This document shows positions 1 to 64,000 of a stretch of DNA of 64,000 nucleotides, piece by piece. Each line of letters begins with the position of its first letter. Positions within the stretch are counted from its first letter, which is position 1. Below the pieces are notes generated by a model that saw only the letters and a program-made list of their open reading frames with translations, was not told the origin of the DNA and ran no database searches. Origin of the DNA: an uncultured delta proteobacterium (GTDB lineage: Bacteria > Desulfobacterota > Desulfobacteria > Desulfobacterales > B30-G6). Made by a program: the position numbers and the translations under genes. The stretch is from NCBI GenBank assembly GCA_963823335.1, contig CAWGLD010000001.1, forward strand, positions 128,001 through 192,000. Reading direction: 5' to 3'.

Positions 1-118
1 GCTCAGACTTCACGGGGCAGGAATTTATGGACTGAACAATATGCGAAAACAGATCTGGCTTTTGGTGAGTTGCGCCAATCTCCTGTGGATCAACGCTTTT
101 ATAGGTGGTCCCACTTTT

Positions 119-1519
119 TCAACTTAAAGGGATGGCGTATTTTTTCATTTTTTTGTACAGCAGCGTGCGGTGAATTCCCAACATCCTGGCAGCCCTGCTC
201 TTGTTGTTGCCGCTTTCCTCGAGGGCATAGCGGATGGTTTCCTGCTCCGTCTTGGCCTGCAATACCCTTAGGGAAGACCGGGTTTGGCCGCCAGTTTTTC
301 CTTTGTTTCGGTGCAGATAAAACGGGAGATCCGGGAGGCGGATCGTCCGGCCATCCAGGGCCGACAGCGTCCTTTCGAGCACGTTGGAGAGTTCGCGGAC
401 ATTACCCGGCCACTCGTAATTTCTTAAAACCGCTTCCGCCTGCTTGTCCATCTCGATTTCAGAAAGGTTCGCTTCCGCAGCCATTTGTTTTAGGAGGTGC
501 CGGGCGCTTTGCAGAATATCGGTTTTGCGCTCCCGAAGAGGGGGAATATTGAGGGGTACCACGTTGAGTCTGTAAAAAAGGTCCTTGCGGAAGCGGCCGA
601 CCGAAATCATTTCCTCGAGATTCTGATTGGTAGCGGCAATAATTCTCAAATCGGTCTGAATGATCTTGTTGCCGCCCACGCGCTCGAATTCATGATCCTC
701 GATGGCGCGCAGCAGTTTGGGCTGCATTTCAAGAGGCAGGTCCCCCACCTCGTCTAGAAACAGAGTGCCCTGGTGCGCCAGCTCGAACTTGCCGGGTTTT
801 CCATCCGATCCGGCACCGGTGAAAGCACCTTTTTCATACCCGAAGAGCTCTGACTCCAAAAGGTCTTTTGGAATCGCCGCGCAGTTTATGCGCACAAAAG
901 GATACAGCTTGCGCTTGCTGGCATGATGGATGGCCTGGGCAAACAGTTCCTTTCCGGTACCGCTCTCGCCGCAAATGAGCACCGGGAACTGGTTCGACGC
1001 GGCCCTGATCGCCTCCAGCTTCAAGGCCTTGATCGCCTTGCTGTTCCCGACGATACTGTCCAGGGTGTAGCGGGTGGAACGGAGGTTGAGGAGCTCCGCT
1101 TCGTAATGTTTGACTTTTGATTCCAGAAGCGTGAGTTCGGATGCAAGCTTCGACACATCTTTTACGTCCTTAAACATGACCTGTCCGAACACCGCCACCA
1201 CCCGACCGTCCCGTCGGATAGGTATTCGCTGAACAACCATTTTCTTGCCGATGATCCGGTGCGACTGATTGATCTCGGGTTTGCCCGTGCGGGCCACGAT
1301 GTGCATGCGGCTGTTCTCGACCGCCTCTTTACAGTGTTTGCCGATCTGCGCTTCAGGGTCCACACCCAGAAACTCACCGTAAGGTTTGTTAAAATGGGTG
1401 ATATACCCTTTTTCATCGGTCACCACGGCACCGTTATAGATACTGTCGAAAATGGAACGGTACATCTCCAGATCTTTTTCCAGCGCCTTTATTCTGAGAT
1501 TCTGGCTCTGATGTCCCAT
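119..1519 (-). CDS. Sigma-54-dependent transcriptional activator (PAS + AAA+ + Fis-type HTH)
   Basis: GESGTGKE Walker A, GAFTGA, WPGNVREL, C-terminal AARMLGIHRTLLYKK HTH, N-terminal PAS; GGAGG RBS before the ATG at 1519. Confidence 0.93.
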   Translation of the reverse strand: MGHQSQNLRIKALEKDLEMYRSIFDSIYNGAVVTDEKGYITHFNKPYGEFLGVDPEAQIGKHCKEAVENSRMHIVARTGKPEINQSHRIIGKKMVVQRIPIRRDGRVVAVFGQVMFKDVKDVSKLASELTLLESKVKHYEAELLNLRSTRYTLDSIVGNSKAIKALKLEAIRAASNQFPVLICGESGTGKELFAQAIHHASKRKLYPFVRINCAAIPKDLLESELFGYEKGAFTGAGSDGKPGKFELAHQGTLFLDEVGDLPLEMQPKLLRAIEDHEFERVGGNKIIQTDLRIIAATNQNLEEMISVGRFRKDLFYRLNVVPLNIPPLRERKTDILQSARHLLKQMAAEANLSEIEMDKQAEAVLRNYEWPGNVRELSNVLERTLSALDGRTIRLPDLPFYLHRNKGKTGGQTRSSLRVLQAKTEQETIRYALEESGNNKSRAARMLGIHRTLLYKKMKKYAIPLS

Positions 1520-1608
1520 GACCACCTCCTGATTGCTCGGGTCCTTGGTTAATACCTTTTAAAGCGTGTCCGCAGCCCCTGTCGACCGGGTTGGGGCGTT
1601 ACCCAAAA

Positions 1609-1644
1609 TGTATCAATTCATCGACATGTAGTTCAATTGATACG
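1609..1644. promoter_or_regulatory. Dyad (GTATCAATT...AATTGATAC), candidate enhancer site for the divergent bEBP
   Basis: Inverted repeat ~140-170 bp upstream of the sigma-54 promoter, in the divergent intergenic region. Confidence 0.4.
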
Positions 1645-1781
1645 TTTTTTCATACACCTTCCGAAAACGCATGTCGAGCGAATTTTCGTCAATCAATATT
1701 CGTCTAACAAATTATGAACGTTATTCACCCGTTAGCATCTTTGCCCGCGTTTCTTTTCAATCCGTTGCAGCCAGATAAAAA

Positions 1782-1797
1782 CGGCCCAATATTTGCA
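1782..1797 (+). promoter_or_regulatory. Sigma-54 (-24/-12) promoter
   Basis: CGGCCCAATATTTGCA has GG-N10-GC spacing; lies upstream of the operon and next to a bEBP gene. Confidence 0.75.
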
Positions 1798-1841
1798 ATC
1801 CTTGTCGTAAAGCTTTTCATCCACGCTGCAGGAGGACGCCC

Positions 1842-2702
1842 ATGAAAGAAACCCGAAACCCGGACGATACCAGGGAGCCGGACATCACACACGACGAAAT
1901 ACTGACACTTCGGGATCCACATTTCGACAGCAGCAATGTCTGCATCGTCACGGGGGCAGGTACCGGCATCGGCAGGGCCACCTCCGTCGCGGCTGCGGCA
2001 AACGGGCTGATGACCGTCGGGCTCGATATCAATGAAGAAGAGGGCCACAAGACGCAGAAACTGGCCCGTGATATGGGTGGACAAATGATTTTTCTGCGCT
2101 GCGATCTGACACGGGATACGGATATCGAAAAGGCTGTTTCTGAGGCCGCCAAAATCGGGACCGTCAAATATCTCGCCAACATCGCCGGGATTCAACATAT
2201 CGACCCGATCGACAATTTTCCCATGGAAAAATACGACCAGATGCAGGCGTTGATGCTCCGGGCCCCGTTTTATCTGTCCAAGCTCGTCATCCCCCACATG
2301 AAAAACAGTTCCGACCACAGCGGTGTCATCGGCAACATGGCCTCCGTCCACGCCCATGTCTGCACCAAGAACAAACCGGTCTACAACATTACCAAATTTG
2401 GATTACGGGCATTGAGCCAATCCATTTCGGCAGAAGGAAAGGGCAAGGTCCGCTCCTTCACCCTGAGCACGGGTTTTGTAAAAACCCCGCTGGCTTTGAA
2501 TCAGATCAGCGCCCAGGCCAAGCAGCGCGGGATAACCCCGGAAAAAGTCGTCAGCGAAGTCATGATGGGTGCCTCCCGGATCAAGGAGATGATGACGCCC
2601 ATCGAGGTAGCCAACCTGCTTCTCTTCGGATTTTCAAAGTTCGCCAAGTATCTTGTGGGGGGAGACCTGCTTTTTGACGGCGGGATGGTGCTGACGTATT
2701 AA
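1842..2702 (+). CDS. SDR-family oxidoreductase, 3-hydroxybutyrate dehydrogenase-like
   Basis: TGAGTGIG, NIAGIQH, SVHA, YNITK (YxxxK). Confidence 0.85.
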   Translation: MKETRNPDDTREPDITHDEILTLRDPHFDSSNVCIVTGAGTGIGRATSVAAAANGLMTVGLDINEEEGHKTQKLARDMGGQMIFLRCDLTRDTDIEKAVSEAAKIGTVKYLANIAGIQHIDPIDNFPMEKYDQMQALMLRAPFYLSKLVIPHMKNSSDHSGVIGNMASVHAHVCTKNKPVYNITKFGLRALSQSISAEGKGKVRSFTLSTGFVKTPLALNQISAQAKQRGITPEKVVSEVMMGASRIKEMMTPIEVANLLLFGFSKFAKYLVGGDLLFDGGMVLTY

Positions 2703-2865
2703 CCATCACGTGCACAAGCCCACCAACCTACAGGGAGAGGAGGTGATGAGCGGGCCTCATACGCTTCAATCTGCTTCGACATAGAGATTTAACTCGAAAA
2801 TGGCATGCAACATCCTTTGTGTGAACCAATCTAAACGATTTTTTAACCAAAAGAGGAGAAGACCC

Positions 2866-4104
2866 ATGAAAATTAAGACGATTTGTATTGCATGTGCACT
2901 TGTCCTGACGGCGGGTTTTTTTCTTGCAACCCAAAGCCCGGCTGCAGAACCCTATCATCTGGGAGTCAATCTTGCCATCACTGGAACCGGAGCTCTGTAT
3001 TGCAAGGATGGTATCGACGCCATCAAAATGGCTGTGGACGAGATCAATGCCGATGGCGGTTTCCTTGGAAGCCATCCCATCAAGCTTTTCATTCGGGACA
3101 CCCAGACCAAGCCCGACATCGCCGTGCGCGAGGCAAAGGATTTGATCCTTAGGGATAAGGTGAGAACCATTCTGGGAACCTATTCCAGCGCCTGTGCTGT
3201 CGCAATAAAACCCATCGCGCAGGAATACAAGGTGCTCCATATTCCGGCCATCAGCAACTCCGAAAGCATTACCCTCACAAATTTCAGCCCCTACACCTAT
3301 CAGGTGGTGCCCAACAGTTACATGCAGGCAAAGGCCGTGGTCCTGGGCGTCGCGGAGCTGGCCAAGAAAAAAGGGTGGAAAGAATATGTGACCATCGCAT
3401 CCGATTATGAGTGGGGTCGATCCACGCAGAAAAACACCGTTGAGCTGTTGAAACAAATGGCGCCCGAACTGAAACTGAAAAAAGAGTTTTGGCCGCAGTT
3501 AGGCGAGACGCAGTTTACTTCGTACATTACGGCGATCATGGCACAGAAACCCGATTTCGTTATCGGTTCGGTGGCATCCAAGGACAACGTAGCCTGGATG
3601 AAACAGGCCAAAGCCTATGGATTCTTCGACAAGATTCCTTATCCCGGATCCCTGATCAGTGTATCCGAGTTGATCCTTCAGGCCAAGACCCTGGACCGGG
3701 GATTGATCGGTCTCTGCCGTGCGCCTTTTTTCGCCCACCTGGATATCCCCATGATGGCCAATTTTGTTAAAAACTTCCAGGCTAAATACGATCGATATCC
3801 CAGTGACTGGGCTGTAATGGAATATGATGCGGTCTATGTGCTGAAACAGGGCATCGAAATGTCCGGAAGCATTGACACCGAAAAAGTCAAGGATTCCCTG
3901 AAAGGCGCCACCGTCGACACGACGAGAGGCCAGCTCTTTTTCCGGACCATCGACAATCAGTTGAGCTGTTCATCCTATATCGGCGTGGTAAGCGACGACC
4001 CGGCCTACCCATTTCCTATTTATCATGACCTGGTGGAGGTAAAGGGCCCCGATTCATGGCGCCCGGAAGAGGAAATCTTAGAAGCCAGAATGAAAAAGGA
4101 ATAA
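2866..4104 (+). CDS. ABC transporter substrate-binding protein (LIV/HAAT family)
   Basis: Signal peptide, AVDEINADGG, DYEWG motifs; GAGGAG RBS before the ATG at 2866. Confidence 0.9.
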   Translation: MKIKTICIACALVLTAGFFLATQSPAAEPYHLGVNLAITGTGALYCKDGIDAIKMAVDEINADGGFLGSHPIKLFIRDTQTKPDIAVREAKDLILRDKVRTILGTYSSACAVAIKPIAQEYKVLHIPAISNSESITLTNFSPYTYQVVPNSYMQAKAVVLGVAELAKKKGWKEYVTIASDYEWGRSTQKNTVELLKQMAPELKLKKEFWPQLGETQFTSYITAIMAQKPDFVIGSVASKDNVAWMKQAKAYGFFDKIPYPGSLISVSELILQAKTLDRGLIGLCRAPFFAHLDIPMMANFVKNFQAKYDRYPSDWAVMEYDAVYVLKQGIEMSGSIDTEKVKDSLKGATVDTTRGQLFFRTIDNQLSCSSYIGVVSDDPAYPFPIYHDLVEVKGPDSWRPEEEILEARMKKE

Positions 4105-4117
4105 CCGAGGAACGCAT

Positions 4118-5002
4118 ATGGATGCTTCTTTGATCTTTGCGCAGTTCATGAGTGGACTCTCCCGGGGCATGATGCTGTTTCTCATCTCCTCGGGACTGTC
4201 CCTTATTTTCGGGGTGATGAACATTTTAAATTTTGCCCATGCCACCCTGTGGCTGGTTGGCGCATACTTCTGCTATACCTTTTGGTACCTGTTGCAGGGC
4301 TTTGAGATGGGATTGTGGCTCAGCATTCCCCTGGCGGCCGTGACCCTTGGGGCCCTTGGATGGTTGATCGAGGTGGTCCTGATCCGTCGGGTTTACAAAC
4401 GCGAGCTGCCGGAACAGCTTCTCCTGACCTATGCCATGGTCCTGGTTTTGGGGGATTTGATCAAAATCATCTGGGGCGTGGACGACAAATTGATCGAACG
4501 GCCGTCTCTGGTGGCCGATCCTGTTTTCATCTTCGGCATGCCCTTCGATTCTTACTTTATTTTCGTTATCTGTATCGGATTTACCGTAGCCGCCGGTCTG
4601 TGGTGGTTTTTGCAGAAAACCCGATACGGTCAAATTATCAGGGCCGCTGTGTTCAGCCGGGAAATGGTCAGTGCCCTGGGAATTCCGATCCCCAGAATCT
4701 ATTCCGGCGTTTTTGCCCTTGGCATCTTCATTGCCGGTCTGGCCGGGGCTGTGCAGGCCCCGGTTGGATCGATTACGCTGGGCATGGATATGGCTGTGGT
4801 CATTCAGGCTTTTTGCGTTGTCGTTATTGGCGGATTCGGAAGCCTTTTGGGTACGTTTGTGGCTGCCATCATCGTGGGAGAAGTATACGCGTTTTCAATT
4901 CTTTTCTGGCCACAGGGTGCCCTGGTTCTCATTTTTGTCATCACGGCTTTTATTTTGATCGTTCGGCCGTGGGGGCTGTTTGGAAAACCCACCAGGGCAT
5001 AA
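4118..5002 (+). CDS. LivH-like ABC permease
   Basis: GLSLIFGVMNILNFAH, GGFGS, RPWGLFG. Confidence 0.9.
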   Translation: MDASLIFAQFMSGLSRGMMLFLISSGLSLIFGVMNILNFAHATLWLVGAYFCYTFWYLLQGFEMGLWLSIPLAAVTLGALGWLIEVVLIRRVYKRELPEQLLLTYAMVLVLGDLIKIIWGVDDKLIERPSLVADPVFIFGMPFDSYFIFVICIGFTVAAGLWWFLQKTRYGQIIRAAVFSREMVSALGIPIPRIYSGVFALGIFIAGLAGAVQAPVGSITLGMDMAVVIQAFCVVVIGGFGSLLGTFVAAIIVGEVYAFSILFWPQGALVLIFVITAFILIVRPWGLFGKPTRA

Positions 5003-5035
5003 TGCAAACCGTCAAATAAAAAAGGGTGTGGTCTT

Positions 5036-5998
5036 ATGTATCGATATGGATGGCTTGGGGTGATTTTTGCCGCAACGCTTGTTTTGCCCCAGATCATCGG
5101 GGAGTATTGGATTCATATTGCCGTTGAAATCTTGATCATGGGGCTTTTTGCCGTCAGTTTTAACATGATTTTCGGCTACATGGGCCAACTCAGCTTCGGG
5201 CATGCAGCCTATTTCGGTGTGGGTGCCTATGCCACCGGTCTGCTGCTGGTCAAGACATCTGTTCCGCTACCTTTCTGCCTGCTCATTTCCATGGTGACGG
5301 CCGGGGTGTTTGCACTGATCATCGGCTATTTTTGCGTCCGTTTGACCGGAATTTATTTTGCCATACTCACCATGGCCTTCGGGCAGCTTATTTATTATAT
5401 CATCTTTCAGTGGTATTCTTTTACGGGCGGAGATGATGGTCTGCAGGGAATCGTTCCGCCGGATTGGCTCATAAATGTCAAAGTATATTATTACTTTACC
5501 CTGCTTATCGTTATCGTGGCTCTGGCCATCATGTGGCGGATCAGTGAATCACCGTTCGGCTACACCATGCGTTCCATTCGGGAAAATGCCGAAAGAACCC
5601 GTTTTATCGGCATCCATGTCCGCAAGTATATGCTCATCAACTTTGTCATTGCAGGCATGTTCGCCGGTCTGGCCGGCGGTCTTTTGGGACCATTCAACCG
5701 GAGCATCGCACCGGATCTCTGCAACTGGCATCAATCCGGCATACCTGTATTCATGACTGTTATCGGCGGTCCTTTGGGCTTTTTCGGCCCCGTCATCGGG
5801 TCCGTCATTTATACGTTTCTGTTTGCATTCGTCACGGGGTTTACCGAATACTGGCCTTTGACCATCGGATTGGTCATCATTGCCGTGGTTCTGTTTGTTC
5901 CGGGCGGGGTCCTCGGGCTGGTGCAGACAAAATTCAAAGCGTTTGGAGCCGCAAAAATAGTCCAATCGGAAAGGGGCTCCACTGAAACGGAGATATAA
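5036..5998 (+). CDS. LivM-like ABC permease
   Basis: GQLSFGHAAYFGVGAY, RLTGIYFAILT, TGGDDG. Confidence 0.9.
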   Translation: MYRYGWLGVIFAATLVLPQIIGEYWIHIAVEILIMGLFAVSFNMIFGYMGQLSFGHAAYFGVGAYATGLLLVKTSVPLPFCLLISMVTAGVFALIIGYFCVRLTGIYFAILTMAFGQLIYYIIFQWYSFTGGDDGLQGIVPPDWLINVKVYYYFTLLIVIVALAIMWRISESPFGYTMRSIRENAERTRFIGIHVRKYMLINFVIAGMFAGLAGGLLGPFNRSIAPDLCNWHQSGIPVFMTVIGGPLGFFGPVIGSVIYTFLFAFVTGFTEYWPLTIGLVIIAVVLFVPGGVLGLVQTKFKAFGAAKIVQSERGSTETEI

Positions 5999-6002
5999 CG
6001 GC

Positions 6003-6746
6003 ATGGTAATTCTAAAAGTTGAACACCTTTTCAAGGCTTTCGGTGGGCTGCAAGCCACGTCCGATGTCAATTTCGAGATGGAGAGTGGTGATATTTCAGC
6101 CATTATCGGCCCCAACGGCGCCGGGAAAAGCACATTGTTCAACCTTCTGACCGGTTATCACCGGGTCGACTCCGGCAGCGTCTTTTTTCACCAAAAAGAT
6201 ATTACCAACTGGCCGCCGTATAAAATTGCACGTTTGGGTATTGCAAGGGCGTTTCAAATCAGCAACATCTATCTTGCCCTGACCCCTTATGAAAATATCC
6301 GTCAGGCGATCCTGGCTCAGCAGCGAAAAACGCTCAATTTATTCAAACCGGCCGGACAGATGGCCAAGGAAGAGACACGCAACCTGCTCGAGGTGGCAGG
6401 GCTTTCAACACATGCGAACACCGTCGCCGGGAACCTCTCCCAGGGCGACAAAAAACGGTTGGAATTGGCCATTGCCCTGGGATGCAAGCCCGAATTGCTG
6501 TTTCTGGACGAACCCACGGCCGGCATGTCCAAAGATGAAACGCACGAAACCATGAGTCTCGTCCAACGGCTGAATCGGGAAATGGGTCTGACCATTCTTT
6601 TTACAGAGCACGATATGTCGGTAGTGTTCGGATACGCAAAACACCTGACCGTTCTGCATCAAGGCGCCATTATCGCCCAAGGGAGTCCGGAATCCGTGCG
6701 ATCCAATGAAGCGGCACAGAAAATTTATCTCGGGGAGGAAGCATGA
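6003..6746 (+). CDS. LivG-like ABC ATPase
   Basis: GPNGAGKST, LDEPTAGM, EHDM. Confidence 0.92.
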   Translation: MVILKVEHLFKAFGGLQATSDVNFEMESGDISAIIGPNGAGKSTLFNLLTGYHRVDSGSVFFHQKDITNWPPYKIARLGIARAFQISNIYLALTPYENIRQAILAQQRKTLNLFKPAGQMAKEETRNLLEVAGLSTHANTVAGNLSQGDKKRLELAIALGCKPELLFLDEPTAGMSKDETHETMSLVQRLNREMGLTILFTEHDMSVVFGYAKHLTVLHQGAIIAQGSPESVRSNEAAQKIYLGEEA

Positions 6747-7450
6747 TACTGGATGTCAAACAGATCAACACGTTTTACGAGACCAGTCACATCCTTTTTG
6801 ATGTCTCCCTAACAGTGGGCCATGGCGAAATAGTTTGTCTCCTGGGCCGGAACGGGGCGGGCAAGACCACGACCATGCGCAGTATCATGGGGTTAACCCC
6901 GCCAAAATCCGGAAATATCCTTTTCCATGGGGTTGAGCTTTCGGGCCGGCCGCCGCATTATATCGCTCAAAAAGGCATGGGGTATGTACCGGACAACCGG
7001 TTAATCTTTCCTGACCTCACCGTGCTCGAGAACCTTCAAATCGGACAGAAACTTCCCAAGAGCCCACAGACCGAACCGTGGACGGTAGAAAGGATATACG
7101 AACTCTTCCCCATTCTGGCCGAAAGACACAGTCAACATGGCGGCACCTTGAGCGGTGGTGAACAGCAGATGCTCACGGTGGCCAGAACCCTCATGGGCAA
7201 TCCCGAACTTCTGCTCCTGGATGAACCCGTCGAGGGATTGGCACCCCTTGTGGTAAAAGATCTGGGAGCACAGATCCTGAAACTCAAGGAAATGGGGCAG
7301 ACCATTCTCTTTTCCGAACAGAACATCCATTTTGCCACCATGACATCCGACCGCGCCTATGTGATCGACAACGGCAGGATTCGATATCAGGGAACCATCG
7401 AGGAACTGAGCGCCAACCAGGAAGTCAAAGAAAAATATCTGATGATATAG
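6743..7450 (+). CDS. LivF-like ABC ATPase
   Basis: GRNGAGKTT, LSGGEQQM, LLDEP; ATGA overlap with the upstream gene. Confidence 0.92.
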   Translation: MILDVKQINTFYETSHILFDVSLTVGHGEIVCLLGRNGAGKTTTMRSIMGLTPPKSGNILFHGVELSGRPPHYIAQKGMGYVPDNRLIFPDLTVLENLQIGQKLPKSPQTEPWTVERIYELFPILAERHSQHGGTLSGGEQQMLTVARTLMGNPELLLLDEPVEGLAPLVVKDLGAQILKLKEMGQTILFSEQNIHFATMTSDRAYVIDNGRIRYQGTIEELSANQEVKEKYLMI

Positions 7451-7520
7451 CAGTAAGCCGTCCCTGGCGGCCCTCGCAAAACCGGAACCTCAATTTCTGA
7501 AAACAGAAAACGGAGCGTTC

Positions 7521-9077
7521 ATGAAGACATTCGACAACCCGGACGTCATCATCACCGATGTCATGGACAGCCACGGGAAATGGCGTGCCAAAAAGCCGGC
7601 CTTGATCTGTGGGGACCGCCGTGTCAACTGGGCGGCATTCAACCAGCGAATCAACCGCGTCGCCAACGCTTTAAAAAAACGCGGTTTAAAAAAGGGCGAC
7701 AAGGCCAGCCTGCTCACGACCAACTGCATCGAAGCCCTTGAAGTCATCTTCGGTGTCATAAAAGCCGGCGGCGTTATCGTTCCCCTGTCTGCCATGGTTC
7801 AGGGAGAAGCGCTGGCCAGAATGGTCATCGACTCGGATTCCCGGTTTTTGTTCGCGGGGCCGGGTCAAATCGGAATCATCGCGCCACACTGCTCCTTGTT
7901 CACCCGTATGGCCGGGAACGGATTCATTGTTCTGGGGGATGCCGTCGATGGATGGGAAACGTACGAATCGCTCGTTGACGACGGCTCGGACCAGAAACCC
8001 GGTGTTCGTCTAATCTACGAAGACCCCTTCAATATTATGTACACTTCCGGCACCACCGGTGTGCCCAAAGGTATTTTGCACACGCATCACAACCGTACCC
8101 AGTTTGCCAGCATGTTCGCCATCGACTATCGGATCGATTCGAGCGCCGTAAATATCGTAACCACGGCACTCTACGCCAACGGCACATGGCTGACCATGCT
8201 TCCGACCCTCTTTGCCGGGGGCACCCTGGTGATCATGCAAAACTTTGACGCCCTAGAATTTCTGGAACTTGTTCAAAAAGAGAAGTGTACCCACACGTTT
8301 ATGGTTCCCACCCAGTTCACGATGCTGCTGGAACATCCCGGGTTCGACAACTACGACATCAGCTCCATGCGAATATGGAACTCCGCGGGGTCACCGCTTC
8401 GCGCCGCCACCAAAGCGCAAGTGATTAAGCGCTTCAGCGGCGAGCTCGTGGAACTCTGGGGCCTGACCGAGGGCGTCGCGACCACGCTCAAACCCGAGGA
8501 CATGCAGGAGAAAATGACCTCGGTGGGCATACCACTGGTCGGCTGGGATGTCCGGATTATCGATGCGTCCGGGAACGAGTGCCCCCGGGAGCAAGCCGGT
8601 GAAATCGTGGCATTCAGTTCGTTTCTGATGCCCGAGTACTACAAGCTTCCCGACAAAACAGCCGAAGCGATCTGGCTGGACGAATCCGGCAAAACGTACC
8701 TGAAAACCGGCGATATGGGCAAATTGGATCAGGACGGGTTTCTTTACATTCTGGATCGAAAGAAAGACATGATCATTTCAGGTGGGATCAATATCTTTGC
8801 CAGCGACATCGAAGACGTTCTGACCCGTCATCCGGATGTTCAGGACGCCATCGTCATCGGCATCCCGCATGAAAAATGGGGGGAAACACCCCTGGCTTTC
8901 GTGGTCCCCCGGCCGGAAGCGTCGCTTGCAGAAGCGGATCTGTTGACATGGCTCAATCCGAAACTGGCCAAGTTTCAACGTGTATCCCAAATCGTATTCC
9001 GGGAGGACTTCCCCAGAAATGCGCTGGGCAAAGTCCTCAAACGGGAGTTGCGGGAACCTTACTGGAAATCATCGTAA
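7521..9077 (+). CDS. AMP-dependent acyl-CoA synthetase (long-chain fatty acid-CoA ligase-like)
   Basis: YTSGTTGVPKG, WGLTE, TGD, DRKKDMIISGG, PRNALGKV. Confidence 0.9.
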   Translation: MKTFDNPDVIITDVMDSHGKWRAKKPALICGDRRVNWAAFNQRINRVANALKKRGLKKGDKASLLTTNCIEALEVIFGVIKAGGVIVPLSAMVQGEALARMVIDSDSRFLFAGPGQIGIIAPHCSLFTRMAGNGFIVLGDAVDGWETYESLVDDGSDQKPGVRLIYEDPFNIMYTSGTTGVPKGILHTHHNRTQFASMFAIDYRIDSSAVNIVTTALYANGTWLTMLPTLFAGGTLVIMQNFDALEFLELVQKEKCTHTFMVPTQFTMLLEHPGFDNYDISSMRIWNSAGSPLRAATKAQVIKRFSGELVELWGLTEGVATTLKPEDMQEKMTSVGIPLVGWDVRIIDASGNECPREQAGEIVAFSSFLMPEYYKLPDKTAEAIWLDESGKTYLKTGDMGKLDQDGFLYILDRKKDMIISGGINIFASDIEDVLTRHPDVQDAIVIGIPHEKWGETPLAFVVPRPEASLAEADLLTWLNPKLAKFQRVSQIVFREDFPRNALGKVLKRELREPYWKSS

Positions 9078-9091
9078 AGGGGAAAAATACC

Positions 9092-10756
9092 ATGCTGCCG
9101 CCCGGACAAACATACCAGCAGGTTTACGATACATTTCAATGGGACATCCCCGAAACCTACAACATCGGTGTCGACATCTGCGACAAGTGGGCGAAAAAGG
9201 GGCGACGTCTGGCGCTGATATATGAAAACGAGGACGGAAAGGTCGAACGCTATACCTTTCAGGACTTGAAAGGCCTCTCCAATCGATTGGCCAACGGGTT
9301 CCAGGCCAACGGCATCAGCCGGGGAGACCGGGTCGGAATATTGCTGCCCCAATGCCCCGAGACGGCTATTTCGCACATTGCAGTCTACAAGATCGGTGCC
9401 GTCGCCGTTCCGCTTTTCACACTTTTCGGGACGGATGCCCTGGCGTATAGACTGTCGAACAGCCAAGCCCGGGGCTTGGTCACGGATGCAGCCAACCTCC
9501 CAAAAATAATGGAAATCTGGAATGACCTGCCGCACCTTGAAACCGTCCTGGTGACAGACGGGAAAAAACCCGATCGTGTCTTCGATTTTCAGGAAACCAT
9601 CGCCAAGGGGGTTCCGGAATTTACACCGCTAATTACCCGGTCCGACGATCCTGCGCTGATCATCTACACATCCGGCACCACAGGCCCCCCCAAAGGGGCC
9701 CTGCACGCCCACCGCACGCTTCTGGGACATTTACCGGGGGTCGAATTCCCACACGACTTTTTCCCCAAAAAGGACGATCTGTTCTGGACACCGGCAGACT
9801 GGGCCTGGATCGGCGGTCTCATCGACGTACTGCTGCCCAGCTGGCACCACGGCGTCCCGGTTCTGGCACACCGGGCCAAGAAGTTCGACCCCGAAGACGC
9901 CTTTCGGCTCATGGCCCGCTACCGGGTCCGCAATGCCTTTATGCCCCCTACCGCGCTCAAGCTCATGCGCCAGGTCAAGAATCCCAAAAACCGTCACGAC
10001 TACCGGATGCGCAGTATCGGGAGCGGGGGCGAGACCCTGGGCCGGGAGCTCCTGGACTGGGGCAGGAACGTCATGGATGTCACCATCAACGAGTTTTACG
10101 GTCAGACCGAATGCAACCTCATCGTGGGCTGTTGCGCCGAGATCATGGAAATCCGGCCCGGGTCCATGGGCAGGGCCATACCCGGTCACCGGGTCGAGGT
10201 GGTCGACGAGCAGGGCTACCCGGTCCAAACCGGAACGGTGGGAGAGATTGCGGTACGGCGACCCGACCCGGTCATGTTTTTGGAATACTGGCGCAACCCG
10301 GATGCCACACGTGACAAATATACCGGGGAGTGGCTGCTCACCGGCGATCTGGCCAAAAAGGACACGGAGGGCTATTTCTGGTTTAACGGCCGCAAAGACG
10401 ACATCATCACCAGCGGCGGGTACCGTATGGGTCCGGCCGAGATCGAAGATTGCCTGATGAAACACCCGGCGGTCTCCATGGTAGCCGTCGTGGGAAGCCC
10501 GGACGACATCCGAACCGAAATCGTAAAGGCTTTTATCGTGCCCGCCCCCGATGTCAGCACAGGACCGGAAACCGAAGCGGCTATCAAGAAGTTTGTGCGG
10601 ATCCATCTGGCCGCCCACGAATACCCGCGGGAAATCGAATTCGTCAAAGAACTCCCCATGACCGCCACAGGCAAGATCATGCGTAAAGATCTCAAGAAAC
10701 GCGAAATCGTGCGAAAATCAAAGACCTCGCGCACCCAGGCACACCCTGAAACCTGA
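9092..10756 (+). CDS. Acyl-CoA synthetase (acetyl-/medium-chain CoA ligase-like)
   Basis: YTSGTTGPPKG, FYGQTE, GRKDDII, PMTATGKI; start placed at the ATG at 9092. Confidence 0.9.
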   Translation: MLPPGQTYQQVYDTFQWDIPETYNIGVDICDKWAKKGRRLALIYENEDGKVERYTFQDLKGLSNRLANGFQANGISRGDRVGILLPQCPETAISHIAVYKIGAVAVPLFTLFGTDALAYRLSNSQARGLVTDAANLPKIMEIWNDLPHLETVLVTDGKKPDRVFDFQETIAKGVPEFTPLITRSDDPALIIYTSGTTGPPKGALHAHRTLLGHLPGVEFPHDFFPKKDDLFWTPADWAWIGGLIDVLLPSWHHGVPVLAHRAKKFDPEDAFRLMARYRVRNAFMPPTALKLMRQVKNPKNRHDYRMRSIGSGGETLGRELLDWGRNVMDVTINEFYGQTECNLIVGCCAEIMEIRPGSMGRAIPGHRVEVVDEQGYPVQTGTVGEIAVRRPDPVMFLEYWRNPDATRDKYTGEWLLTGDLAKKDTEGYFWFNGRKDDIITSGGYRMGPAEIEDCLMKHPAVSMVAVVGSPDDIRTEIVKAFIVPAPDVSTGPETEAAIKKFVRIHLAAHEYPREIEFVKELPMTATGKIMRKDLKKREIVRKSKTSRTQAHPET

Positions 10757-10956
10757 AGGGTTCAGACGCACCCCCCACCACAGACATTGTAACGTCAAGC
10801 CGTAAGATGGTAAGTGGGGACGTTCGTGCTGAACGTGCATGGCTCCGGTTCTTCGGATAAGGTATTTTTGCAAATAGGTGCATGTCCGATAGTTCTTTGC
10901 GGCTTTGGTTTCCGGTTGTAAAAAGAAAAAATAACCACTAAGGCGCGAAGGACATT

Positions 10957-11001
10957 TCAGAGATCGGAGGTCAGAAGTCAGAAGTCAGAAATCAGAGGTC
11001 A
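10957..11001. repeat. Short tandem heptamer-like repeats (TCAGAAG/TCAGAGG)
   Basis: tcagagatcggaggtcagaagtcagaagtcagaaatcagaggtcag. Confidence 0.7.
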
Positions 11002-11061
11002 GGGTTTAAAATAAGATCAGAAACGAACCTCAAAGGCGCGAAGGACGCTAAGATTTTGTTT

Positions 11062-11092
11062 TTTACCTGATCGGGGTAACCGATCAGGTAAA
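11062..11092. repeat. Palindromic hairpin (REP- or terminator-like)
   Basis: TTTACCTGATCGG-ggtaa-CCGATCAGGTAAA. Confidence 0.6.
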
Positions 11093-11218
11093 TCATCATG
11101 CCCTGCTGACAACATTCACGAATTCGATATCTAACCAAACTGTGCGCCCTTTATTAATGTTGGAATTAATCTCCTACCCATACCGTACCCGGAAAAACCT
11201 CTATTAGATCTGAGAAAT

Positions 11219-11521
11219 ATGATGAAAAACATCATAATCACAGCAATTGTTATTTTTATAGTCGTCGAACTTATCGAACATATTATTTTCCCGATAGTTT
11301 GGTACATCTTGAAAGGGAGGAAAAAATCTACGTATGGTGTGACCAGCATGATAGGGAAAGTTGTTGAGATTCGTACATGGCATAATACTAAAGGACAAGT
11401 ATTAATCAACGGCGAGTTATGGAAAGCTGAATGCGAGGCTTCCTTACCCGTTGGTGGCAAAGCGGTGGTTTATGATATTGATGGACTTACATTGAAGTTA
11501 AAGCCTTACGAAAATTCATAG
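11219..11521 (+). CDS. NfeD-like membrane protein (C-terminal OB fold)
   Basis: N-terminal TM segment, then GQVLINGELWKA...IDGLTLKL. Confidence 0.75.
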   Translation: MMKNIIITAIVIFIVVELIEHIIFPIVWYILKGRKKSTYGVTSMIGKVVEIRTWHNTKGQVLINGELWKAECEASLPVGGKAVVYDIDGLTLKLKPYENS

Positions 11522-11574
11522 AGGAGGTTTTACTACCTTAATCCATAAATATTTATCATAATGGAAGGTGCTTC

Positions 11575-11769
11575 ATGAAAACAGACTTATACGCAAAGAC
11601 CATCTTGACCATTATGGCTATCTGCCTGCTGTATATGACTTGCAGGGATATGGTAGTACCAGCTTATGCAGATCGTAACGATATCGTTGACGTCAATATC
11701 GTAGCAGTGAGTGGAAACAGGATCGGTTTGTATGATAAGGCGTTGCCGGTTAAGGTAGTGCCGGAATAA
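11575..11769 (+). CDS. Small hypothetical exported or membrane protein
   Basis: GGAAGG RBS, hydrophobic N-terminus, AYA signal-peptidase-like site. Confidence 0.55.
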   Translation: MKTDLYAKTILTIMAICLLYMTCRDMVVPAYADRNDIVDVNIVAVSGNRIGLYDKALPVKVVPE

Positions 11770-12192
11770 AATGGGAGGTTGGGGAGAAAGAAACAATTAA
11801 GGCTTCCCTCAATGCCGTATAAACGTACACCAGAGAAGCCTATTAAATGCCACATCCAGCAACCCGTTTTTAAAGTATAACCTCTGGAGGCTAAAAAAGC
11901 CATCACATGGTTTAATAGTTGGTGTTGAAGCTGAGTGACATTTAGTGCTTTTTAAATTACCATAGACATAAAATAATGTCAATAATCAGCATGTCAATCC
12001 GGCGCAGCCTATTATTTCTTTAGCTTGATATTACAAAGTTGACAATCCCAGCAAATTGAAGAACCTCGCAGCAAGCTACGGGGAATGCGCTCGCTTTTTC
12101 GGTTCAATATGATTACCTGAAAACTAAATCGTGGGTGATTTAATTTGCAACTTGCAGCCCACTTTAAACTAAACTGCTAAGGCGCTGCATTG

Positions 12193-12227
12193 ATGCCCTG
12201 TGCTATTAGCACTGGGCATTTTTTATT
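12193..12227 (+). terminator. Rho-independent terminator
   Basis: ATGCCCtGTGCT-att-AGCACtGGGCAT followed by a T-tract. Confidence 0.7.
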
Positions 12228-12229
12228 GT

Positions 12230-12248
12230 GTGCGCCCGACAGGGGCAA
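12230..12248 (+). mobile_element. Possible 5' remnant of a class IIC group II intron
   Basis: GTGCGCCCGACAGGGGC immediately after a terminator T-tract; no RT ORF follows. Confidence 0.4.
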
Positions 12249-12304
12249 GGGTTAGGTTTTAAAAGTTGGAAACGCTGCTAAACAGTTCCATCCTTGCAAA
12301 AAGT

Positions 12305-12626
12305 TACAAGTTTGCTGGGATGGTACATGCGTATACCAACTATTATCGAAGTACTGATATATGCAATATATTTTGCCGAAATGATTTTAAACAGCCAGTT
12401 GCTAACCCAATTTCAGATATGTGAAATCATCAAACTATGGAGGACGCGAAGACCTGGGATACTGATGGCATTGGCAGGTGAATTGGCTTATCAGGACAGG
12501 AGGGGGATTTTAACTTTAGGCTCTTTTACTTCCGCTTGCATTGCAGCCTCCAGTTGTTCATCGAACCAAGCGGTATAAAGTTCCATTGCCTTCTTCAAAT
12601 CTTCGTTGTCCGGCTTGATGTGATAC
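12305..12626 (-). repeat. Diverged inverted copy of 36931-37250, including an integrase-like C-terminal tail
   Basis: Both copies encode Y.IKPD..DLK.AME.YTAWFDEQL; alignable over ~320 bp. Confidence 0.8.
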
Positions 12627-12705
12627 CACTTTTTCTGAGGACCGTTGTGTGGTACGGTGCAGTGAGTTTCATCACCTCTAAATATAATCATAAGGAGGAG
12701 TGGGT

Positions 12706-13596
12706 ATGGCAACAGCACATGCGAACGGCATAAAGATTGAATATGAAACCTTTGGAGATCCTTCCTTACCTGCACTGCTTTTGATTATTGGACTTGGGAG
12801 TCAGCTGATTCATTGGCAAGATCAGTTTTGTCAACAGATTGCTGCAAATGGATATCACGTAATAAGATACGATAACAGAGATGTTGGCCTGTCGACCAAG
12901 TTTGATGAGGTAAGGATGCCACAAATCATGGAGAAAGTCATGGCGATATTCTCTGGGCAGGAAGTTACGACACCTTATACAATTGATGATATGGCCAATG
13001 ACGCAGTAGGATTGCTTGATGCACTAAATATAGACAAGGCTCACATTTGTGGGATGTCCATGGGTGGTATGATTGCCCAAACCTTCGCCATAAACAATCC
13101 CTCTCGCACCTTGAGTCTGATATCTATTTACAGCCATAGTGGTCGGAAGGAGTTCGTTCCTACACAAGAAGTTATGGAAGCAATGATGGAGCCAGTTCCA
13201 GAAGAACGTAGGCAGTATATTGATTATCAATTGAAATTTTTTAAGTTGGTTTATGGTACAGGACTGCCTTTTGATGTTGAATTTCATAGAACAGTGTTTG
13301 CTCGTACTTACGATCGTTCTTTTTGCCCTGAAGGAACAGGCCGTCAATATCTTGCTATAATGGTCCAAAAGGATAGGACACAAGAACTTAAGAAACTCAA
13401 GGTTCCATCCTTGATAGTTCATGGCGATGAGGATCCACTTGTGCAATTGGCTGGAGGAAAAGCGACTGCTGATGCTATTCCGGGCGCAAAGCTAATGATC
13501 GTAAAGGGGATGGGGCATGTGCTTCCTAACTTAAATTCATATTGGAACGACATCAAAAATGCCATAATAAATCATATGGGAAAAGCAGAAACATGA
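12706..13596 (+). CDS. Alpha/beta hydrolase
   Basis: RYDNRDVGLS, GMSMGG nucleophile elbow, HGDEDPLV, GMGH. Confidence 0.9.
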   Translation: MATAHANGIKIEYETFGDPSLPALLLIIGLGSQLIHWQDQFCQQIAANGYHVIRYDNRDVGLSTKFDEVRMPQIMEKVMAIFSGQEVTTPYTIDDMANDAVGLLDALNIDKAHICGMSMGGMIAQTFAINNPSRTLSLISIYSHSGRKEFVPTQEVMEAMMEPVPEERRQYIDYQLKFFKLVYGTGLPFDVEFHRTVFARTYDRSFCPEGTGRQYLAIMVQKDRTQELKKLKVPSLIVHGDEDPLVQLAGGKATADAIPGAKLMIVKGMGHVLPNLNSYWNDIKNAIINHMGKAET

Positions 13597-13738
13597 AACA
13601 GAAAGCCAGGGGAAAGGTGGTACGCTGGGCATGACCAGATGGTATCGGTAATAATTTGGTCGAGTTTGATAACTGGACTTGTCTCCATGTATAGCAACCG
13701 TACATTTTATTAATTTCAGTCGATAGGACATCTGATCA

Positions 13739-14701
13739 TTGTTCAACTACAGAATACTCATATTTACATTCTTTATGTCGTCTTTTATGTCCCTTTCTTC
13801 AGTTGCTCATGCACATTTCTCTTTTACGGTCACTTCTGATCAAAGAAATTATGCTGGACCTGGAGCTTACGAAAACCCCAGCTATTTTAAGGGGATTGTT
13901 GAGGCTATCCAGAATAAAGGAGGCGGTGCCTTTATGATTAGTCCAGGCGACATTGACCCTCCTGCGGCATCAAAGTGGACGATTGAACAGGTTCTGGGAA
14001 TGAATTACATATGGTATCCGGTCGTAGGAAACCACGAACTCCCTGGAAAAGGCAAAGAAGATTATTATGGCTCAAACATGGAATGGCTGCGAGGGTACAA
14101 TTACGATGCCAACGGTTATGGAATACAGCCTGATATTGTGAACACTGGTCCTTCTGGATGTCCAGGAACTACTTACTCCTTCGATTATGATAATGCGCAT
14201 TTTGTTGTAGTAAACAATTATTGCGACAACGATGGGGACAATGTTACGAACGGTGATATCACTGAACATTTATACAACTGGTTGGCAAGCGATTTGACTG
14301 CTACCAACAAGGAACACATTTTCGTTATCGGCCATGAACCCGCTTATCCTCAACCCGACGCCGACAATGGTCGGGCTCGCCATATGGAAGACAGTCTAAA
14401 TTCAAACCCAGCAAATCGCGATCGTTTTTGGAAGCTCTTAAATAAGGCGGGTGTGTTAGCCTACATTTGCGGTCATACGCACAATTACAGCGTGGTAAAA
14501 ATTGAAGGGGTCTGGCAGATAGAAAGTGGCCATGCGCGTGGACAAGGAGATTTAGGTGCCCCAAGTACGTTTCTAATAATTCATGTAAACGGTGACACGG
14601 TGGAGTTTAACACCTACCGCGATGTTCATAATGAAGTGTATGATTACATTGATATCATACACAGAGGGACACTGAAATCTAAAGTTAAAGCAATGGACTG
14701 A
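13739..14701 (+). CDS. Secreted calcineurin-like metallophosphoesterase
   Basis: SD, PGD, VGNHE, GHEP, CGHTH motifs; signal peptide. Confidence 0.85.
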   Translation: MFNYRILIFTFFMSSFMSLSSVAHAHFSFTVTSDQRNYAGPGAYENPSYFKGIVEAIQNKGGGAFMISPGDIDPPAASKWTIEQVLGMNYIWYPVVGNHELPGKGKEDYYGSNMEWLRGYNYDANGYGIQPDIVNTGPSGCPGTTYSFDYDNAHFVVVNNYCDNDGDNVTNGDITEHLYNWLASDLTATNKEHIFVIGHEPAYPQPDADNGRARHMEDSLNSNPANRDRFWKLLNKAGVLAYICGHTHNYSVVKIEGVWQIESGHARGQGDLGAPSTFLIIHVNGDTVEFNTYRDVHNEVYDYIDIIHRGTLKSKVKAMD

Positions 14702-15033
14702 ATATGCGAGAAGCCATTGTAAAGGAAGCCGATATTGTAATGCCTGAAGTGGAAATAGCCAAGGTTTCCATGAGAATTATGTTGTCGTTAATCAATACAG
14801 GCAAAAAAATATTTGGGAAAGAGCCTATTGATGTTGGGGCTGTCCAATTGGAAGGTTTTATCAATTGGCTAATAAAGGGGTATAGGGGAGCAACATAATA
14901 ATTTGCGGTGTAAAATATGCCTACTCCTAACCGGTGTTTGCAACGCAAGAATACGGCTATAATCGTTCAGTCTGAGCAATTGTCCGAAGACTGAAGACGC
15001 CCATAAAACCACAATTATTTCTCAGAAGGACTA

Positions 15034-15172
15034 GAGCTATCTCAAAAAAGTTTTTTGACCCAATTTCTGTGTTGGTCCTTGCTTCAACTCCTCGGAATAC
15101 TTCAGTATGCCTGCGGGTTGAAGTTCGGGCCCGCCTTGAACTTGAGCCAAAACCCTTTTTTTGAGATGGCTC
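15034..15172. mobile_element. MITE/REP-like element with terminal inverted repeats (copy 1)
   Basis: GAGCTATCTCAAAAAA...TTTTTTGAGATGGCTC flanked by TA; near-identical to 47731-47872. Confidence 0.8.
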
Positions 15173-15276
15173 TATACCATTTTTTACGGCAAATGGTTTC
15201 ATTCCATCTCAGTGCCGCTGTATCGATGATCTTTTTGCGTACAGGCCACAATTATGGTGAAATCATTTACAAATGA

Positions 15277-16167
15277 TTAAGCGGCAGCGGGATTGGCTTC
15301 TCGTCTAACAAGATAAAGACCGCTCGACACAATGATAGCCGCCCCAAAGATGGTCCAGCCATCCGGTAGATCTCCAAACAGGAAAAACCCAAGAATCGTA
15401 GCCCAGATGAGTGACGTATAATTAAATGGTGCCAACAAAGATGCCGGCGCTTTTTCAAATGCCTTAATCATGAAAAAGTGGCCTACCGCTCCGAGAAATC
15501 CAAGCCACATCAGGTGTAACCATTGTATAGGAGATGGAGCTTTCCAGAAGAATAGAATCATAACGCTCGAAAGGATCAAACCACCAGTGCTTGTATAGAA
15601 TAGTGTCGTTAATGCGTTATCTCTTTGTCCAAGAATACGAGTTGTTATCAGAATAGTAGCGTAAAAAAAGGCCGATAATAGTGGAAATATCACCGCCCAA
15701 TGAACAATTCCCATTCCGGGTCGTATAACAAATATCACACCAAGAAGCCCTATGATTACACTGCCCCAACGATGAGAACCGAACTTTTCACCTAATAGAA
15801 ACACTGCGAGTATGGTAACCAATAATGGTGAAATGAAAGATATCACCGTGCAATCAGCAAGGGGCAAATACATCAACCCTGACCAAAACGTCACGCCCGC
15901 GCCAAATATTAGAACAGAACGAAGGATCTGCAATTTTAGGTTCTTCGTGAATATAATATCTCTTGGTGCCCCTCGCAAAAAGAATATCGTGAAAAAAATA
16001 AAATGAAAAAAATAACGCCCCCACATCACCATCCATAAAGGGAGCTCTCTACAAACATACTTTGCTGATGCATCCAATATAGAGAAACAAGCGGTCATGA
16101 TAATCATTAAACCGATGCCATATAGTGGACTATTCAAAGGTGAAGATAGTGTGAGATTGTTTGACAT
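15277..16167 (-). CDS. DMT/EamA-family transporter
   Basis: About 10 TM segments, LGEKFG, APASLLAPFNY, LFGDLPD. Confidence 0.88.
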   Translation of the reverse strand: MSNNLTLSSPLNSPLYGIGLMIIMTACFSILDASAKYVCRELPLWMVMWGRYFFHFIFFTIFFLRGAPRDIIFTKNLKLQILRSVLIFGAGVTFWSGLMYLPLADCTVISFISPLLVTILAVFLLGEKFGSHRWGSVIIGLLGVIFVIRPGMGIVHWAVIFPLLSAFFYATILITTRILGQRDNALTTLFYTSTGGLILSSVMILFFWKAPSPIQWLHLMWLGFLGAVGHFFMIKAFEKAPASLLAPFNYTSLIWATILGFFLFGDLPDGWTIFGAAIIVSSGLYLVRREANPAAA

Positions 16168-16294
16168 TTGTTGTTGGTCTGCCTATTCAGGTCAGCATCA
16201 AATTTATGAAAAGCGTGTCTGTCTATCAGCATCTGGTAGCGTGTGTCAATTCATTTAAAACATCCGATCAATTCCAATACTCGCCAAACAGCCC

Positions 16295-16420
16295 TGTGTT
16301 CGATTATATTCACAACTACCCAAACCTTGCCAAAACAGTTCTCCCCGTGATACCTTGGAAAAAGCCAAAGCGTATCGGCGATATTGCTATAAATTCCAAT
16401 ATGTAAAATTCTCCATGTCT
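16295..16420 (-). repeat. Recombinase-flank repeat, copy Y1
   Basis: Reverse complement reads CATGGAGA...GCCGATAC...CCAAGGTATCACGGGGAGAACTGTTTTGGCAAGGTTTGGGTA; homologous to 19776-19875 and 32673-32845. Confidence 0.7.
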
Positions 16421-16500
16421 CTGTGGCCACTGATATCTGGTTTTCAGGTTATGGGTACTAAGCGTAGAATTTGGATTTCGCACAAATCGGAGGCTTCCAT

Positions 16501-17082
16501 ATGTCAACCTGTTGGATTACAGTAATTTCACCGGATTCAGCCTCAGGCATGCTAAAAGATGTCTACGAACGAGTGAAATCACCCAGTGGTCAGGTTGACC
16601 GTGTCTACCAGGCTCAAAGTCTGAGGCCGGATATCATTCTGGGACACGACCGGCTGTATCGTAGCACGCTTCATTTTGAAGACCCAGCATGCCCATCATG
16701 GTTTCTTGAGGCTGTCGCAGTTTATACCAGCGTATTGAACCGATGCCCCTATGCAGTGGAACATCATTATGCCAACATGAAACATCTGTTGGGAGAACCC
16801 AATCGTTCAGCGGATATTCTGGATGCATTTCAAAACGACAGCCTGGACGTAGTTTTTGAAGGCAAGGAGCTGCATTTGTTGATGTATGCAAGGAAGCTGA
16901 CCAAAACGCCAGACAAATTATATCGCATCGACATCGATCAATTGAGGGAACAGGGTGCCAAAGATGAAGAGATACTGGAGGTCAACCAGGTGGCAGCCAG
17001 CTTTAATTACTCCAATCGTGTTATTAACGGACTCGGTGTCAAGCTTGGCAATGAACAGGTTGGATACTATGAAACAAAGTGA
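16501..17082 (+). CDS. AhpD-like / carboxymuconolactone decarboxylase-family peroxidase-related protein
   Basis: EAVAVYTSVLNRCPYAVEHH, EVNQVAASFNYSNR; GGAGG RBS. Confidence 0.85.
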   Translation: MSTCWITVISPDSASGMLKDVYERVKSPSGQVDRVYQAQSLRPDIILGHDRLYRSTLHFEDPACPSWFLEAVAVYTSVLNRCPYAVEHHYANMKHLLGEPNRSADILDAFQNDSLDVVFEGKELHLLMYARKLTKTPDKLYRIDIDQLREQGAKDEEILEVNQVAASFNYSNRVINGLGVKLGNEQVGYYETK

Positions 17083-17270
17083 GCTGGCTTTGAAATAAAA
17101 TAGTCAAACAACCCTGGCGATCGTATGATCAACATGTCAATCCAGTTTAATCTCTTATTCTCAGGGCGAGAAATTAGTTGACATACCATATTGTGATATA
17201 CGTTGAGGATGGAACCTCCGACCAATGAAACGTTCGTGTTCCCTCCATTCACGCCATGGCCCTGCTCTTA

Positions 17271-17398
17271 CCTGTGGTATCTAACAACAAAACGGTAGAT
17301 ATCAGACCCCTGAAAATTGCCGGTTTGCGAAAATAATCACAACAGGCGAAATCTTGCACTCATAGGCTCTTCCGTGGTACCGTGGGCATAACCAGATA
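17271..17398 (-). repeat. Recombinase-flank repeat, copy Y2 (right half intact)
   Basis: Reverse complement contains TGTGATTATTTTCGCAAACCGG...CTGATATCTACCG, matching 32776-32840 and 36784-36854. Confidence 0.75.
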
Positions 17399-17431
17399 GA
17401 GACTTTCAATTGTCGATAAGGAGGGAATATT

Positions 17432-18511
17432 ATGAAAGTATTAGCCCTTAATTCCAGTGCACGGACCGGGGGCCAGAGTAAAACCGAACTGATGCTAAGC
17501 CACTTGGTAGAAGGAATGCACGAGGCAGGAGCCGATGTTGATGTGGTCAATCTACTGGAAAAGAATATAAAAAACTGTGTCGGGTGCTTTTCCTGTATGA
17601 CCAAAACCCCGGGGAAATGTGTGCTCAAGGACGACATGACAGGAGAGCTCTTCCCAAAATGGCTGGAATCCGACCTGATTATATACGCCACACCTCTATT
17701 CCATCATACTGTCAATGCAACCATGAAGACCTTTATAGAGAGAACCTTTCCGATTTGCGAACCCTTCCTCCTGGAAAGGGAGGGGCGCTGGGTTCACCCC
17801 CTTCGAAGGAATCACCCTGGGGCAGTGGTTCTTTCCGTATGCGGGTTTCCCGCAATGTCCGCCTTTAGCGCCCTGACTCACTACGCGAAATTTCTTTTTG
17901 AAGAGCAGGAAAAAGGGAGGCTATGGGCCGAAATCTATCGCCCAGCTGCCGAATTTATGTACCGAAACGTCGATAAGCAGAAAGATATACTCGACGCCAC
18001 CAGGCAGGCGGGGAGGGAACTCGTGGAGGCTCACAAGGTTTCTCCGGGAACACTAGCGCGCATAGAACAGCCACTTGCTGATAATCTTTCTGATTTTGCA
18101 AAGATTACAAACTGTATGTGGGGGACCTGCATTGCCGAAGGGATTACCAAGAAAAAATTTGAGAAACAAGATATGATACCCAGACCCGATTCAATCGAGA
18201 CTTTTATGCTCCTGATGCCCATGGGATTTAATCCTGAACGTGCCGGTGATACAAAAGCGACCTTACAGTTCGAATTTACAGGCAGCGTGGAAGGCTCATG
18301 CCACCTTATAATTTCAGATGGAACTATCAAGGCCAGGGAAGGAAAATCAGAAAAACCGGATCTTGTAATAAAGACACCCTTCGATGTCTGGATGGATATT
18401 CAAACCGGCAAAGCGGATGGAGGTCAGATGTTTATGGAGGAAAAGTATAAGGCAGAGGGTGACATGGAGCTGTTATTGAATATGAGTAAGTTCTTCGGCC
18501 AGAACCATTAG
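17432..18511 (+). CDS. Flavodoxin-like (NADPH-dependent FMN reductase family) protein with C-terminal SCP2 domain
   Basis: LNSSAR, CVGCFSC...C, ATPLF; C-terminal TLQFEFTG...PDLVIK...GGQMFM SCP2-like region. Confidence 0.85.
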   Translation: MKVLALNSSARTGGQSKTELMLSHLVEGMHEAGADVDVVNLLEKNIKNCVGCFSCMTKTPGKCVLKDDMTGELFPKWLESDLIIYATPLFHHTVNATMKTFIERTFPICEPFLLEREGRWVHPLRRNHPGAVVLSVCGFPAMSAFSALTHYAKFLFEEQEKGRLWAEIYRPAAEFMYRNVDKQKDILDATRQAGRELVEAHKVSPGTLARIEQPLADNLSDFAKITNCMWGTCIAEGITKKKFEKQDMIPRPDSIETFMLLMPMGFNPERAGDTKATLQFEFTGSVEGSCHLIISDGTIKAREGKSEKPDLVIKTPFDVWMDIQTGKADGGQMFMEEKYKAEGDMELLLNMSKFFGQNH

Positions 18512-19050
18512 AAAAAGAGCGTTGAAGATTTCGGCTATCATTGTTCACTCAGACCTATGACTTTAAAAGCGTGGATTGATAATAAAATTCCACGCTTTTG
18601 TTGTTTCTATGGCTATACAATATAATGTGGTGATGGCGTCTGGCATGAAACCTGTGATTTCTCCATCTATCGTTACTTGCCCAATATTTGGTTTTAGAGA
18701 AACATTTCAGAACATATCACAACCCATTCAAAGCACCTGAAAAATCCATATCTTGTGGACTTCATAATTTTTTGATATTGTGCCGATTAATCTGAAGCAG
18801 GCGAGAATTTGACCTGATCTTCCAACACACCGCACCACAATACACCTGGTTCAGTCTTTCGTTCACACGTTTCACAATAGCTCAACGATACTTGAGTTTG
18901 GTGTAACTTAACAATAATGCAAGTATCTTTGACTAGAAGCTATCTCAAGCAGTGTTAATATATGGCAACCTTCGGCTTCATGTACGAAGTACTTATACGC
19001 TGCATAGAGTACCCGGTTAACCGCACTTCCTGTCTGGGGCTTTTTTGCGT

Positions 19051-19488
19051 TTATAAGGACTGCTTTACAAGCTGTGCTTTGAGTGCTGCATTCTCTGCTT
19101 TGAGTTTTTTAACATATGCCAGGATCCCCTCACCCAGAACCTGTGCTGAGAGTTTTTGAGTGTCCACTGGTTTGACTTTCTTTTTTTTCGAAGGGGTTGA
19201 GATGTGCTTAGGTGTCCTGCGTCTATCACCGGATTGCCCCACCGCTTTGAGGTTGACTCCCGACACCCTCTCATAGATCTTCTGATTTTTTCCTTTCTTT
19301 CCAATTATTCTGTAGGCACCTGGAAAGAATGCTAACCTACGAAAGCAGGTGGAGACCAGAGACAGTGGGATCTCATCCCCATGCTCCTTTGCAAGTTCCT
19401 TATGCACACCTGCAACAGTGACGTTCTCCTGGTTGTTTTGCAACCAATCTCTGACCACTTTAGTCTTCCAACCTCTGATCTTTTCCAT
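19051..19488 (-). CDS. Hypothetical basic protein (mobile-element-like)
   Basis: 145-aa ORF with a GGAGG RBS and a coiled-coil C-terminus. Confidence 0.55.
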   Translation of the reverse strand: MEKIRGWKTKVVRDWLQNNQENVTVAGVHKELAKEHGDEIPLSLVSTCFRRLAFFPGAYRIIGKKGKNQKIYERVSGVNLKAVGQSGDRRRTPKHISTPSKKKKVKPVDTQKLSAQVLGEGILAYVKKLKAENAALKAQLVKQSL

Positions 19489-19553
19489 GTTAATTCCCTC
19501 CTACTACTCTAAGTTTAGGTGCAGTCCCCATTCCGGTATCGACATCATTCAGG

Positions 19554-19670
19554 CTATTGCCAAGTCATAGCTTCTTTGGCACCACCTTGGTAGTGGTCAT
19601 AGATCATGGTTGCTTCCAAGGTATAATGCCCATAAGCTTCTGGACGGTCAGGGTGTTCGTCCCTTGAGCG
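19554..19670 (-). pseudogene. Tyrosine recombinase C-terminal remnant
   Basis: With one frameshift it reads GTNTLTVQKLMG[H]YTLEATMIYDH, a box II-like motif. Confidence 0.55.
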
Positions 19671-19769
19671 CTTGCTTCCATAGGATCGCAGCGACGGGAC
19701 GCTGGGTTCAGAAAAGAATTTAACACCCCCGCTGAACAGTCAAAATACGCGACTTCGTGTCGCAATACC

Positions 19770-19875
19770 GATACATGGGAGATATCCAGTTATCAAACGC
19801 AACCAAATTATTACCGATACCATTAGGTTATGCCCAAGGTATCATGGGGAGGACTGTTTTGGCAAGGTTTGGGTA
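19770..19875 (+). repeat. Recombinase-flank repeat, copy Y3 (left half)
   Basis: ATGGGAGATATCCAGTTATCAAAC..AAATTATTACCGATACC..CCAAGGTATC, homologous to 35786-35832 and 33597-33642. Confidence 0.8.
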
Positions 19876-20033
19876 TTCGTTAATCTGATACCGTTTCCCC
19901 GCTCGGTAAAACCCGTTTTTCCGTTCTGATCAGGCAACCTCAAGGAGGTGAATATTGGCCACCCGCTTGCACAGGCTGTACATTCTTTGCAGTTTATCCA
20001 AAGCGGACACCTCTATACATTAGCCCAACCATT

Positions 20034-20176
20034 ATTTCAAATCAGTTTAAACATACAAGACAGGAAATATTATGATATCATCACCTCGGCTGGACTCGCC
20101 TGAGCCGGTGATATCAGATAAAACTTAACAGCACATGGTTCGATGAAGAGCTCGAAAATACAATTCTTGACCCATC
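20034..20176 (+). repeat. Cyclase-array spacer A (GATATC-bounded hairpin + integrase-tail/TTGACC motif)
   Basis: Homologous to 23809-23900, 27611-27745 and 41631-41780. Confidence 0.8.
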
Positions 20177-20197
20177 CTTCCAAATCAGGTACTAATT
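20168..20197 (+). promoter_or_regulatory. Sigma-70-like promoter conserved upstream of all three cyclase genes
   Basis: TTGACC-N17-TACTAA here and at ~37309; TTGACC-N17-TATTGA at ~23894. Confidence 0.6.
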
Positions 20198-20328
20198 TTA
20201 TAGTCGCTTAAATCACACCTGCTCTGATGCTGGATCTCATTTCCAACGGACCTAACCTCTTTCTGTAACAGATATTGCATTTCCAAGACGTATCATCTTC
20301 TTCAAACCCCAACCAGAAGGTGATCCAC

Positions 20329-22086
20329 ATGCCCACAGAACCAAAGTTAACACGCAAACTCAGAGCCATCCTGTCTGCGGATGTTAAGGGCTACAGCATC
20401 CTTATGGCTGATGATGAAGTTCATACTATCCAGACGCTGAAAGCGTACAGGCAAATTATGTCTGATCTCATCCAACAGCATTCTGGTCGAGTAATCGATA
20501 AACCGGGTGACAATCTACTTGCCGAGTTTGGGAGTGCTGTTGATGCTGTTGAGTGTGCTGTACAGGTCCAAAACAGACTGAAGAAAGAAAATGCAAAGTT
20601 CGTTGGGGAAAAAAGAGTTCAGTTCCGCATTGGCGTAAATATAGGTGACATTGTTCAAGATGAAGATCGTATATACGGAAGTGGTGTAAATGTTGCTGCT
20701 CGAATTGAAGGGCTGGCTGATCCGGGTGGTATATGCGTATCCCGAAGTGTATATGACCAAGTGAAAGATAAAATCGAGTTGAGGTTTGAATACATAGGTG
20801 CGCATGAGGTCAAGAACATAAAAGGACCGGTGCGTGTGTACAGGGTCCTGATGGATTCTGACAAACCGAAACTTCTGGTTGAAAAAAGACTTGAGTTGCC
20901 AGATAAACCGTCCATTGCAGTCCTGCCATTCACTAACATGAGCGGTGATCCAAGTCAGGAGTACTTCAGTGACGGGCTTACTGAGCAGATCATCAACGGT
21001 CTTTGTAAGGTTTCAAATCTGTTCGTGATAGCACGTAACTCAAGCTTCGCCTATAAGGGAAAATCGATCAGTGCCAAGCATATCGCCAAGGAACTTGGAG
21101 TTAAATACATCCTTGAAGGAAGTGTACAGAGGGCTGGCGATCGTGTGAGGATTACAGCACAACTGATCGATGCTACAACGGACTACCATATGTGGGCAGA
21201 TAGCTATGATCGTGATCTATCAGACATATTTGCTTTGCAAGATGAAATTGCATTAAAACTCATGGGGGCCATGTCAGTAAATCTGACCTTTGGGGAGCAG
21301 GCGCGATTATGGGACGGAGGAACAACAAATATCCAGGCTTATGATATGCATATGCGAGGAAATGATTGCTTCTTTCGTAACAACAGAAAAGATAATAAAC
21401 AGGCACAGCAATTTTATCAGAAAGCTATCCACATCGATAAGGAATATGTCTCTCCATATACCATGCTGGGCTTCACACATATTCTTGATCTCCTCTATAG
21501 ATGGAGTGAGTCACCAATAAAATCCTTTGAGCAAGCTGAAACATATGCTGACAGGGCCCTTACATTGAATGATTCTTATGATATAGCCCATATGCTATTG
21601 GGTTGGATTTACCTGTTTAAAAGACAACATGATGAGGCAATTAAAAAAGGAGAGCGAGCTGTTGAACTTAATCCTAACGGAGCTGAAGCCTACGCCAATC
21701 TGGCATTCATCCTTATCTATTCAGATAGAACAGAATTAGGTATCAAATTCCTTAAATGGGCATTTCGGCTTAATCCATTACCACCCTTTCACTTTTATAT
21801 ATTTCTGGCAATAGCTCACCGAAATAATGGAGAATATGAGAAAGCAATAGCGTTAGCTGAACAGAGTATTCGTGGTAACCCAGACCAGCTTACACCGTAT
21901 CTTACATTGGCCTCTTCTTATAGTTCTTTGAACCGTGCTGAAGAAGCTCGCAAGGTTGTTGAGGTAGCCCTACGAATAGATCCGAATTTCTCTCTCGAAC
22001 ATTATGCGAAGACACTTCCATATAAGAATCAAGAAAGTTTGGATAACGATATCAATTCTCTTCGCAAAGCAGGACTACCCGAATAG
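20329..22086 (+). CDS. Class III nucleotide cyclase + TolB-N-like + TPR protein (paralog 1)
   Basis: ILSADVKGYS, PGDNLLAEF, FRIGVNIGD, GVNVAARIE; PDKPSIAVLPF module; TPRs. Confidence 0.9.
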   Translation: MPTEPKLTRKLRAILSADVKGYSILMADDEVHTIQTLKAYRQIMSDLIQQHSGRVIDKPGDNLLAEFGSAVDAVECAVQVQNRLKKENAKFVGEKRVQFRIGVNIGDIVQDEDRIYGSGVNVAARIEGLADPGGICVSRSVYDQVKDKIELRFEYIGAHEVKNIKGPVRVYRVLMDSDKPKLLVEKRLELPDKPSIAVLPFTNMSGDPSQEYFSDGLTEQIINGLCKVSNLFVIARNSSFAYKGKSISAKHIAKELGVKYILEGSVQRAGDRVRITAQLIDATTDYHMWADSYDRDLSDIFALQDEIALKLMGAMSVNLTFGEQARLWDGGTTNIQAYDMHMRGNDCFFRNNRKDNKQAQQFYQKAIHIDKEYVSPYTMLGFTHILDLLYRWSESPIKSFEQAETYADRALTLNDSYDIAHMLLGWIYLFKRQHDEAIKKGERAVELNPNGAEAYANLAFILIYSDRTELGIKFLKWAFRLNPLPPFHFYIFLAIAHRNNGEYEKAIALAEQSIRGNPDQLTPYLTLASSYSSLNRAEEARKVVEVALRIDPNFSLEHYAKTLPYKNQESLDNDINSLRKAGLPE

Positions 22087-22152
22087 ATACCATACTCACT
22101 GTAACCCCATATGTTGCCCAACCCCGAAGGTATTGAAAGAGAGGGCCCACCG

Positions 22153-23532
22153 ATGAAACTCAATTTTGTCAACATTATGCACGATCTGTACAATCTTGAT
22201 TCGACGGCGAACATCTCCCAACCGCCAGTGCCGCTTGGGGTCTTGAATTCCGTAACGCCCAAAGCCATCGAGACTGCCCTGATTGACGAGCAGACAGACA
22301 AGGTCCGATACGACGGCGATGTGTTTGCATTTACCCTGGCGACCCAGTTCACCGGCAAAGCCTACCGTTATGCTGACGAGTTGCGCGCGGCCGGCAAGAA
22401 AGTCATCATGGGCGGTATTCATGTCACCGTCCGCCCGGAGGAGGCCATGCGCCACGCGGATGCAATAGTAACCGGTGAGGCCGAAACCATCTGGCCGACG
22501 GTTTGCGAAGACCTTCTGGCGGGAACACTCAAGGAGCGGTACACCGGCTCGCCCACGCCTCCCTCGCGGATGGTGCCAACCGACTACCATTTCTTCGGGG
22601 ACCGGCCCTACCTAACGCCGGCCTCTCTCTTTGCCACCCGGGGTTGCAATCACCGGTGCTCTTTCTGCGTGAGTTCACGCTTCATGGGGCCGTTTCGGAT
22701 CAAGCCGCTGGCGGTGCTCGAAAGGGAGATCGATCAACTGCAGGAACTCTATCCGGCCGCATACCTGCAGTTCACGGATGACAACCTTCTGGCCGATCGG
22801 GGCTACGCTTCTGAGGTGCTCGCCTTGTTGCGCCGGAAGAAGCGACGTTTTGTCACGATGGTGACGCTCGACCAGTTCTGCGATAGTGCTCTCATGCAGA
22901 AAATGGCCAGTTCCGGTTGCCTGGGTGTCGCGGTGGGGGTCGAATCCGTGGACGACGATAACTGTCTCTCCGTGTGCAAGCGCCAAAACGTAGGCCAACC
23001 ATTCCCGGAGGCCGTCCGCCGTGCGAACGAACTGGGGATCCAGGTAGCCGCCCTCCTCATGGTGGGCCTCCCTCACGACACACCGGAAAGGCTTGTGCGC
23101 ACCCAACGCTACCTTGAAGAGGTTCCGTGTGCACTGTACGACCTGCGCGTTCTGCGCATCTATCCAGGTTCCCCGCTCTACGACAGCATGCTCTCCAGCG
23201 GTAACGTGACGGACGCCTGGTGGCTGGGAAAAGAACCCGTAGCGACCAACTATTTTCTTCCCGGTCATCTGCGCGTGCACTTCAAGCACCCCCATTTCAG
23301 CCCGATGCAGCTTCAGCAGTCGACGCTCAAGCTCACGAGCGAACTAGACAGGATGAACGCAGGCACCGTTGCAAACGTAATGCGCGTCGGCCGCCGGGGA
23401 GGTGCGAAGAAGTTCGCGGCCTTGATCTTGGCTGCCCGAAGCCGGGTGGCGAAGCAGGCGCGGGGGTTTCTGGCGCAGGTGGAACAATCCATGGAAATGG
23501 AAACGCCGCTGGCCCGAGACACATCTGAGTAG
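22153..23532 (+). CDS. B12-binding-domain radical SAM protein
   Basis: GGIHVT, VTGEAE, TRGCNHRCSFC, FTDDNL. Confidence 0.88.
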   Translation: MKLNFVNIMHDLYNLDSTANISQPPVPLGVLNSVTPKAIETALIDEQTDKVRYDGDVFAFTLATQFTGKAYRYADELRAAGKKVIMGGIHVTVRPEEAMRHADAIVTGEAETIWPTVCEDLLAGTLKERYTGSPTPPSRMVPTDYHFFGDRPYLTPASLFATRGCNHRCSFCVSSRFMGPFRIKPLAVLEREIDQLQELYPAAYLQFTDDNLLADRGYASEVLALLRRKKRRFVTMVTLDQFCDSALMQKMASSGCLGVAVGVESVDDDNCLSVCKRQNVGQPFPEAVRRANELGIQVAALLMVGLPHDTPERLVRTQRYLEEVPCALYDLRVLRIYPGSPLYDSMLSSGNVTDAWWLGKEPVATNYFLPGHLRVHFKHPHFSPMQLQQSTLKLTSELDRMNAGTVANVMRVGRRGGAKKFAALILAARSRVAKQARGFLAQVEQSMEMETPLARDTSE

Positions 23533-23589
23533 CACGTTACCGAATCATTAGCATCGTTCCTACCGTTGCTGCATTTTGAGCACTTCACG

Positions 23590-23715
23590 GGTGTCCGCCT
23601 TGTTGCAGCACCTCTTATGCTCTATCTATCTTGGATGGGTTGTCGAATTACTTTTCTTGCTTTTCTTGTACTTGCTTTACTATCGGATGCAATTGATGGT
23701 TTTATTGCGAGAAAA
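23590..23715 (+). pseudogene. CDP-alcohol phosphatidyltransferase N-terminal fragment
   Basis: RLVAAPL...LSDAIDGFIARK (DxxDGxxAR), truncated. Confidence 0.6.
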
Positions 23716-23808
23716 CGGATGCGCGCCGCGCGGAGTCTTATTTCTTCGATGTGTTTCCCCGGTTTGGGAACCTGGAGTTGATGATGCTTTCGCTTATCGA
23801 GGGCGTAA

Positions 23809-23900
23809 GGGAAAATTGTTATATCGTCACCTCGGCTGGACTCGCCTGAGCCTGTGATATCCCGAGACAACATCCATGTAAAAAGCTATTCCCTTGACCC
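23809..23900 (+). repeat. Cyclase-array spacer B
   Basis: ATATCGTCACCTCGGCTGGACTCGCCTGAGCCTGTGATATC ... TTGACCCA. Confidence 0.8.
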
Positions 23901-24047
23901 ATTCTGCCAAATCAGGTATTGATTTTATAGTCGCTTAAATCACATCTGATCTGATGCTGGATCTCATTTCCAACGGACCTGAATCTCGACCTGTCCGTAC
24001 TTCCAAGACGTATCATCTTCTTCAAACCCTAACCAGAAGGTGATCTA

Positions 24048-27000
24048 ATGCCCACAGACCAAGATAAAACCATTCGTAAACTCAGAGCCATCCTCAGTGC
24101 TGATGTTAAAGGTTATTCCCTCCTGATGGCAAACGATGAAGCTTTCACGATAAAGACACTCAAAGCTTATCGAAACATCATGTCCGACTTGATTAAACAG
24201 CATAACGGTCGTGTTGTGGACTCTCCTGGCGATAATGTTCTGGCTGAATTTTCCAGTGTTGTTGATGCGGTGACATGTGCAACGGAAGTTCAGAATGTTC
24301 TCAAAGCGAAGAATGATGACCTTCCTGATGATAAAAAGTTGGAATTTCGTATCGGAGTCAACATAGGTGATGTTGTTCAGGATGGAGATCGTATTTATGG
24401 CAATGGCGTAAATGTAGCTGCCCGTATCGAAGGTCTTGCTGAACCAGGCGGAGTATCTATTTCCCGCAATGCATATGGTCAAATAAAAGATAAGCTGACA
24501 TTTGGGTACGAATACATTGGCGAACATGAAGTTAAAAACATCAAGGATCCGATCAGGGTTTACAAGGTTCTAATGGATCCTGCGGACTCTGGTAAATTGA
24601 TCGGTGAAGAACCGAGGCGTCCGAGAAAGAAATGGTTTTTACCTGTAGCTGTCGTTGCCGCAATCATTGTGACATCTACCGTTTGGTATATTTACCAAAG
24701 CGTTTCAAAACCAGACATTGAGCCCGCGGTTATCGAAAAGATGGCATATCAGTTGCCAGACAAACCATCTATAGCCGTCTTAGCCTTTACCAATATGAGT
24801 GGTGAAAAAGAACAGGAGTATTTCTGTGATGGCCTGTCTGAGGGGATCATCAACGGTCTCGCCAAATCCGATCGCCTTTTTGTGATCGCCCGAAACTCCA
24901 CCTTTACTTATAAGGGTAAACCCGTAATGGTTAAGCAGGTGGCCGAAGATCTGGGAGTTCGTTATGTGCTGGAGGGGAGCATTCAAAAAGTTGGCGGCAG
25001 GGTGCGCATCACAGCTCAGCTCATCGATGCCCTGAGCGGACATCACCTTTTCTCTGAACGGTATGACCGGGAGTTGAAGGATGTCCTGAACCTGCAAGAT
25101 GAAATCACGATGAAAGTGCTAACGGTAGTGCAGGTAAAATTAACCGTGGGAGAGGGTGCGCTTGTCAGTGCAAAGGGGACCAAAAACCTTGATGCATATT
25201 TGAAAGTCTTGCAGGCTCGTGAGCATAAGGGCGGTATAATGAATAAAGAGCGGGTTGAAAAAGCCATTCAGTTGCTTGAGGAGGCCATTGCCTTGGACCC
25301 TGAATATTCATATGCTTACTCTATCCTGTCTACCGCCCATATGGACCTGGTTGCTCTTGGCGCAAGCGACTCGCCCAGAGAATCCCTGCGGCGATCCATT
25401 GAGCTGGGAAATAAGGCTGTCGCCCTGGATGAATCCAATCCATCCGCTCACGCAAATTTGGCATTTCCTTATATGCTCCTCGGTGAGTACGATAAGGGCA
25501 TTTTGGAGGCTGAAAAGGGCGTGTCCCTCGCCCCCAATTATGCCGGGGGATACTTTGCGTTGGGAGCCGTACTCGCCACGGCCGGTCGGCATCAAGAAGC
25601 TATCCCTGTTTTCAAAAAGTGCCTTCGTCTAAGCCCCGTACCCGTACACAGCCAAGTCCTGGGTATGCTGGCCACTTCATATTTAGCGGTGGGCCAATTT
25701 GAGGAAGGGATAGCCACATACAAAAAGGTACTGCATATCTATGGCCCAGATCAGTTGCCAGCACACCTGGGACTGGCTGGTACCTATGCATTTATGGGTC
25801 GCGAAAAAGAAGCACGTGCTGAAGGCGCAGAAGTCATGAGGATCGATCCTGAGTTCTCCGTGGAACGCTACTTAAAGTCACGCCCTTATAATCAGTCCAG
25901 AAAAGATCGCATCGAAGCCGCCTTACGCAAGGCGGGGCTTCCTGATAAACCACCACAGTCACTTCCTGACAAACCATCTATCGCGGTCCTTCCATTCACA
26001 AACATGAGCAATGATCCAGAACAGGAATATTTCAGTGATGGTATGACCGATGAATTAATCGGTGACTTGGCAAAGATAAAGGATCTTTTGGTCATATCCC
26101 GCAACTCAGCGTTTACCTATAAAGGGAAGTCCACAAAAGTTCAGCAAATCGCAGAAGAGCTCAACGTTCGATATATTCTTGAAGGTAGCGTACAAAAGTC
26201 AGGGAACAAGGTGCGTATAAGAGCTCAGTTGATTGATGGGAAAACCGATTATCACCTTTGGTCTGAAAGCTACGATGGTAAAATGGATGACATCTTTGAA
26301 CTGCAGGATAAAATTACAGGTAAAATTGTATCTGCTCTCGCACTAAAGCTATCACCATCTGAAACTGATAAAGTTGCATCTAAAGGGACAGATAGTATTT
26401 TAGCCCATGATCTATATTTGAAAGGAAATGCATATTTAAGACGATGGTCACCGGATGATTTAGTAAAGGCGATTGATTCGTATGAAAAAGCAGTCGAGCT
26501 GGATCCAAACTATAGTCATGCATATGTTGGATTAGCACAAGCCTACCGTAAAAACGTACTCGGTGGTAAGTCCTTTCAAGATAAAACAGGCCAAGATTTT
26601 GGTGGATCTCACATTTTAATGCGCCATTACCTTGAATTGGCGATGAAAAATCCAACGCCAGACGCCTATAGTCTTCTCGCCATGTTTGAGATAAGAAGGC
26701 GGCATTACAAAGAAGCATTAACACTTGCAGAAAAAGCTGTGACCTTCGCCCCCAATAGTGCCGATGCTTTAAGAATCTTAGGAATAATATTAACCTATAT
26801 CGATAAGCCGAAGGCGGCAATCCCAATTATTAAACAGGCAATAAGGCTGAACCCTTTAGAAGGGAATTTTGAATTAGGGTTTGCCTATATGGCAATGGGA
26901 AATTATGAAAAAGCTATAGAATCAGTTCAGAAAAGCTTGGCGGATAATCCACAGTTTCTACAACCGCATATGGTTGCTGCTGCATCCTATGCCCATCTTG

Positions 27001-27509
27001 GCCATGAAGATGAAGCTAAAAAGGCATTCAATGAGTATTTAAAGTTATGGTTTGATGGGTATTACCCCGACATGCAATTTCTCTATTTTATGTACTGTTT
27101 TAACAACCCGGACGTGTTTGCTCGGTTCATCGAAGGTCTAGTCAAAGCCGGTTATAAGAAAGATTCCAGAGGTTACTATCCGGTTGATGAAGCAAACAAG
27201 CTCACTGGACCTGAGATAAGAAAACTGCTTTTCGGAAAGACTGCGAATTTATCCATTAGCGGAGTGGATTATATTTTGGTTAGGAGTAAAGAAGGGGAAT
27301 TGAAACTTAGTATACCAAGCTATAAGCTATCATTTAAGGGGAAGAGCTGGATAAAAGGTGATATGGTTTGTAATCAATATGAGAATTTATGGGAAGGTAT
27401 TCAATCTTGTAACGATATTTATTACAACCCCGGGGGAAATGCTATTGAAAATAGCCAGTACTTATCTCTTACAGATGCCTTGCTTCTACCATTTTCGGTT
27501 GAGGACTAA
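24048..27509 (+). CDS. Class III nucleotide cyclase + TM + 2x(TolB-N-like + TPR) protein (paralog 2)
   Basis: Cyclase motifs, [15 protein letters not shown], two PDKPSIAVL modules each followed by TPRs, extra C-terminal domain. Confidence 0.9.
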   Translation: MPTDQDKTIRKLRAILSADVKGYSLLMANDEAFTIKTLKAYRNIMSDLIKQHNGRVVDSPGDNVLAEFSSVVDAVTCATEVQNVLKAKNDDLPDDKKLEFRIGVNIGDVVQDGDRIYGNGVNVAARIEGLAEPGGVSISRNAYGQIKDKLTFGYEYIGEHEVKNIKDPIRVYKVLMDPADSGKLIGEEPRRPRKKWFLPVAVVAAIIVTSTVWYIYQSVSKPDIEPAVIEKMAYQLPDKPSIAVLAFTNMSGEKEQEYFCDGLSEGIINGLAKSDRLFVIARNSTFTYKGKPVMVKQVAEDLGVRYVLEGSIQKVGGRVRITAQLIDALSGHHLFSERYDRELKDVLNLQDEITMKVLTVVQVKLTVGEGALVSAKGTKNLDAYLKVLQAREHKGGIMNKERVEKAIQLLEEAIALDPEYSYAYSILSTAHMDLVALGASDSPRESLRRSIELGNKAVALDESNPSAHANLAFPYMLLGEYDKGILEAEKGVSLAPNYAGGYFALGAVLATAGRHQEAIPVFKKCLRLSPVPVHSQVLGMLATSYLAVGQFEEGIATYKKVLHIYGPDQLPAHLGLAGTYAFMGREKEARAEGAEVMRIDPEFSVERYLKSRPYNQSRKDRIEAALRKAGLPDKPPQSLPDKPSIAVLPFTNMSNDPEQEYFSDGMTDELIGDLAKIKDLLVISRNSAFTYKGKSTKVQQIAEELNVRYILEGSVQKSGNKVRIRAQLIDGKTDYHLWSESYDGKMDDIFELQDKITGKIVSALALKLSPSETDKVASKGTDSILAHDLYLKGNAYLRRWSPDDLVKAIDSYEKAVELDPNYSHAYVGLAQAYRKNVLGGKSFQDKTGQDFGGSHILMRHYLELAMKNPTPDAYSLLAMFEIRRRHYKEALTLAEKAVTFAPNSADALRILGIILTYIDKPKAAIPIIKQAIRLNPLEGNFELGFAYMAMGNYEKAIESVQKSLADNPQFLQPHMVAAASYAHLGHEDEAKKAFNEYLKLWFDGYYPDMQFLYFMYCFNNPDVFARFIEGLVKAGYKKDSRGYYPVDEANKLTGPEIRKLLFGKTANLSISGVDYILVRSKEGELKLSIPSYKLSFKGKSWIKGDMVCNQYENLWEGIQSCNDIYYNPGGNAIENSQYLSLTDALLLPFSVED

Positions 27510-27610
27510 AAGTACTTATTAATACAAGATACCTGTCATAGATCACGCTTTTAGAGGCTTAAGAAACCTTCACTATCTGGTACTCTCCAACATATGCTGA
27601 TCCCCCCTCT

Positions 27611-27745
27611 ATTTCAGATCAAAACCTACCAAATGGGAAACATTGTGATATCGTCACCTCAGTGGAGTCACCTGAATCTTGGATATCATATCAAACCTAA
27701 CATCGCCCGGCTGTATGATGAACTCGAAAATGCAATTGTTGACCT
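27611..27745 (+). repeat. Cyclase-array spacer C
   Basis: GGAAACATTGTGATATCGTCACCTCAGTGGAGTCACCTGAA...GAACTCGAAAATGCAATTGTTGACCTA. Confidence 0.8.
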
Positions 27746-28014
27746 ATTACCTTTGCACCGGTGATCATGTACAGCGCCATAGAGTGGGCAAGCTTAACAT
27801 CAAATCCGGCCTCTTGTAGCCCATCAACAAGCCAATACCAGTTGATGGTCGCTTCTACGACTACAGGTGGCCTTGGAGAAAATGATTCAAGCGCATATAA
27901 AATGGTCCCAAGATCATTTTTTAATTTCTCTTTTAGTAAAATCTTGTCCTTGTCATCAATGACACACAGAAAAGAATTCGTTGCGTGAAGATCAATTCCA
28001 CAGTAAAATTTCAT
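27746..28014 (-). mobile_element. IS110-family transposase N-terminal fragment
   Basis: MKFYCGIDLH...VVVEATINWYWL (RuvC-like DEDD domain start); truncated after ITGAKV. Confidence 0.8.
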
Positions 28015-28176
28015 GATAGGCCTCCTCAGTTGGGGTTGAATGATAGTTGCCAGACTATACATTCTACCCTAAAAGGAGGCCGCCTTTAATAATTATCAAC
28101 TTTTCGGAGAGTGTTCGCAGGTGTTGATGAGTTGGAGTAATCGGCAATTTTAATCGGCCTGATCAACTGAGCATTA

Positions 28177-28710
28177 CTAATGCTCGATACCAACTTGTGC
28201 CTTGACACCCATTTTGTACGGGTGCTTTGTATCTTTCATCTCAGTCACGAGATCGGCCATGTCCAGGATAAGGTCTGATGCATTTCGTCCCGTGAGGATA
28301 ATATGGATATGAGGTGGCCTCATTTCTAAAATTTCACACAACGCTTTTTCTTTTAAAAGTCCAAAATCGATCGCCACCAGGATTTCATCTAAAATAATCA
28401 TACCACAGTCGGAATGGAGCAAAACATCTCGAAAATATTTCAATCCTCTGTCTGCAAGGTATATGTCCAGCGGTTCACAGACTCTTGATTGGACAAATCC
28501 CGGACGCCCGAATCTTTTTACATCGATGGGAAGACTGCATTTCGTCAAGGCATCTATTTCGCCGATATTCCCCTGCCCCTTCATAAATTGAATAATGAGG
28601 ACTTTGACTCCATGCCCGGCTGCCCTCAGTGAAAGTCCAAATGCAGCAGTCGTTTTCCCTTTCCCGTCTCCCGTGTAGACAATAATCAATCCTGAGGTGG
28701 TTTTTTGCAA
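28177..28710 (-). CDS. cobO: Cob(I)yrinic acid a,c-diamide adenosyltransferase
   Basis: YTGDGKGKTTAA, QFMKG, ILDEI, LTGR, ADLVTEM, KHPY. Confidence 0.9.
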   Translation of the reverse strand: MQKTTSGLIIVYTGDGKGKTTAAFGLSLRAAGHGVKVLIIQFMKGQGNIGEIDALTKCSLPIDVKRFGRPGFVQSRVCEPLDIYLADRGLKYFRDVLLHSDCGMIILDEILVAIDFGLLKEKALCEILEMRPPHIHIILTGRNASDLILDMADLVTEMKDTKHPYKMGVKAQVGIEH

Positions 28711-28841
28711 ATTAGTACTCCTGTGTTTAATCGTTGTTTATACAATCGCTATTTCATCAGAAATGACTTTCCCCTGAAATGTTTGTTTCCAAGTACCGAA
28801 ACGTCTCGAAGCCACGACAAGTGTGATCGTGTGCCCTTCTC

Positions 28842-29972
28842 TTATCTATTAGGGATTTTGATTGTAAACCGGCTCCCCTCTCCCACAACCGAATCCACAC
28901 CAATGGATCCACCATGCTGAGCGATAATCTTATTGGATAGAAAAAGCCCCAACCCGGTTCCCTCACGGCCTTTTGAAGAGAAAAAAAGTGAAAACAGATT
29001 GTCCCGGGTTTCGATGTCCATCCCGATACCGTTGTCACTGATGATAAAGAAAAGATGCTTTTCGTCATTCTTGACCGAAAATACTATTTTGTGCTTTTTA
29101 TCCTCATGATTCCTCATACAGGCATCGATGGCATTCTCGAGGATGTTGATGAGGGCGGAGTGCACAAATCCAGCATCGATATGAATTTTGTCCACAGAGA
29201 AATCGAAATCTTCTACCAGGGTGATATTCAGTGTTTTGCTCTTGGGTTTAACCACCCGGATGACATCTTTGGCAAAGGTGAGAATATCAATCTCCTCACG
29301 TCTCAGATTTCTCTCTTTTGCGTAAAACAGGATGTCGCTCACCATCCGTCGAATCCGCTCCACCATCATTTTGAGGATATCACCACCTTCCTCGATCTTC
29401 ATGAGGTCTTTGGCCTTCAATCCTGATCCGAGAAGATAGAGACCGCCATCCAGACCGGTCAGCAGCCCCTTGATCCCGTGTGAAATAGATCCTACCATGA
29501 GACCCAGGTTTGAGAGGTTGTCCTGAAGTTCGGTTTTTTCACGGATGAGTCGTTCAAGGTTCTCGGTGTATTTCTGGAGTTGCTTCCGAGTGATAATCTT
29601 TTCTTCGACCCTTTTCAGGGAGATTTCGAGCGCATCGACGTTAATGGGTTTGGTAATAAAATCGGTGGCGCGATGCTTCAGACTTTTGATGGCCAGGTCT
29701 ATGTCACCGTGGCCAGTGATCATGATGACTTCCGCTTCGGGATTTTCACGTTTGATGCGCTGCAGGAGTTCGATGCCATCCATGACGGGCATCTTGATGT
29801 CGCTCAGAACAATGGGGGGCCTTTCCGACAGGAAGGTTTCCCATGCTGTTTTGCCATTTGCTGCAGTCAACACCTGGTATCCCATGTCCGACAACGTCAT
29901 ACCGAGGACATCACGGATATCTTCTTCGTCGTCCACCAGAAGAATTTTTTTCTTGTCTTGGGATGTGTTCAT
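28842..29972 (-). CDS. Hybrid response regulator / histidine kinase
   Basis: REC domain (LLVDDE, DIKMP, TKP), H-box SHGIK, NILENAIDA, DNGIG, GTGLGL. Confidence 0.88.
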   Translation of the reverse strand: MNTSQDKKKILLVDDEEDIRDVLGMTLSDMGYQVLTAANGKTAWETFLSERPPIVLSDIKMPVMDGIELLQRIKRENPEAEVIMITGHGDIDLAIKSLKHRATDFITKPINVDALEISLKRVEEKIITRKQLQKYTENLERLIREKTELQDNLSNLGLMVGSISHGIKGLLTGLDGGLYLLGSGLKAKDLMKIEEGGDILKMMVERIRRMVSDILFYAKERNLRREEIDILTFAKDVIRVVKPKSKTLNITLVEDFDFSVDKIHIDAGFVHSALINILENAIDACMRNHEDKKHKIVFSVKNDEKHLFFIISDNGIGMDIETRDNLFSLFFSSKGREGTGLGLFLSNKIIAQHGGSIGVDSVVGEGSRFTIKIPNR

Positions 29973-30073
29973 TATGTGTTCACCCAAATTTCAATGTTAA
30001 ATTCTAACTATGTGATCGAAGAACCTCGCCATAATAGCGACAACGTCATGTTTAATAAATTCATTTCACGACG

Positions 30074-32344
30074 TTATTGGGATACCGGAAACGACACAAT
30101 AAAGCAGGCGCCCTGGTCCTTGTTCGGCAAGGCCTTGATCATACCCCCGCAGTCTTTGACAATGCCGTAGCTGATCGAGAGACCTAAGCCGGTACCCGCA
30201 CCCACTTCCTTGGTGGTGAAAAAAGGTTCGAAAATCTTGTCCGCAACATGTTTTGGAATGCCGACACCGGTATCGCAGACCTCAACGATGACCCGGTCTT
30301 CGTCTTTGTAGGTTCGGAGTGTAATCCGTTCTTCATGACCGGCCCGGCTTGTAGTAGACATTTTCTCCTCGATGGCGTCCCTGGCATTGAGTAGAAGATT
30401 GATGAATACCTGTTCAAGACGACTCGGATCGGCATAGATTTTGGGCAATTCCGGGTGCAGATCCTTGATGACGGCGATGCCCCTAACTTTCAGCTGCTGG
30501 CTGAAAATTTCGAATGCATTCACGAGGACGTCGTTGATGGATATTTTCTCCATTGCCATGTCCGTTTTTCTGGCAAACTGCCGCATGTGATTGATAATCC
30601 GGGCAGCCCGGTCGACATTGCTGTCCACTTTTGTCAGCATGGTATCCAGGATCTCTTTTTTAATGGTTTCGCCGTGGTTGATCTTCCTGATGAAAAAACT
30701 ACTGGCGGTCTTGATAACGGACAGCGGTTGATTCAGTTCATGGGCAACGCCCGTTGCCATCTCGCCCAGTGTGGCCATTTTGCTGGCCTGGATTAGCTGC
30801 TGTTCCGCTTCCAGGCGTTTGGTGATGTCGCTGGTGGTGACCAGGAGGACCTCTTGTCCGGAATATTCGGAGAGGGATACGCGAATATTGACATAAAGCT
30901 CCTTGCCGGTTTTTGTCAGATGTTTAGCCTGGTTAATGATGGTATCTGTCTTTAGCCTGGCGGCGTAGGTGTCCTTTTCTTCTTTACGGAACAGGTTCAG
31001 AAAGGAACTATTGATAAGGTCACCGGTTGTAAATCCATATACCGACTCTGCACTCATGTTACAGTCCAGGATCGTGAGGGTCTGGATGTCGAGTACAAAC
31101 ACCGGATTGGGTATGTTGCTGAAGATAGCATGATATTTCTTTTCCGACCTTTCCAGATCGACTTCGAGTTGCCGCCGTTCTGAAATATCGTGAGAGATTT
31201 CCATGGCGGCAACAACATCGCCCTTATCGTTGACGATGGGTGATGTTCGTACGATCCAGTGTTTGGTGGTACCGTCTTTGTCAATGCCGGTTTCTTCCGT
31301 GGAGTAAGATTTACCATCCGCAAATGTCCATTCAACCGGACAGCGCTCACACTTTTCCGAGCGGCCTTTGTAGGCGTGGTAGCAGAAATCCCCGGGAACG
31401 GGGTCGAAACGATTCGAAAACTCTTTATTATAACGTAGCAGCTTGAAATTTCGATTCTGTACGGTAATGAGGCAGGGTACCTGTTCAAACAGCTGCATAT
31501 ATTCATCCCGCTGCTTGTTGAGGGCTGTTTCATGTTCGGCGATTTCGGATCCCATTTTATCGATGGCATCCCCTAACTGACCCATTTCATCCTTCTGTGA
31601 AAGCTCGGATTTGCTGTCATAGTCGCCTTTTGCAATGTCCTGGGTTCGGGCGATGAGTTTTTTAACGGGACGGTTGATAAACCTTAGCACGAAAAAAAAG
31701 ATGATCGTGGAAGTGAGCAGAAAAACAGATATCGACATAAAGATGATGCCGCGCTGAAGGTGGTACAAGGACGCATCTGTTTCTTCCAGAGAGACCACCA
31801 GATCCAGGGCTCCGAGAATTTTCTTGTCCCGGGGGTGGACGTGACAATCATCCGTGGAACAGCCTGGTTCGTTGCGGATAGGGCTAATGATGCCGAGGAG
31901 TCGATATCCCTTGGTATCGTTGAAGATACGCGTTCTTTCATGAAGAGCGATTTCGGAAAGGGGTGGCTCTGATCGATGGCAGATGTCGCAGGCTTCGGCC
32001 TTGATGTTCGTGGATAGATCGACTTCAGATGGTCGGTTCGAATATTTGATCTCCCCTGCCTTATTGTATATTCGGATGTTCTCTATTTCGGGAAGCCGTC
32101 CGATGTTCATGATGATCTGGTTGATGTCGTCCCTGGAATTGAGCATCATGGCGTAATGTGTTCCTAGCTGGATTGTCGTGGTCAACCGGTCGGTTGTATC
32201 GACAATGTTCTGCATGGCTTTTTCTTTCTGATAGGCTGTATTGAAATATGCCCAGATCGAGACAGACAGGATAAAGATCAGACCAACCGTCAGGATGAGT
32301 TTGAAAATGAGTCTGTCGCGGATTGTTTTTATCCAGTTGATCAT
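30074..32344 (-). CDS. Membrane sensor histidine kinase (periplasmic CxxCH, HAMP, 2 PAS)
   Basis: Two TM segments, CDICH, HAMP DEMGQL, AHELNQPL, NLLLNARDA, FEPFFTTK. Confidence 0.9.
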   Translation of the reverse strand: MINWIKTIRDRLIFKLILTVGLIFILSVSIWAYFNTAYQKEKAMQNIVDTTDRLTTTIQLGTHYAMMLNSRDDINQIIMNIGRLPEIENIRIYNKAGEIKYSNRPSEVDLSTNIKAEACDICHRSEPPLSEIALHERTRIFNDTKGYRLLGIISPIRNEPGCSTDDCHVHPRDKKILGALDLVVSLEETDASLYHLQRGIIFMSISVFLLTSTIIFFFVLRFINRPVKKLIARTQDIAKGDYDSKSELSQKDEMGQLGDAIDKMGSEIAEHETALNKQRDEYMQLFEQVPCLITVQNRNFKLLRYNKEFSNRFDPVPGDFCYHAYKGRSEKCERCPVEWTFADGKSYSTEETGIDKDGTTKHWIVRTSPIVNDKGDVVAAMEISHDISERRQLEVDLERSEKKYHAIFSNIPNPVFVLDIQTLTILDCNMSAESVYGFTTGDLINSSFLNLFRKEEKDTYAARLKTDTIINQAKHLTKTGKELYVNIRVSLSEYSGQEVLLVTTSDITKRLEAEQQLIQASKMATLGEMATGVAHELNQPLSVIKTASSFFIRKINHGETIKKEILDTMLTKVDSNVDRAARIINHMRQFARKTDMAMEKISINDVLVNAFEIFSQQLKVRGIAVIKDLHPELPKIYADPSRLEQVFINLLLNARDAIEEKMSTTSRAGHEERITLRTYKDEDRVIVEVCDTGVGIPKHVADKIFEPFFTTKEVGAGTGLGLSISYGIVKDCGGMIKALPNKDQGACFIVSFPVSQ

Positions 32345-32672
32345 GAGGGGACTCTCTTTAAGCTTTTTTTCAGGCGACAGCCCGATTTGTTTTATCTCGA
32401 AACGTATCCGTTATCGCGAGGTTCAATTTGAGGCCCAGATCTTCGCCCGGTACCCCGAGCGCCATTCCCAGGAGCTGTGGCAGATAGGGTGTTAAGTTTC
32501 ATTGCCAGATTGGTATCCGATGTCCGGAATAAAATCGAATGCGTATTAAAACTATTATTTACAAAAATGCACTATCCTGAAATTTTCAAAAGCGCTTAAA
32601 GAGACAGGAACTGGTGTTGATTGGGGCTCTAAAGAATTACACACATAGTGGTGGATAAAAATTACAGATACA

Positions 32673-32845
32673 TGGAGACAAGTCCAACTATCTGATAATT
32701 GATAAAAATGTCAGATACCATATGGTCATCGCCAAGGTATCACGGTAGGGCCTATCAATGCAATATTTGGTCTGTTGCGATTATAATCGCACACCGGTAT
32801 ATTTTCAACAGTCTGATATCTAACGAATTGTTGGATATTTCCAAC
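32673..32845 (+). repeat. Recombinase-flank repeat, copy Y4 (left + right halves)
   Basis: TGGAGACAAGTCCA ... GATACC-N16-GGTATC ... TGCGATTATAATCGCA ... CTGATATCTAACGAATTGTTGGA. Confidence 0.8.
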
Positions 32846-32850
32846 CTTTA

Positions 32851-33267
32851 TTAAGGTTTAATCCGAATTAATCTATGACCAAAAAGACAACGTCTTCTAT
32901 CACATAGATCCTCCTGCACAGTAAATTCAAACTTGCTTTTTTCTATTTTCTTTATGGTATACTTTCCTGTATTAGTTTTACACGCAGGACTTTCTAACGG
33001 AATAAAAGTAATATCTTCCCCCTCTAATCTAATTCGGCCTTTATCTATCGGTCTCGTTTCAATTTTTTCGACACTATAGGCGATTCTATAAGTTCCATCA
33101 TTATAAAATTTAATAAATCTAATATACATATCATTGTCTGTGTCTGGCTTCCAAATACCAATTAAATCCTGCAATTGAATATCAGTTTCCGTGCATTGCC
33201 CATCATCAAATGGTAAATTTAAAATTAATATAATTGCCATAAAGAAAACTGAGAATCTTAACTGCAT
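32851..33267 (-). CDS. Hypothetical exported protein (AT-rich cargo gene)
   Basis: AGGAGG RBS, signal peptide, LIGIWK beta-barrel-like start, Cys residues. Confidence 0.6.
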   Translation of the reverse strand: MQLRFSVFFMAIILILNLPFDDGQCTETDIQLQDLIGIWKPDTDNDMYIRFIKFYNDGTYRIAYSVEKIETRPIDKGRIRLEGEDITFIPLESPACKTNTGKYTIKKIEKSKFEFTVQEDLCDRRRCLFGHRLIRIKP

Positions 33268-33588
33268 AGCTTCCTCCTTTTTTATTGGCAAGATAGATCA
33301 AAATTAGTCTATAACCTTTGCACAAATCATTAAATGAAGAAAATATCCGTTTCTGCAACCGGAGGAATATAGAGGTTCAGCAAGAGAGGGAACTTAGGAA
33401 CAAATCATCTTTTTATGTCGTTTGAATTTTGTTTTGAGCTGAGAGCATCACAGAAAGTTGGAATAAATATCAATACAATGCACTATTAATTGATGTCAAT
33501 ATTATACATGACCCATTAGCTCAAAAGTAATACGTTGAAGGGCATCCATAGGTTGCATTGGCAGTCGTTTTGATCCAGTAGCCACTAT

Positions 33589-33842
33589 GTGATTAATGGA
33601 GAGATGTCCAGTTATCAAGCTCAACCAAATTATTGCCGATACAATCTGGATATATTAAGTCTATCGCATCATTAAACCTGGTGTCAAACTGTAGACCCTA
33701 ATAACGCTGGTTTGTGCCAATAAAAAAGGGGCAATCCATCGCTCGGATTCACCCCTCTAATTTGTGATTATTTTCGCACATCGGTGGTTTTTAAGGTGCC
33801 TGATAACCTTGTTTTTGTTGGAGATAGGGCAGGTTTTTATAA
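33589..33842 (+). repeat. Recombinase-flank repeat, copy Y5 (both integrase flanks joined, integrase ORF absent)
   Basis: Aligns to 35778-35877 and 36736-36862, including the terminator-like hairpin. Confidence 0.85.
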
Positions 33843-34033
33843 GCAAAAATGATTGCAGATATGCCTAAATCCCTTTAATGTCACAATCGTTTCGAGCCTG
33901 CAGTTTCTATTGCATCACTTCTGTCGTGATTATTATCGACTGTGTCTGAGTTATTGTCCTTGCCATCCTCATCCTTATGCATTGTTTCTTAGCCCGAAAA
34001 CATGCAATAATGGACAGAAGAAAGGACGCATTA

Positions 34034-35521
34034 TTATCCCTCTTTATCTCCGTCATAGATACCCAACTCCTCCTCTGCCTCTACGACGATGGATCGAACT
34101 TTTTTTAGAACATCAGCCGACAGTTGGGGAGGTTCATAGCTTTCCAGGATTTCGATCATCCTCTCATGGGAACGTTGGTATGCATCCTTGCTTCCGGCGG
34201 CTTCCCAGTCTTCCCGCATCCTCCGGTCGATCAATTGAGCCTGCGACTGCGATCGCATGTACTCAAAGGTAGTCTGGTGAGACAGATAATCCTTACCTAT
34301 TCCCATCTCCTTGATGACATCGATGGCAAGAGTAGTGTCGTTCACCGGAACTCCCTTCAATGAATGTAGAATCATCTCGGCAATCTCATGGTCCCACACG
34401 AGTTGAGCCAGGTCGAAAGTGATTCCCATCTCAAGCATTCCCAATCCGTAGATGACATTGGCACCTGCCAATGCGGGAAGAATGCCGGTGATGGTCTTTT
34501 CAAAACCCGCCTGGGCGTCGACCACCTTGCTGTCGCCCTATCCACCGGCCACAAAACATGGCAGGCTGTAGTAACGCGCTAGCCGCGCAACTGCTGCGCT
34601 GATCATGCCAGTTTCCGGTGATCCAACACTGGCCGTGGCCCTGCGCAGATCCAACGGGCATGTGGAACTGCCGTAAACGAACTGAGCTCCTTTGCGGGTC
34701 AATTGCTGCAGAACCAAACTGGACAAAAGTTCACAGTTTTGGATGATCAGTGTTCCGGCCAGGTGAACTGGCCCAGAGCCTGCCGACATTGCCATACCAA
34801 CTACGTTCAGCCCCATGTAACTCGTAGCGGCCTCCATGACGATGTCGCAGTGGTGTAACGGGAGTTTCAAGGGGCTGATGGGGCAAGTCGTAAATGACAG
34901 CAGCGGTCGTTTTTTTAGGCGCTCTCTGCCGCCTACGATGGCAGCGCACATCTCTGTAATTTTTTTGGCCTGGAAGCCGTCCACTGGGCACAGCCAGTGG
35001 TGCTTAGTGGTGTTCGTCAACGATGCTTCGGCATTATGGAGTGCCTGTGATTCCGGTGGTTTGTCGTGTGAACACATAGCCCGTTCATAAGTCTCGATAT
35101 TATCCAGGCTGTCAATGATCCTGGCCGCTTTTTCGATATCCGCCTTCGTGGTTTCCCGGTGTTCTCCGGTATAGGGGTCTACGAACATGATGCCTTCACC
35201 AAAATTGGTAAAGGTTACCCGATTATCTTCCAGCAGCACGTCATCCTCGGGTCTTCGGCCGCAGGCGTAATAGGTGCCGGGGGCGGAATTGATGGCATCT
35301 TCGATTACCCAGTGAGGAAACTTGACGACTTTATTTTTTCGATCGACGTCGCATCCCCCACCGTCAAATCGCTCCAGGGCCACTTCGTTTTCTACGAACA
35401 GTCCGACATCCTTCAGTATTTCCAGGGTTCCAAGATGGATTTCATGAACTTCGTCATCGGTCATGACGTTCAGGCTGAAACCTGAATTACGATTTTTTCC
35501 CGCTTTTAATCTCCGTTTCAT
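34034..35521 (-). CDS. mttB: Trimethylamine:corrinoid methyltransferase (MttB family) with in-frame UAG, putative pyrrolysine at codon 328
   Basis: Two in-frame ORFs joined by TAG at 34538-34540: LPCFVAGG*GDSKVVDAQAGFEK, matching the Pyl context of MttB. Confidence 0.88.
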
Positions 35522-35900
35522 AAAATCATAACCTCCTGTTTTTCTGTTATCGTTGGATTTGCCCGATTCCGCATGTGATGTTATCTTGCACTTACTTTTC
35601 TGGTATCAAGACTTTATTAAAAGCTATGTATAAGGAGAGACTATTGCAAAAAGGCCATTGGATGTTTGCTTTGATCTTACCGTATGAGTTAAACATGTCC
35701 AACCGTTTTTGTACACGGCTGTTGGTAAATAATGACGATAATCATCCGTCGGGGGTATCACAACATCTATCAAAGTGGTGATTGATGGAGACAAGTCCAG
35801 TTATCAAACTTGATGAAATTATTGCCGATACCTTTTGGATATCATAGAATAGCCTTGGCACTGGGCCATTGTCAAACATTTTAGCCAAAGGAGGTATGTC

Positions 35901-36738
35901 ATGAAAGTATCAAAAGCAGGAAAAATCTGGCTCGATTATCACCGAATCCATTCCAAAAAAAAATACGGTTAGGGCCCACTCTTTCGTCCTGGATAGTTTC
36001 AGAATCCAATTCGGTGATTACGAACTTGGAGATCTGTCCGTTGATAACATTCTGGATTTCATGAACCAGCTCACCGAAGGGCGTAAACCACAAACAAAAC
36101 GGGGTCGATTCACAAGCCTGTTAGCATTTCTTAATTTTTCCAAAAACAACCTCGATCCTGATTTCACCAATCCCTGCGACTCACCCATGCTGCGAAAACT
36201 GTTCCGGCCTAAGATAAAACCCCAATTTGATATTCTCGAAAAAGAAACCATGGACGAGATCATTTTTCGGACAGTTCATCCCAGAAACCGTTTGATGCTC
36301 GAACTCATGGCTCGGGGTGCCATGCGAATAGGTGAGGTGTTGAAAATTGTACCCAATGATATTTCTGAAAGGAAAATACTGTTAAGAGAGCCGAAAAGTG
36401 GCCGTGAGTGTGAAATGATATTTATTCCCCAAAAGGTGGCTGATCGCCTGAGAGAGTATGTCGAAACTCATAAAATCGGATTACAGGAAAGGATATTTCC
36501 GATTTGTTATGAGGCTGCTCGTTCGATAGTGGCAAAAGCTGGTAAGTTGGTTGGCATCCATCTCAGACCACATGATCTGCGACGCCATGCTGCAACATTT
36601 GCTTCCCGCTCAGGAGTGCCGCTTGAAATTGTGAGCAAGATTATTCTCCGGCATTCAAACTTATCGACCACCCAAATATATTTGGGCAGGATCAGCGATA
36701 CAGAGGCGTTGAAGTGGATTGAAACTATCTACAGCTAA
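35901..36738 (+). CDS. Tyrosine recombinase/integrase, N-terminus in a different frame across an A9 tract
   Basis: GGAGG RBS + ATG 35901; MRIGE, PKSG, HDLRRH, LRHS, TQIY catalytic motifs; A9 at 35955-35963 needs a +1 shift. Confidence 0.85.
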
Positions 36739-36749
36739 AAGGGGGAAAG

Positions 36750-36776
36750 GGTGGATTCCGTTGCCCGGAACCACCC
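36750..36776 (+). terminator. Hairpin downstream of the recombinase
   Basis: GGGTGGATTCCG-ttgcc-CGGAACCACCC; a related hairpin is retained at ~33728-33755. Confidence 0.5.
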
Positions 36777-36907
36777 TTCAAACTGCGATTATTTTCGCAC
36801 ATCGGTACTTTTTAAGGTACCTGATATCTACCGAATCGTTGGAGATTCCACAGGTTTTATAACGGATAGAAAACCTGAGGTACATAATAGCAGTTATCTG
36901 CAATACA

Positions 36908-37068
36908 GTAGCCTGAGGGGGATGGATGCATATTACATAAAGCCGGACGACGACGATTTGAAACAGGCAATGGAAGTCTATACCGCTTGGTTCGATGAAC
37001 AACTGGTGGCTGCGGAACAGGCAAATGAAAAACAGCAAAAAGTGAAAATTCCCCTCCAATCCTCATAA
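36908..37068 (+). pseudogene. C-terminal remnant of a second (phage-type) tyrosine integrase
   Basis: SLRGMDAYYIKPDDDDLKQAMEVYTAWFDEQL resembles a post-box II integrase tail; also present at 12491-12626 (-). Confidence 0.5.
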
Positions 37069-37472
37069 GCCATCCGCCTGCTAATGCTATCAATATCACA
37101 GGTCCTCGCGTCCTCCATAGTTTGATGTTTTTACATATCTGAAATTGGATTAGCAACTGGATGTTAAGATCATTTCGGGCAAAATATAATCCATACATCG
37201 ATACTTCGATAATGGTTGTTATACGCATGCCGCATCCCAACAAACTTGTAGATGGCGAGTATGGAACCTGTGATATCCCGAGACAACAATCTTGAAATAG
37301 CTAATCTCTTGACCCATCCTTCCAAATCAGGTACTAATTTTATAGTCGCTTAAATCACACCTGCTCTGATACTGAATGACATCATTGAACTTGACCTGAC
37401 CTGAATCTCGACCTGTCCGTATATTTCCAAGACGTATCATCTTCTTCAAACCCTAACCAGAAGGTGATCATC

Positions 37473-40400
37473 ATGCCCAACGAACAAAAAGTCACCAGAA
37501 AACTTAGAGCCATTCTTTCTGCCGATGTCAAAGGTTACAGCATCCTCATGGCGGACGATGAAGTTTCTACAGTCCAGACTTTGAAGGATTACCGGAATAT
37601 CATGTCAAATTATATCGAACAGCATGGTGGCAGGGTTGTGGATGCTGTTGGGGATAACCTGTTGGCGGAGTTTGGCAGTGTGGTGGATGCTGTTCAGTGT
37701 GCTGTTGAAATTCAAAAGAAACTAAACGAAAAGAACAAAGATATACCTGAAAATAAGAGACTTCAGTTCCGTATTGGCGTCAATATTGGTGATGTGATTC
37801 AGGATGGTGACAGAATCTTTGGTGACGGTGTCAACATCGCAGCACGGATAGAGGGGCTTGCAGATGCTGGCGGTGTTTGTATTTCTCGGAATGCCTATGA
37901 TCATATTAGGACCAAATTAGACCTGGGTTATGAGTATCTTGGTGAACACAGTGTAAAGAATATCAGCCAACCCGTCAGGGTTTACAAGGTTCTAATGTGT
38001 TACGTTGATGCTTCTGTGGCAGGAATATAAAGCCAAAATCCGGACGGCTATCAATATAGTCAGTTTTGCCATTTATATCGCCAGTGGGTCGGCCGCGTCG
38101 ATCCGGTCATGCGCCAGGTTCATCGTGCCGGCGAAAAGATGTTTGTGGATTACGCCGGTCAGACCGTTGGTGTCTATGGCCTGGCATCAAAACAAACCCG
38201 CGAAGCTCAAATCTTTATCGCCGTTCTGGGCGCTTCAAACTACACCTATGCCGAAGCTACCTGGACACAAAAATTGCCGGACTGGATCGCTTCCCACTGC
38301 CGGGCCTATGCATATATCGCCGGTGTCCCCGAAGTGACCGTTCCGGATAATTTAAAAAGCGGTGTTAAAGATCCTGTTTTTACGAACCGGACATCAATCC
38401 CACATATCTCGATATGGCCCAACACTATGGGACCGCCGTCATCCCGGCACGGGTTGCCAAACCCAAGGACAAGGCAAAGGTGGAAACCGGCGTGCTGATT
38501 GTCGAGCGATGGATCCTGGCACGGCTTCGCAACCAACAGTTTTTCAGCCTTCAGCAACTCAATGAAGCCATCAGAAACTTATTGTTGGATCTCAACAAAA
38601 AACCGTTTCAAAAATTGCCGGGATGTTGGCAATCGACGTTCTTGGCTGTTGATAAACCGGCACTCAAGTCTTTGCCGCAAACACCCTATGAGTTTGCGGA
38701 ATGGAAAAAAGCCCGGGTAAACGTCGATTACCACATTGAAGTGGATCGACATTATTACAGTGTCCCTTACAAACTGATTAAAAAACAGATTGATGTTCGC
38801 ATCACCAACAGAACCATCGAGTGTATCTATAACAACAAAAGAGTTGCCAGCCATATCCGCGACTACCGGAAAGGATGGCATACCACCGTAAAAGAGCATA
38901 TGCCTAAGTCCCATCAGAATATGGCCGATTGGACACCGGATCGTTTCATTCGCTGGTCTCAAAAAATAGGTTTGCAAACCACCCAGCTGATCATGTCGTG
39001 CTGGGATCCTGCGGACTCTGGTAAATTGATCGGTGAAGAACCGAGGCGTCCGAGAAAGAAATGGTTTTTACCTGTAGCTGTGGTTGCCGCAATCATTGTG
39101 ACATCCATAGTTTGGCATTTTTACCAAAAAGCGACAAAGCCTGATATTGAACCTGCTTCAGTGGGGGAAATGGCTTTCAGCCTACCGGACTAAGCCTTCC
39201 CTTGCCGTTCTTCCCTTTGACAATATGAGCGGTGATCCAGAGCAGGCGTACGTGAGTGATGGCATTACAGAAGCTATAATAATGTCGGTTTCAAAAATCC
39301 GTCACCTATTTGTTATCGCCAGGAACTCCACGTTTGTTTACAAAAACAAGGCCGTGAAAGTCCAGCAAGTAGCACAGGATCTTGGGGTCCAATATGTGCT
39401 TGAAGGCAGTGTCCAGCGTTCAGGCGATAGGTTACGTGTTACAGCCCAGCTTATCGATGCGTTGAATGGCCGCCATATTTGGGCTGAACAATATGATCGA
39501 GACCTGAAAGATCTCTTTGACATGCAAGATGAGATCACTATGGAGATTTTAGAAGCCATGCGGGTCAAACTCATCGAAGGGGAGCAAATATCAAAGGCCA
39601 AACGTCCCCAAAATGTTCAATCTGCTCTGAAGATTTATCAAGCTCAGGCTTACAGCCTTCGATTTACGCCGGAAGCAATGGTCACGGCAAAAAAGATAGC
39701 AGAAGAAGTGGTGGCCGTAGAACCTGAGTACGGGGAAGCTTACTATATCCTATCGACAATTCACATGATGGAGATGTGGTATGGCACGGGTAAGTCACCA
39801 AAGGATTCGCTTTTAAAAGCCACAGAGTATGCAGAGAAAGCTATTTCCCTTGATGATTCTCTTTCCCAGGCCATGGGCATTCTTGGGTATTGCTATGGAT
39901 TAAGCAGACAGTGGGACGAATCTGTTGCCGTAGCAGAGAAAGGCGTCGCAATCGATCCAAATGGAGCCGATGCTCACGCTTGGCTGGGTAATTGTCTGAA
40001 TTTTGCATATCGGTACAAGGACGCCATACCCTTTTTCGATAAAGCCATGAGACTTAATCCTTATCCGCCTCCGTGGTATTATTTTACGCTCGCCGTTTCG
40101 CATATTGGTCTGGGTCGATATGAGGAGGCTATTACCTTGCTGGAAAAGTCCTTATCTGTCTCGCCGAACAACCTTACAGCGTATTTGACTATTATACGAC
40201 CATATCTGTACACGGGCAGAGAGGATGAAGCTCGTGCAGCAGCTCAAAGAGTGTTACAGATCAATCCGAAGTTTTCAGTAGAAGATTGGGTTAGTAAAAT
40301 GCCTTACAAGGAACCGGGATATCCTGAGAAGGTGGCTGAGGCTTTGTACAAGGCGGGTATACCAGAAACACCACCACTCCCTCTACCCGATAAACCCTCA

Positions 40401-41575
40401 ATAGCCGTCCTCGCTTTCGATAACCTGAGCGGTGACCCTGAGCAGGAGTATTTCAGTGATGGCATTACCGAAGAGATCATCTCCGCCCTCTCAAAGACAG
40501 ATCAACTTTTTGTGATTGCTCGTAACTCATCGTTTGTCTACAAGGGCAAGCCGGTCAATGTAAAGCAAGTCGCAAGGGAATTGGGCGTGCACTATGTGCT
40601 CGAAGGCAGTGTCCGAATTTCTGAAGATCGGGTGAGGATTACAGCACAGTTGATCGATGCCATTTCGGGTCATCACCTTTGGGCGGAACGTTATGACCGT
40701 GATTTAAAAGACATCTTTGCCCTGCAAGACGAGATTACCATCAAGATAGTGTCCTCCCTGCAAATAAAGCTTACAGAGGGCGAGCAATCTCGTATGTGGA
40801 TCAAGAGATAATGCAAGAAACCTTGATGTTAAGTTAAAAACGATGGAATTATTGTCTCTTTGGCGAGAAGACACAATAGAAAGTCATATGCTGTATGGCC
40901 AGCTATCACAGGAAGTCATCGATATGGCTCCTAAATATCCGGTCGGCTACCTTACATTAGCTTGGCATCACTGGTGGCTTGCTTTGACACTTGGCAAATC
41001 ACCCCAAGAGAATTTGACAAAAGCCTTTAATCTGGCACAAAAGGTTCTTTCTATGGATGAATCTAATGCCGACGCCCATGCCTTATTAGGAAGTATCTAC
41101 ATGGTTATGAGGCAACATGATAAGGCCATTGCCGCAGGGAAGCGCTCTATAGAGCTTCAACCAAATGGGGCTATGGTACATGGGCTTTTGGGTTTTACAC
41201 TATACTTTGCGGATCAGCCGGATGAAGGCATTGTGTATCTTAACAAGGGGATTCGGCTCAACCCTTTTCCTGCCTCTTGGTACTTTCAACATTTAGGCAG
41301 CTGTTATGCGATTAAAGGGCAGTATGAGAAAGCTCTGACATTGTACAAGCAAGCACTTCTGAGAAGTCCCAGACACTTTCACTATACATTTGAGTTTAGC
41401 TATTACGTATGCTTTATTAGACCGGCAAAAGGAGGCTGACGCAGCTGTCAAAAAAGTCCTGGAACTCTATCCCAGTTTTTCTATTGAGCGTTTTTCCGCA
41501 ACACTGCCGTATAAAAATCAAGACGATCTTAAATTAGTAGTAGGTGCTATGCGTAAGGCTGGTTTGCCGGAGTGA
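37473..41575 (+). pseudogene. Class III cyclase + TM + 2x(TolB-N-like + TPR) paralog 3, interrupted and frameshifted
   Basis: Cyclase domain 37473-37997, istA fragment insert, resumes at 39005; frameshifts near 39191, 40810 and 41375; ends RKAGLPE*. Confidence 0.85.
37998..39004 (+). mobile_element. istA: Internal fragment of an IS21-family istA transposase (frameshifted)
   Basis: [53 protein letters not shown]; no IS ends visible. Confidence 0.85.
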
Positions 41576-41630
41576 GCATAACTATTTCAAAATATGATAT
41601 ATCTCCAAAATATGCTGATCCATCCCCTCA

Positions 41631-41780
41631 ATTTCAAATCAGCTTAAACCCGCAGAACAGGAAACATTGTGATATCGTCATCTCAGTGGACTCGCCTGAA
41701 CCTGATATCATATGAAACCTTAACCGCATGGTTCGATGAAGAACTCGAAAATGCAAATGTTGACCTACTCGTTGACCTTT
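41631..41780 (+). repeat. Cyclase-array spacer E ending in GTTGACCT direct repeats (candidate integrase arm sites)
   Basis: ...ACCGCATGGTTCGATGAAGAACTCGAAAATGCAAATGTTGACCTACTCGTTGACCT, ~150 bp from the tRNA 3' end. Confidence 0.75.
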
Positions 41781-41876
41781 TCACACAAAGTCAATTCTGG
41801 TGTACTATTAAATCTATTGAATATAAGTAGTTATACATACCTGTCTTTATAAACCCTTACAAACAGTATACAAATG

Positions 41877-41915
41877 AAAAAGGGGCAGCCACCGAAGTAG
41901 CTAACCCCTTCTTTT
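41877..41915 (-). terminator. Terminator-like hairpin downstream of tRNA-Phe
   Basis: AAAAGGGGCAGC...GCTAACCCCTTCTTTT. Confidence 0.55.
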
Positions 41916-41928
41916 CATTGAGATCTTA

Positions 41929-42004
41929 TGGTGCCGAGGGACAGAATCGAACTGCCGACACGGGGATTTTCAGTCCCCTGCTCTACCGACTGAGCTACCT
42001 CGGC
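41929..42004 (-). tRNA. tRNA-Phe (GAA)
   Basis: GCCGAGG acceptor stem, D-loop AGTCGGTA, anticodon loop CTGAAAA, TTCGATT T-loop, encoded CCA; 76 nt. Confidence 0.97.
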
Positions 42005-42064
42005 AAGACCTCAATTAGACTGGTATAGATATTAAAGGGGCTGGTATTTGTCAAGATATTTCTG

Positions 42065-42231
42065 AGGTGGCTTCAAACCTTCTCTCAAGCTCAATCTCTG
42101 TGCTGAAACGAAGCGTTCAATCCTAAAAATACAAGGTGTATTCACCCCAAGGACACTTCCTGCGGGCGCCGGCGGGTTAAACAGCTCGCCTCGCCTTGAC
42201 CTTAAGCTTGATTGAACGTTTGAAACCACTT
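42065..42231. repeat. Diverged relative of the 15034/47731 MITE/REP family
   Basis: Terminal IR GGTGGCTTCAAAC...GTTTGAAACCACT; shares CAAT.TCTGTG, AATAC..GTAT, GCGGGTT and CGCCTTGA blocks. Confidence 0.6.
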
Positions 42232-42328
42232 TAAGCTTTGTGGCTTTGATTTGCACTGCCCGCCTACACCTAATATGCAGACCATCAGCCGCATGTAAAT
42301 TTCCCTGGGGAAAAAAGTCCCCTTGTCT

Positions 42329-43081
42329 TCATTTCCCCCCCATATCCCCAAAAAGATACTGCATCAGGGTACAGACGGAAAGGGCCGCGGTCTCGGCTTT
42401 CAGTATTCTGGAGCCCAGGCTGACACTTCGATAGCCAAGGGTGACCGCCTTTTCAATTTCGGCCTTCGAGAATCCACCCTCCGGGCCGATGATGGCAAAG
42501 ACACTTTCACATCTATCCGGAACAGGGTCCAACACCTCAGGCAGTGTCCGGGTTTCCTCTTCCCAGAAAATCAATTTCAGATCATCTTCTCTTCCCATCT
42601 CCAGGGCCTCGTCAAAGGATACGATATCAGCCAGCTCGGTCAACAAGCTCCGTTGACACTGCTTCATGGATTCTATGATGATGGACCGCCACCGTTCCAG
42701 ACGCACAGGCAGTTTTGCCTTGGCCGGCACTGGAATGGAACGCTCGGAAAAGAACGGGACCCATCGCGTGATGCCAAGTTCGGTGATCTGCCGGGCCAGC
42801 ATGTCCATTTTTTTGCCTTTCAGCATGGCCTGGGCAAAGGTGATCTTTACCGGGGAATCCATGGTGGTGTGAATTCTTTTGACCGGTGACACCCTCACCT
42901 GGTCAGGTGAGATCGTCTTGATTTGCGCTTCATAATCGTTGCCCCTGCCGTCAAAAACCACCAGTGTGTCACCGTGCTTCATACGCAGGACAGTACGGAT
43001 ATGTCGTGCATCTGAACCGCCGATACTGCCTTCCTGACCAATGCCAGCCTTATCCTGCCAAAAAAAACGTCTCATCTCCAT
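42329..43081 (-). CDS. rsmE: 16S rRNA m3U1498 methyltransferase
   Basis: HIRTVLRM, ITELGI, IGPEGGFS, SLGSRILKAETA. Confidence 0.92.
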   Translation of the reverse strand: MEMRRFFWQDKAGIGQEGSIGGSDARHIRTVLRMKHGDTLVVFDGRGNDYEAQIKTISPDQVRVSPVKRIHTTMDSPVKITFAQAMLKGKKMDMLARQITELGITRWVPFFSERSIPVPAKAKLPVRLERWRSIIIESMKQCQRSLLTELADIVSFDEALEMGREDDLKLIFWEEETRTLPEVLDPVPDRCESVFAIIGPEGGFSKAEIEKAVTLGYRSVSLGSRILKAETAALSVCTLMQYLFGDMGGK

Positions 43082-43325
43082 ATTCCGGCAACTTTCTCAT
43101 GCAAGTCTGTTTTTCCATTTACTCAACGGTCGATCCTCTTACGTCAGGATTATTTTCTCTTCTATAACCCGCATGAATACTGCTTTATCACAATTATCTA
43201 AAATATCAAATATATTGACACTATAGATGCCTTATGATACGTTCTTCGGGATAAATTTACCCAAATCCTGCACCATGGGTGACCGTCCGGGCGGCCTATT
43301 TTTCGATCCAAACACGGGGGATGAC

Positions 43326-44873
43326 ATGGTAGATAAAGACGATCTCTTTCAGGAAGAAGACGGCAGCACGCCTCAAGACCATGACAGAGATGAACCTCTT
43401 ACCGACGAAGACGACGATATCATCGACCTTTTAGATACGGTTGAAATGCCTGTGCAAGATATCGAGGAAGACATCATCGAGCTCGAAGATATGGTCGAGG
43501 CGCCTGTCGACGAGATTATAGAGCTTACAGAAGAAACCCAAGGGCCAGTGGCGGACGATGACGTTCTCGATCTGACAGAGGTGGTCACCGACGAGGACGA
43601 ACCGCGAGACGATATTCTGGAACTCACCGAGATCGCCGATACAGATGATACACAGGATGATGGGGTTCTGGATCTCACCCAAAAGACGGCAGGGTTCGAC
43701 CTGGATGATGAGATCATCGATCTGACGGAAGCCACGGCTGATGACAAGGTTTTCGACCTTTTAGATACAGCTGAAATACCGGCCCAGAACATGGCCGAAG
43801 ACATCATCGATCTGGAGAAACCCGCGGCTGATGACGAGGTTTTCGACCTTTTAGATACGGTTGAAATACCGGCCCAGGGCATGACCGAAGACATCATCGA
43901 TCTGGAGGAACCCGCGGCTGATGACGAGGTTTTCGACCTTTTAGATACGGTTGAAATACCGGCCCAGAACATGACCGAAGACATCATCGATCTGGAGGAA
44001 CCCGCGGCTGATGACGAGGTTTTCGACCTTTTAGATACGATTGAAATACCGGCCCAGGGCATGACCGAAGACATCATCGAACCGGCGGACACAACCCAGG
44101 AGTTTGCGTTTGACGCCGATGATAACGATGACATTCTCAGTTCAACAGAAACCCCGGCCGATAGCAAAGTCTTTGACTTTTTGGACACGATTGAAATCCC
44201 CGCCCAGGACACAGCCGAAGACATCATCGAACCGGCGGACACGGTTCAGGAGCTTGACTTTGCTGCCGAAAACGACAGCCTCGGTCTAACAGATGCCGTG
44301 GCCCAGGACGATATTGACGAAGCAGCCTTGGATCCGGATGAACCTGATGAACCCGTGGAGACAGATCAGGAAGAACGCTTTGAAGAAACCATTGCGCTGC
44401 CATCATCCGGATACGAAGAAGACAAGGAGCTGTTGGAACTCATCGATGATATCCAGGCAACCCTCAACGATGAACCCCTATCCGCCCGCGTCGGTGACCA
44501 GGAGAGCACAGCTCCGACGGATGAAGTCATTGATACGGACACTCTTGAAGAAAATGCCGACGCATACACCTTTCTGAATGACGATGATCTCATCGAAGAC
44601 GGGGGCGTACCGGAATCTGAATCTGAATTCGTCGACCACCTTGGTATCGATCTCACCTCGGAGATCGAAAGAAAGGCATTGGAGGAAAACCAGGAAGCGG
44701 TCATGGAAGATGTCAAACCAACCAAAGACATGGAATCAGGCATCGCACCGGGCGCCGTGGAGACAGCCGTCAAACAGGCCCTTACCGAAATGCTGGCGGA
44801 TGAGAACAATCCACTGGCCAAGGCCATTGAAAATGCGGTCAGAAAAGCATTGGGTCAAGGGGAAGATACTTAA
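43326..44873 (+). CDS. Highly acidic, disordered repeat protein with a helical C-terminus (PopZ/RomR-like candidate)
   Basis: D/E-rich, repeated DII(D/E)L and DDVLDLT motifs, amphipathic C-terminal helices; start assumed at the ATG at 43326. Confidence 0.7.
   Translation: MVDKDDLFQEEDGSTPQDHDRDEPLTDEDDDIIDLLDTVEMPVQDIEEDIIELEDMVEAPVDEIIELTEETQGPVADDDVLDLTEVVTDEDEPRDDILELTEIADTDDTQDDGVLDLTQKTAGFDLDDEIIDLTEATADDKVFDLLDTAEIPAQNMAEDIIDLEKPAADDEVFDLLDTVEIPAQGMTEDIIDLEEPAADDEVFDLLDTVEIPAQNMTEDIIDLEEPAADDEVFDLLDTIEIPAQGMTEDIIEPADTTQEFAFDADDNDDILSSTETPADSKVFDFLDTIEIPAQDTAEDIIEPADTVQELDFAAENDSLGLTDAVAQDDIDEAALDPDEPDEPVETDQEERFEETIALPSSGYEEDKELLELIDDIQATLNDEPLSARVGDQESTAPTDEVIDTDTLEENADAYTFLNDDDLIEDGGVPESESEFVDHLGIDLTSEIERKALEENQEAVMEDVKPTKDMESGIAPGAVETAVKQALTEMLADENNPLAKAIENAVRKALGQGEDT
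43737..44080 (+). repeat. 90-bp (30-aa) coding tandem repeat, about 4 units
   Basis: ADDEVFDLLDTVEIPAQ(G/N)MTEDIIDLEEPA repeated. Confidence 0.9.
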
Positions 44874-45058
44874 CGAAGTTGGATTATCTCCAAGAATCTT
44901 GATCCAGCCGATAGAAACAACAAGCAATGATGTGATCGAGTTCTCTCGCCACAAGCGAAGGACTCTTGTGAACATGCACATTGGGGATTATTACTACCTG
45001 AAAAATGCATGAAATTCAGGTATGAATCCCCTTTTCACTTTTGATGAGGGAGTATTAC

Positions 45059-47719
45059 ATGAGTTCGCGTTTAATCGATAAAGGGTATGAACCCCGGGAA
45101 GTGGAAAAACGCTGGTACAGCTACTGGGAGGAAAATCATCTTTTTGCAGCGGATGAAACCAGCGACAGACAGAGTTATTCCATTGTCATCCCGCCCCCCA
45201 ATGTCACCGGTGTATTGCACATGGGGCATGCATTGAACAATACCATGCAGGATATTCTTTGCCGTTACCGACGACTGAGGGGCGACAATGTTTTGTGGAT
45301 GCCCGGGACAGACCATGCCGGTATCGCCACCCAGAATGTGGTCGAGAAAAAACTGGCTGCCGAAGGGCTGGATCGCCACCAGGTGGGCAGGGAAAAATTC
45401 ATAGAGGCTGTATGGGAATGGCGCAAAGAATATGGCAACGCCATCATCAACCAGCTCAAACGACTGGGTGCATCCTGCGACTGGCAGCGGGAGCGGTTTA
45501 CCATGGACGAAGGCTTGTCCCTCGCCGTGCGCAAGGTATTTGTTCAGCTGTATGAAGAGGGGCTCATTTACCGCGGCGATTACATCATCAACTGGTGTCA
45601 TCGCTGCCACACCGCCTTGAGCGATCTCGAAGTAGAACACGAAGACATCGATGGGCATCTCTACCACTTCCGCTATCCCTATGAAAAGGGAAACGGCTAC
45701 ATCATCATAGCCACCACCCGGCCGGAAACCATGCTGGGGGACACGGCCGTGGCCGTGAATCCTGAGGATGAACGATACCTGAACCTCAAAGACGAAAACG
45801 TGATCCTGCCTCTCATGGAGCGGGTCATTCCGATTATCCGGGATCCCTATGTGGACATGTCCTTTGGAACCGGCGCCCTCAAAATCACACCGGCACACGA
45901 TCCCAACGACTTCGACATCGGTGAAAAACACAATCTGCCAAGCGTCAAGGTTATCGGAGACGACGGCTTCATGACAGCCGACGCCGGCCGTTTCCAGGGT
46001 ATGGACCGTTTCGAATGCCGGGACGCCGTGGTGGAAGCACTCCAGGCAAAAGGCCTGGTAGAAAAAATTGAACCCCATCCGCACAGCGTCGGGCACTGCT
46101 ACCGCTGCAAGACCATTGTCGAACCGAACCTGTCCCGGCAGTGGTTTGTCAAGGCAAAGCCTCTGGCTGAAAAAGCCATCCAGGCCGTGGACACCGGAAG
46201 AACCCGTATTATTCCCGAAACATGGAAGAAAACTTATTACGATTGGATGTACAACATCAAGGACTGGTGTATCTCCAGACAGATCTGGTGGGGCCACCAG
46301 ATTCCTGCCTGGACCTGCGAAGATTGCGAAGAGGTGGTGGTTGCCATGGAGACTCCCGAAACCTGCCCCGCCTGCAGGAGCAAAAAACTGGTCCGGGAAA
46401 CCGATGTCCTGGACACCTGGTTCAGCTCGGCACTCTGGCCCTTCTCCACCATGGGGTGGCCCGAACAGACCCCTCTGTTGAAAACATTTTATCCCACCTC
46501 GGTTCTGATAACGGGTTTCGATATCCTCTTTTTCTGGGTAGCCCGGATGATGATGATGGGAATCCATTTCATGAAGGATATCCCCTTTGCGGATGTGTAT
46601 GTTCATGCGCTGGTTCGGGACGAACAGGGCAAGAAAATGAGCAAATCAAAAGGCAACGTCATCGATCCGCTGAATATCATCGACCAGTACGGTACCGACG
46701 CCTTCAGGTTTACCCTGGCGGCCTTTGCCGCCCAGGGACGCGATGTCAAGATGTCCGAAAAGCGTGTGGAGGGATATCGGCATTTTGTGAACAAACTCTG
46801 GAATGCCGCCCGTTTCTCCCTGATGCACCTGGACGAAAGCCACGCCGACATGCCCGGACAAACCCTTTCCCTCCCGGACAGATGGATCCTTTCCAGACTC
46901 AGCCGGGTAACGGACGCTGTGGCGGAGGCTCTGGATCAGTATCGCTTCAATGATGCGGCCAGCGTGGTTTACCAGTTTGTCTGGCACGAACTCTGTGACT
47001 GGTATCTGGAAACCATCAAGCCCGCGCTCTACGGGAAGAAAGGCGAAGAAAGCAAACGGGCCACCCTCACGGTTCTGTGGCGTGTCTTTCACGACACCCT
47101 GATCCTGCTGCACCCCTTTATGCCCTTTGTAACCGAGGAAATCTGGCACAAGTTTCCAGCAACGGACGCTTCCATCATGAAGGCCGTCTACCCGTCCGAT
47201 GCTGCAGAAAGGGGGGCAATCAAACGCGATCCAGAAGCCGAACATGCCATGGCCGTGGTTACGGACATCATCACCGCAGTTCGAAATATCCGCGGTGAAA
47301 TGAATATCTCACCGTCCCAGTCCCTGGCCATGGTGCTCCAGACCCCGGAAGAGACCACGCGCTCTTTGATCGAGCAGCAACAGGACGTGATTCTCGATCT
47401 TGCCAGACTCCATGCCCTGTCCATTGAATCACCAGGTGACAAACCCAGGGCTTCTGCAACCGCCATCGTGGGCGATGCCACCATTTTTGTCTCCCTCGAA
47501 GGCATTGTCGATTTTGAAAATGAGGAATTGCGTCTGGAAAAAGAGATCGCCAAGCTGGGCAAGGAGTTGTCGGCCATATCCAATAAACTGAACAACGAAA
47601 GCTTTCTGAGCAAGGCTCCCGGGGAGATTGTCGAAAAGGTTCGTGAAAAACACGACACGCTTCAGGAAAAGAGGACCCGTCTGCACTCGAATCTCGAGAG
47701 GATCCGGACATACATCTGA
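45059..47719 (+). CDS. valS: Valine--tRNA ligase
   Basis: PPPNVTGVLHMGH, TTRPET, DWCISRQIWWGH, KMSKS. Confidence 0.97.
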   Translation: MSSRLIDKGYEPREVEKRWYSYWEENHLFAADETSDRQSYSIVIPPPNVTGVLHMGHALNNTMQDILCRYRRLRGDNVLWMPGTDHAGIATQNVVEKKLAAEGLDRHQVGREKFIEAVWEWRKEYGNAIINQLKRLGASCDWQRERFTMDEGLSLAVRKVFVQLYEEGLIYRGDYIINWCHRCHTALSDLEVEHEDIDGHLYHFRYPYEKGNGYIIIATTRPETMLGDTAVAVNPEDERYLNLKDENVILPLMERVIPIIRDPYVDMSFGTGALKITPAHDPNDFDIGEKHNLPSVKVIGDDGFMTADAGRFQGMDRFECRDAVVEALQAKGLVEKIEPHPHSVGHCYRCKTIVEPNLSRQWFVKAKPLAEKAIQAVDTGRTRIIPETWKKTYYDWMYNIKDWCISRQIWWGHQIPAWTCEDCEEVVVAMETPETCPACRSKKLVRETDVLDTWFSSALWPFSTMGWPEQTPLLKTFYPTSVLITGFDILFFWVARMMMMGIHFMKDIPFADVYVHALVRDEQGKKMSKSKGNVIDPLNIIDQYGTDAFRFTLAAFAAQGRDVKMSEKRVEGYRHFVNKLWNAARFSLMHLDESHADMPGQTLSLPDRWILSRLSRVTDAVAEALDQYRFNDAASVVYQFVWHELCDWYLETIKPALYGKKGEESKRATLTVLWRVFHDTLILLHPFMPFVTEEIWHKFPATDASIMKAVYPSDAAERGAIKRDPEAEHAMAVVTDIITAVRNIRGEMNISPSQSLAMVLQTPEETTRSLIEQQQDVILDLARLHALSIESPGDKPRASATAIVGDATIFVSLEGIVDFENEELRLEKEIAKLGKELSAISNKLNNESFLSKAPGEIVEKVREKHDTLQEKRTRLHSNLERIRTYI

Positions 47720-47730
47720 GGATAAAGCAT

Positions 47731-47872
47731 GAAGCTATCTCAAAAAAGTTTTTTGGCCCAATTTCTGTGTTGGTCCCTTGCTTCAACTCCTCGGAATACT
47801 ACAGTATACCTGCGGGTTGAAGTTCGGGCCCGCCTTGAACTTCAACCAAAACCCTTTTTTTGAGATGGCTTC
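47731..47872. mobile_element. MITE/REP-like element (copy 2) abutting the nadC start codon
   Basis: GAAGCTATCTCAAAAAA...TTTTTTGAGATGGCTTC; near-identical to 15034-15172. Confidence 0.8.
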
Positions 47873-48703
47873 ATGGAAACACACAGCGTCAAAGCACTGA
47901 TTCAAACGGCCCTGAACGAGGATATCGGTTCCGGCGACATCACCACGGACAATCTGATCGATCCGAAACTGACCGGTAGATGCGTTATCATGGCCAAGGA
48001 GCCGCTGGTGCTGGCGGGGATCGATATCGCCAGACAGGTTTTTCAACACCTCGATACCTGTATGGAGTTTCAGGCCTTGCTGTCGGATGGGGACACGGCA
48101 GATACCGGTCAATCCCTGGCGCATATCCAGGGAAACCTGGCAGCCCTTTTGAAAGGCGAAAGAACCGCCTTGAATTTTTTACAGCGTCTTTCAGGTATCG
48201 CCACCAACGTCGCCGCCCACGTGCGACTGCTCGAAGGATCCCCGGTTCAGCTCGTGGACACGCGCAAGACAACACCTGGATGGCGTGTGCTGGAGAAATA
48301 CGCCGTGCGTGTGGGTGGCGCCCACAACCACAGAATGGGTCTTTATGACGGAGTCCTCATCAAAGACAACCACATTGCAGCCTTCGGTGGTGTCGCCGGA
48401 TCGATATCTCACATCCGCAAGCATGTCTCCCACCTGGTCAAAATCGAAGTGGAAGTCTCTAACCTGGCCGAAGTGGAAGAAGCCCTTCAGGTGGGCGTCG
48501 ATGTTATCATGCTGGACAACATGTCCCTGGAGGAAATCAAGACGGCGGTAGCACTGATTCAACATGCGGCCCTTGTGGAGGTGTCCGGGAACATTACCCA
48601 GACCAACCTGGCTGCCATGGCCGGCACCGGTGTGGACATCATTTCCATCGGCGCCCTGACACATGGGGCACGATCGGTGGACATCAGTATGCGAATCACA
48701 TAA
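47873..48703 (+). CDS. nadC: Nicotinate-nucleotide diphosphorylase (carboxylating)
   Basis: EDIGSGDITT, ERTALNFLQRLSGIAT, DTRKTTPG, IKDNH, MLDNM. Confidence 0.95.
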   Translation: METHSVKALIQTALNEDIGSGDITTDNLIDPKLTGRCVIMAKEPLVLAGIDIARQVFQHLDTCMEFQALLSDGDTADTGQSLAHIQGNLAALLKGERTALNFLQRLSGIATNVAAHVRLLEGSPVQLVDTRKTTPGWRVLEKYAVRVGGAHNHRMGLYDGVLIKDNHIAAFGGVAGSISHIRKHVSHLVKIEVEVSNLAEVEEALQVGVDVIMLDNMSLEEIKTAVALIQHAALVEVSGNITQTNLAAMAGTGVDIISIGALTHGARSVDISMRIT

Positions 48704-49124
48704 AATTTAATGAGATGCTTTTTTTATCAATGGGATAATATCTCTTTATATATCTCATCAAATTTTACCCTTCGGGCAAAGTGATATCACTGCATTCGCG
48801 TCGTTGTGACTGATTCGCAGTAGATAACCTACAGCTTCACCAGCCAGCGCCTTGCGACTGCAGCAATCTCCCATTGTGTGATTATAGTAACTTGAAGGTC
48901 CAACATCGAATGAAAATAAATATTGAAGAACCCCGCGGCACGACATTTTTGAGATGGGTTATAGATAGCGTGCGCTGTTGCGGTTCAATACAGACGCCGG
49001 TTTCTTCCAGTGCCAAATTCAGCATTCGATGTTGGACGTTCGATGTTCATTGGTTTTTATTGGGGATCTCCCCGCCGGGAACCCCTACTTAAAACCTAAA
49101 ACTTAACACCTAAAACCGTTTAAT

Positions 49125-50096
49125 ATGATCCCCTTACGCGACATCAACCCTTCCAGAAGTTTCCCGGTGGTCAACACGGCGCTCATCGGCATCAATGTGG
49201 TCGTGTTTTTCCTCCAGATGTCCCAGGGAAATCAAATGGATCGTTTTATCTACACCTACGGTCTGGTTCCGGCCCGCTACTCCATCTCGCACGTAAGCGC
49301 CTATTTCACACCCTTCCAGCAAGTTTTTTCCTTCATCTCCTTCATGTTTCTTCACGGGGGTTTTGTGCATCTTCTGGGAAACATGTGGTCTCTCTACATC
49401 TTCGGCGACAATGTCGAAGACCGTCTGGGACCGCTTCGATATCTGTTGTTCTATCTCCTGTGCGGTCTCGCTTCGGGCTTGTCCCATTTGCTGCTGAACA
49501 TGAATTCGACAATTCCCACCATCGGCGCCAGTGGCGCCATTGCCGGTGTCATGGGTGCCTATCTTGTCCTCCATCCCCGATCCAGGATCCTGACCCTGAT
49601 TCCCATTCTCATCTTTCCCTGGTTCGTGGAAATCCCTGCCTTTTTCTTTATCGGCTTCTGGTTCGTACTGCAGCTGCTGAATGCGGCCGGCAGCCATGGC
49701 GGGGGTGGGGGTATTGCGTGGTGGGCCCACATCGGTGGGTTCCTGTTCGGTATCGTCTTTTTGAAAATAGCTCTGAAGCTTCCTTCCACGGGCATTTCCC
49801 GAAAAATAAGCCCCATGACGGCCAGAAAGAAAACATCCCGCCTGCAGATCATTCGACCCGTTGGGCCCGCCGACGATCCCAACCTCTACGGGACTCTCGA
49901 AATCTCAGCCCTTGAAGCCCGCCTGGGTTCCAGAAAACTCGTGAATATCCCCTGGGGCTTTCAGAAACGTCTCATCAATGTAACCGTACCACCCGGTATC
50001 ACGGAGAACAAACAGCTTAAACTCAGATCCCTGGGAAAACTGATGCCCCAAGGTGGGCGGGGGGATTTGTTCCTTCGGGTTACCATTAAAGGTTAG
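49125..50096 (+). CDS. Rhomboid intramembrane serine protease with a DnaJ C-terminal-like domain
   Basis: FLHGGFVHLLGNM, GASGA, AHIGGF; C-terminal ISALEARLG...VPPG...LKLRSLG...GDLFL. Confidence 0.88.
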   Translation: MIPLRDINPSRSFPVVNTALIGINVVVFFLQMSQGNQMDRFIYTYGLVPARYSISHVSAYFTPFQQVFSFISFMFLHGGFVHLLGNMWSLYIFGDNVEDRLGPLRYLLFYLLCGLASGLSHLLLNMNSTIPTIGASGAIAGVMGAYLVLHPRSRILTLIPILIFPWFVEIPAFFFIGFWFVLQLLNAAGSHGGGGGIAWWAHIGGFLFGIVFLKIALKLPSTGISRKISPMTARKKTSRLQIIRPVGPADDPNLYGTLEISALEARLGSRKLVNIPWGFQKRLINVTVPPGITENKQLKLRSLGKLMPQGGRGDLFLRVTIKG

Positions 50097-50117
50097 GCTA
50101 ACCAACCTAATGAGCCA

Positions 50118-51041
50118 TCAAGAAATGCTTGGCTCTGCCTGCGCCAGCAATGCTGAGACCTTGTCCCGTCCGCCTTCCTTTGAACCATACAAGGCCTTGT
50201 CAGCCCTTTGGATAAAGGTAGCCAGGTCTTCCGGGGGGTTGTAGGCGGTCATGCCGATACTGATGGTAACGGATGCATTCTTTCCGGGCTCAGGGGTAAA
50301 GACAATTTCTTTGATGGCTTTCCGGATTCTTTGCGCAACAGTGAGAGCTTCTTCGCTGTCGGTCTCGGGAAGGATGATGGTAAACTCTTCACCCCCGTAC
50401 CGGTAAGCCGAGTCCATTTTCCGCAGCAGCAGCTTGACCACCTGCCCGAGACGCAACAGCACTTTGTCCCCCTCGAGATGGCCGTAACGGTCGTTGTAGT
50501 CCTTGAAATGATCGATATCCAGAATAAGCATGGTCAGCGGGTGGCTGTAACGTGTGGATCTGTCGACTTCACTCTTGAGCTGGTTGTAGAAATGCCTTGA
50601 GTTATATAGATTGGTAAGACCGTCAGTAATGGACAGCTTCTTCAGTTTCTCGAGCATCTGCAGACGTTCGTTTGTCAGCTTGCGCTCTTTCAGCACCCTT
50701 TTCAATCTGAGGATCAGCTCTTCGAACCGGACCGGTTTGAATACCAGGTCGCTGGCACCTTTGCTAATGGCCTCTTCATAGGAATAGTCGCCGGAGTATC
50801 CCGTCAGTACGATGACATCGATATTGTAATCTTTCTTGATCACATCCGTGAGCTCAAGACCATCCATTCCCGGAAGCATGATATCCGTAATAACGACATC
50901 GACCTGATGTTCTGCAAGCAGCACCAAGGCCTCTTCTGCGCTTTCGGCCGTCAAGGTCCTGAATCCGGACACGGTCACGAATTCCTGCATGGACAGTCGG
51001 ATGCCTTCTTCATCATCAACGATAAGTATGTCCGCTTCCAC
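50118..51041 (-). CDS. Response regulator / diguanylate cyclase (REC-GGDEF)
   Basis: ILIVDDE, DGLTNLYN, DIDHFK, RYGGEEF, RADKALY. Confidence 0.92.
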   Translation of the reverse strand: MEADILIVDDEEGIRLSMQEFVTVSGFRTLTAESAEEALVLLAEHQVDVVITDIMLPGMDGLELTDVIKKDYNIDVIVLTGYSGDYSYEEAISKGASDLVFKPVRFEELILRLKRVLKERKLTNERLQMLEKLKKLSITDGLTNLYNSRHFYNQLKSEVDRSTRYSHPLTMLILDIDHFKDYNDRYGHLEGDKVLLRLGQVVKLLLRKMDSAYRYGGEEFTIILPETDSEEALTVAQRIRKAIKEIVFTPEPGKNASVTISIGMTAYNPPEDLATFIQRADKALYGSKEGGRDKVSALLAQAEPSIS

Positions 51042-51217
51042 TGTATCGCATTTCCTTTTTGCTGTCGAACCGGTTAATGGAACACCTGGTTGACATGGGT
51101 ACCATAAAATTGATAAGTAGTCTGATTCCGGATGACCCGCTCATTAAACAGGTATAATAACCGGATAGAAATTGACTGTCAACCGGCAATAAGAAAACGT
51201 GTAGCAATTGTTTTGAA

Positions 51218-53014
51218 ATGAAAAACATCAGAAATTTCAGCATTATCGCCCATATCGACCATGGCAAGTCCACACTGTGCGACCGATTTATTCAGTCTAC
51301 GGATATGGTTTCGGACCGGGACTTCAAGGATCAAATCCTGGATACCATGGATATCGAAAGAGAACGGGGAATTACCATCAAAAGCCAGACCGTGTGCCTG
51401 CCTTACACGGCCCTGGACGGCATGACCTATCATCTCAACCTCATCGACACGCCCGGTCATGTGGATTTCACCTATGAAGTCTCCAGGGCGCTGAAATCCT
51501 GTGAGGGCGCTTTGCTGCTGATCGATGCAAGCCAGGGCGTGGAAGCCCAGACCCTGGCAAATCTATATCTTGCAATGGAACACAACCTGGAGATCATCCC
51601 CGTCATCAACAAGATAGATCTGCCGTCCGCCGATATTGACAGGGTCATGGTGCAGATAGAAGAAGACCTGGGTCTTGACCCCGAAACTGCAATCCAGGTT
51701 TCGGCAAAAGAAGGCATCGGTATCGAAGCGTTGCTGGAAAGAATCGTCCAGAAACTGCCGCACCCCACCGGAGATGCCGATGCCCCTTTAAAAGCCCTCA
51801 TCTTTGACTCCCACTACGATCCCTTCAGGGGAACCATCGTTAATTTTCGTATATTCCAAGGAACCATCAGACCGGGAGACCGCATCAAGTTCATGTCCAA
51901 CAATGCGGTCTACAAAGTCGAGGAGGTCGGGGTCTTCCAGATTGTTCGTGTTCCCCGTAAAAAGCTGACCGCCGGTGAGGTGGGCTATATGATTGCCGGC
52001 ATCAAGACAGTCAGCGACACCCGTTGTGGGGACACCATTACCCTGAGAGACAATCCCTGTGATGCAGCCCACTCTGGGTTCAAAGAAACCAAACCGGTCG
52101 TTTTTTCATCCATATACCCGGTGGCCTCGGATGGATATGAGGACCTGGCGACAGCCCTTGAAAAATTGAAGCTCAACGACGCCGCCCTGATCTACGAAAA
52201 AGACGCATCCGTGGCACTTGGTTTCGGGTTCCGGTGCGGTTTTCTGGGTCTGCTTCACCTGGAGGTTGTGCAGGAACGACTGGAACGCGAATATGACCTG
52301 TCCCTGATTTTAACGGCGCCGTCTGTTCGCTATATCATTATCCTGAACGACGGCAGCGAGCTTGTCATCGACAACCCGGCCCTGTACCCGGATCCCACCA
52401 CCATCGAAAAAACCAAAGAGCCGTTTATCCGCGCCTCCATCATGGTGCCGGATAGATACATGGGCGCCGTCATGAAACTCTGTCTTGACCGCCGGGGTAT
52501 CAACAAAAATTACCAGTACCTGACAAACAATCGCCTGGAAATGATATTCGAACTACCCCTGTCGGAAGTGATCTATGATTTTTATGACAAGCTGAAATCC
52601 GTCACCCAGGGGTATGGCTCTTTTGATTACGAAGTCATCGATTACCGCGAGACCAGCATGGTCAAGCTGGACATCCTCATCAACGGCGAACGGGTCGATG
52701 CCCTGTCGCAACTGGTTCACAGAGACCGGGCAGAAGAGCGTGGCCGGCATGCCTGTACCCAGCTTCGGGAGGAAATTCCGCGGCAGATGTTTAAAATAGC
52801 GATTCAAGGCGCCATCGGCGGAAAAATTGTGGCCCGCAAGACCGTCTCCCCCTTTCGCAAAGATGTGACGGCCAAGTGTTATGGCGGAGATATCACGCGG
52901 AAACGAAAACTTTTGGAAAAACAGAGAAAAGGCAAAAAGCGCATGAAAATGGTCGGGAAAGTCATGATTCCCCAGTCCGCCTTTTTGTCGGTGTTAAAGA
53001 CGGATAGCGATTAG
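51218..53014 (+). CDS. lepA: Elongation factor 4
   Basis: AHIDHGKST, ERERGITIK, GFRCGFLGLLH, KCYGGDITRKRKLL. Confidence 0.97.
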   Translation: MKNIRNFSIIAHIDHGKSTLCDRFIQSTDMVSDRDFKDQILDTMDIERERGITIKSQTVCLPYTALDGMTYHLNLIDTPGHVDFTYEVSRALKSCEGALLLIDASQGVEAQTLANLYLAMEHNLEIIPVINKIDLPSADIDRVMVQIEEDLGLDPETAIQVSAKEGIGIEALLERIVQKLPHPTGDADAPLKALIFDSHYDPFRGTIVNFRIFQGTIRPGDRIKFMSNNAVYKVEEVGVFQIVRVPRKKLTAGEVGYMIAGIKTVSDTRCGDTITLRDNPCDAAHSGFKETKPVVFSSIYPVASDGYEDLATALEKLKLNDAALIYEKDASVALGFGFRCGFLGLLHLEVVQERLEREYDLSLILTAPSVRYIIILNDGSELVIDNPALYPDPTTIEKTKEPFIRASIMVPDRYMGAVMKLCLDRRGINKNYQYLTNNRLEMIFELPLSEVIYDFYDKLKSVTQGYGSFDYEVIDYRETSMVKLDILINGERVDALSQLVHRDRAEERGRHACTQLREEIPRQMFKIAIQGAIGGKIVARKTVSPFRKDVTAKCYGGDITRKRKLLEKQRKGKKRMKMVGKVMIPQSAFLSVLKTDSD

Positions 53015-53082
53015 AAGCGGTTTTAGGTTTTAGGTTTTAAGTTTTAGGTAAGCTCCGAGCTATACACCGTGAACAACAATAA

Positions 53083-53157
53083 ATGACGGCCGCAGGCCTG
53101 ATGACGCGCGAAGCGCAAATGACACCCGAAGGGTTAATGACACCGCAGGTAAATGAC
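53083..53157 (+). repeat. Tandem array of ATGAC + mini-hairpin units
   Basis: ATGAC at 53083, 53101, 53119, 53137 and 53153, separated by GNA-loop hairpins. Confidence 0.75.
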
Positions 53158-53181
53158 AGCCAACAACGAATAGGAGAACGC

Positions 53182-54474
53182 ATGGGCAAAACCATTGCCG
53201 AAAAAATTTTTGATTCACACCTGATCGACAACCCGCATGGCGATATCCACATCATCCGCCTCGATGCAGTCTTCTGTCACGAGATTACGACCCCCATGGC
53301 CATCAACGACCTGAGCCAGAGAGGCAAAGACAAGGTCTTTGATCCAGACAAAATCAAAGTGGTCATCGATCATGTTTCCCCGGCCAAGGACTCAAAAACA
53401 GCCCTGCAGGGAAAAATTCTCAGGGACTGGGCACGCCGCCACCAGATTAGCGATTTTTTTGATATCGGTCGTAACGGTGTCTGCCATGCACTTTTTCCGG
53501 AAAAAGGCTTTGTCCGTCCCGGGTTCACCATCACCATGGGAGATTCCCACACCTGTACCCATGGCGCGTTTGGCGCATTTTCACCCGGTGTCGGCACAAC
53601 GGACACGGAAGTCGCTATCCTCAAGGGGATCTGTGCTTTTCATTATCCAAAAACCATCAAAATCGCCATCTCCGGCAAACTGAAAGCAGGCGTCTATGCC
53701 AAAGATGTGATTCTATATATCATCGGAAAGATCGGCGTCAATGGCGCCACGGACAAGGTTATCGAGTTTGCCGGACCGGTTGTGGACGAAATGGATATGG
53801 CCGCCAGAATGACCCTTTGCAACATGGCGGTTGAAGCGGGTGGCACCTGTGGCATCTGTTATCCGGATATGCACACTGTCGATTATCTCTGGCCCCATAT
53901 CCAGACGGATTACGCTTCCAAGAAGACCGCCCTCGAAGCATTTCAACCCCTGGCATCGGATCCGGATGCTGACTATGAGGCCGTCATCGCCATGGATGTC
54001 AGTGAGCTGACCCCCATGGCAACCCATGGAAACCAGCCCGACAGTGTCAAGCCGGTTGAAGAAATGCAGGGCACCGTCGTGGATCAGGTGTATATCGGGT
54101 CCTGCACCAATGGACGCATAGAAGATCTTCAGGCTGCGGCACAAGCCCTGGGAGGCAACAAAATCAGCCCCCGGGTTCGCGCAATTCTCTCCCCTGCAAC
54201 TCCGGAAACGTATCAAAAAGCACTGGATCAGGGGCTCATCAAGACATTTATGGAAGCCGGGTTTTGTGTCACCAATCCTACCTGCGGGGCCTGCCTGGGC
54301 ATGAGTAACGGCGTGTTGGCGGAAGGGGAGGTCTGTGCATCCACCACGAATCGAAATTTCAACGGCAGAATGGGCAAAGGCGGCCAGATACACCTGATGA
54401 GCCCTGCCACCGCCGCTGCCACAGCAGTCGCCGGTCACATCACCAATTCGACACTCTACAGGAAAAACACATAA
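53182..54474 (+). CDS. leuC: 3-isopropylmalate dehydratase large subunit (LeuC/HacA type)
   Basis: GDSHTCTHGA, RMTLCNMAVE, IGSCTNGR, CGACLG, TNRNF. Confidence 0.88.
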   Translation: MGKTIAEKIFDSHLIDNPHGDIHIIRLDAVFCHEITTPMAINDLSQRGKDKVFDPDKIKVVIDHVSPAKDSKTALQGKILRDWARRHQISDFFDIGRNGVCHALFPEKGFVRPGFTITMGDSHTCTHGAFGAFSPGVGTTDTEVAILKGICAFHYPKTIKIAISGKLKAGVYAKDVILYIIGKIGVNGATDKVIEFAGPVVDEMDMAARMTLCNMAVEAGGTCGICYPDMHTVDYLWPHIQTDYASKKTALEAFQPLASDPDADYEAVIAMDVSELTPMATHGNQPDSVKPVEEMQGTVVDQVYIGSCTNGRIEDLQAAAQALGGNKISPRVRAILSPATPETYQKALDQGLIKTFMEAGFCVTNPTCGACLGMSNGVLAEGEVCASTTNRNFNGRMGKGGQIHLMSPATAAATAVAGHITNSTLYRKNT

Positions 54475-54998
54475 TGAAATCTTTTAATGGAAAGGTTCTT
54501 TTTCTAGATCGATCAGATATCAACACGGATGAAATCATCCCCGCAAAATATCTAACGGAGATTTCCAAAGAGGCCCTCAAACCCCATCTGCTGGAGGACT
54601 TGAGTCTTGAAGGGTTCGAACCCCAGACAGACCATGCAGACAAAAACGTCATCGTCTCCCGGTCCAATTTTGGCTGTGGCTCCTCCCGGGAGCATGCGCC
54701 CTGGGCCCTGGAAGTTAACGACATCAACCTGGTCATTGCCCAAAGCTTCGCCCGGATTTTCCGGCAGAACATGTACAACAACGGTATGATGGCCCTGGCG
54801 CTTCCTGCAGAAACCATCGACAGACTCTTTTCCGATTTTTCAGCGTCGGAAACCACCCTCGAAACCGACCTCCATCAGCAGGTTTTTATTTTCAGAACCG
54901 CCAACCACGAAGAACGTGTACCCTTCAACCTGTCCGGGTTTGACCGCGAGCTGGTTGAGGCGGGTGGTTGGGTGGAGTATGCGGATAGCAGGTACTAA
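54474..54998 (+). CDS. leuD: 3-isopropylmalate dehydratase small subunit
   Basis: INTDEIIPA, NFGCGSSREHA, SFARIF. Confidence 0.88.
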   Translation: MKSFNGKVLFLDRSDINTDEIIPAKYLTEISKEALKPHLLEDLSLEGFEPQTDHADKNVIVSRSNFGCGSSREHAPWALEVNDINLVIAQSFARIFRQNMYNNGMMALALPAETIDRLFSDFSASETTLETDLHQQVFIFRTANHEERVPFNLSGFDRELVEAGGWVEYADSRY

Positions 54999-55082
54999 GT
55001 AAGGGTCGGAGGGTTCGAGGGTGATACAAGGGTTGGAGGGTGGCTGACAGCTATTAGCGGACAGCAGCTTAAAGCTTATGGC

Positions 55083-55922
55083 TTATCGCTTCCCGATTAC
55101 CCGATTTTCGATGAATCCGATTTTCTCGATTTCGCATTTTATGACACTGCCCGGTTGGAGCAGGACGGGGGGATCTCTGTAAATACCCACCCCCGAAGGG
55201 GTGCCGGTGGAAATGATATCACCAGGTAATAGCGTAATGTCCCTGGAGATATATTCGATAATAAAGGGGATCTTGAAAATCAAATCACCGGTGTTCCCTT
55301 CCTGCATGCAGATACCGTCCAGATGGGCTGTGATGCGCAGATCTTCCACGTCACCCATCTCGTCACGGGTCACCAGGCAGGGACCCATCGGCGCAAACGT
55401 GTCAAAGGACTTACCCCTGAAGAATTGTCCATCTCCATACTGTGCATCCCGGCCCGACACATCATTCATGACACAGAACCCGGCCACATACGCGTAGGCG
55501 TCTGCGGCCCGGATCCCTTTGCCTTCCCGGCCCATCACGACGGCCAGTTCCACTTCCCAGTCCACTTGACCGGCGCTTGCAGGCAGCAGGATGGGGTCGA
55601 AGGGTCCGTTGAGGGTGTTCATGGCCTTTGAAAAAAGAATCGGTTTTTCAGGGTTCTTGAAGCCCCCTTCCCTGGCGTGTTCGGCATAGTTTTTCCCAAG
55701 ACAGATAATCTTGGACGGCCAGTGCAGCGGACATCCCAGACGCACATCCATCTCGACACCCGGGTCCGTCACCCGGCCGACCTTTGTCAACCAGCCATCC
55801 CGGAAAAAAGGCCATCCAATATCGGGGATATCTGGATAATGTTTCCGTAAATCGACAATACGACCCTCTTTCCAGAGACCGGGACGCTCGCTCCCTTTTT
55901 CACCAAACCGAATGAGACGCAT
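55083..55922 (-). CDS. Fumarylacetoacetate hydrolase family protein
   Basis: KIICLGKNY, DWEVEL, NDVSGRD, GKSFDTF, TGTPSGV. Confidence 0.92.
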   Translation of the reverse strand: MRLIRFGEKGSERPGLWKEGRIVDLRKHYPDIPDIGWPFFRDGWLTKVGRVTDPGVEMDVRLGCPLHWPSKIICLGKNYAEHAREGGFKNPEKPILFSKAMNTLNGPFDPILLPASAGQVDWEVELAVVMGREGKGIRAADAYAYVAGFCVMNDVSGRDAQYGDGQFFRGKSFDTFAPMGPCLVTRDEMGDVEDLRITAHLDGICMQEGNTGDLIFKIPFIIEYISRDITLLPGDIISTGTPSGVGIYRDPPVLLQPGSVIKCEIEKIGFIENRVIGKR

Positions 55923-56100
55923 GGGGTTCCTCCCTCTATTTCACTATCTGTTTAGTTTAAGCTGACGAATGGAGCATGTTAAGATTCGTAACAGCTCCAA
56001 ACGCGGTGTGGATGGTTCGGAAGGATAGAGGGGTAGAGGGGTGGAGGGTTGGAGGGTAGCAGACAGTTATCCGCCATAAGCAGTAAATTGCTTTCAGCTA

Positions 56101-56280
56101 CCCTTCAACCCTCAGACCCTGCTCTTTTCTCTCCGACCCTGGTGTTCCCCCTCCAAACCTCCAACCCTTCAACCCTCAGACCCTGCTCTTTTCTCTCCGA
56201 CCCTGGTGTTCCCCCTCCAAACCTCCAACCCTTCAACCCTCAAACCCTGCTCTTTCCCCTCCAACCCTTCACCCCTCAGA
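56101..56280. repeat. 64-bp pyrimidine-rich tandem repeat (2 full units + partial)
   Basis: CCCTTCAACCCTCAGACCCTGCTCTTTTCTCTCCGACCCTGGTGTTCCCCCTCCAAACCTCCAA at 56101 and 56165. Confidence 0.85.
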
Positions 56281-57030
56281 CCCCGGCTTTTTCTGCCCAT
56301 CCTGATAACGCTTCTCACCATACCAGTTTACCTGACGGATGATACCCCGTATCATACTGACTTCCCTGGCCCTCAGCTGCAAACGGGTAAAAAACCGGCG
56401 CAGGCTGTTGATGAAGTGATCCGGATTGTCGGCATTGATATAGCTGATCCGAACCAGGATTTCCTTGAGCTGCCGGTACATGCCGTCGAGCTCGTGTCGG
56501 TTGGCAAGCCTGGGTGTAAAAACGGTGGGCTGTTCCAGCCGGGACATAAACAGGGTATAGGAAACGATCATGACCGCCTGGGCCAGATTCAGAGATGAAA
56601 AATCAGCCGTGGGAATATTCACCAGCGCGTGGCAAAGCCGGGTGTCCTCATTGGAAAGACCCTTGTCCTCCGGTCCGAACAAGATCGCCACGCGATTTTC
56701 CTGGGAGATGGGTATCAGCTGGCCGGCCAGTCTTTCCGGTGTCTGGATAACCTGCCGATGTTTGCCCAGACGGGCGGTGGTCCCGACCACATAGTGGCAG
56801 GATGCTAGGGCCTCTTCCAAATCATCATATGTCCGACAACGTTCTACGACGTCCGCCGCAGCGTGGGTAGCTAGTTTAAAGGCCCTGGTACGATCGAAAT
56901 TTTCCGGAGCCACCACCGAAAGATGGTGCAGGCCCATATTTCGCATGGCTCTGGCAGCCGATCCGATATTCTCGGGATAGCGGGGTTTCTGAAGAACGAT
57001 GTGGATGTTATCGAGATTGATCGTATCCAT
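56269..57030 (-). CDS. SPOUT tRNA/rRNA methyltransferase (TrmJ/LasT-like)
   Basis: NIGSAARAMRNMG, GTTAR, FGPEDKGL, SSLNLAQAV. Confidence 0.9.
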   Translation of the reverse strand: MDTINLDNIHIVLQKPRYPENIGSAARAMRNMGLHHLSVVAPENFDRTRAFKLATHAAADVVERCRTYDDLEEALASCHYVVGTTARLGKHRQVIQTPERLAGQLIPISQENRVAILFGPEDKGLSNEDTRLCHALVNIPTADFSSLNLAQAVMIVSYTLFMSRLEQPTVFTPRLANRHELDGMYRQLKEILVRISYINADNPDHFINSLRRFFTRLQLRAREVSMIRGIIRQVNWYGEKRYQDGQKKPGSEG

Positions 57031-57160
57031 CAGGCTTGCGTATTTAATGAGGTAATCTTTTGTTTAAGGAAAAATACAATCACGAATTTTTATTCTTCTT
57101 TCGTGATTTCGCCTCTTCGTGCTTTCGTGATGAAAAATATGCTTTTTCGGCCATCCGGTT

Positions 57161-57577
57161 TCAGACAACAATCTCGAAACTGTTGAAGAAATAGTTGATT
57201 TCAACCGCAGCTGTTTCGGGCGCATCCGACCCATGCACGACGTTTTTCTCGATGTCGGTGGCAAAATCCCTGCGGATGGTCCCCTCTTCCGCATCCTTAT
57301 AATTGGTGGCACCCATGAGGGTTCGATAGCGTTTGATGACATCTTCACCTTCCAGCACCATAACGAGTGCCGGACCGGAGGACATGAAATCGCACAGACT
57401 GTCAAAAAACGGCCTTTCCTTGTGAACAGCATAGAATCCTTCGGCCTGGGACCTGGTCATGTGCAGCATCTTCATCGCTATGATGTGCATCTCACTATTT
57501 TCGAGTCGTTTAATCACTTCGCCCATCAGCCCGCGGCCGACGGCATCCGGTTTAACAATTGACAATGTTCTTTCCAT
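57161..57577 (-). CDS. ndk: Nucleoside diphosphate kinase
   Basis: [22 protein letters not shown]. Confidence 0.96.
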
Positions 57578-57802
57578 CCTGTGCTTCCTTTCTGCTTGGT
57601 TGCTGCTTTATCGTTTATTTATCCGTCTCCCAGCGGATGCATCTACATCCGGACGGCAAGTTCCTATAACCCATAGGCAGATGCAAGGCAATATATTTCC
57701 TTTGGTCTTTCTGTTTGACATTGCAGACCTGTGTATTAATATCTTTGTTTTGTCCATGCAATGCATCATACAAACTCTTAGGACAGGTAAAGGAAAATCA
57801 CT

Positions 57803-58534
57803 ATGGACACCATTGAATTGTCAGTGGAAGAATTCATCGCCGAACAGCATAGAATAAGCAATAAACGCCTGCCGGCCTCTAAACTGAAACAAAGTGCCTC
57901 CATTCCCGTCATTACCGTGTGTCTCGAGCCCGGAAGCGGTGGCCGCCTGATTGCCGAGGAGCTCGCTAAACGGCTGAATTTCACGCTCTTCGACAAGAAC
58001 ATTCTTATTACAATGGCCAATACCGCTGCCGTGGAAAGCAAGTCACTGGACACCATCGAACAGCAAAGACCCTCCGGAATCCAGGATTTTATCACTTCAC
58101 TTATGGACAAGAATTACGTTTACACGGGTGACTACGTTGGCTTTCTTAAGCAACAAGTCGAAATTATCGGTAAACTTGGACGAGGGGTCATTGTCGGACG
58201 GGGAGCCAATTTCATTCTTCCGCCCCAAGACAGATTCAGTATCCGCGTCATTGCCCCCCTGGATACCCGCATCAGAAATGTTTCGTTCAGGAATGGCGTT
58301 TCCCTGACTGAGGCCAGGAAGAGGATCAAAAACCGTGAACAGCGGCGCAAAACATTTATCCGCGAAACATTTCGTGAGGATATTGCAGATATCATGCACT
58401 ACGACTTGATCATCAACACGGCGCGCATGGATCTTGACACGGCCGTGGAATCCGTCATCGGCGCCGTTATCGGCTCTCAAACAAATAGAACCTTCGAAAA
58501 AGAAACTTCCTACATTCTAAAAGGCAAAAGGTAG
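57803..58534 (+). CDS. Cytidylate kinase-like family protein
   Basis: ITVCLEPGSGG, VIVGRGANFIL, YDLIINT. Confidence 0.8.
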   Translation: MDTIELSVEEFIAEQHRISNKRLPASKLKQSASIPVITVCLEPGSGGRLIAEELAKRLNFTLFDKNILITMANTAAVESKSLDTIEQQRPSGIQDFITSLMDKNYVYTGDYVGFLKQQVEIIGKLGRGVIVGRGANFILPPQDRFSIRVIAPLDTRIRNVSFRNGVSLTEARKRIKNREQRRKTFIRETFREDIADIMHYDLIINTARMDLDTAVESVIGAVIGSQTNRTFEKETSYILKGKR

Positions 58535-58538
58535 CACA

Positions 58539-60392
58539 TTGAAACTCTATCGTTTACTGGTTCTTTTTCTGTTCCTTCCCGTTTTGGCATGGGCATCCGA
58601 GGGTTCTTCCGTCACGGTGGTTACGGACTTTACAAGCTCTATTTACGGGTATCTGGGGTTGCTGTTGTTCATCCTGGCCTACACCCTGGTCACCATGGAA
58701 AACAAGCTGGAATTGAGAAAGAGCAAACCGGTTCTTTTTGCGGCGGGTCTGATCTGGATTCTGGTTGCCCTGGCCTATGCCAGTATCGGTGATACCCATA
58801 CGGCTCACAATGCCATAAAGGCCAGTCTGCTGGAGTACGCAGAACTGTTTCTGTTTCTCCTGGTGGCCATGACGTACATCAACGCCCTCGAGGAAAGAAA
58901 TGTCTTTCAATCCCTTCGTGCACACCTGGTCTCCCGAGGCTATTCTTTTAAAACCATCTTCTGGATCACCGGGGCCCTTGCATTCTGTATCTCGCCGGTG
59001 GCCGACAATTTGACAACGGCCTTGCTCATGGGAGCGGTGATCATGGCGGTGGGAGGAACCAACAAAACCTTTATCGCCGTCGCATGCATCAATATCATTG
59101 TGGCGGCCAATGCGGGTGGCGCCTTCTCACCTTTTGGCGACATCACCACCCTCATGGTCTGGCAAAAGGGTAAAATTGAATTTTCACGGTTTCTATTCTT
59201 ATTGCTGCCTTCGCTCGTCAACTGGCTGATTCCGGCATTCTTTATGAGCCTGGCCGTGGAAAAAGCCACACCGGCCGTCACCGATGAAAAAGTCTCCATG
59301 AAAAAAGGTGCGCGCCGCATCATGGGTCTCTTTCTGATGACCATCTTCACGGCGGTCAGTTTTCACAATTTTCTGAATCTGCCACCGGCCACCGGCATGA
59401 TGCTGGGTCTCGGGTATATGGGTATTTTTTCATTCTTCTTGAAGAAAATGGAAGGGGTAGAGGAACGGTTCGACAACATTCTCGGTCAACGATCCCGCGA
59501 AACACTGCACCCGATTTACAAGCTGGTGAAGCAGCGAACCAACCTGACAAGCTATATCAACGAATTTACAGATCCTACATTCATGATCGACAACGACCAT
59601 CTGGTGACGCACTGGAACCCGGCCATGGAAAAGCTGTCCGGTGTCCAGGCAAAGGACGTGATTGGAACAAGCCGCCACTGGTACCCTTTTTATCGAAGAG
59701 AACGGCTGGTAATGGCCGACCTCGTTCTTGAAAATTTTTCCAAGGAAGAGATCGGACGGCACTACCATGGTCATCACAAACCCATTGCCCGCATAAAACA
59801 TGCCTATGAAGCGGCCGCATTTTTCCCCGATCTTGCAGAAAACGGCAAATGGCTGTCAATTGCGGCGGCAGTGGTAAGGGATGACAACGAAGCCGTCATC
59901 GGTGTCGTGGAGACCTTGCGCGACCACACCGAACAAAAGCAAAAGACATCCCATTTTGATATCATGAAACGAATTGCCCGGGCCGAATGGGATACACTGC
60001 TCTTTTTTTACGGTGTGATTCTATGCGTGGGCGGTTTGTCTCAATTCGGTTATCTGGGTCTGGTTTCCGGCTATCTGTATACCGATCTGGGCGCCACCGT
60101 TGCTAACACGCTTGTGGGTCTGATTTCTGCGGTGATCGATAACATCCCGGTGATGCTTGCCGTATTGATGATGGACCCGTCCATGTCGGAAGGGCAATGG
60201 CTGCTGGTCACCCTCACCGCCGGTACCGGCGGTAGCCTGCTCGCCATTGGTTCCGCGGCCGGTGTTGCCTTGATGGGCTCCGCACGGGGAATATACACAT
60301 TTGGGAGCCATCTGAAATGGGCCCCGGCCATTGCCGCCGGGTATGCAGCCAGTATTGCCGCCCATATGCTCATTAACGGCAAACTATTTTAA
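58539..60392 (+). CDS. nhaD: NhaD-type Na+/H+ antiporter with an inserted PAS/PAC domain
   Basis: KSKPVL, SPVADNLTTAL, AANAGGAFSPFGDITT, DTLLFFYG, DNIPV, GSAAGVALMG; PAS at ~59541-59942. Confidence 0.85.
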   Translation: MKLYRLLVLFLFLPVLAWASEGSSVTVVTDFTSSIYGYLGLLLFILAYTLVTMENKLELRKSKPVLFAAGLIWILVALAYASIGDTHTAHNAIKASLLEYAELFLFLLVAMTYINALEERNVFQSLRAHLVSRGYSFKTIFWITGALAFCISPVADNLTTALLMGAVIMAVGGTNKTFIAVACINIIVAANAGGAFSPFGDITTLMVWQKGKIEFSRFLFLLLPSLVNWLIPAFFMSLAVEKATPAVTDEKVSMKKGARRIMGLFLMTIFTAVSFHNFLNLPPATGMMLGLGYMGIFSFFLKKMEGVEERFDNILGQRSRETLHPIYKLVKQRTNLTSYINEFTDPTFMIDNDHLVTHWNPAMEKLSGVQAKDVIGTSRHWYPFYRRERLVMADLVLENFSKEEIGRHYHGHHKPIARIKHAYEAAAFFPDLAENGKWLSIAAAVVRDDNEAVIGVVETLRDHTEQKQKTSHFDIMKRIARAEWDTLLFFYGVILCVGGLSQFGYLGLVSGYLYTDLGATVANTLVGLISAVIDNIPVMLAVLMMDPSMSEGQWLLVTLTAGTGGSLLAIGSAAGVALMGSARGIYTFGSHLKWAPAIAAGYAASIAAHMLINGKLF

Positions 60393-60577
60393 TCCTTTCA
60401 TTCCGGCTTGACAAAAACCTGCAAACTATTTAATTGATGCTTTCAATATTATACCGCTTGTCATAATAATGTTCCGAAAATAGGATGGCGGCATAAGGGG
60501 TTGTAGCAGAAAAAAGGTCCTCATTCGGAACGTTTTTCTGACACCCCCTATATCACCATGATGGATGGGTTTGAAAG

Positions 60578-61069
60578 ATGCCGATATACGAATTTTTTTG
60601 CCAGGACTGCAACACGATTTTCAATTTTTTTTCCCGCACGGTGAATACGACCAAGACACCCAAGTGCCCAAGATGTAAGAATAAACTGTCCAGACAGGTA
60701 TCACAATTCGCCTTCACCGGCAGGGCCAGGGAAGCCGGAGACATGGATGACCTCCCCATCGATGAGAGCAAGATGGAACAGGCCATGGGCATGCTGGCAA
60801 AGGAAGCCGAAGGGTTGGATCAGGAAGATCCCAAGCAGGCTGCAAATCTGATGCGCAAGCTGTCCGACATGACCGGGTTGAAACTCGGACCGGGCATGGA
60901 TGAAGCCTTGCAACGCATGGAAAAAGGTGAGGATCCAGAACAGCTCGAGGCAGAAATGGGCGACCTGCTGGAAAACGAAGATCCCTTTATTCTGCCCGAA
61001 AAAAAGGGTGGACGGACGAAGTCCGGACAAAGAAAGCCCTTTAAAGATGAAACGCTTTATGACTTATAG
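60578..61069 (+). CDS. FmdB-family zinc-ribbon protein
   Basis: MPIYEFFCQDC...CPRC. Confidence 0.85.
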   Translation: MPIYEFFCQDCNTIFNFFSRTVNTTKTPKCPRCKNKLSRQVSQFAFTGRAREAGDMDDLPIDESKMEQAMGMLAKEAEGLDQEDPKQAANLMRKLSDMTGLKLGPGMDEALQRMEKGEDPEQLEAEMGDLLENEDPFILPEKKGGRTKSGQRKPFKDETLYDL

Positions 61070-61144
61070 CTTTTAGCCATAAGCGATAAGCTGCTTACTG
61101 CTTACTACTTGCTGCTTACTTCCTACTGCTCAGAGAAAACTACG

Positions 61145-61696
61145 ATGTCATCCAATCCCTTCGATAGAATAACGATATTCCAGGGAGACATCACCACCCT
61201 GGCGGTGGATGCAATTGTCAATGCGGCCAACACCTCCCTACTAGGTGGTGGCGGTGTCGACGGGGCCATACACCGGGCAGCCGGCCCCGGTCTCCTGGCC
61301 GAGTGCCGAACCCTCACCGGATGCCCCGCCGGAGAAGCCCGGCTGACACGGGGCTACAACCTCCCTGCCAGATACGTCATCCATACCGTGGGACCCATTT
61401 ACAGCGGCAGACCATCGGATCCGCATCTCCTGCGGAGTTGTTATGAAAAAAGTTTTCAGCTCGCCCTGGACGCCCGGCTTGAGACCATTGCCTTTCCAGC
61501 CATCAGCTGTGGTGTCTACGGCTACCCCATAGAAGAGGCTGCAACAATCGCCATCGATACCACAATGCAATATATAAATAAAACCGGATCGTTAAGCATG
61601 GTAACATTCGTGCTCTTCTCCCGAAATGACTTCGATCTCTATGCAAAGTTGTTGAAAACCCGATCTGCATCACCCCTCACGAAATGTTCGAGTTGA
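61145..61696 (+). CDS. Macrodomain protein (O-acetyl-ADP-ribose deacetylase, YmdB-like)
   Basis: [37 protein letters not shown]. Confidence 0.92.
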
Positions 61697-61840
61697 CCTT
61701 GTTTGCTAAAATGTTCGGGTTACCAAGATGACAAAAACACGTCTGAAAAGCGTGTTTCATGTTGACAAAACCGGATGTGGTGAATAGTTTCTCAACAACC
61801 TTAATTACGGGACATAATTTTTGCAGTTTAGGAGGATATC

Positions 61841-62158
61841 ATGTTTGAAGTTACTGAGGCAGCTACTGAGCAAATTACAGAATATTTCAAAGGCAAGGAA
61901 GCATCCCCTATTCGGATATTTCTGAATGAAGGCGGATGAGGCGGTCCGGGACTTGCAATGGCTCTGGATGAGCCAAAAGACACGGACGAGGTTTACGAAG
62001 TGGACGGCTATAAATACCTGGTCAATAAAGAGTTCATGCAAAAAGCGGCACCCATCAAAGTTGATTTTGCCATGTACGGTTTCAAGCTTGACTCTGCTAT
62101 GGATTTCGGTTCAGGATGCGGCAGTTGCAGCACAGAAGGCAGCTGTTGCTCGACATAA
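61841..62158 (+). CDS. HesB/IscA-like selenoprotein (in-frame UGA at codon 33)
   Basis: GGAGG RBS, MFEVTEAA...NEGG*GGPGLAMALDEP; TGA at 61937-61939 followed by a hairpin. Confidence 0.85.
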
Positions 62159-62172
62159 GGTTTTTTTAAAAG

Positions 62173-62209
62173 AAAAAGGGCAGCACACAGGGTGTTGCCC
62201 TTTTTTTTT
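62173..62209 (+). terminator. Rho-independent terminator
   Basis: AAAAAGGGCAGCAC-acagg-GTGTTGCCCTTTTTTTTT. Confidence 0.85.
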
Positions 62210-62234
62210 AGCCATAGGGTTTTAAGGAGGCTTC

Positions 62235-62954
62235 ATGTCCGCCATAGAATACGATGTCCACGAAAACATTGCCGTCATTACCATGAAAGCCGGAGAGAAT
62301 CGCTTCAACCCATCTTTTCTTGAAGAATTTCTAAAGGTGCTGGATCGGGTCGAAAAAAAGACCAAGGCCAAAACAGTGGTGGTCACATCAGCCCATGAAA
62401 AAATTTTTTCCAACGGCATCGACCTCGAATGGCTCGTTCCGGTGTTGCAGGAAAACGATGTCGAAACTGCCAAGGCTTTTTTCTACCAGCTGAATTCGCT
62501 TTTCAAACGTCTCGTCACCTATCCCATGCTCACCATTGCATCCATCAACGGGCATGCCTTTGCCGGTGGTGCCATTCTCTGCTGTGCCTTCGACTTTCGA
62601 TTCATGCGCTCAGACAGGGGCTTTTTCTGTTTCCCGGAAGTTGATCTCGGAATCCCCTTTCTCCCGGGCATGAACGCGCTCCTGAAAAAGGCCATCCCCA
62701 TGTATAAGCTCGAAGAAATGGAGTATACCGGAAGCCGTCTCACGGCTTACGACTGCCAGGAGCACCACATCGTCACCAAGGCTTGTCGTCTCAATGCGCT
62801 CATGGACGATGTCATGGAATTTGCGAAAACCCTGAACAAAAACAGGCCCATCGTGAAGGAAATGAAAGGTCGGTTGAACAAAGAGATTGTCCGTATCCTC
62901 GAGGAAGAGGATGTTCCCTATATCGAGTCGGGGCAGTTTAACATCAAGGCTTAA
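62235..62954 (+). CDS. Enoyl-CoA hydratase/isomerase family protein
   Basis: FSNGIDL, INGHAFAGG, PEVDLG. Confidence 0.88.
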   Translation: MSAIEYDVHENIAVITMKAGENRFNPSFLEEFLKVLDRVEKKTKAKTVVVTSAHEKIFSNGIDLEWLVPVLQENDVETAKAFFYQLNSLFKRLVTYPMLTIASINGHAFAGGAILCCAFDFRFMRSDRGFFCFPEVDLGIPFLPGMNALLKKAIPMYKLEEMEYTGSRLTAYDCQEHHIVTKACRLNALMDDVMEFAKTLNKNRPIVKEMKGRLNKEIVRILEEEDVPYIESGQFNIKA

Positions 62955-63050
62955 CCGATAGCTTATTAGGCATATAGGCTGTAGGCTGTTAGGGGTTGGT
63001 GAGTATGAGAGTTAAAAACTGCAAACGGTCAGCGGCTAATAGCCTACAGC

Positions 63051-64000
63051 CTATTGGTCTATAGGGGTCCTTTTACGGATCACATAAGATATATTCAGTC
63101 GATCTTTTGAATTCCCGCCGACCTTCAAAGATGCCGGTGTCAGAGTGACCTTGACCGTCATGGTTCCCGATGCCTTCAAATTGTCAAGAGCGACCTTTTC
63201 GGTATACATGGTGGCTATCTGATCTAGAATATTGCTGCCCCCCACCACCGTGATCCGATCCGGTTCCAATGAGACCTCCTCGAGAATCAGGTCTTCTGCC
63301 AGCTTCCCAGACCAGTCCACCTGAAGCGGCAGCTCCTTGACAATCGGAATATCCAGGGTCACATCCACCACCGGCGTATCCACCTTTCGCAAGACAATGC
63401 CGGGAGGAAGCGTGACATTCTCGGCCGTAATCGTGTAAGCGTTGAGGCCGACGACAGCTTTTGCCAGGTCGACCCGAACCTTTACCTGATCCGGTCGAAT
63501 GGATTTGAGCAGGGTGCCTCCCCCGCTCAGATCCAGACTGACACTGTTGAGAGAAGAGGCAATCAGCTCCATTCTTGGGTCCCGATTCATATATTCTATG
63601 GGAACCTCCAGTGTTGCCAGGGTTTCGAGACCTCTGGAAAAACTGAACCACGTCCCAGCCACAAACAGAAAAATTGCCATGGCCGCAAGAACGAGATTCA
63701 GCTTGTCCCTTTCTCTCAGTCCTGTGTAATCACTCGATATCCCTGTATTGGCACGCAATATCTTTTCGAGTTCGATATTGTTGCTGATCTCTTTTACCTG
63801 GTCGCCCTTCACGCTGACAACCTTGCCGCTCTCTTCCGAAACCAGTATAATGAGCGCATCGGTATTTTCGGCAAGACCCAGAGCGGCCCTGTGGCGGGTG
63901 CCATATGAAGACGGCAGATCACTCCTCCGGGAAAGTGGAAGGATCGCCCCCACCTCGACAATTTGATCCCCCTGAATGATGGCAGCCCCGTCATGAACCG
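63051..64000 (-). CDS. Diadenylate cyclase (CdaA/DacA) fused to a YbbR/CdaR-like domain; 5' end outside the window
   Basis: HDGA and YGTRHRAALG, VSEESG, a TM segment, then a YbbR-like beta-rich region. Confidence 0.85.
   Translation of the reverse strand, partial: VHDGAAIIQGDQIVEVGAILPLSRRSDLPSSYGTRHRAALGLAENTDALIILVSEESGKVVSVKGDQVKEISNNIELEKILRANTGISSDYTGLRERDKLNLVLAAMAIFLFVAGTWFSFSRGLETLATLEVPIEYMNRDPRMELIASSLNSVSLDLSGGGTLLKSIRPDQVKVRVDLAKAVVGLNAYTITAENVTLPPGIVLRKVDTPVVDVTLDIPIVKELPLQVDWSGKLAEDLILEEVSLEPDRITVVGGSNILDQIATMYTEKVALDNLKASGTMTVKVTLTPASLKVGGNSKDRLNISYVIRKRTPIDQ

Follow-up and report, generated by a model that had tools for sequence, protein, structure and literature searches.

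The window, a stretch of 64,000 nucleotides from the 4.4-Mb genome of a sediment-dwelling, sulfate-reducing member of the Desulfobacterales, appears to hold part of a gene-cassette system which works in the manner of an integron while using different parts, and which is not itself an integron; we put the probability of this reading at about two in three. At its centre is a tyrosine recombinase gene whose two flanks are the halves of a single repeat of about 170 nt, here termed REP. The genome contains 87 copies (74, 86 and 87 over three iterations of nhmmer), 49 of them full length, a number far beyond chance. An earlier note on this DNA had offered two alternatives, a cassette system or a minimal transposon with MITE-like derivatives; both are compatible with the data, which agree best with the cassette reading. 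Every recurrence of the flanks listed in that note exists, independent repeat-family detection agrees, and the genome-wide count makes the observation larger than first stated. Joined flanks lacking the recombinase, placed by the note at 33589–33842 and 32673–32845, are delimited by nhmmer at 33591–33823 (233 nt) and 32667–32835 (170 nt), and the partial copies it placed at 19770, 17271 and 16295 were likewise recovered (Table 1).

Table 1. Parts of the locus, in coordinates of the window
Feature	Position	Strand	Basis and remarks
Left module of recombinase-bearing REP	35780–35843	+	nhmmer, profile positions 2–65; starts GATTG-ATGGAGA, ATGGAGA core 35785–35791
Promoter-like TTGCCG-17-TAGAAT before recombinase, partly within left module	35822–35850	+	Consensus scan only, 9/12 matches
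Recombinase start, 21 codons in frame 0 (MKVSKAGKIWLDYHRIHSKK...)	35901–35972	+	Three-frame translation; stop at 35970–35972
A9 run where frame must shift +1 (one A fewer in message)	35955–35963	+	Sequence, translation
Recombinase body, frame +1, Xer-like tyrosine recombinase	35962–36738	+	Pfam PF00589, 8e-18
G+C-rich hairpin right after recombinase stop codon	36748–36777	+	Sequence; remnant retained in long REP variants
Right module of recombinase-bearing REP	36784–36845	+	nhmmer, profile 111–171; ends GTTGGAGA, TGGAGA 36840–36845
Cargo 1, trimethylamine methyltransferase mttB	34034–35521	-	Pfam PF06253 on both halves
In-frame TAG of mttB	34538–34540	-	Within cargo 1
PYLIS element of mttB	34441–34540	-	Rfam RF02510, 73 bits
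233-nt REP variant after mttB	33591–33824	+	nhmmer; ATGGAGA 33596–33602, GTTGGAGA 33817–33824
Cargo 2, 146-aa ORF	32851–33291	-	ORF list; stop codon 16 nt from REP
170-nt REP after cargo 2, last of small array	32667–32836	+	nhmmer, 145 bits; ATGGAGA 32672–32678, right end GTTGGAT
Partial REP, profile 2–113	19770–19880	+	nhmmer
Two partial REPs of small opposite-strand array	16291–16421, 17285–17399	-	nhmmer
Further partial REP	13617–13692	-	nhmmer

REP terminates in direct, not inverted, repeats of TGGAGA. Towards the next cassette the core reads ATGGAGA, and towards the gene to which the REP belongs it reads TTGGAGA. The direct repeats previously proposed were found at 35786–35791/36840–36845 and 33597–33602/33819–33824, with a further copy at 32673–32678. 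Two dyads suggested as binding sites both exist, albeit in altered form in most copies: GATACC-N16-GGTATC is perfect in a minority of REPs, most having GGTACC, and TGCGA-N6-TCGCA reads TGTGA...TCGCA in 28 of 37 aligned REPs. The inverted arm TCCAGTTATC is missing from some left-module variants. Mean column identity within the genome is 78%.

The copies are strongly clustered. Ten clusters of at least three copies contain 73 of the 87 REPs and span 154 kb, or 3.5% of the genome, whilst the five singletons are all partial. Orientation is uniform in eight clusters and disturbed by one odd copy in each of the other two. No tandem REP–REP joint occurs among the 87 copies, the smallest gap being 447 nt. 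The arrays have the layout [cargo gene–REP]n, with the cargo strand opposite to that of the recombinase. In 65 co-oriented inter-REP segments, ORFs of at least 70 aa number 113 on the cargo strand and 29 on the other, and 38 segments have exactly one cargo-strand ORF. Stop codons lie a median of 71.5 nt from REP, and 49 of 68 fall between -30 and +150 nt of it. Cargo is diverse (129 Pfam families in 112 ORFs, none in more than three ORFs) and ranges from signalling proteins and a methyltransferase of the pyrrolysine type to many unknowns. Layout and diversity thus agree with the proposal of unrelated single cargo genes pointing away from the recombinase. The second cargo gene of the window, formerly called an exported hypothetical, matches no Pfam family at E ≤ 0.01. 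The mttB unit suggests that REP may attach itself, at a core-like sequence, downstream of an ordinary gene. A shufflon or other invertible cassette system was also considered and rejected; shufflon-like inverted sites were not found, the REPs standing in direct order within arrays.

The recombinase was expected to be a tyrosine recombinase other than IntI, and its matches bear this out. Among NCBIfam models the body scores best with the XerA-type NF040815 (102 bits, cut-off 220), followed by the XerD/XerC-type models TIGR02225 (42 bits, cut-off 329.6) and TIGR02224 (38.6 bits, cut-off 335), and it reaches 34.6 bits on the IntI model TIGR02249 (cut-off 265). The nearest solved structure by sequence is XerA (4a8e, 1e-14), with XerD also among the nearest, and no IntI structure appears among the PDB matches at E ≤ 0.001. 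Judged by sequence, therefore, the enzyme is Xer-like and not IntI. Columns invariant in ten homologues (ARG..R, K-SG, HDLRRH, RH and Y-LG) presumably represent the active-site residues. Classification as a XerC, XerD or XerA equivalog acting at a single dif was rejected, given scores below the cut-offs and 87 repeat copies; two other genes in the genome are XerC/D-like. A second copy of the recombinase elsewhere in the genome, on C9, is truncated. The copy in the window could simply be dead.

The earlier note had drawn the gene (35901–36738) as a single reading frame. This does not hold: frame 0 ends after 23 codons, and the body lies in frame +1, the switch falling at the A9 run. The N-terminus in frame 0 matches full-length homologues of 278 aa. 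A +1 shift at the same A run is needed in 45 of 75 homologous loci (A9 in 29, A8 in 11, A7 in three and A6 in two), including the finished isolate genomes of Desulfosarcina widdelii PP31 and D. variabilis. The gene is in frame in 25 loci, 22 of which have no long A run. As is the hallmark of recoding, an A6–A9 run occurs at the same codon, and conservation covers the 20 codons at the N-terminus as well as the body. Since the same shift recurs in so many loci, finished Desulfosarcina genomes among them, the frame shift looks like recoding rather than decay. The most likely route to a full-length enzyme would be slippage of RNA polymerase at the A9 run, yielding a message with one A fewer, and such slippage may keep the recombinase scarce. 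Slippage on runs of nine A or T in bacteria, and a +1 shift through transcriptional realignment in several IS transposases, are described in PMC5009743. As in the realignment of mobile-element genes such as the Roseiflexus IS630, a trans-frame product would arise here at a conserved A run (7–9 A); the present gene differs in encoding a tyrosine recombinase. Among the assembled contigs listed for the RNA runs, none spans the A run. No case of a tyrosine recombinase using homopolymer slippage was found in the literature searched. If the interpretation is correct, a tyrosine recombinase would join the few genes whose expression relies on a conserved slip at a homopolymer.

Comparison between genomes indicates where exchange may take place. 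Single units reach 90–99% identity when compared with other species and with a metagenome contig, and recur at unrelated places in congeneric genomes (90–98%), against about 82–89% identity for the one conserved flanking stretch on which the comparison rests. A duplicate unit 13.4 kb away in the same array is 99.7% identical over 931 nt; identity starts within TCTCCATGTATC of unlike upstream REPs and stops right after the same motif in the unit's own REP. A further species of the genus has the mttB unit (33763–35611) at 97% identity, with a 5' limit at 35611 that lies away from any core. A metagenome contig, 99% identical over 33816–35533, departs from the window right after TCTCCAAC (33824–33817 on the gene strand), with non-REP DNA beyond. 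Whether copies, species or the metagenome contig are compared, homology breaks off at the TGGAGA motif of one or the other end of REP, in keeping with the crossover core postulated from the window. Matches start 11 nt inside the left end of REP in three cases and 27 nt inside in one, and at the right end (0 and -1) in two; they end at +1, -5, +22, -31 and -45 relative to the right end. Two interior breakpoints fall at the left edge of TGTGATTATTTTCGCACA (33763 in the window; near 210153 on C7), and fit homologous exchange within a conserved block as well as they fit a third site.

Several of these observations bear on the main rival, in which a recombinase-bearing REP of about 1.07 kb is the primary mobile unit, a minimal tyrosine-recombinase element integrating at TGGAGA-like targets with a duplicated core on either side. 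The REPs of 170–233 nt would be MITE-like, internally deleted derivatives, genes would be moved as a by-product and the arrays would be insertion graveyards. The recombinase unit indeed shares both its ends and its direct core repeat with REP, and five long REP variants retain 38 nt from 3' of the recombinase stop codon (36746–36826 aligns with 33725–33805 and with four further long copies), which upholds the earlier idea of MITE-like derivatives. A pair of REPs with 98% identity to each other is set in unrelated sequence on both sides, which movement of REP by itself would produce, and a 98%-identical gene segment in another genome (G007) has no REP on either side. REP is absent from all 80 metagenome mttB loci, and the contig that runs into non-REP DNA after the core would fit the later arrival of REP behind a gene already in place. 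Dispersal, on the other hand, is what such an element predicts, and the copies instead lie in ten arrays, the only singletons being partial, with an orientation tied to the cargo strand. No simple presence or absence of REP between otherwise collinear flanks was found in the genome comparisons, tandem joints are lacking, and gene+REP units are co-inherited too. A 165-bp circle would also be a poor substrate for a tyrosine recombinase. We consider the minimal element unlikely, albeit the strongest of the alternatives. Against the cassette reading itself, circles, empty sites and excision joints were not seen, the joints in short contigs of public runs being other REP copies.

The association of repeat with recombinase extends beyond this genome, albeit incompletely. 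The recombinase is nested at the same REP position, between profile positions 65 and 111, in G000, G001 and G015. The nested unit is 93% identical in the congeneric G001, where the match begins at ATGGAGA (35785), and 80% identical in G015, and the neighbours differ. Its place varies: it heads the array in the window and on C9, closes it in G015 and takes a middle position in L036. Sampling of 301 genomes from the order showed relatives of the recombinase in 55, and in other lineages its flanks recur nearby as joined repeats with lineage-specific cores (five copies at L036, four at L056 and 11 in D. variabilis). The same hexamer is present at both ends of the unit in seven of 31 loci, where chance alone would give about 1.3; in the other 24 no downstream counterpart was found for the hexamer of the upstream core. 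A general comparison of words shared by the two flanks showed no significant excess (31 of 60 versus 24.6 ± 3.7). Flank repeats lie within 10 kb of 14 of 74 homologous recombinase genes, and a joined copy, by our own criterion, at one of the 74. Co-occurrence, put forward earlier as a check, holds in part: among 40 relatives six have both REP and recombinase, five have REP alone and seven the recombinase alone.

It might also be asked whether REP is a host regulatory or structural element, acting as a 3' end or terminator, next-gene promoter or protein-binding site. Such an element would mark variable islands and would owe its spread to homologous recombination and gene conversion, with no role for the recombinase, whose gene would simply have settled in one copy. 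Genomes that lack the enzyme do retain arrays (14 to 20 or more REPs and no full recombinase in G004 and G005), and REP is rich in short palindromes (ACCATCTGGT, GGTACC, ACCGGT and GATATC), typical of protein-binding DNA. In all three REPs of the locus, the right module has a promoter-like site directed at the next gene (11/12, 9/12 and 9/12 consensus matches), and the two interior breakpoints adjoin the most conserved block. The shared nested position of the recombinase is set against this, as are the layout, which reads as the same in distant lineages with different repeat sequences, and the concentration of most breakpoints at the extreme REP ends, where homology between copies stops. REP also has no consensus RNA fold, and no Rfam family was found for it. 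A host element is accordingly an improbable explanation.

The integron-like array layout, in a genome assembly that is 93.9% complete, raises a further alternative: ordinary integron arrays (CALINs) with unusually long attC sites and a true IntI hidden in the unassembled 6%. A minority left-module variant, including the copy at 32673, has GTCCAAC, and the end at 32830 reads GTTGGAT. No IntI was found in the genome, however, the best TIGR02249 match being a Xer gene (88.5 bits, cut-off 265), and the nested enzyme scores lower still. Neither is there a conserved hairpin. The REP consensus has an energy of -0.1 kcal/mol with 12 local pairs only (RNAalifold, 37 copies), and whichever strand and parameter set (RNA or DNA) is chosen, alifold predicts no more than local hairpins; folds of single copies as DNA pair both REP ends in 24 of 88 strands, without covariation. 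As the earlier note had reported for the locus, attC ends are lacking: none of 44 full REPs has both boxes (RYYYAAC/GTTRRRY) in either orientation. Left and right variants show no covariation, and the ends are direct rather than inverted. This explanation is very improbable, and is already largely refuted.

Returning to the cassette reading, cargo genes or short gene groups would be stored in co-oriented arrays, each with a REP behind it. The 278-aa Xer-like recombinase would exchange DNA at the REP cores, probably as double-stranded sites and not as folded strands, and would serve about ten arrays in trans, the majority of them devoid of a recombinase gene. Such exchange could cut out gene segments, REPs or gene+REP units, shift them between arrays and pass them between species. 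It is attractive to consider, more tentatively and with slightly less than even confidence, a second, independently evolved gene-capture system in Desulfobacterales and occasionally other sediment bacteria, a 'Xer-type integron'. Its recombinase would be recoded and self-nested, and would act at short double-stranded cores that bound a 170-nt junction element at either end; attachment of that element behind an ordinary gene would make the gene a cassette, the element may supply the promoter of the next cassette, and the slip at the A run would act as a throttle that holds the arrays stable.

No prior description of a Xer-type cassette system was found in the full-text literature searched. Folded single-stranded attC sites and a special integrase are regarded as the key inventions of integrons. 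If the proposal is true, the same array architecture has been reached with a plain Xer-like enzyme and unfolded sites, so that cassette platforms would have evolved more than once, and a simpler model for the conversion of genes into cassettes would be at hand. IntI is presented in PMC4792948 as a hybrid, recombining single- and double-stranded partners. The system would also explain a sizeable variable fraction of sulfate-reducer genomes, and the cultured carriers D. widdelii PP31 and D. variabilis make it directly testable.

A number of parallels can be drawn with known systems. Pairs of IS and MITE likewise comprise one gene-bearing and many short copies with the same ends, and the REP modules are of the same kind as the recombinase flanks, the long variants keeping a remnant of the 3' flank. 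By contrast, the present enzyme is a tyrosine recombinase and not a DDE or HUH transposase, and REPs are clustered and strand-locked to neighbouring genes where IS and MITE copies are dispersed; terminal inverted repeats are absent, and the MITE combination of inverted repeats, target-site duplication and gene-independent dispersal was not seen.

Xer/dif recombination is exploited by IMEX elements, and pdif modules occur on Acinetobacter plasmids. With these the system shares a simple two-domain Xer-type recombinase, modules bounded by short sites and, in the left core of REP, a sequence that can be read, like dif, as a pair of inverted arms of 10 bp with a 6-bp centre. It differs in an enzyme far below the Xer family cut-offs, in a genome with separate XerC/D-like genes, and in 87 sites in arrays as opposed to one dif, these sites being in direct order with a conserved 170-nt body. 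No plasmid record matching the system was found.

There is a close likeness to integrons and CALINs, which also have co-oriented arrays of mostly single unrelated genes with a recombination-site repeat after each. In the window the tyrosine recombinase is transcribed away from the cassettes as in integrons, many arrays lack a recombinase as in CALINs, repeats are fairly homogeneous within the genome, and species share cassettes at identities above that of the one conserved flanking stretch compared. The differences lie in the parts. The enzyme is Xer-like, far below the IntI model, and requires frame correction at an A run; REP, at about 170 nt, has no attC hairpin and its terminal motifs are direct. 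Whilst integrons have a fixed platform of intI, attI and Pc at the array head, here the recombinase gene sits inside REP, which itself has the promoter-like sites, and whilst integrons recombine at one G/TT point, exchange here appears to occur at both ends of the repeat.

The window is C1:128001-192000, on contig 1 of a 4.37-Mb assembly in 11 contigs. Iterated nhmmer searches of this assembly, seeded with window 32660-32850, recovered 74, 86 and then 87 copies of REP, the junction repeat of about 170 nt made up of a left and a right module. Window 32673-36862 holds three copies of this family (see the table), and the partial copies at 13617, 16291, 17285 and 19770, to the last three of which the earlier note had drawn attention, were borne out by nhmmer and by repeat finding in the window. 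Aligned copies start with GAT-NN-ATGGAGA and end with GTTGGAG(A), and conservation is sharply lost beyond both ends. With a probability of roughly 65%, we read these repeats as belonging to a cassette system that is not an integron and whose cores, one at either end of REP, are recombined by the nested Xer-like enzyme.

The 87 matches make up 19 clusters, and the ten clusters of at least three copies contain 73 of them in 154 kb (3.5% of the genome); the biggest, on contig 7 (C7), has 19 copies within 36 kb. Orientation is uniform in eight of these ten. Between co-oriented neighbouring REPs lie 65 segments with a median length of about 1.7 kb, whose ORFs of at least 70 aa number 113 on the favoured strand versus 29 on the opposite strand, with exactly one favoured-strand ORF in 38 segments. 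Stop codons fall close before REP (median distance 71.5 nt; 49 of 68 between -30 and +150 nt), so that the array unit consists of one or more genes followed by REP, on the strand opposite to the REP profile. The cargo strand in the window is the minus strand, carrying the trimethylamine methyltransferase gene mttB and a 146-aa ORF, and the recombinase, on the plus strand, points away from this cargo. At E<=1e-5, 112 array ORFs match 129 Pfam families, each of them found in three ORFs at most; among the cargo are TPR proteins, response regulators, cyclases, MttB, HU, beta-lactamase-fold proteins and Lcl_C, together with two group II intron reverse transcriptases (Pfam).

In the main rival account, the element proper is the 1.07-kb recombinase unit, from which the REPs derive as miniature forms. 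Long REP variants that retain the post-stop hairpin show REP and the recombinase unit to be related by deletion; free MITE-like spread is, however, opposed by the clustering and strand-locking of REPs and by the lack of simple REP presence/absence pairs, and we consider this account rather unlikely.

Within the mttB cargo lie an in-frame TAG and a PYLIS element (73 bits on Rfam RF02510). PylS is encoded in the genome at C2:79183-79914, on contig 2 (326.6 bits on TIGR02367, where the cut-off is 178), and pyrrolysine is thus probably decoded by this Desulfobacterales MAG; the Pyl-dependent methyltransferase is here a mobile unit, 97-99% identical across genomes. Adenylate/guanylate-cyclase-domain paralogues in the window share 5' regions that are 73-98% identical (repeat families D5-D8, D11, D12, D15, D17, D18), one set beginning directly beside the recombinase-bearing REP and another beside the partial REP at 19770. 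A 139-nt stretch recurring 32.7 kb apart at 96-98% identity (D13, D19) is unrelated to REP and could be one end of a different mobile element. The window also contains an ORF with in-gene 90-nt tandem repeats, in five or six copies 61-93% identical, and a 64-nt tandem triplet with two identical copies.

Features of the window, array units matched in congeneric genomes and recurring recombinase flanks
Feature	Location	Observation	Source or strand
REP, complete 170-nt form	32667-32835		nhmmer
REP, 233-nt form	33591-33823		nhmmer
REP split by 940 nt with recombinase gene inside	35780-35843; 36784-36844	profile 2-65; profile 111-171	nhmmer
146-aa ORF	32851-33291		minus
mttB	34034-35521		minus
Recombinase body	35962-36738	frame +1	plus
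Promoter-like pairs	32780-32808; 33767-33794; 36788-36815		minus
Cyclase-domain paralogues	20049-20548; 23808-24045; 27622-27746; 37308-37692; 41646-41767		
139-nt stretch	15035-15171; 47733-47870		
ORF with 90-nt repeats	43227-44873	repeats at 43410-44269	
64-nt tandem triplet	56100-56291		
mttB unit		97%	G004
Array unit	C7:208278-209242	98%	G007
Array unit	C7:209383-210222	95%	G004
Array unit (contig 9)	C9:45350-46501	95%	G005
Array unit	C7:230415-231157	92%	G004
Recombinase flanks		five left parts, four right parts; spacing 1.2-1.9 kb	L036
Recombinase flanks		four copies	L056
Recombinase flanks		eleven copies in genome	D. variabilis
Recombinase flanks		four copies in genome	D. widdelii

One unit is duplicated within the genome (C7:213586-214516 and 226995-227925, 99.7% identical). 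When the two copies are aligned together with their flanks, identity sets in within the TCTCCATGTATC that terminates two very dissimilar upstream REPs; it spans the gene and the whole of its own REP, and ends right after the same motif. Single array units are 90-98% identical at unrelated locations in congeners, and three adjacent units of the source genome have their closest relatives in three separate genomes; window 28850-32487, the sole conserved flanking stretch compared, is 82-89% identical in five congeneric genomes. The matches start 11 nt inside the REP left end in three cases, 27 nt inside it in one, and at the right end in two (0 and -1). They end at +1, -5, +22, -31 and -45 relative to a right end, with one further end at a left end. 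At base level, the copy in G007, one of the congeners, is shared from ...TCTCCAT-N-TATC to ...GATTTCT/CC, with nothing shared beyond.

Metagenome contig L112 matches window 35533-33816, which is mttB with its 210-nt tail, at 99% identity and departs from the window directly after TCTCCAAC, the right-end core on the gene strand; beyond this point it carries a gene without a match in the source genome. The congener G004 has the same mttB unit followed by a different REP copy, and a 98% identical pair of REPs on different contigs has unrelated flanks on both sides. Together, the duplicate, the ends of the cross-species matches, L112 and the REP pair locate exchange points at both TGGAGA-type motifs, one at each end of REP, upholding the crossover points put forward in the earlier note. 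Two more breakpoints are internal to REP, on the left border of its most conserved block, TGTGATTATTTTCGCACA (window 33763; C7 near 210153); either there is a third site here or homologous exchange took place in this block. The proposal that REP is a passive regulatory repeat is a poor fit, and we hold it to be improbable. In the favoured cassette system, recombination of left with left or of right with right cores would move gene-plus-REP units, and that of left with right cores would move genes alone or REPs alone.

At the orthologous locus, synteny with five congeners is limited to window 28850-32487; because the genomes are rearranged beyond this stretch, no clean empty site is readable in the comparison, in which a neighbouring frame of the source genome is seen to be truncated on the array side. 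Joints listed in the public data (22 runs, as short assembled contigs), for example 32739 to 33762 and 32807 to 36820, were rejected as excision products, being other REP copies aligned in two pieces, and the loose contig ends at 33596 are also other REP copies; among the RNA contigs listed, none spans the A run of the recombinase gene. A 170-nt stretch at 35611-35785, between the recombinase-bearing REP and the shared mttB unit, is missing from the G004 copy; it holds TCTCCTTATAC, which is similar to a decayed left core, and could be what is left of a lost cassette. Just beyond the right end of several REPs of the source genome lies a small G+C-rich hairpin element (GGAGGCTCCGCGAGCTA...GGGCTCGC), which in G007 (locus L104, about 1900-2000) also separates a shared cassette from the element that follows, and which appears to be a second intergenic repeat family unrelated to REP.

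The nested recombinase matches PF00589 of Pfam (8e-18). Among NCBIfam models it scores best on an archaeal XerA-type one (102 bits versus a cut-off of 220), and its closest solved structures are XerA (4a8e, 1e-14) and XerD. The putative catalytic stretches, which lie in invariant columns of ten homologues, are present here; we take them to be the active site with its catalytic residues. A second, truncated copy heads the contig 9 array, and two ordinary Xer-like genes lie elsewhere in the genome. On the integron-integrase model the enzyme scores 34.6 bits versus a cut-off of 265, no IntI was found in the whole genome, and both attC boxes occur in none of 44 REP copies; a true integron fits poorly and is highly improbable.

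From ATG 35901 the recombinase frame meets a stop after 23 codons, and the body follows in frame +1, the junction being an A9 run at 35955-35963. Full-length homologues of 278 aa read MKVSKA..IW.DYH..HSKKNTVR, as though the run were A8. With one genome per species scanned, relatives occur at no fewer than 463 loci, and both gene parts are recognisable in 75 of the best 80 of these at least 463. A +1 shift at the A run is needed in 45 of the 75 (A9 in 29, A8 preceded by C in 11, A7 in 3, A6 in 2) and a shift of two in 5; the other 25 are in frame, the run never exceeding five in 22 of them. Across the shifted set protein identity is 56-80%; among its members are the two copies examined from the finished Desulfosarcina widdelii PP31 genome (region 594-616 kb) and the D. 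variabilis Montpellier copy. A single indel site kept with both frames open is not expected of random decay, and the shift is read as putative recoding, most likely by polymerase slippage. Passages of PMC5009743 describe slippage of bacterial RNA polymerase on runs of nine A or T, and the production of several insertion-sequence transposases via +1 transcriptional realignment. Heritable on/off switching through replication slippage at the A run is a possible alternative to recoding.

The nested unit is kept as a block in two relatives, at 93% over 1045 nt (G001, where the match starts at ATGGAGA) and 80% over 1122 nt (G015), with differing neighbours. Distant lineages have the same plan about 115 nt upstream of the recombinase with another core, GATAT-CTTGCCA in many and ATTGAGA or CTTGGCG in others; close by are further copies of the recombinase flanks that adjoin each other with no gene between them, and a further relative, G037, has TTGCCA at both ends of the recombinase unit. 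An upstream core can be named in 31 of 58 loci, in 7 of which the same hexamer lies 30-200 nt beyond the stop, versus about 1.3 expected. Among 40 relatives compared by BLAST, which as kin are not independent, six have REP and recombinase, five REP alone and seven the recombinase alone; the association of REP with the recombinase is not tight. The seven mostly have recombinase copies 44-63% identical, whose own repeats would escape BLAST. Repeats differ between lineages, hence the REP profile of the source genome finds copies in just 7 of 80 recombinase loci. Within 10 kb of 74 homologous loci, flank repeats of any kind occur at 14 and a joined copy at one, a count too weak as proof of adjacent arrays elsewhere, and the longest word common to upstream and downstream flanks (31 of 60 versus 24.6 +/- 3.7 in permutations) is not discriminating. 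Of the 301 genomes sampled across the order, 55 carry the recombinase, mostly 1-5 copies of it; by genus the figure is 37 of 149. It has no match in plasmid or phage collections. Relatives 60-64% identical on contigs that binning assigns to Calditrichia, Acidobacteriota and Draconibacterium (L020, L041, L060) reflect either transfer beyond Desulfobacterales or mis-binning.

No Rfam family was found for REP. RNAalifold of 37 copies gives -0.1 kcal/mol and two short local stems only, and Alifold yields nothing but local hairpins for each of the two strands, under RNA as well as DNA parameters. Left- and right-module variants do not covary, and the idea of a folded site was discarded, the seemingly compensatory left-module variants being alternative sequences without a common structure. 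One pair of the TGTGA/TCGCA stem varies (UG 28, CG 5, UA 4), a single case suggestive of folding. The many short palindromes of the REP body suggest double-stranded, protein-binding DNA. Each of the three REPs of 32673-36862 has in its right module a promoter-like -35/-10 pair that points to the following cassette, the best being TTGAAA-17-TATAAT (11 of 12 matches). The loop of the TGTGA/TCGCA dyad, which is TTATTT or TTATAA depending on the copy, contains the -10. To judge from these motifs, REP may feed transcription into the downstream gene.

Full-text literature searching found no description of this system. The subgroups in the tyrosine-recombinase survey PMC8138268 include an integron-like one and IntDes, which is confined to Desulfovibrio; the nested recombinase fits neither, and the survey's supplementary classification tables might place the clade. 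New here are the genome-wide REP census, the counts for the recoding site, and the breakpoints at both cores, one of them at base resolution in the 99%-identical contig. As with dif/lox sites, a 6-bp centre between two inverted arms of 10 bp each can be made out in the left core of REP (GATACATGGA-GATAAG-TCCAGTTATC), the right arm being missing in some variants. The centre differs among REP copies and, in the C7 duplicate, remained with the REP body, which fits exchange at the boundary between left arm and centre.
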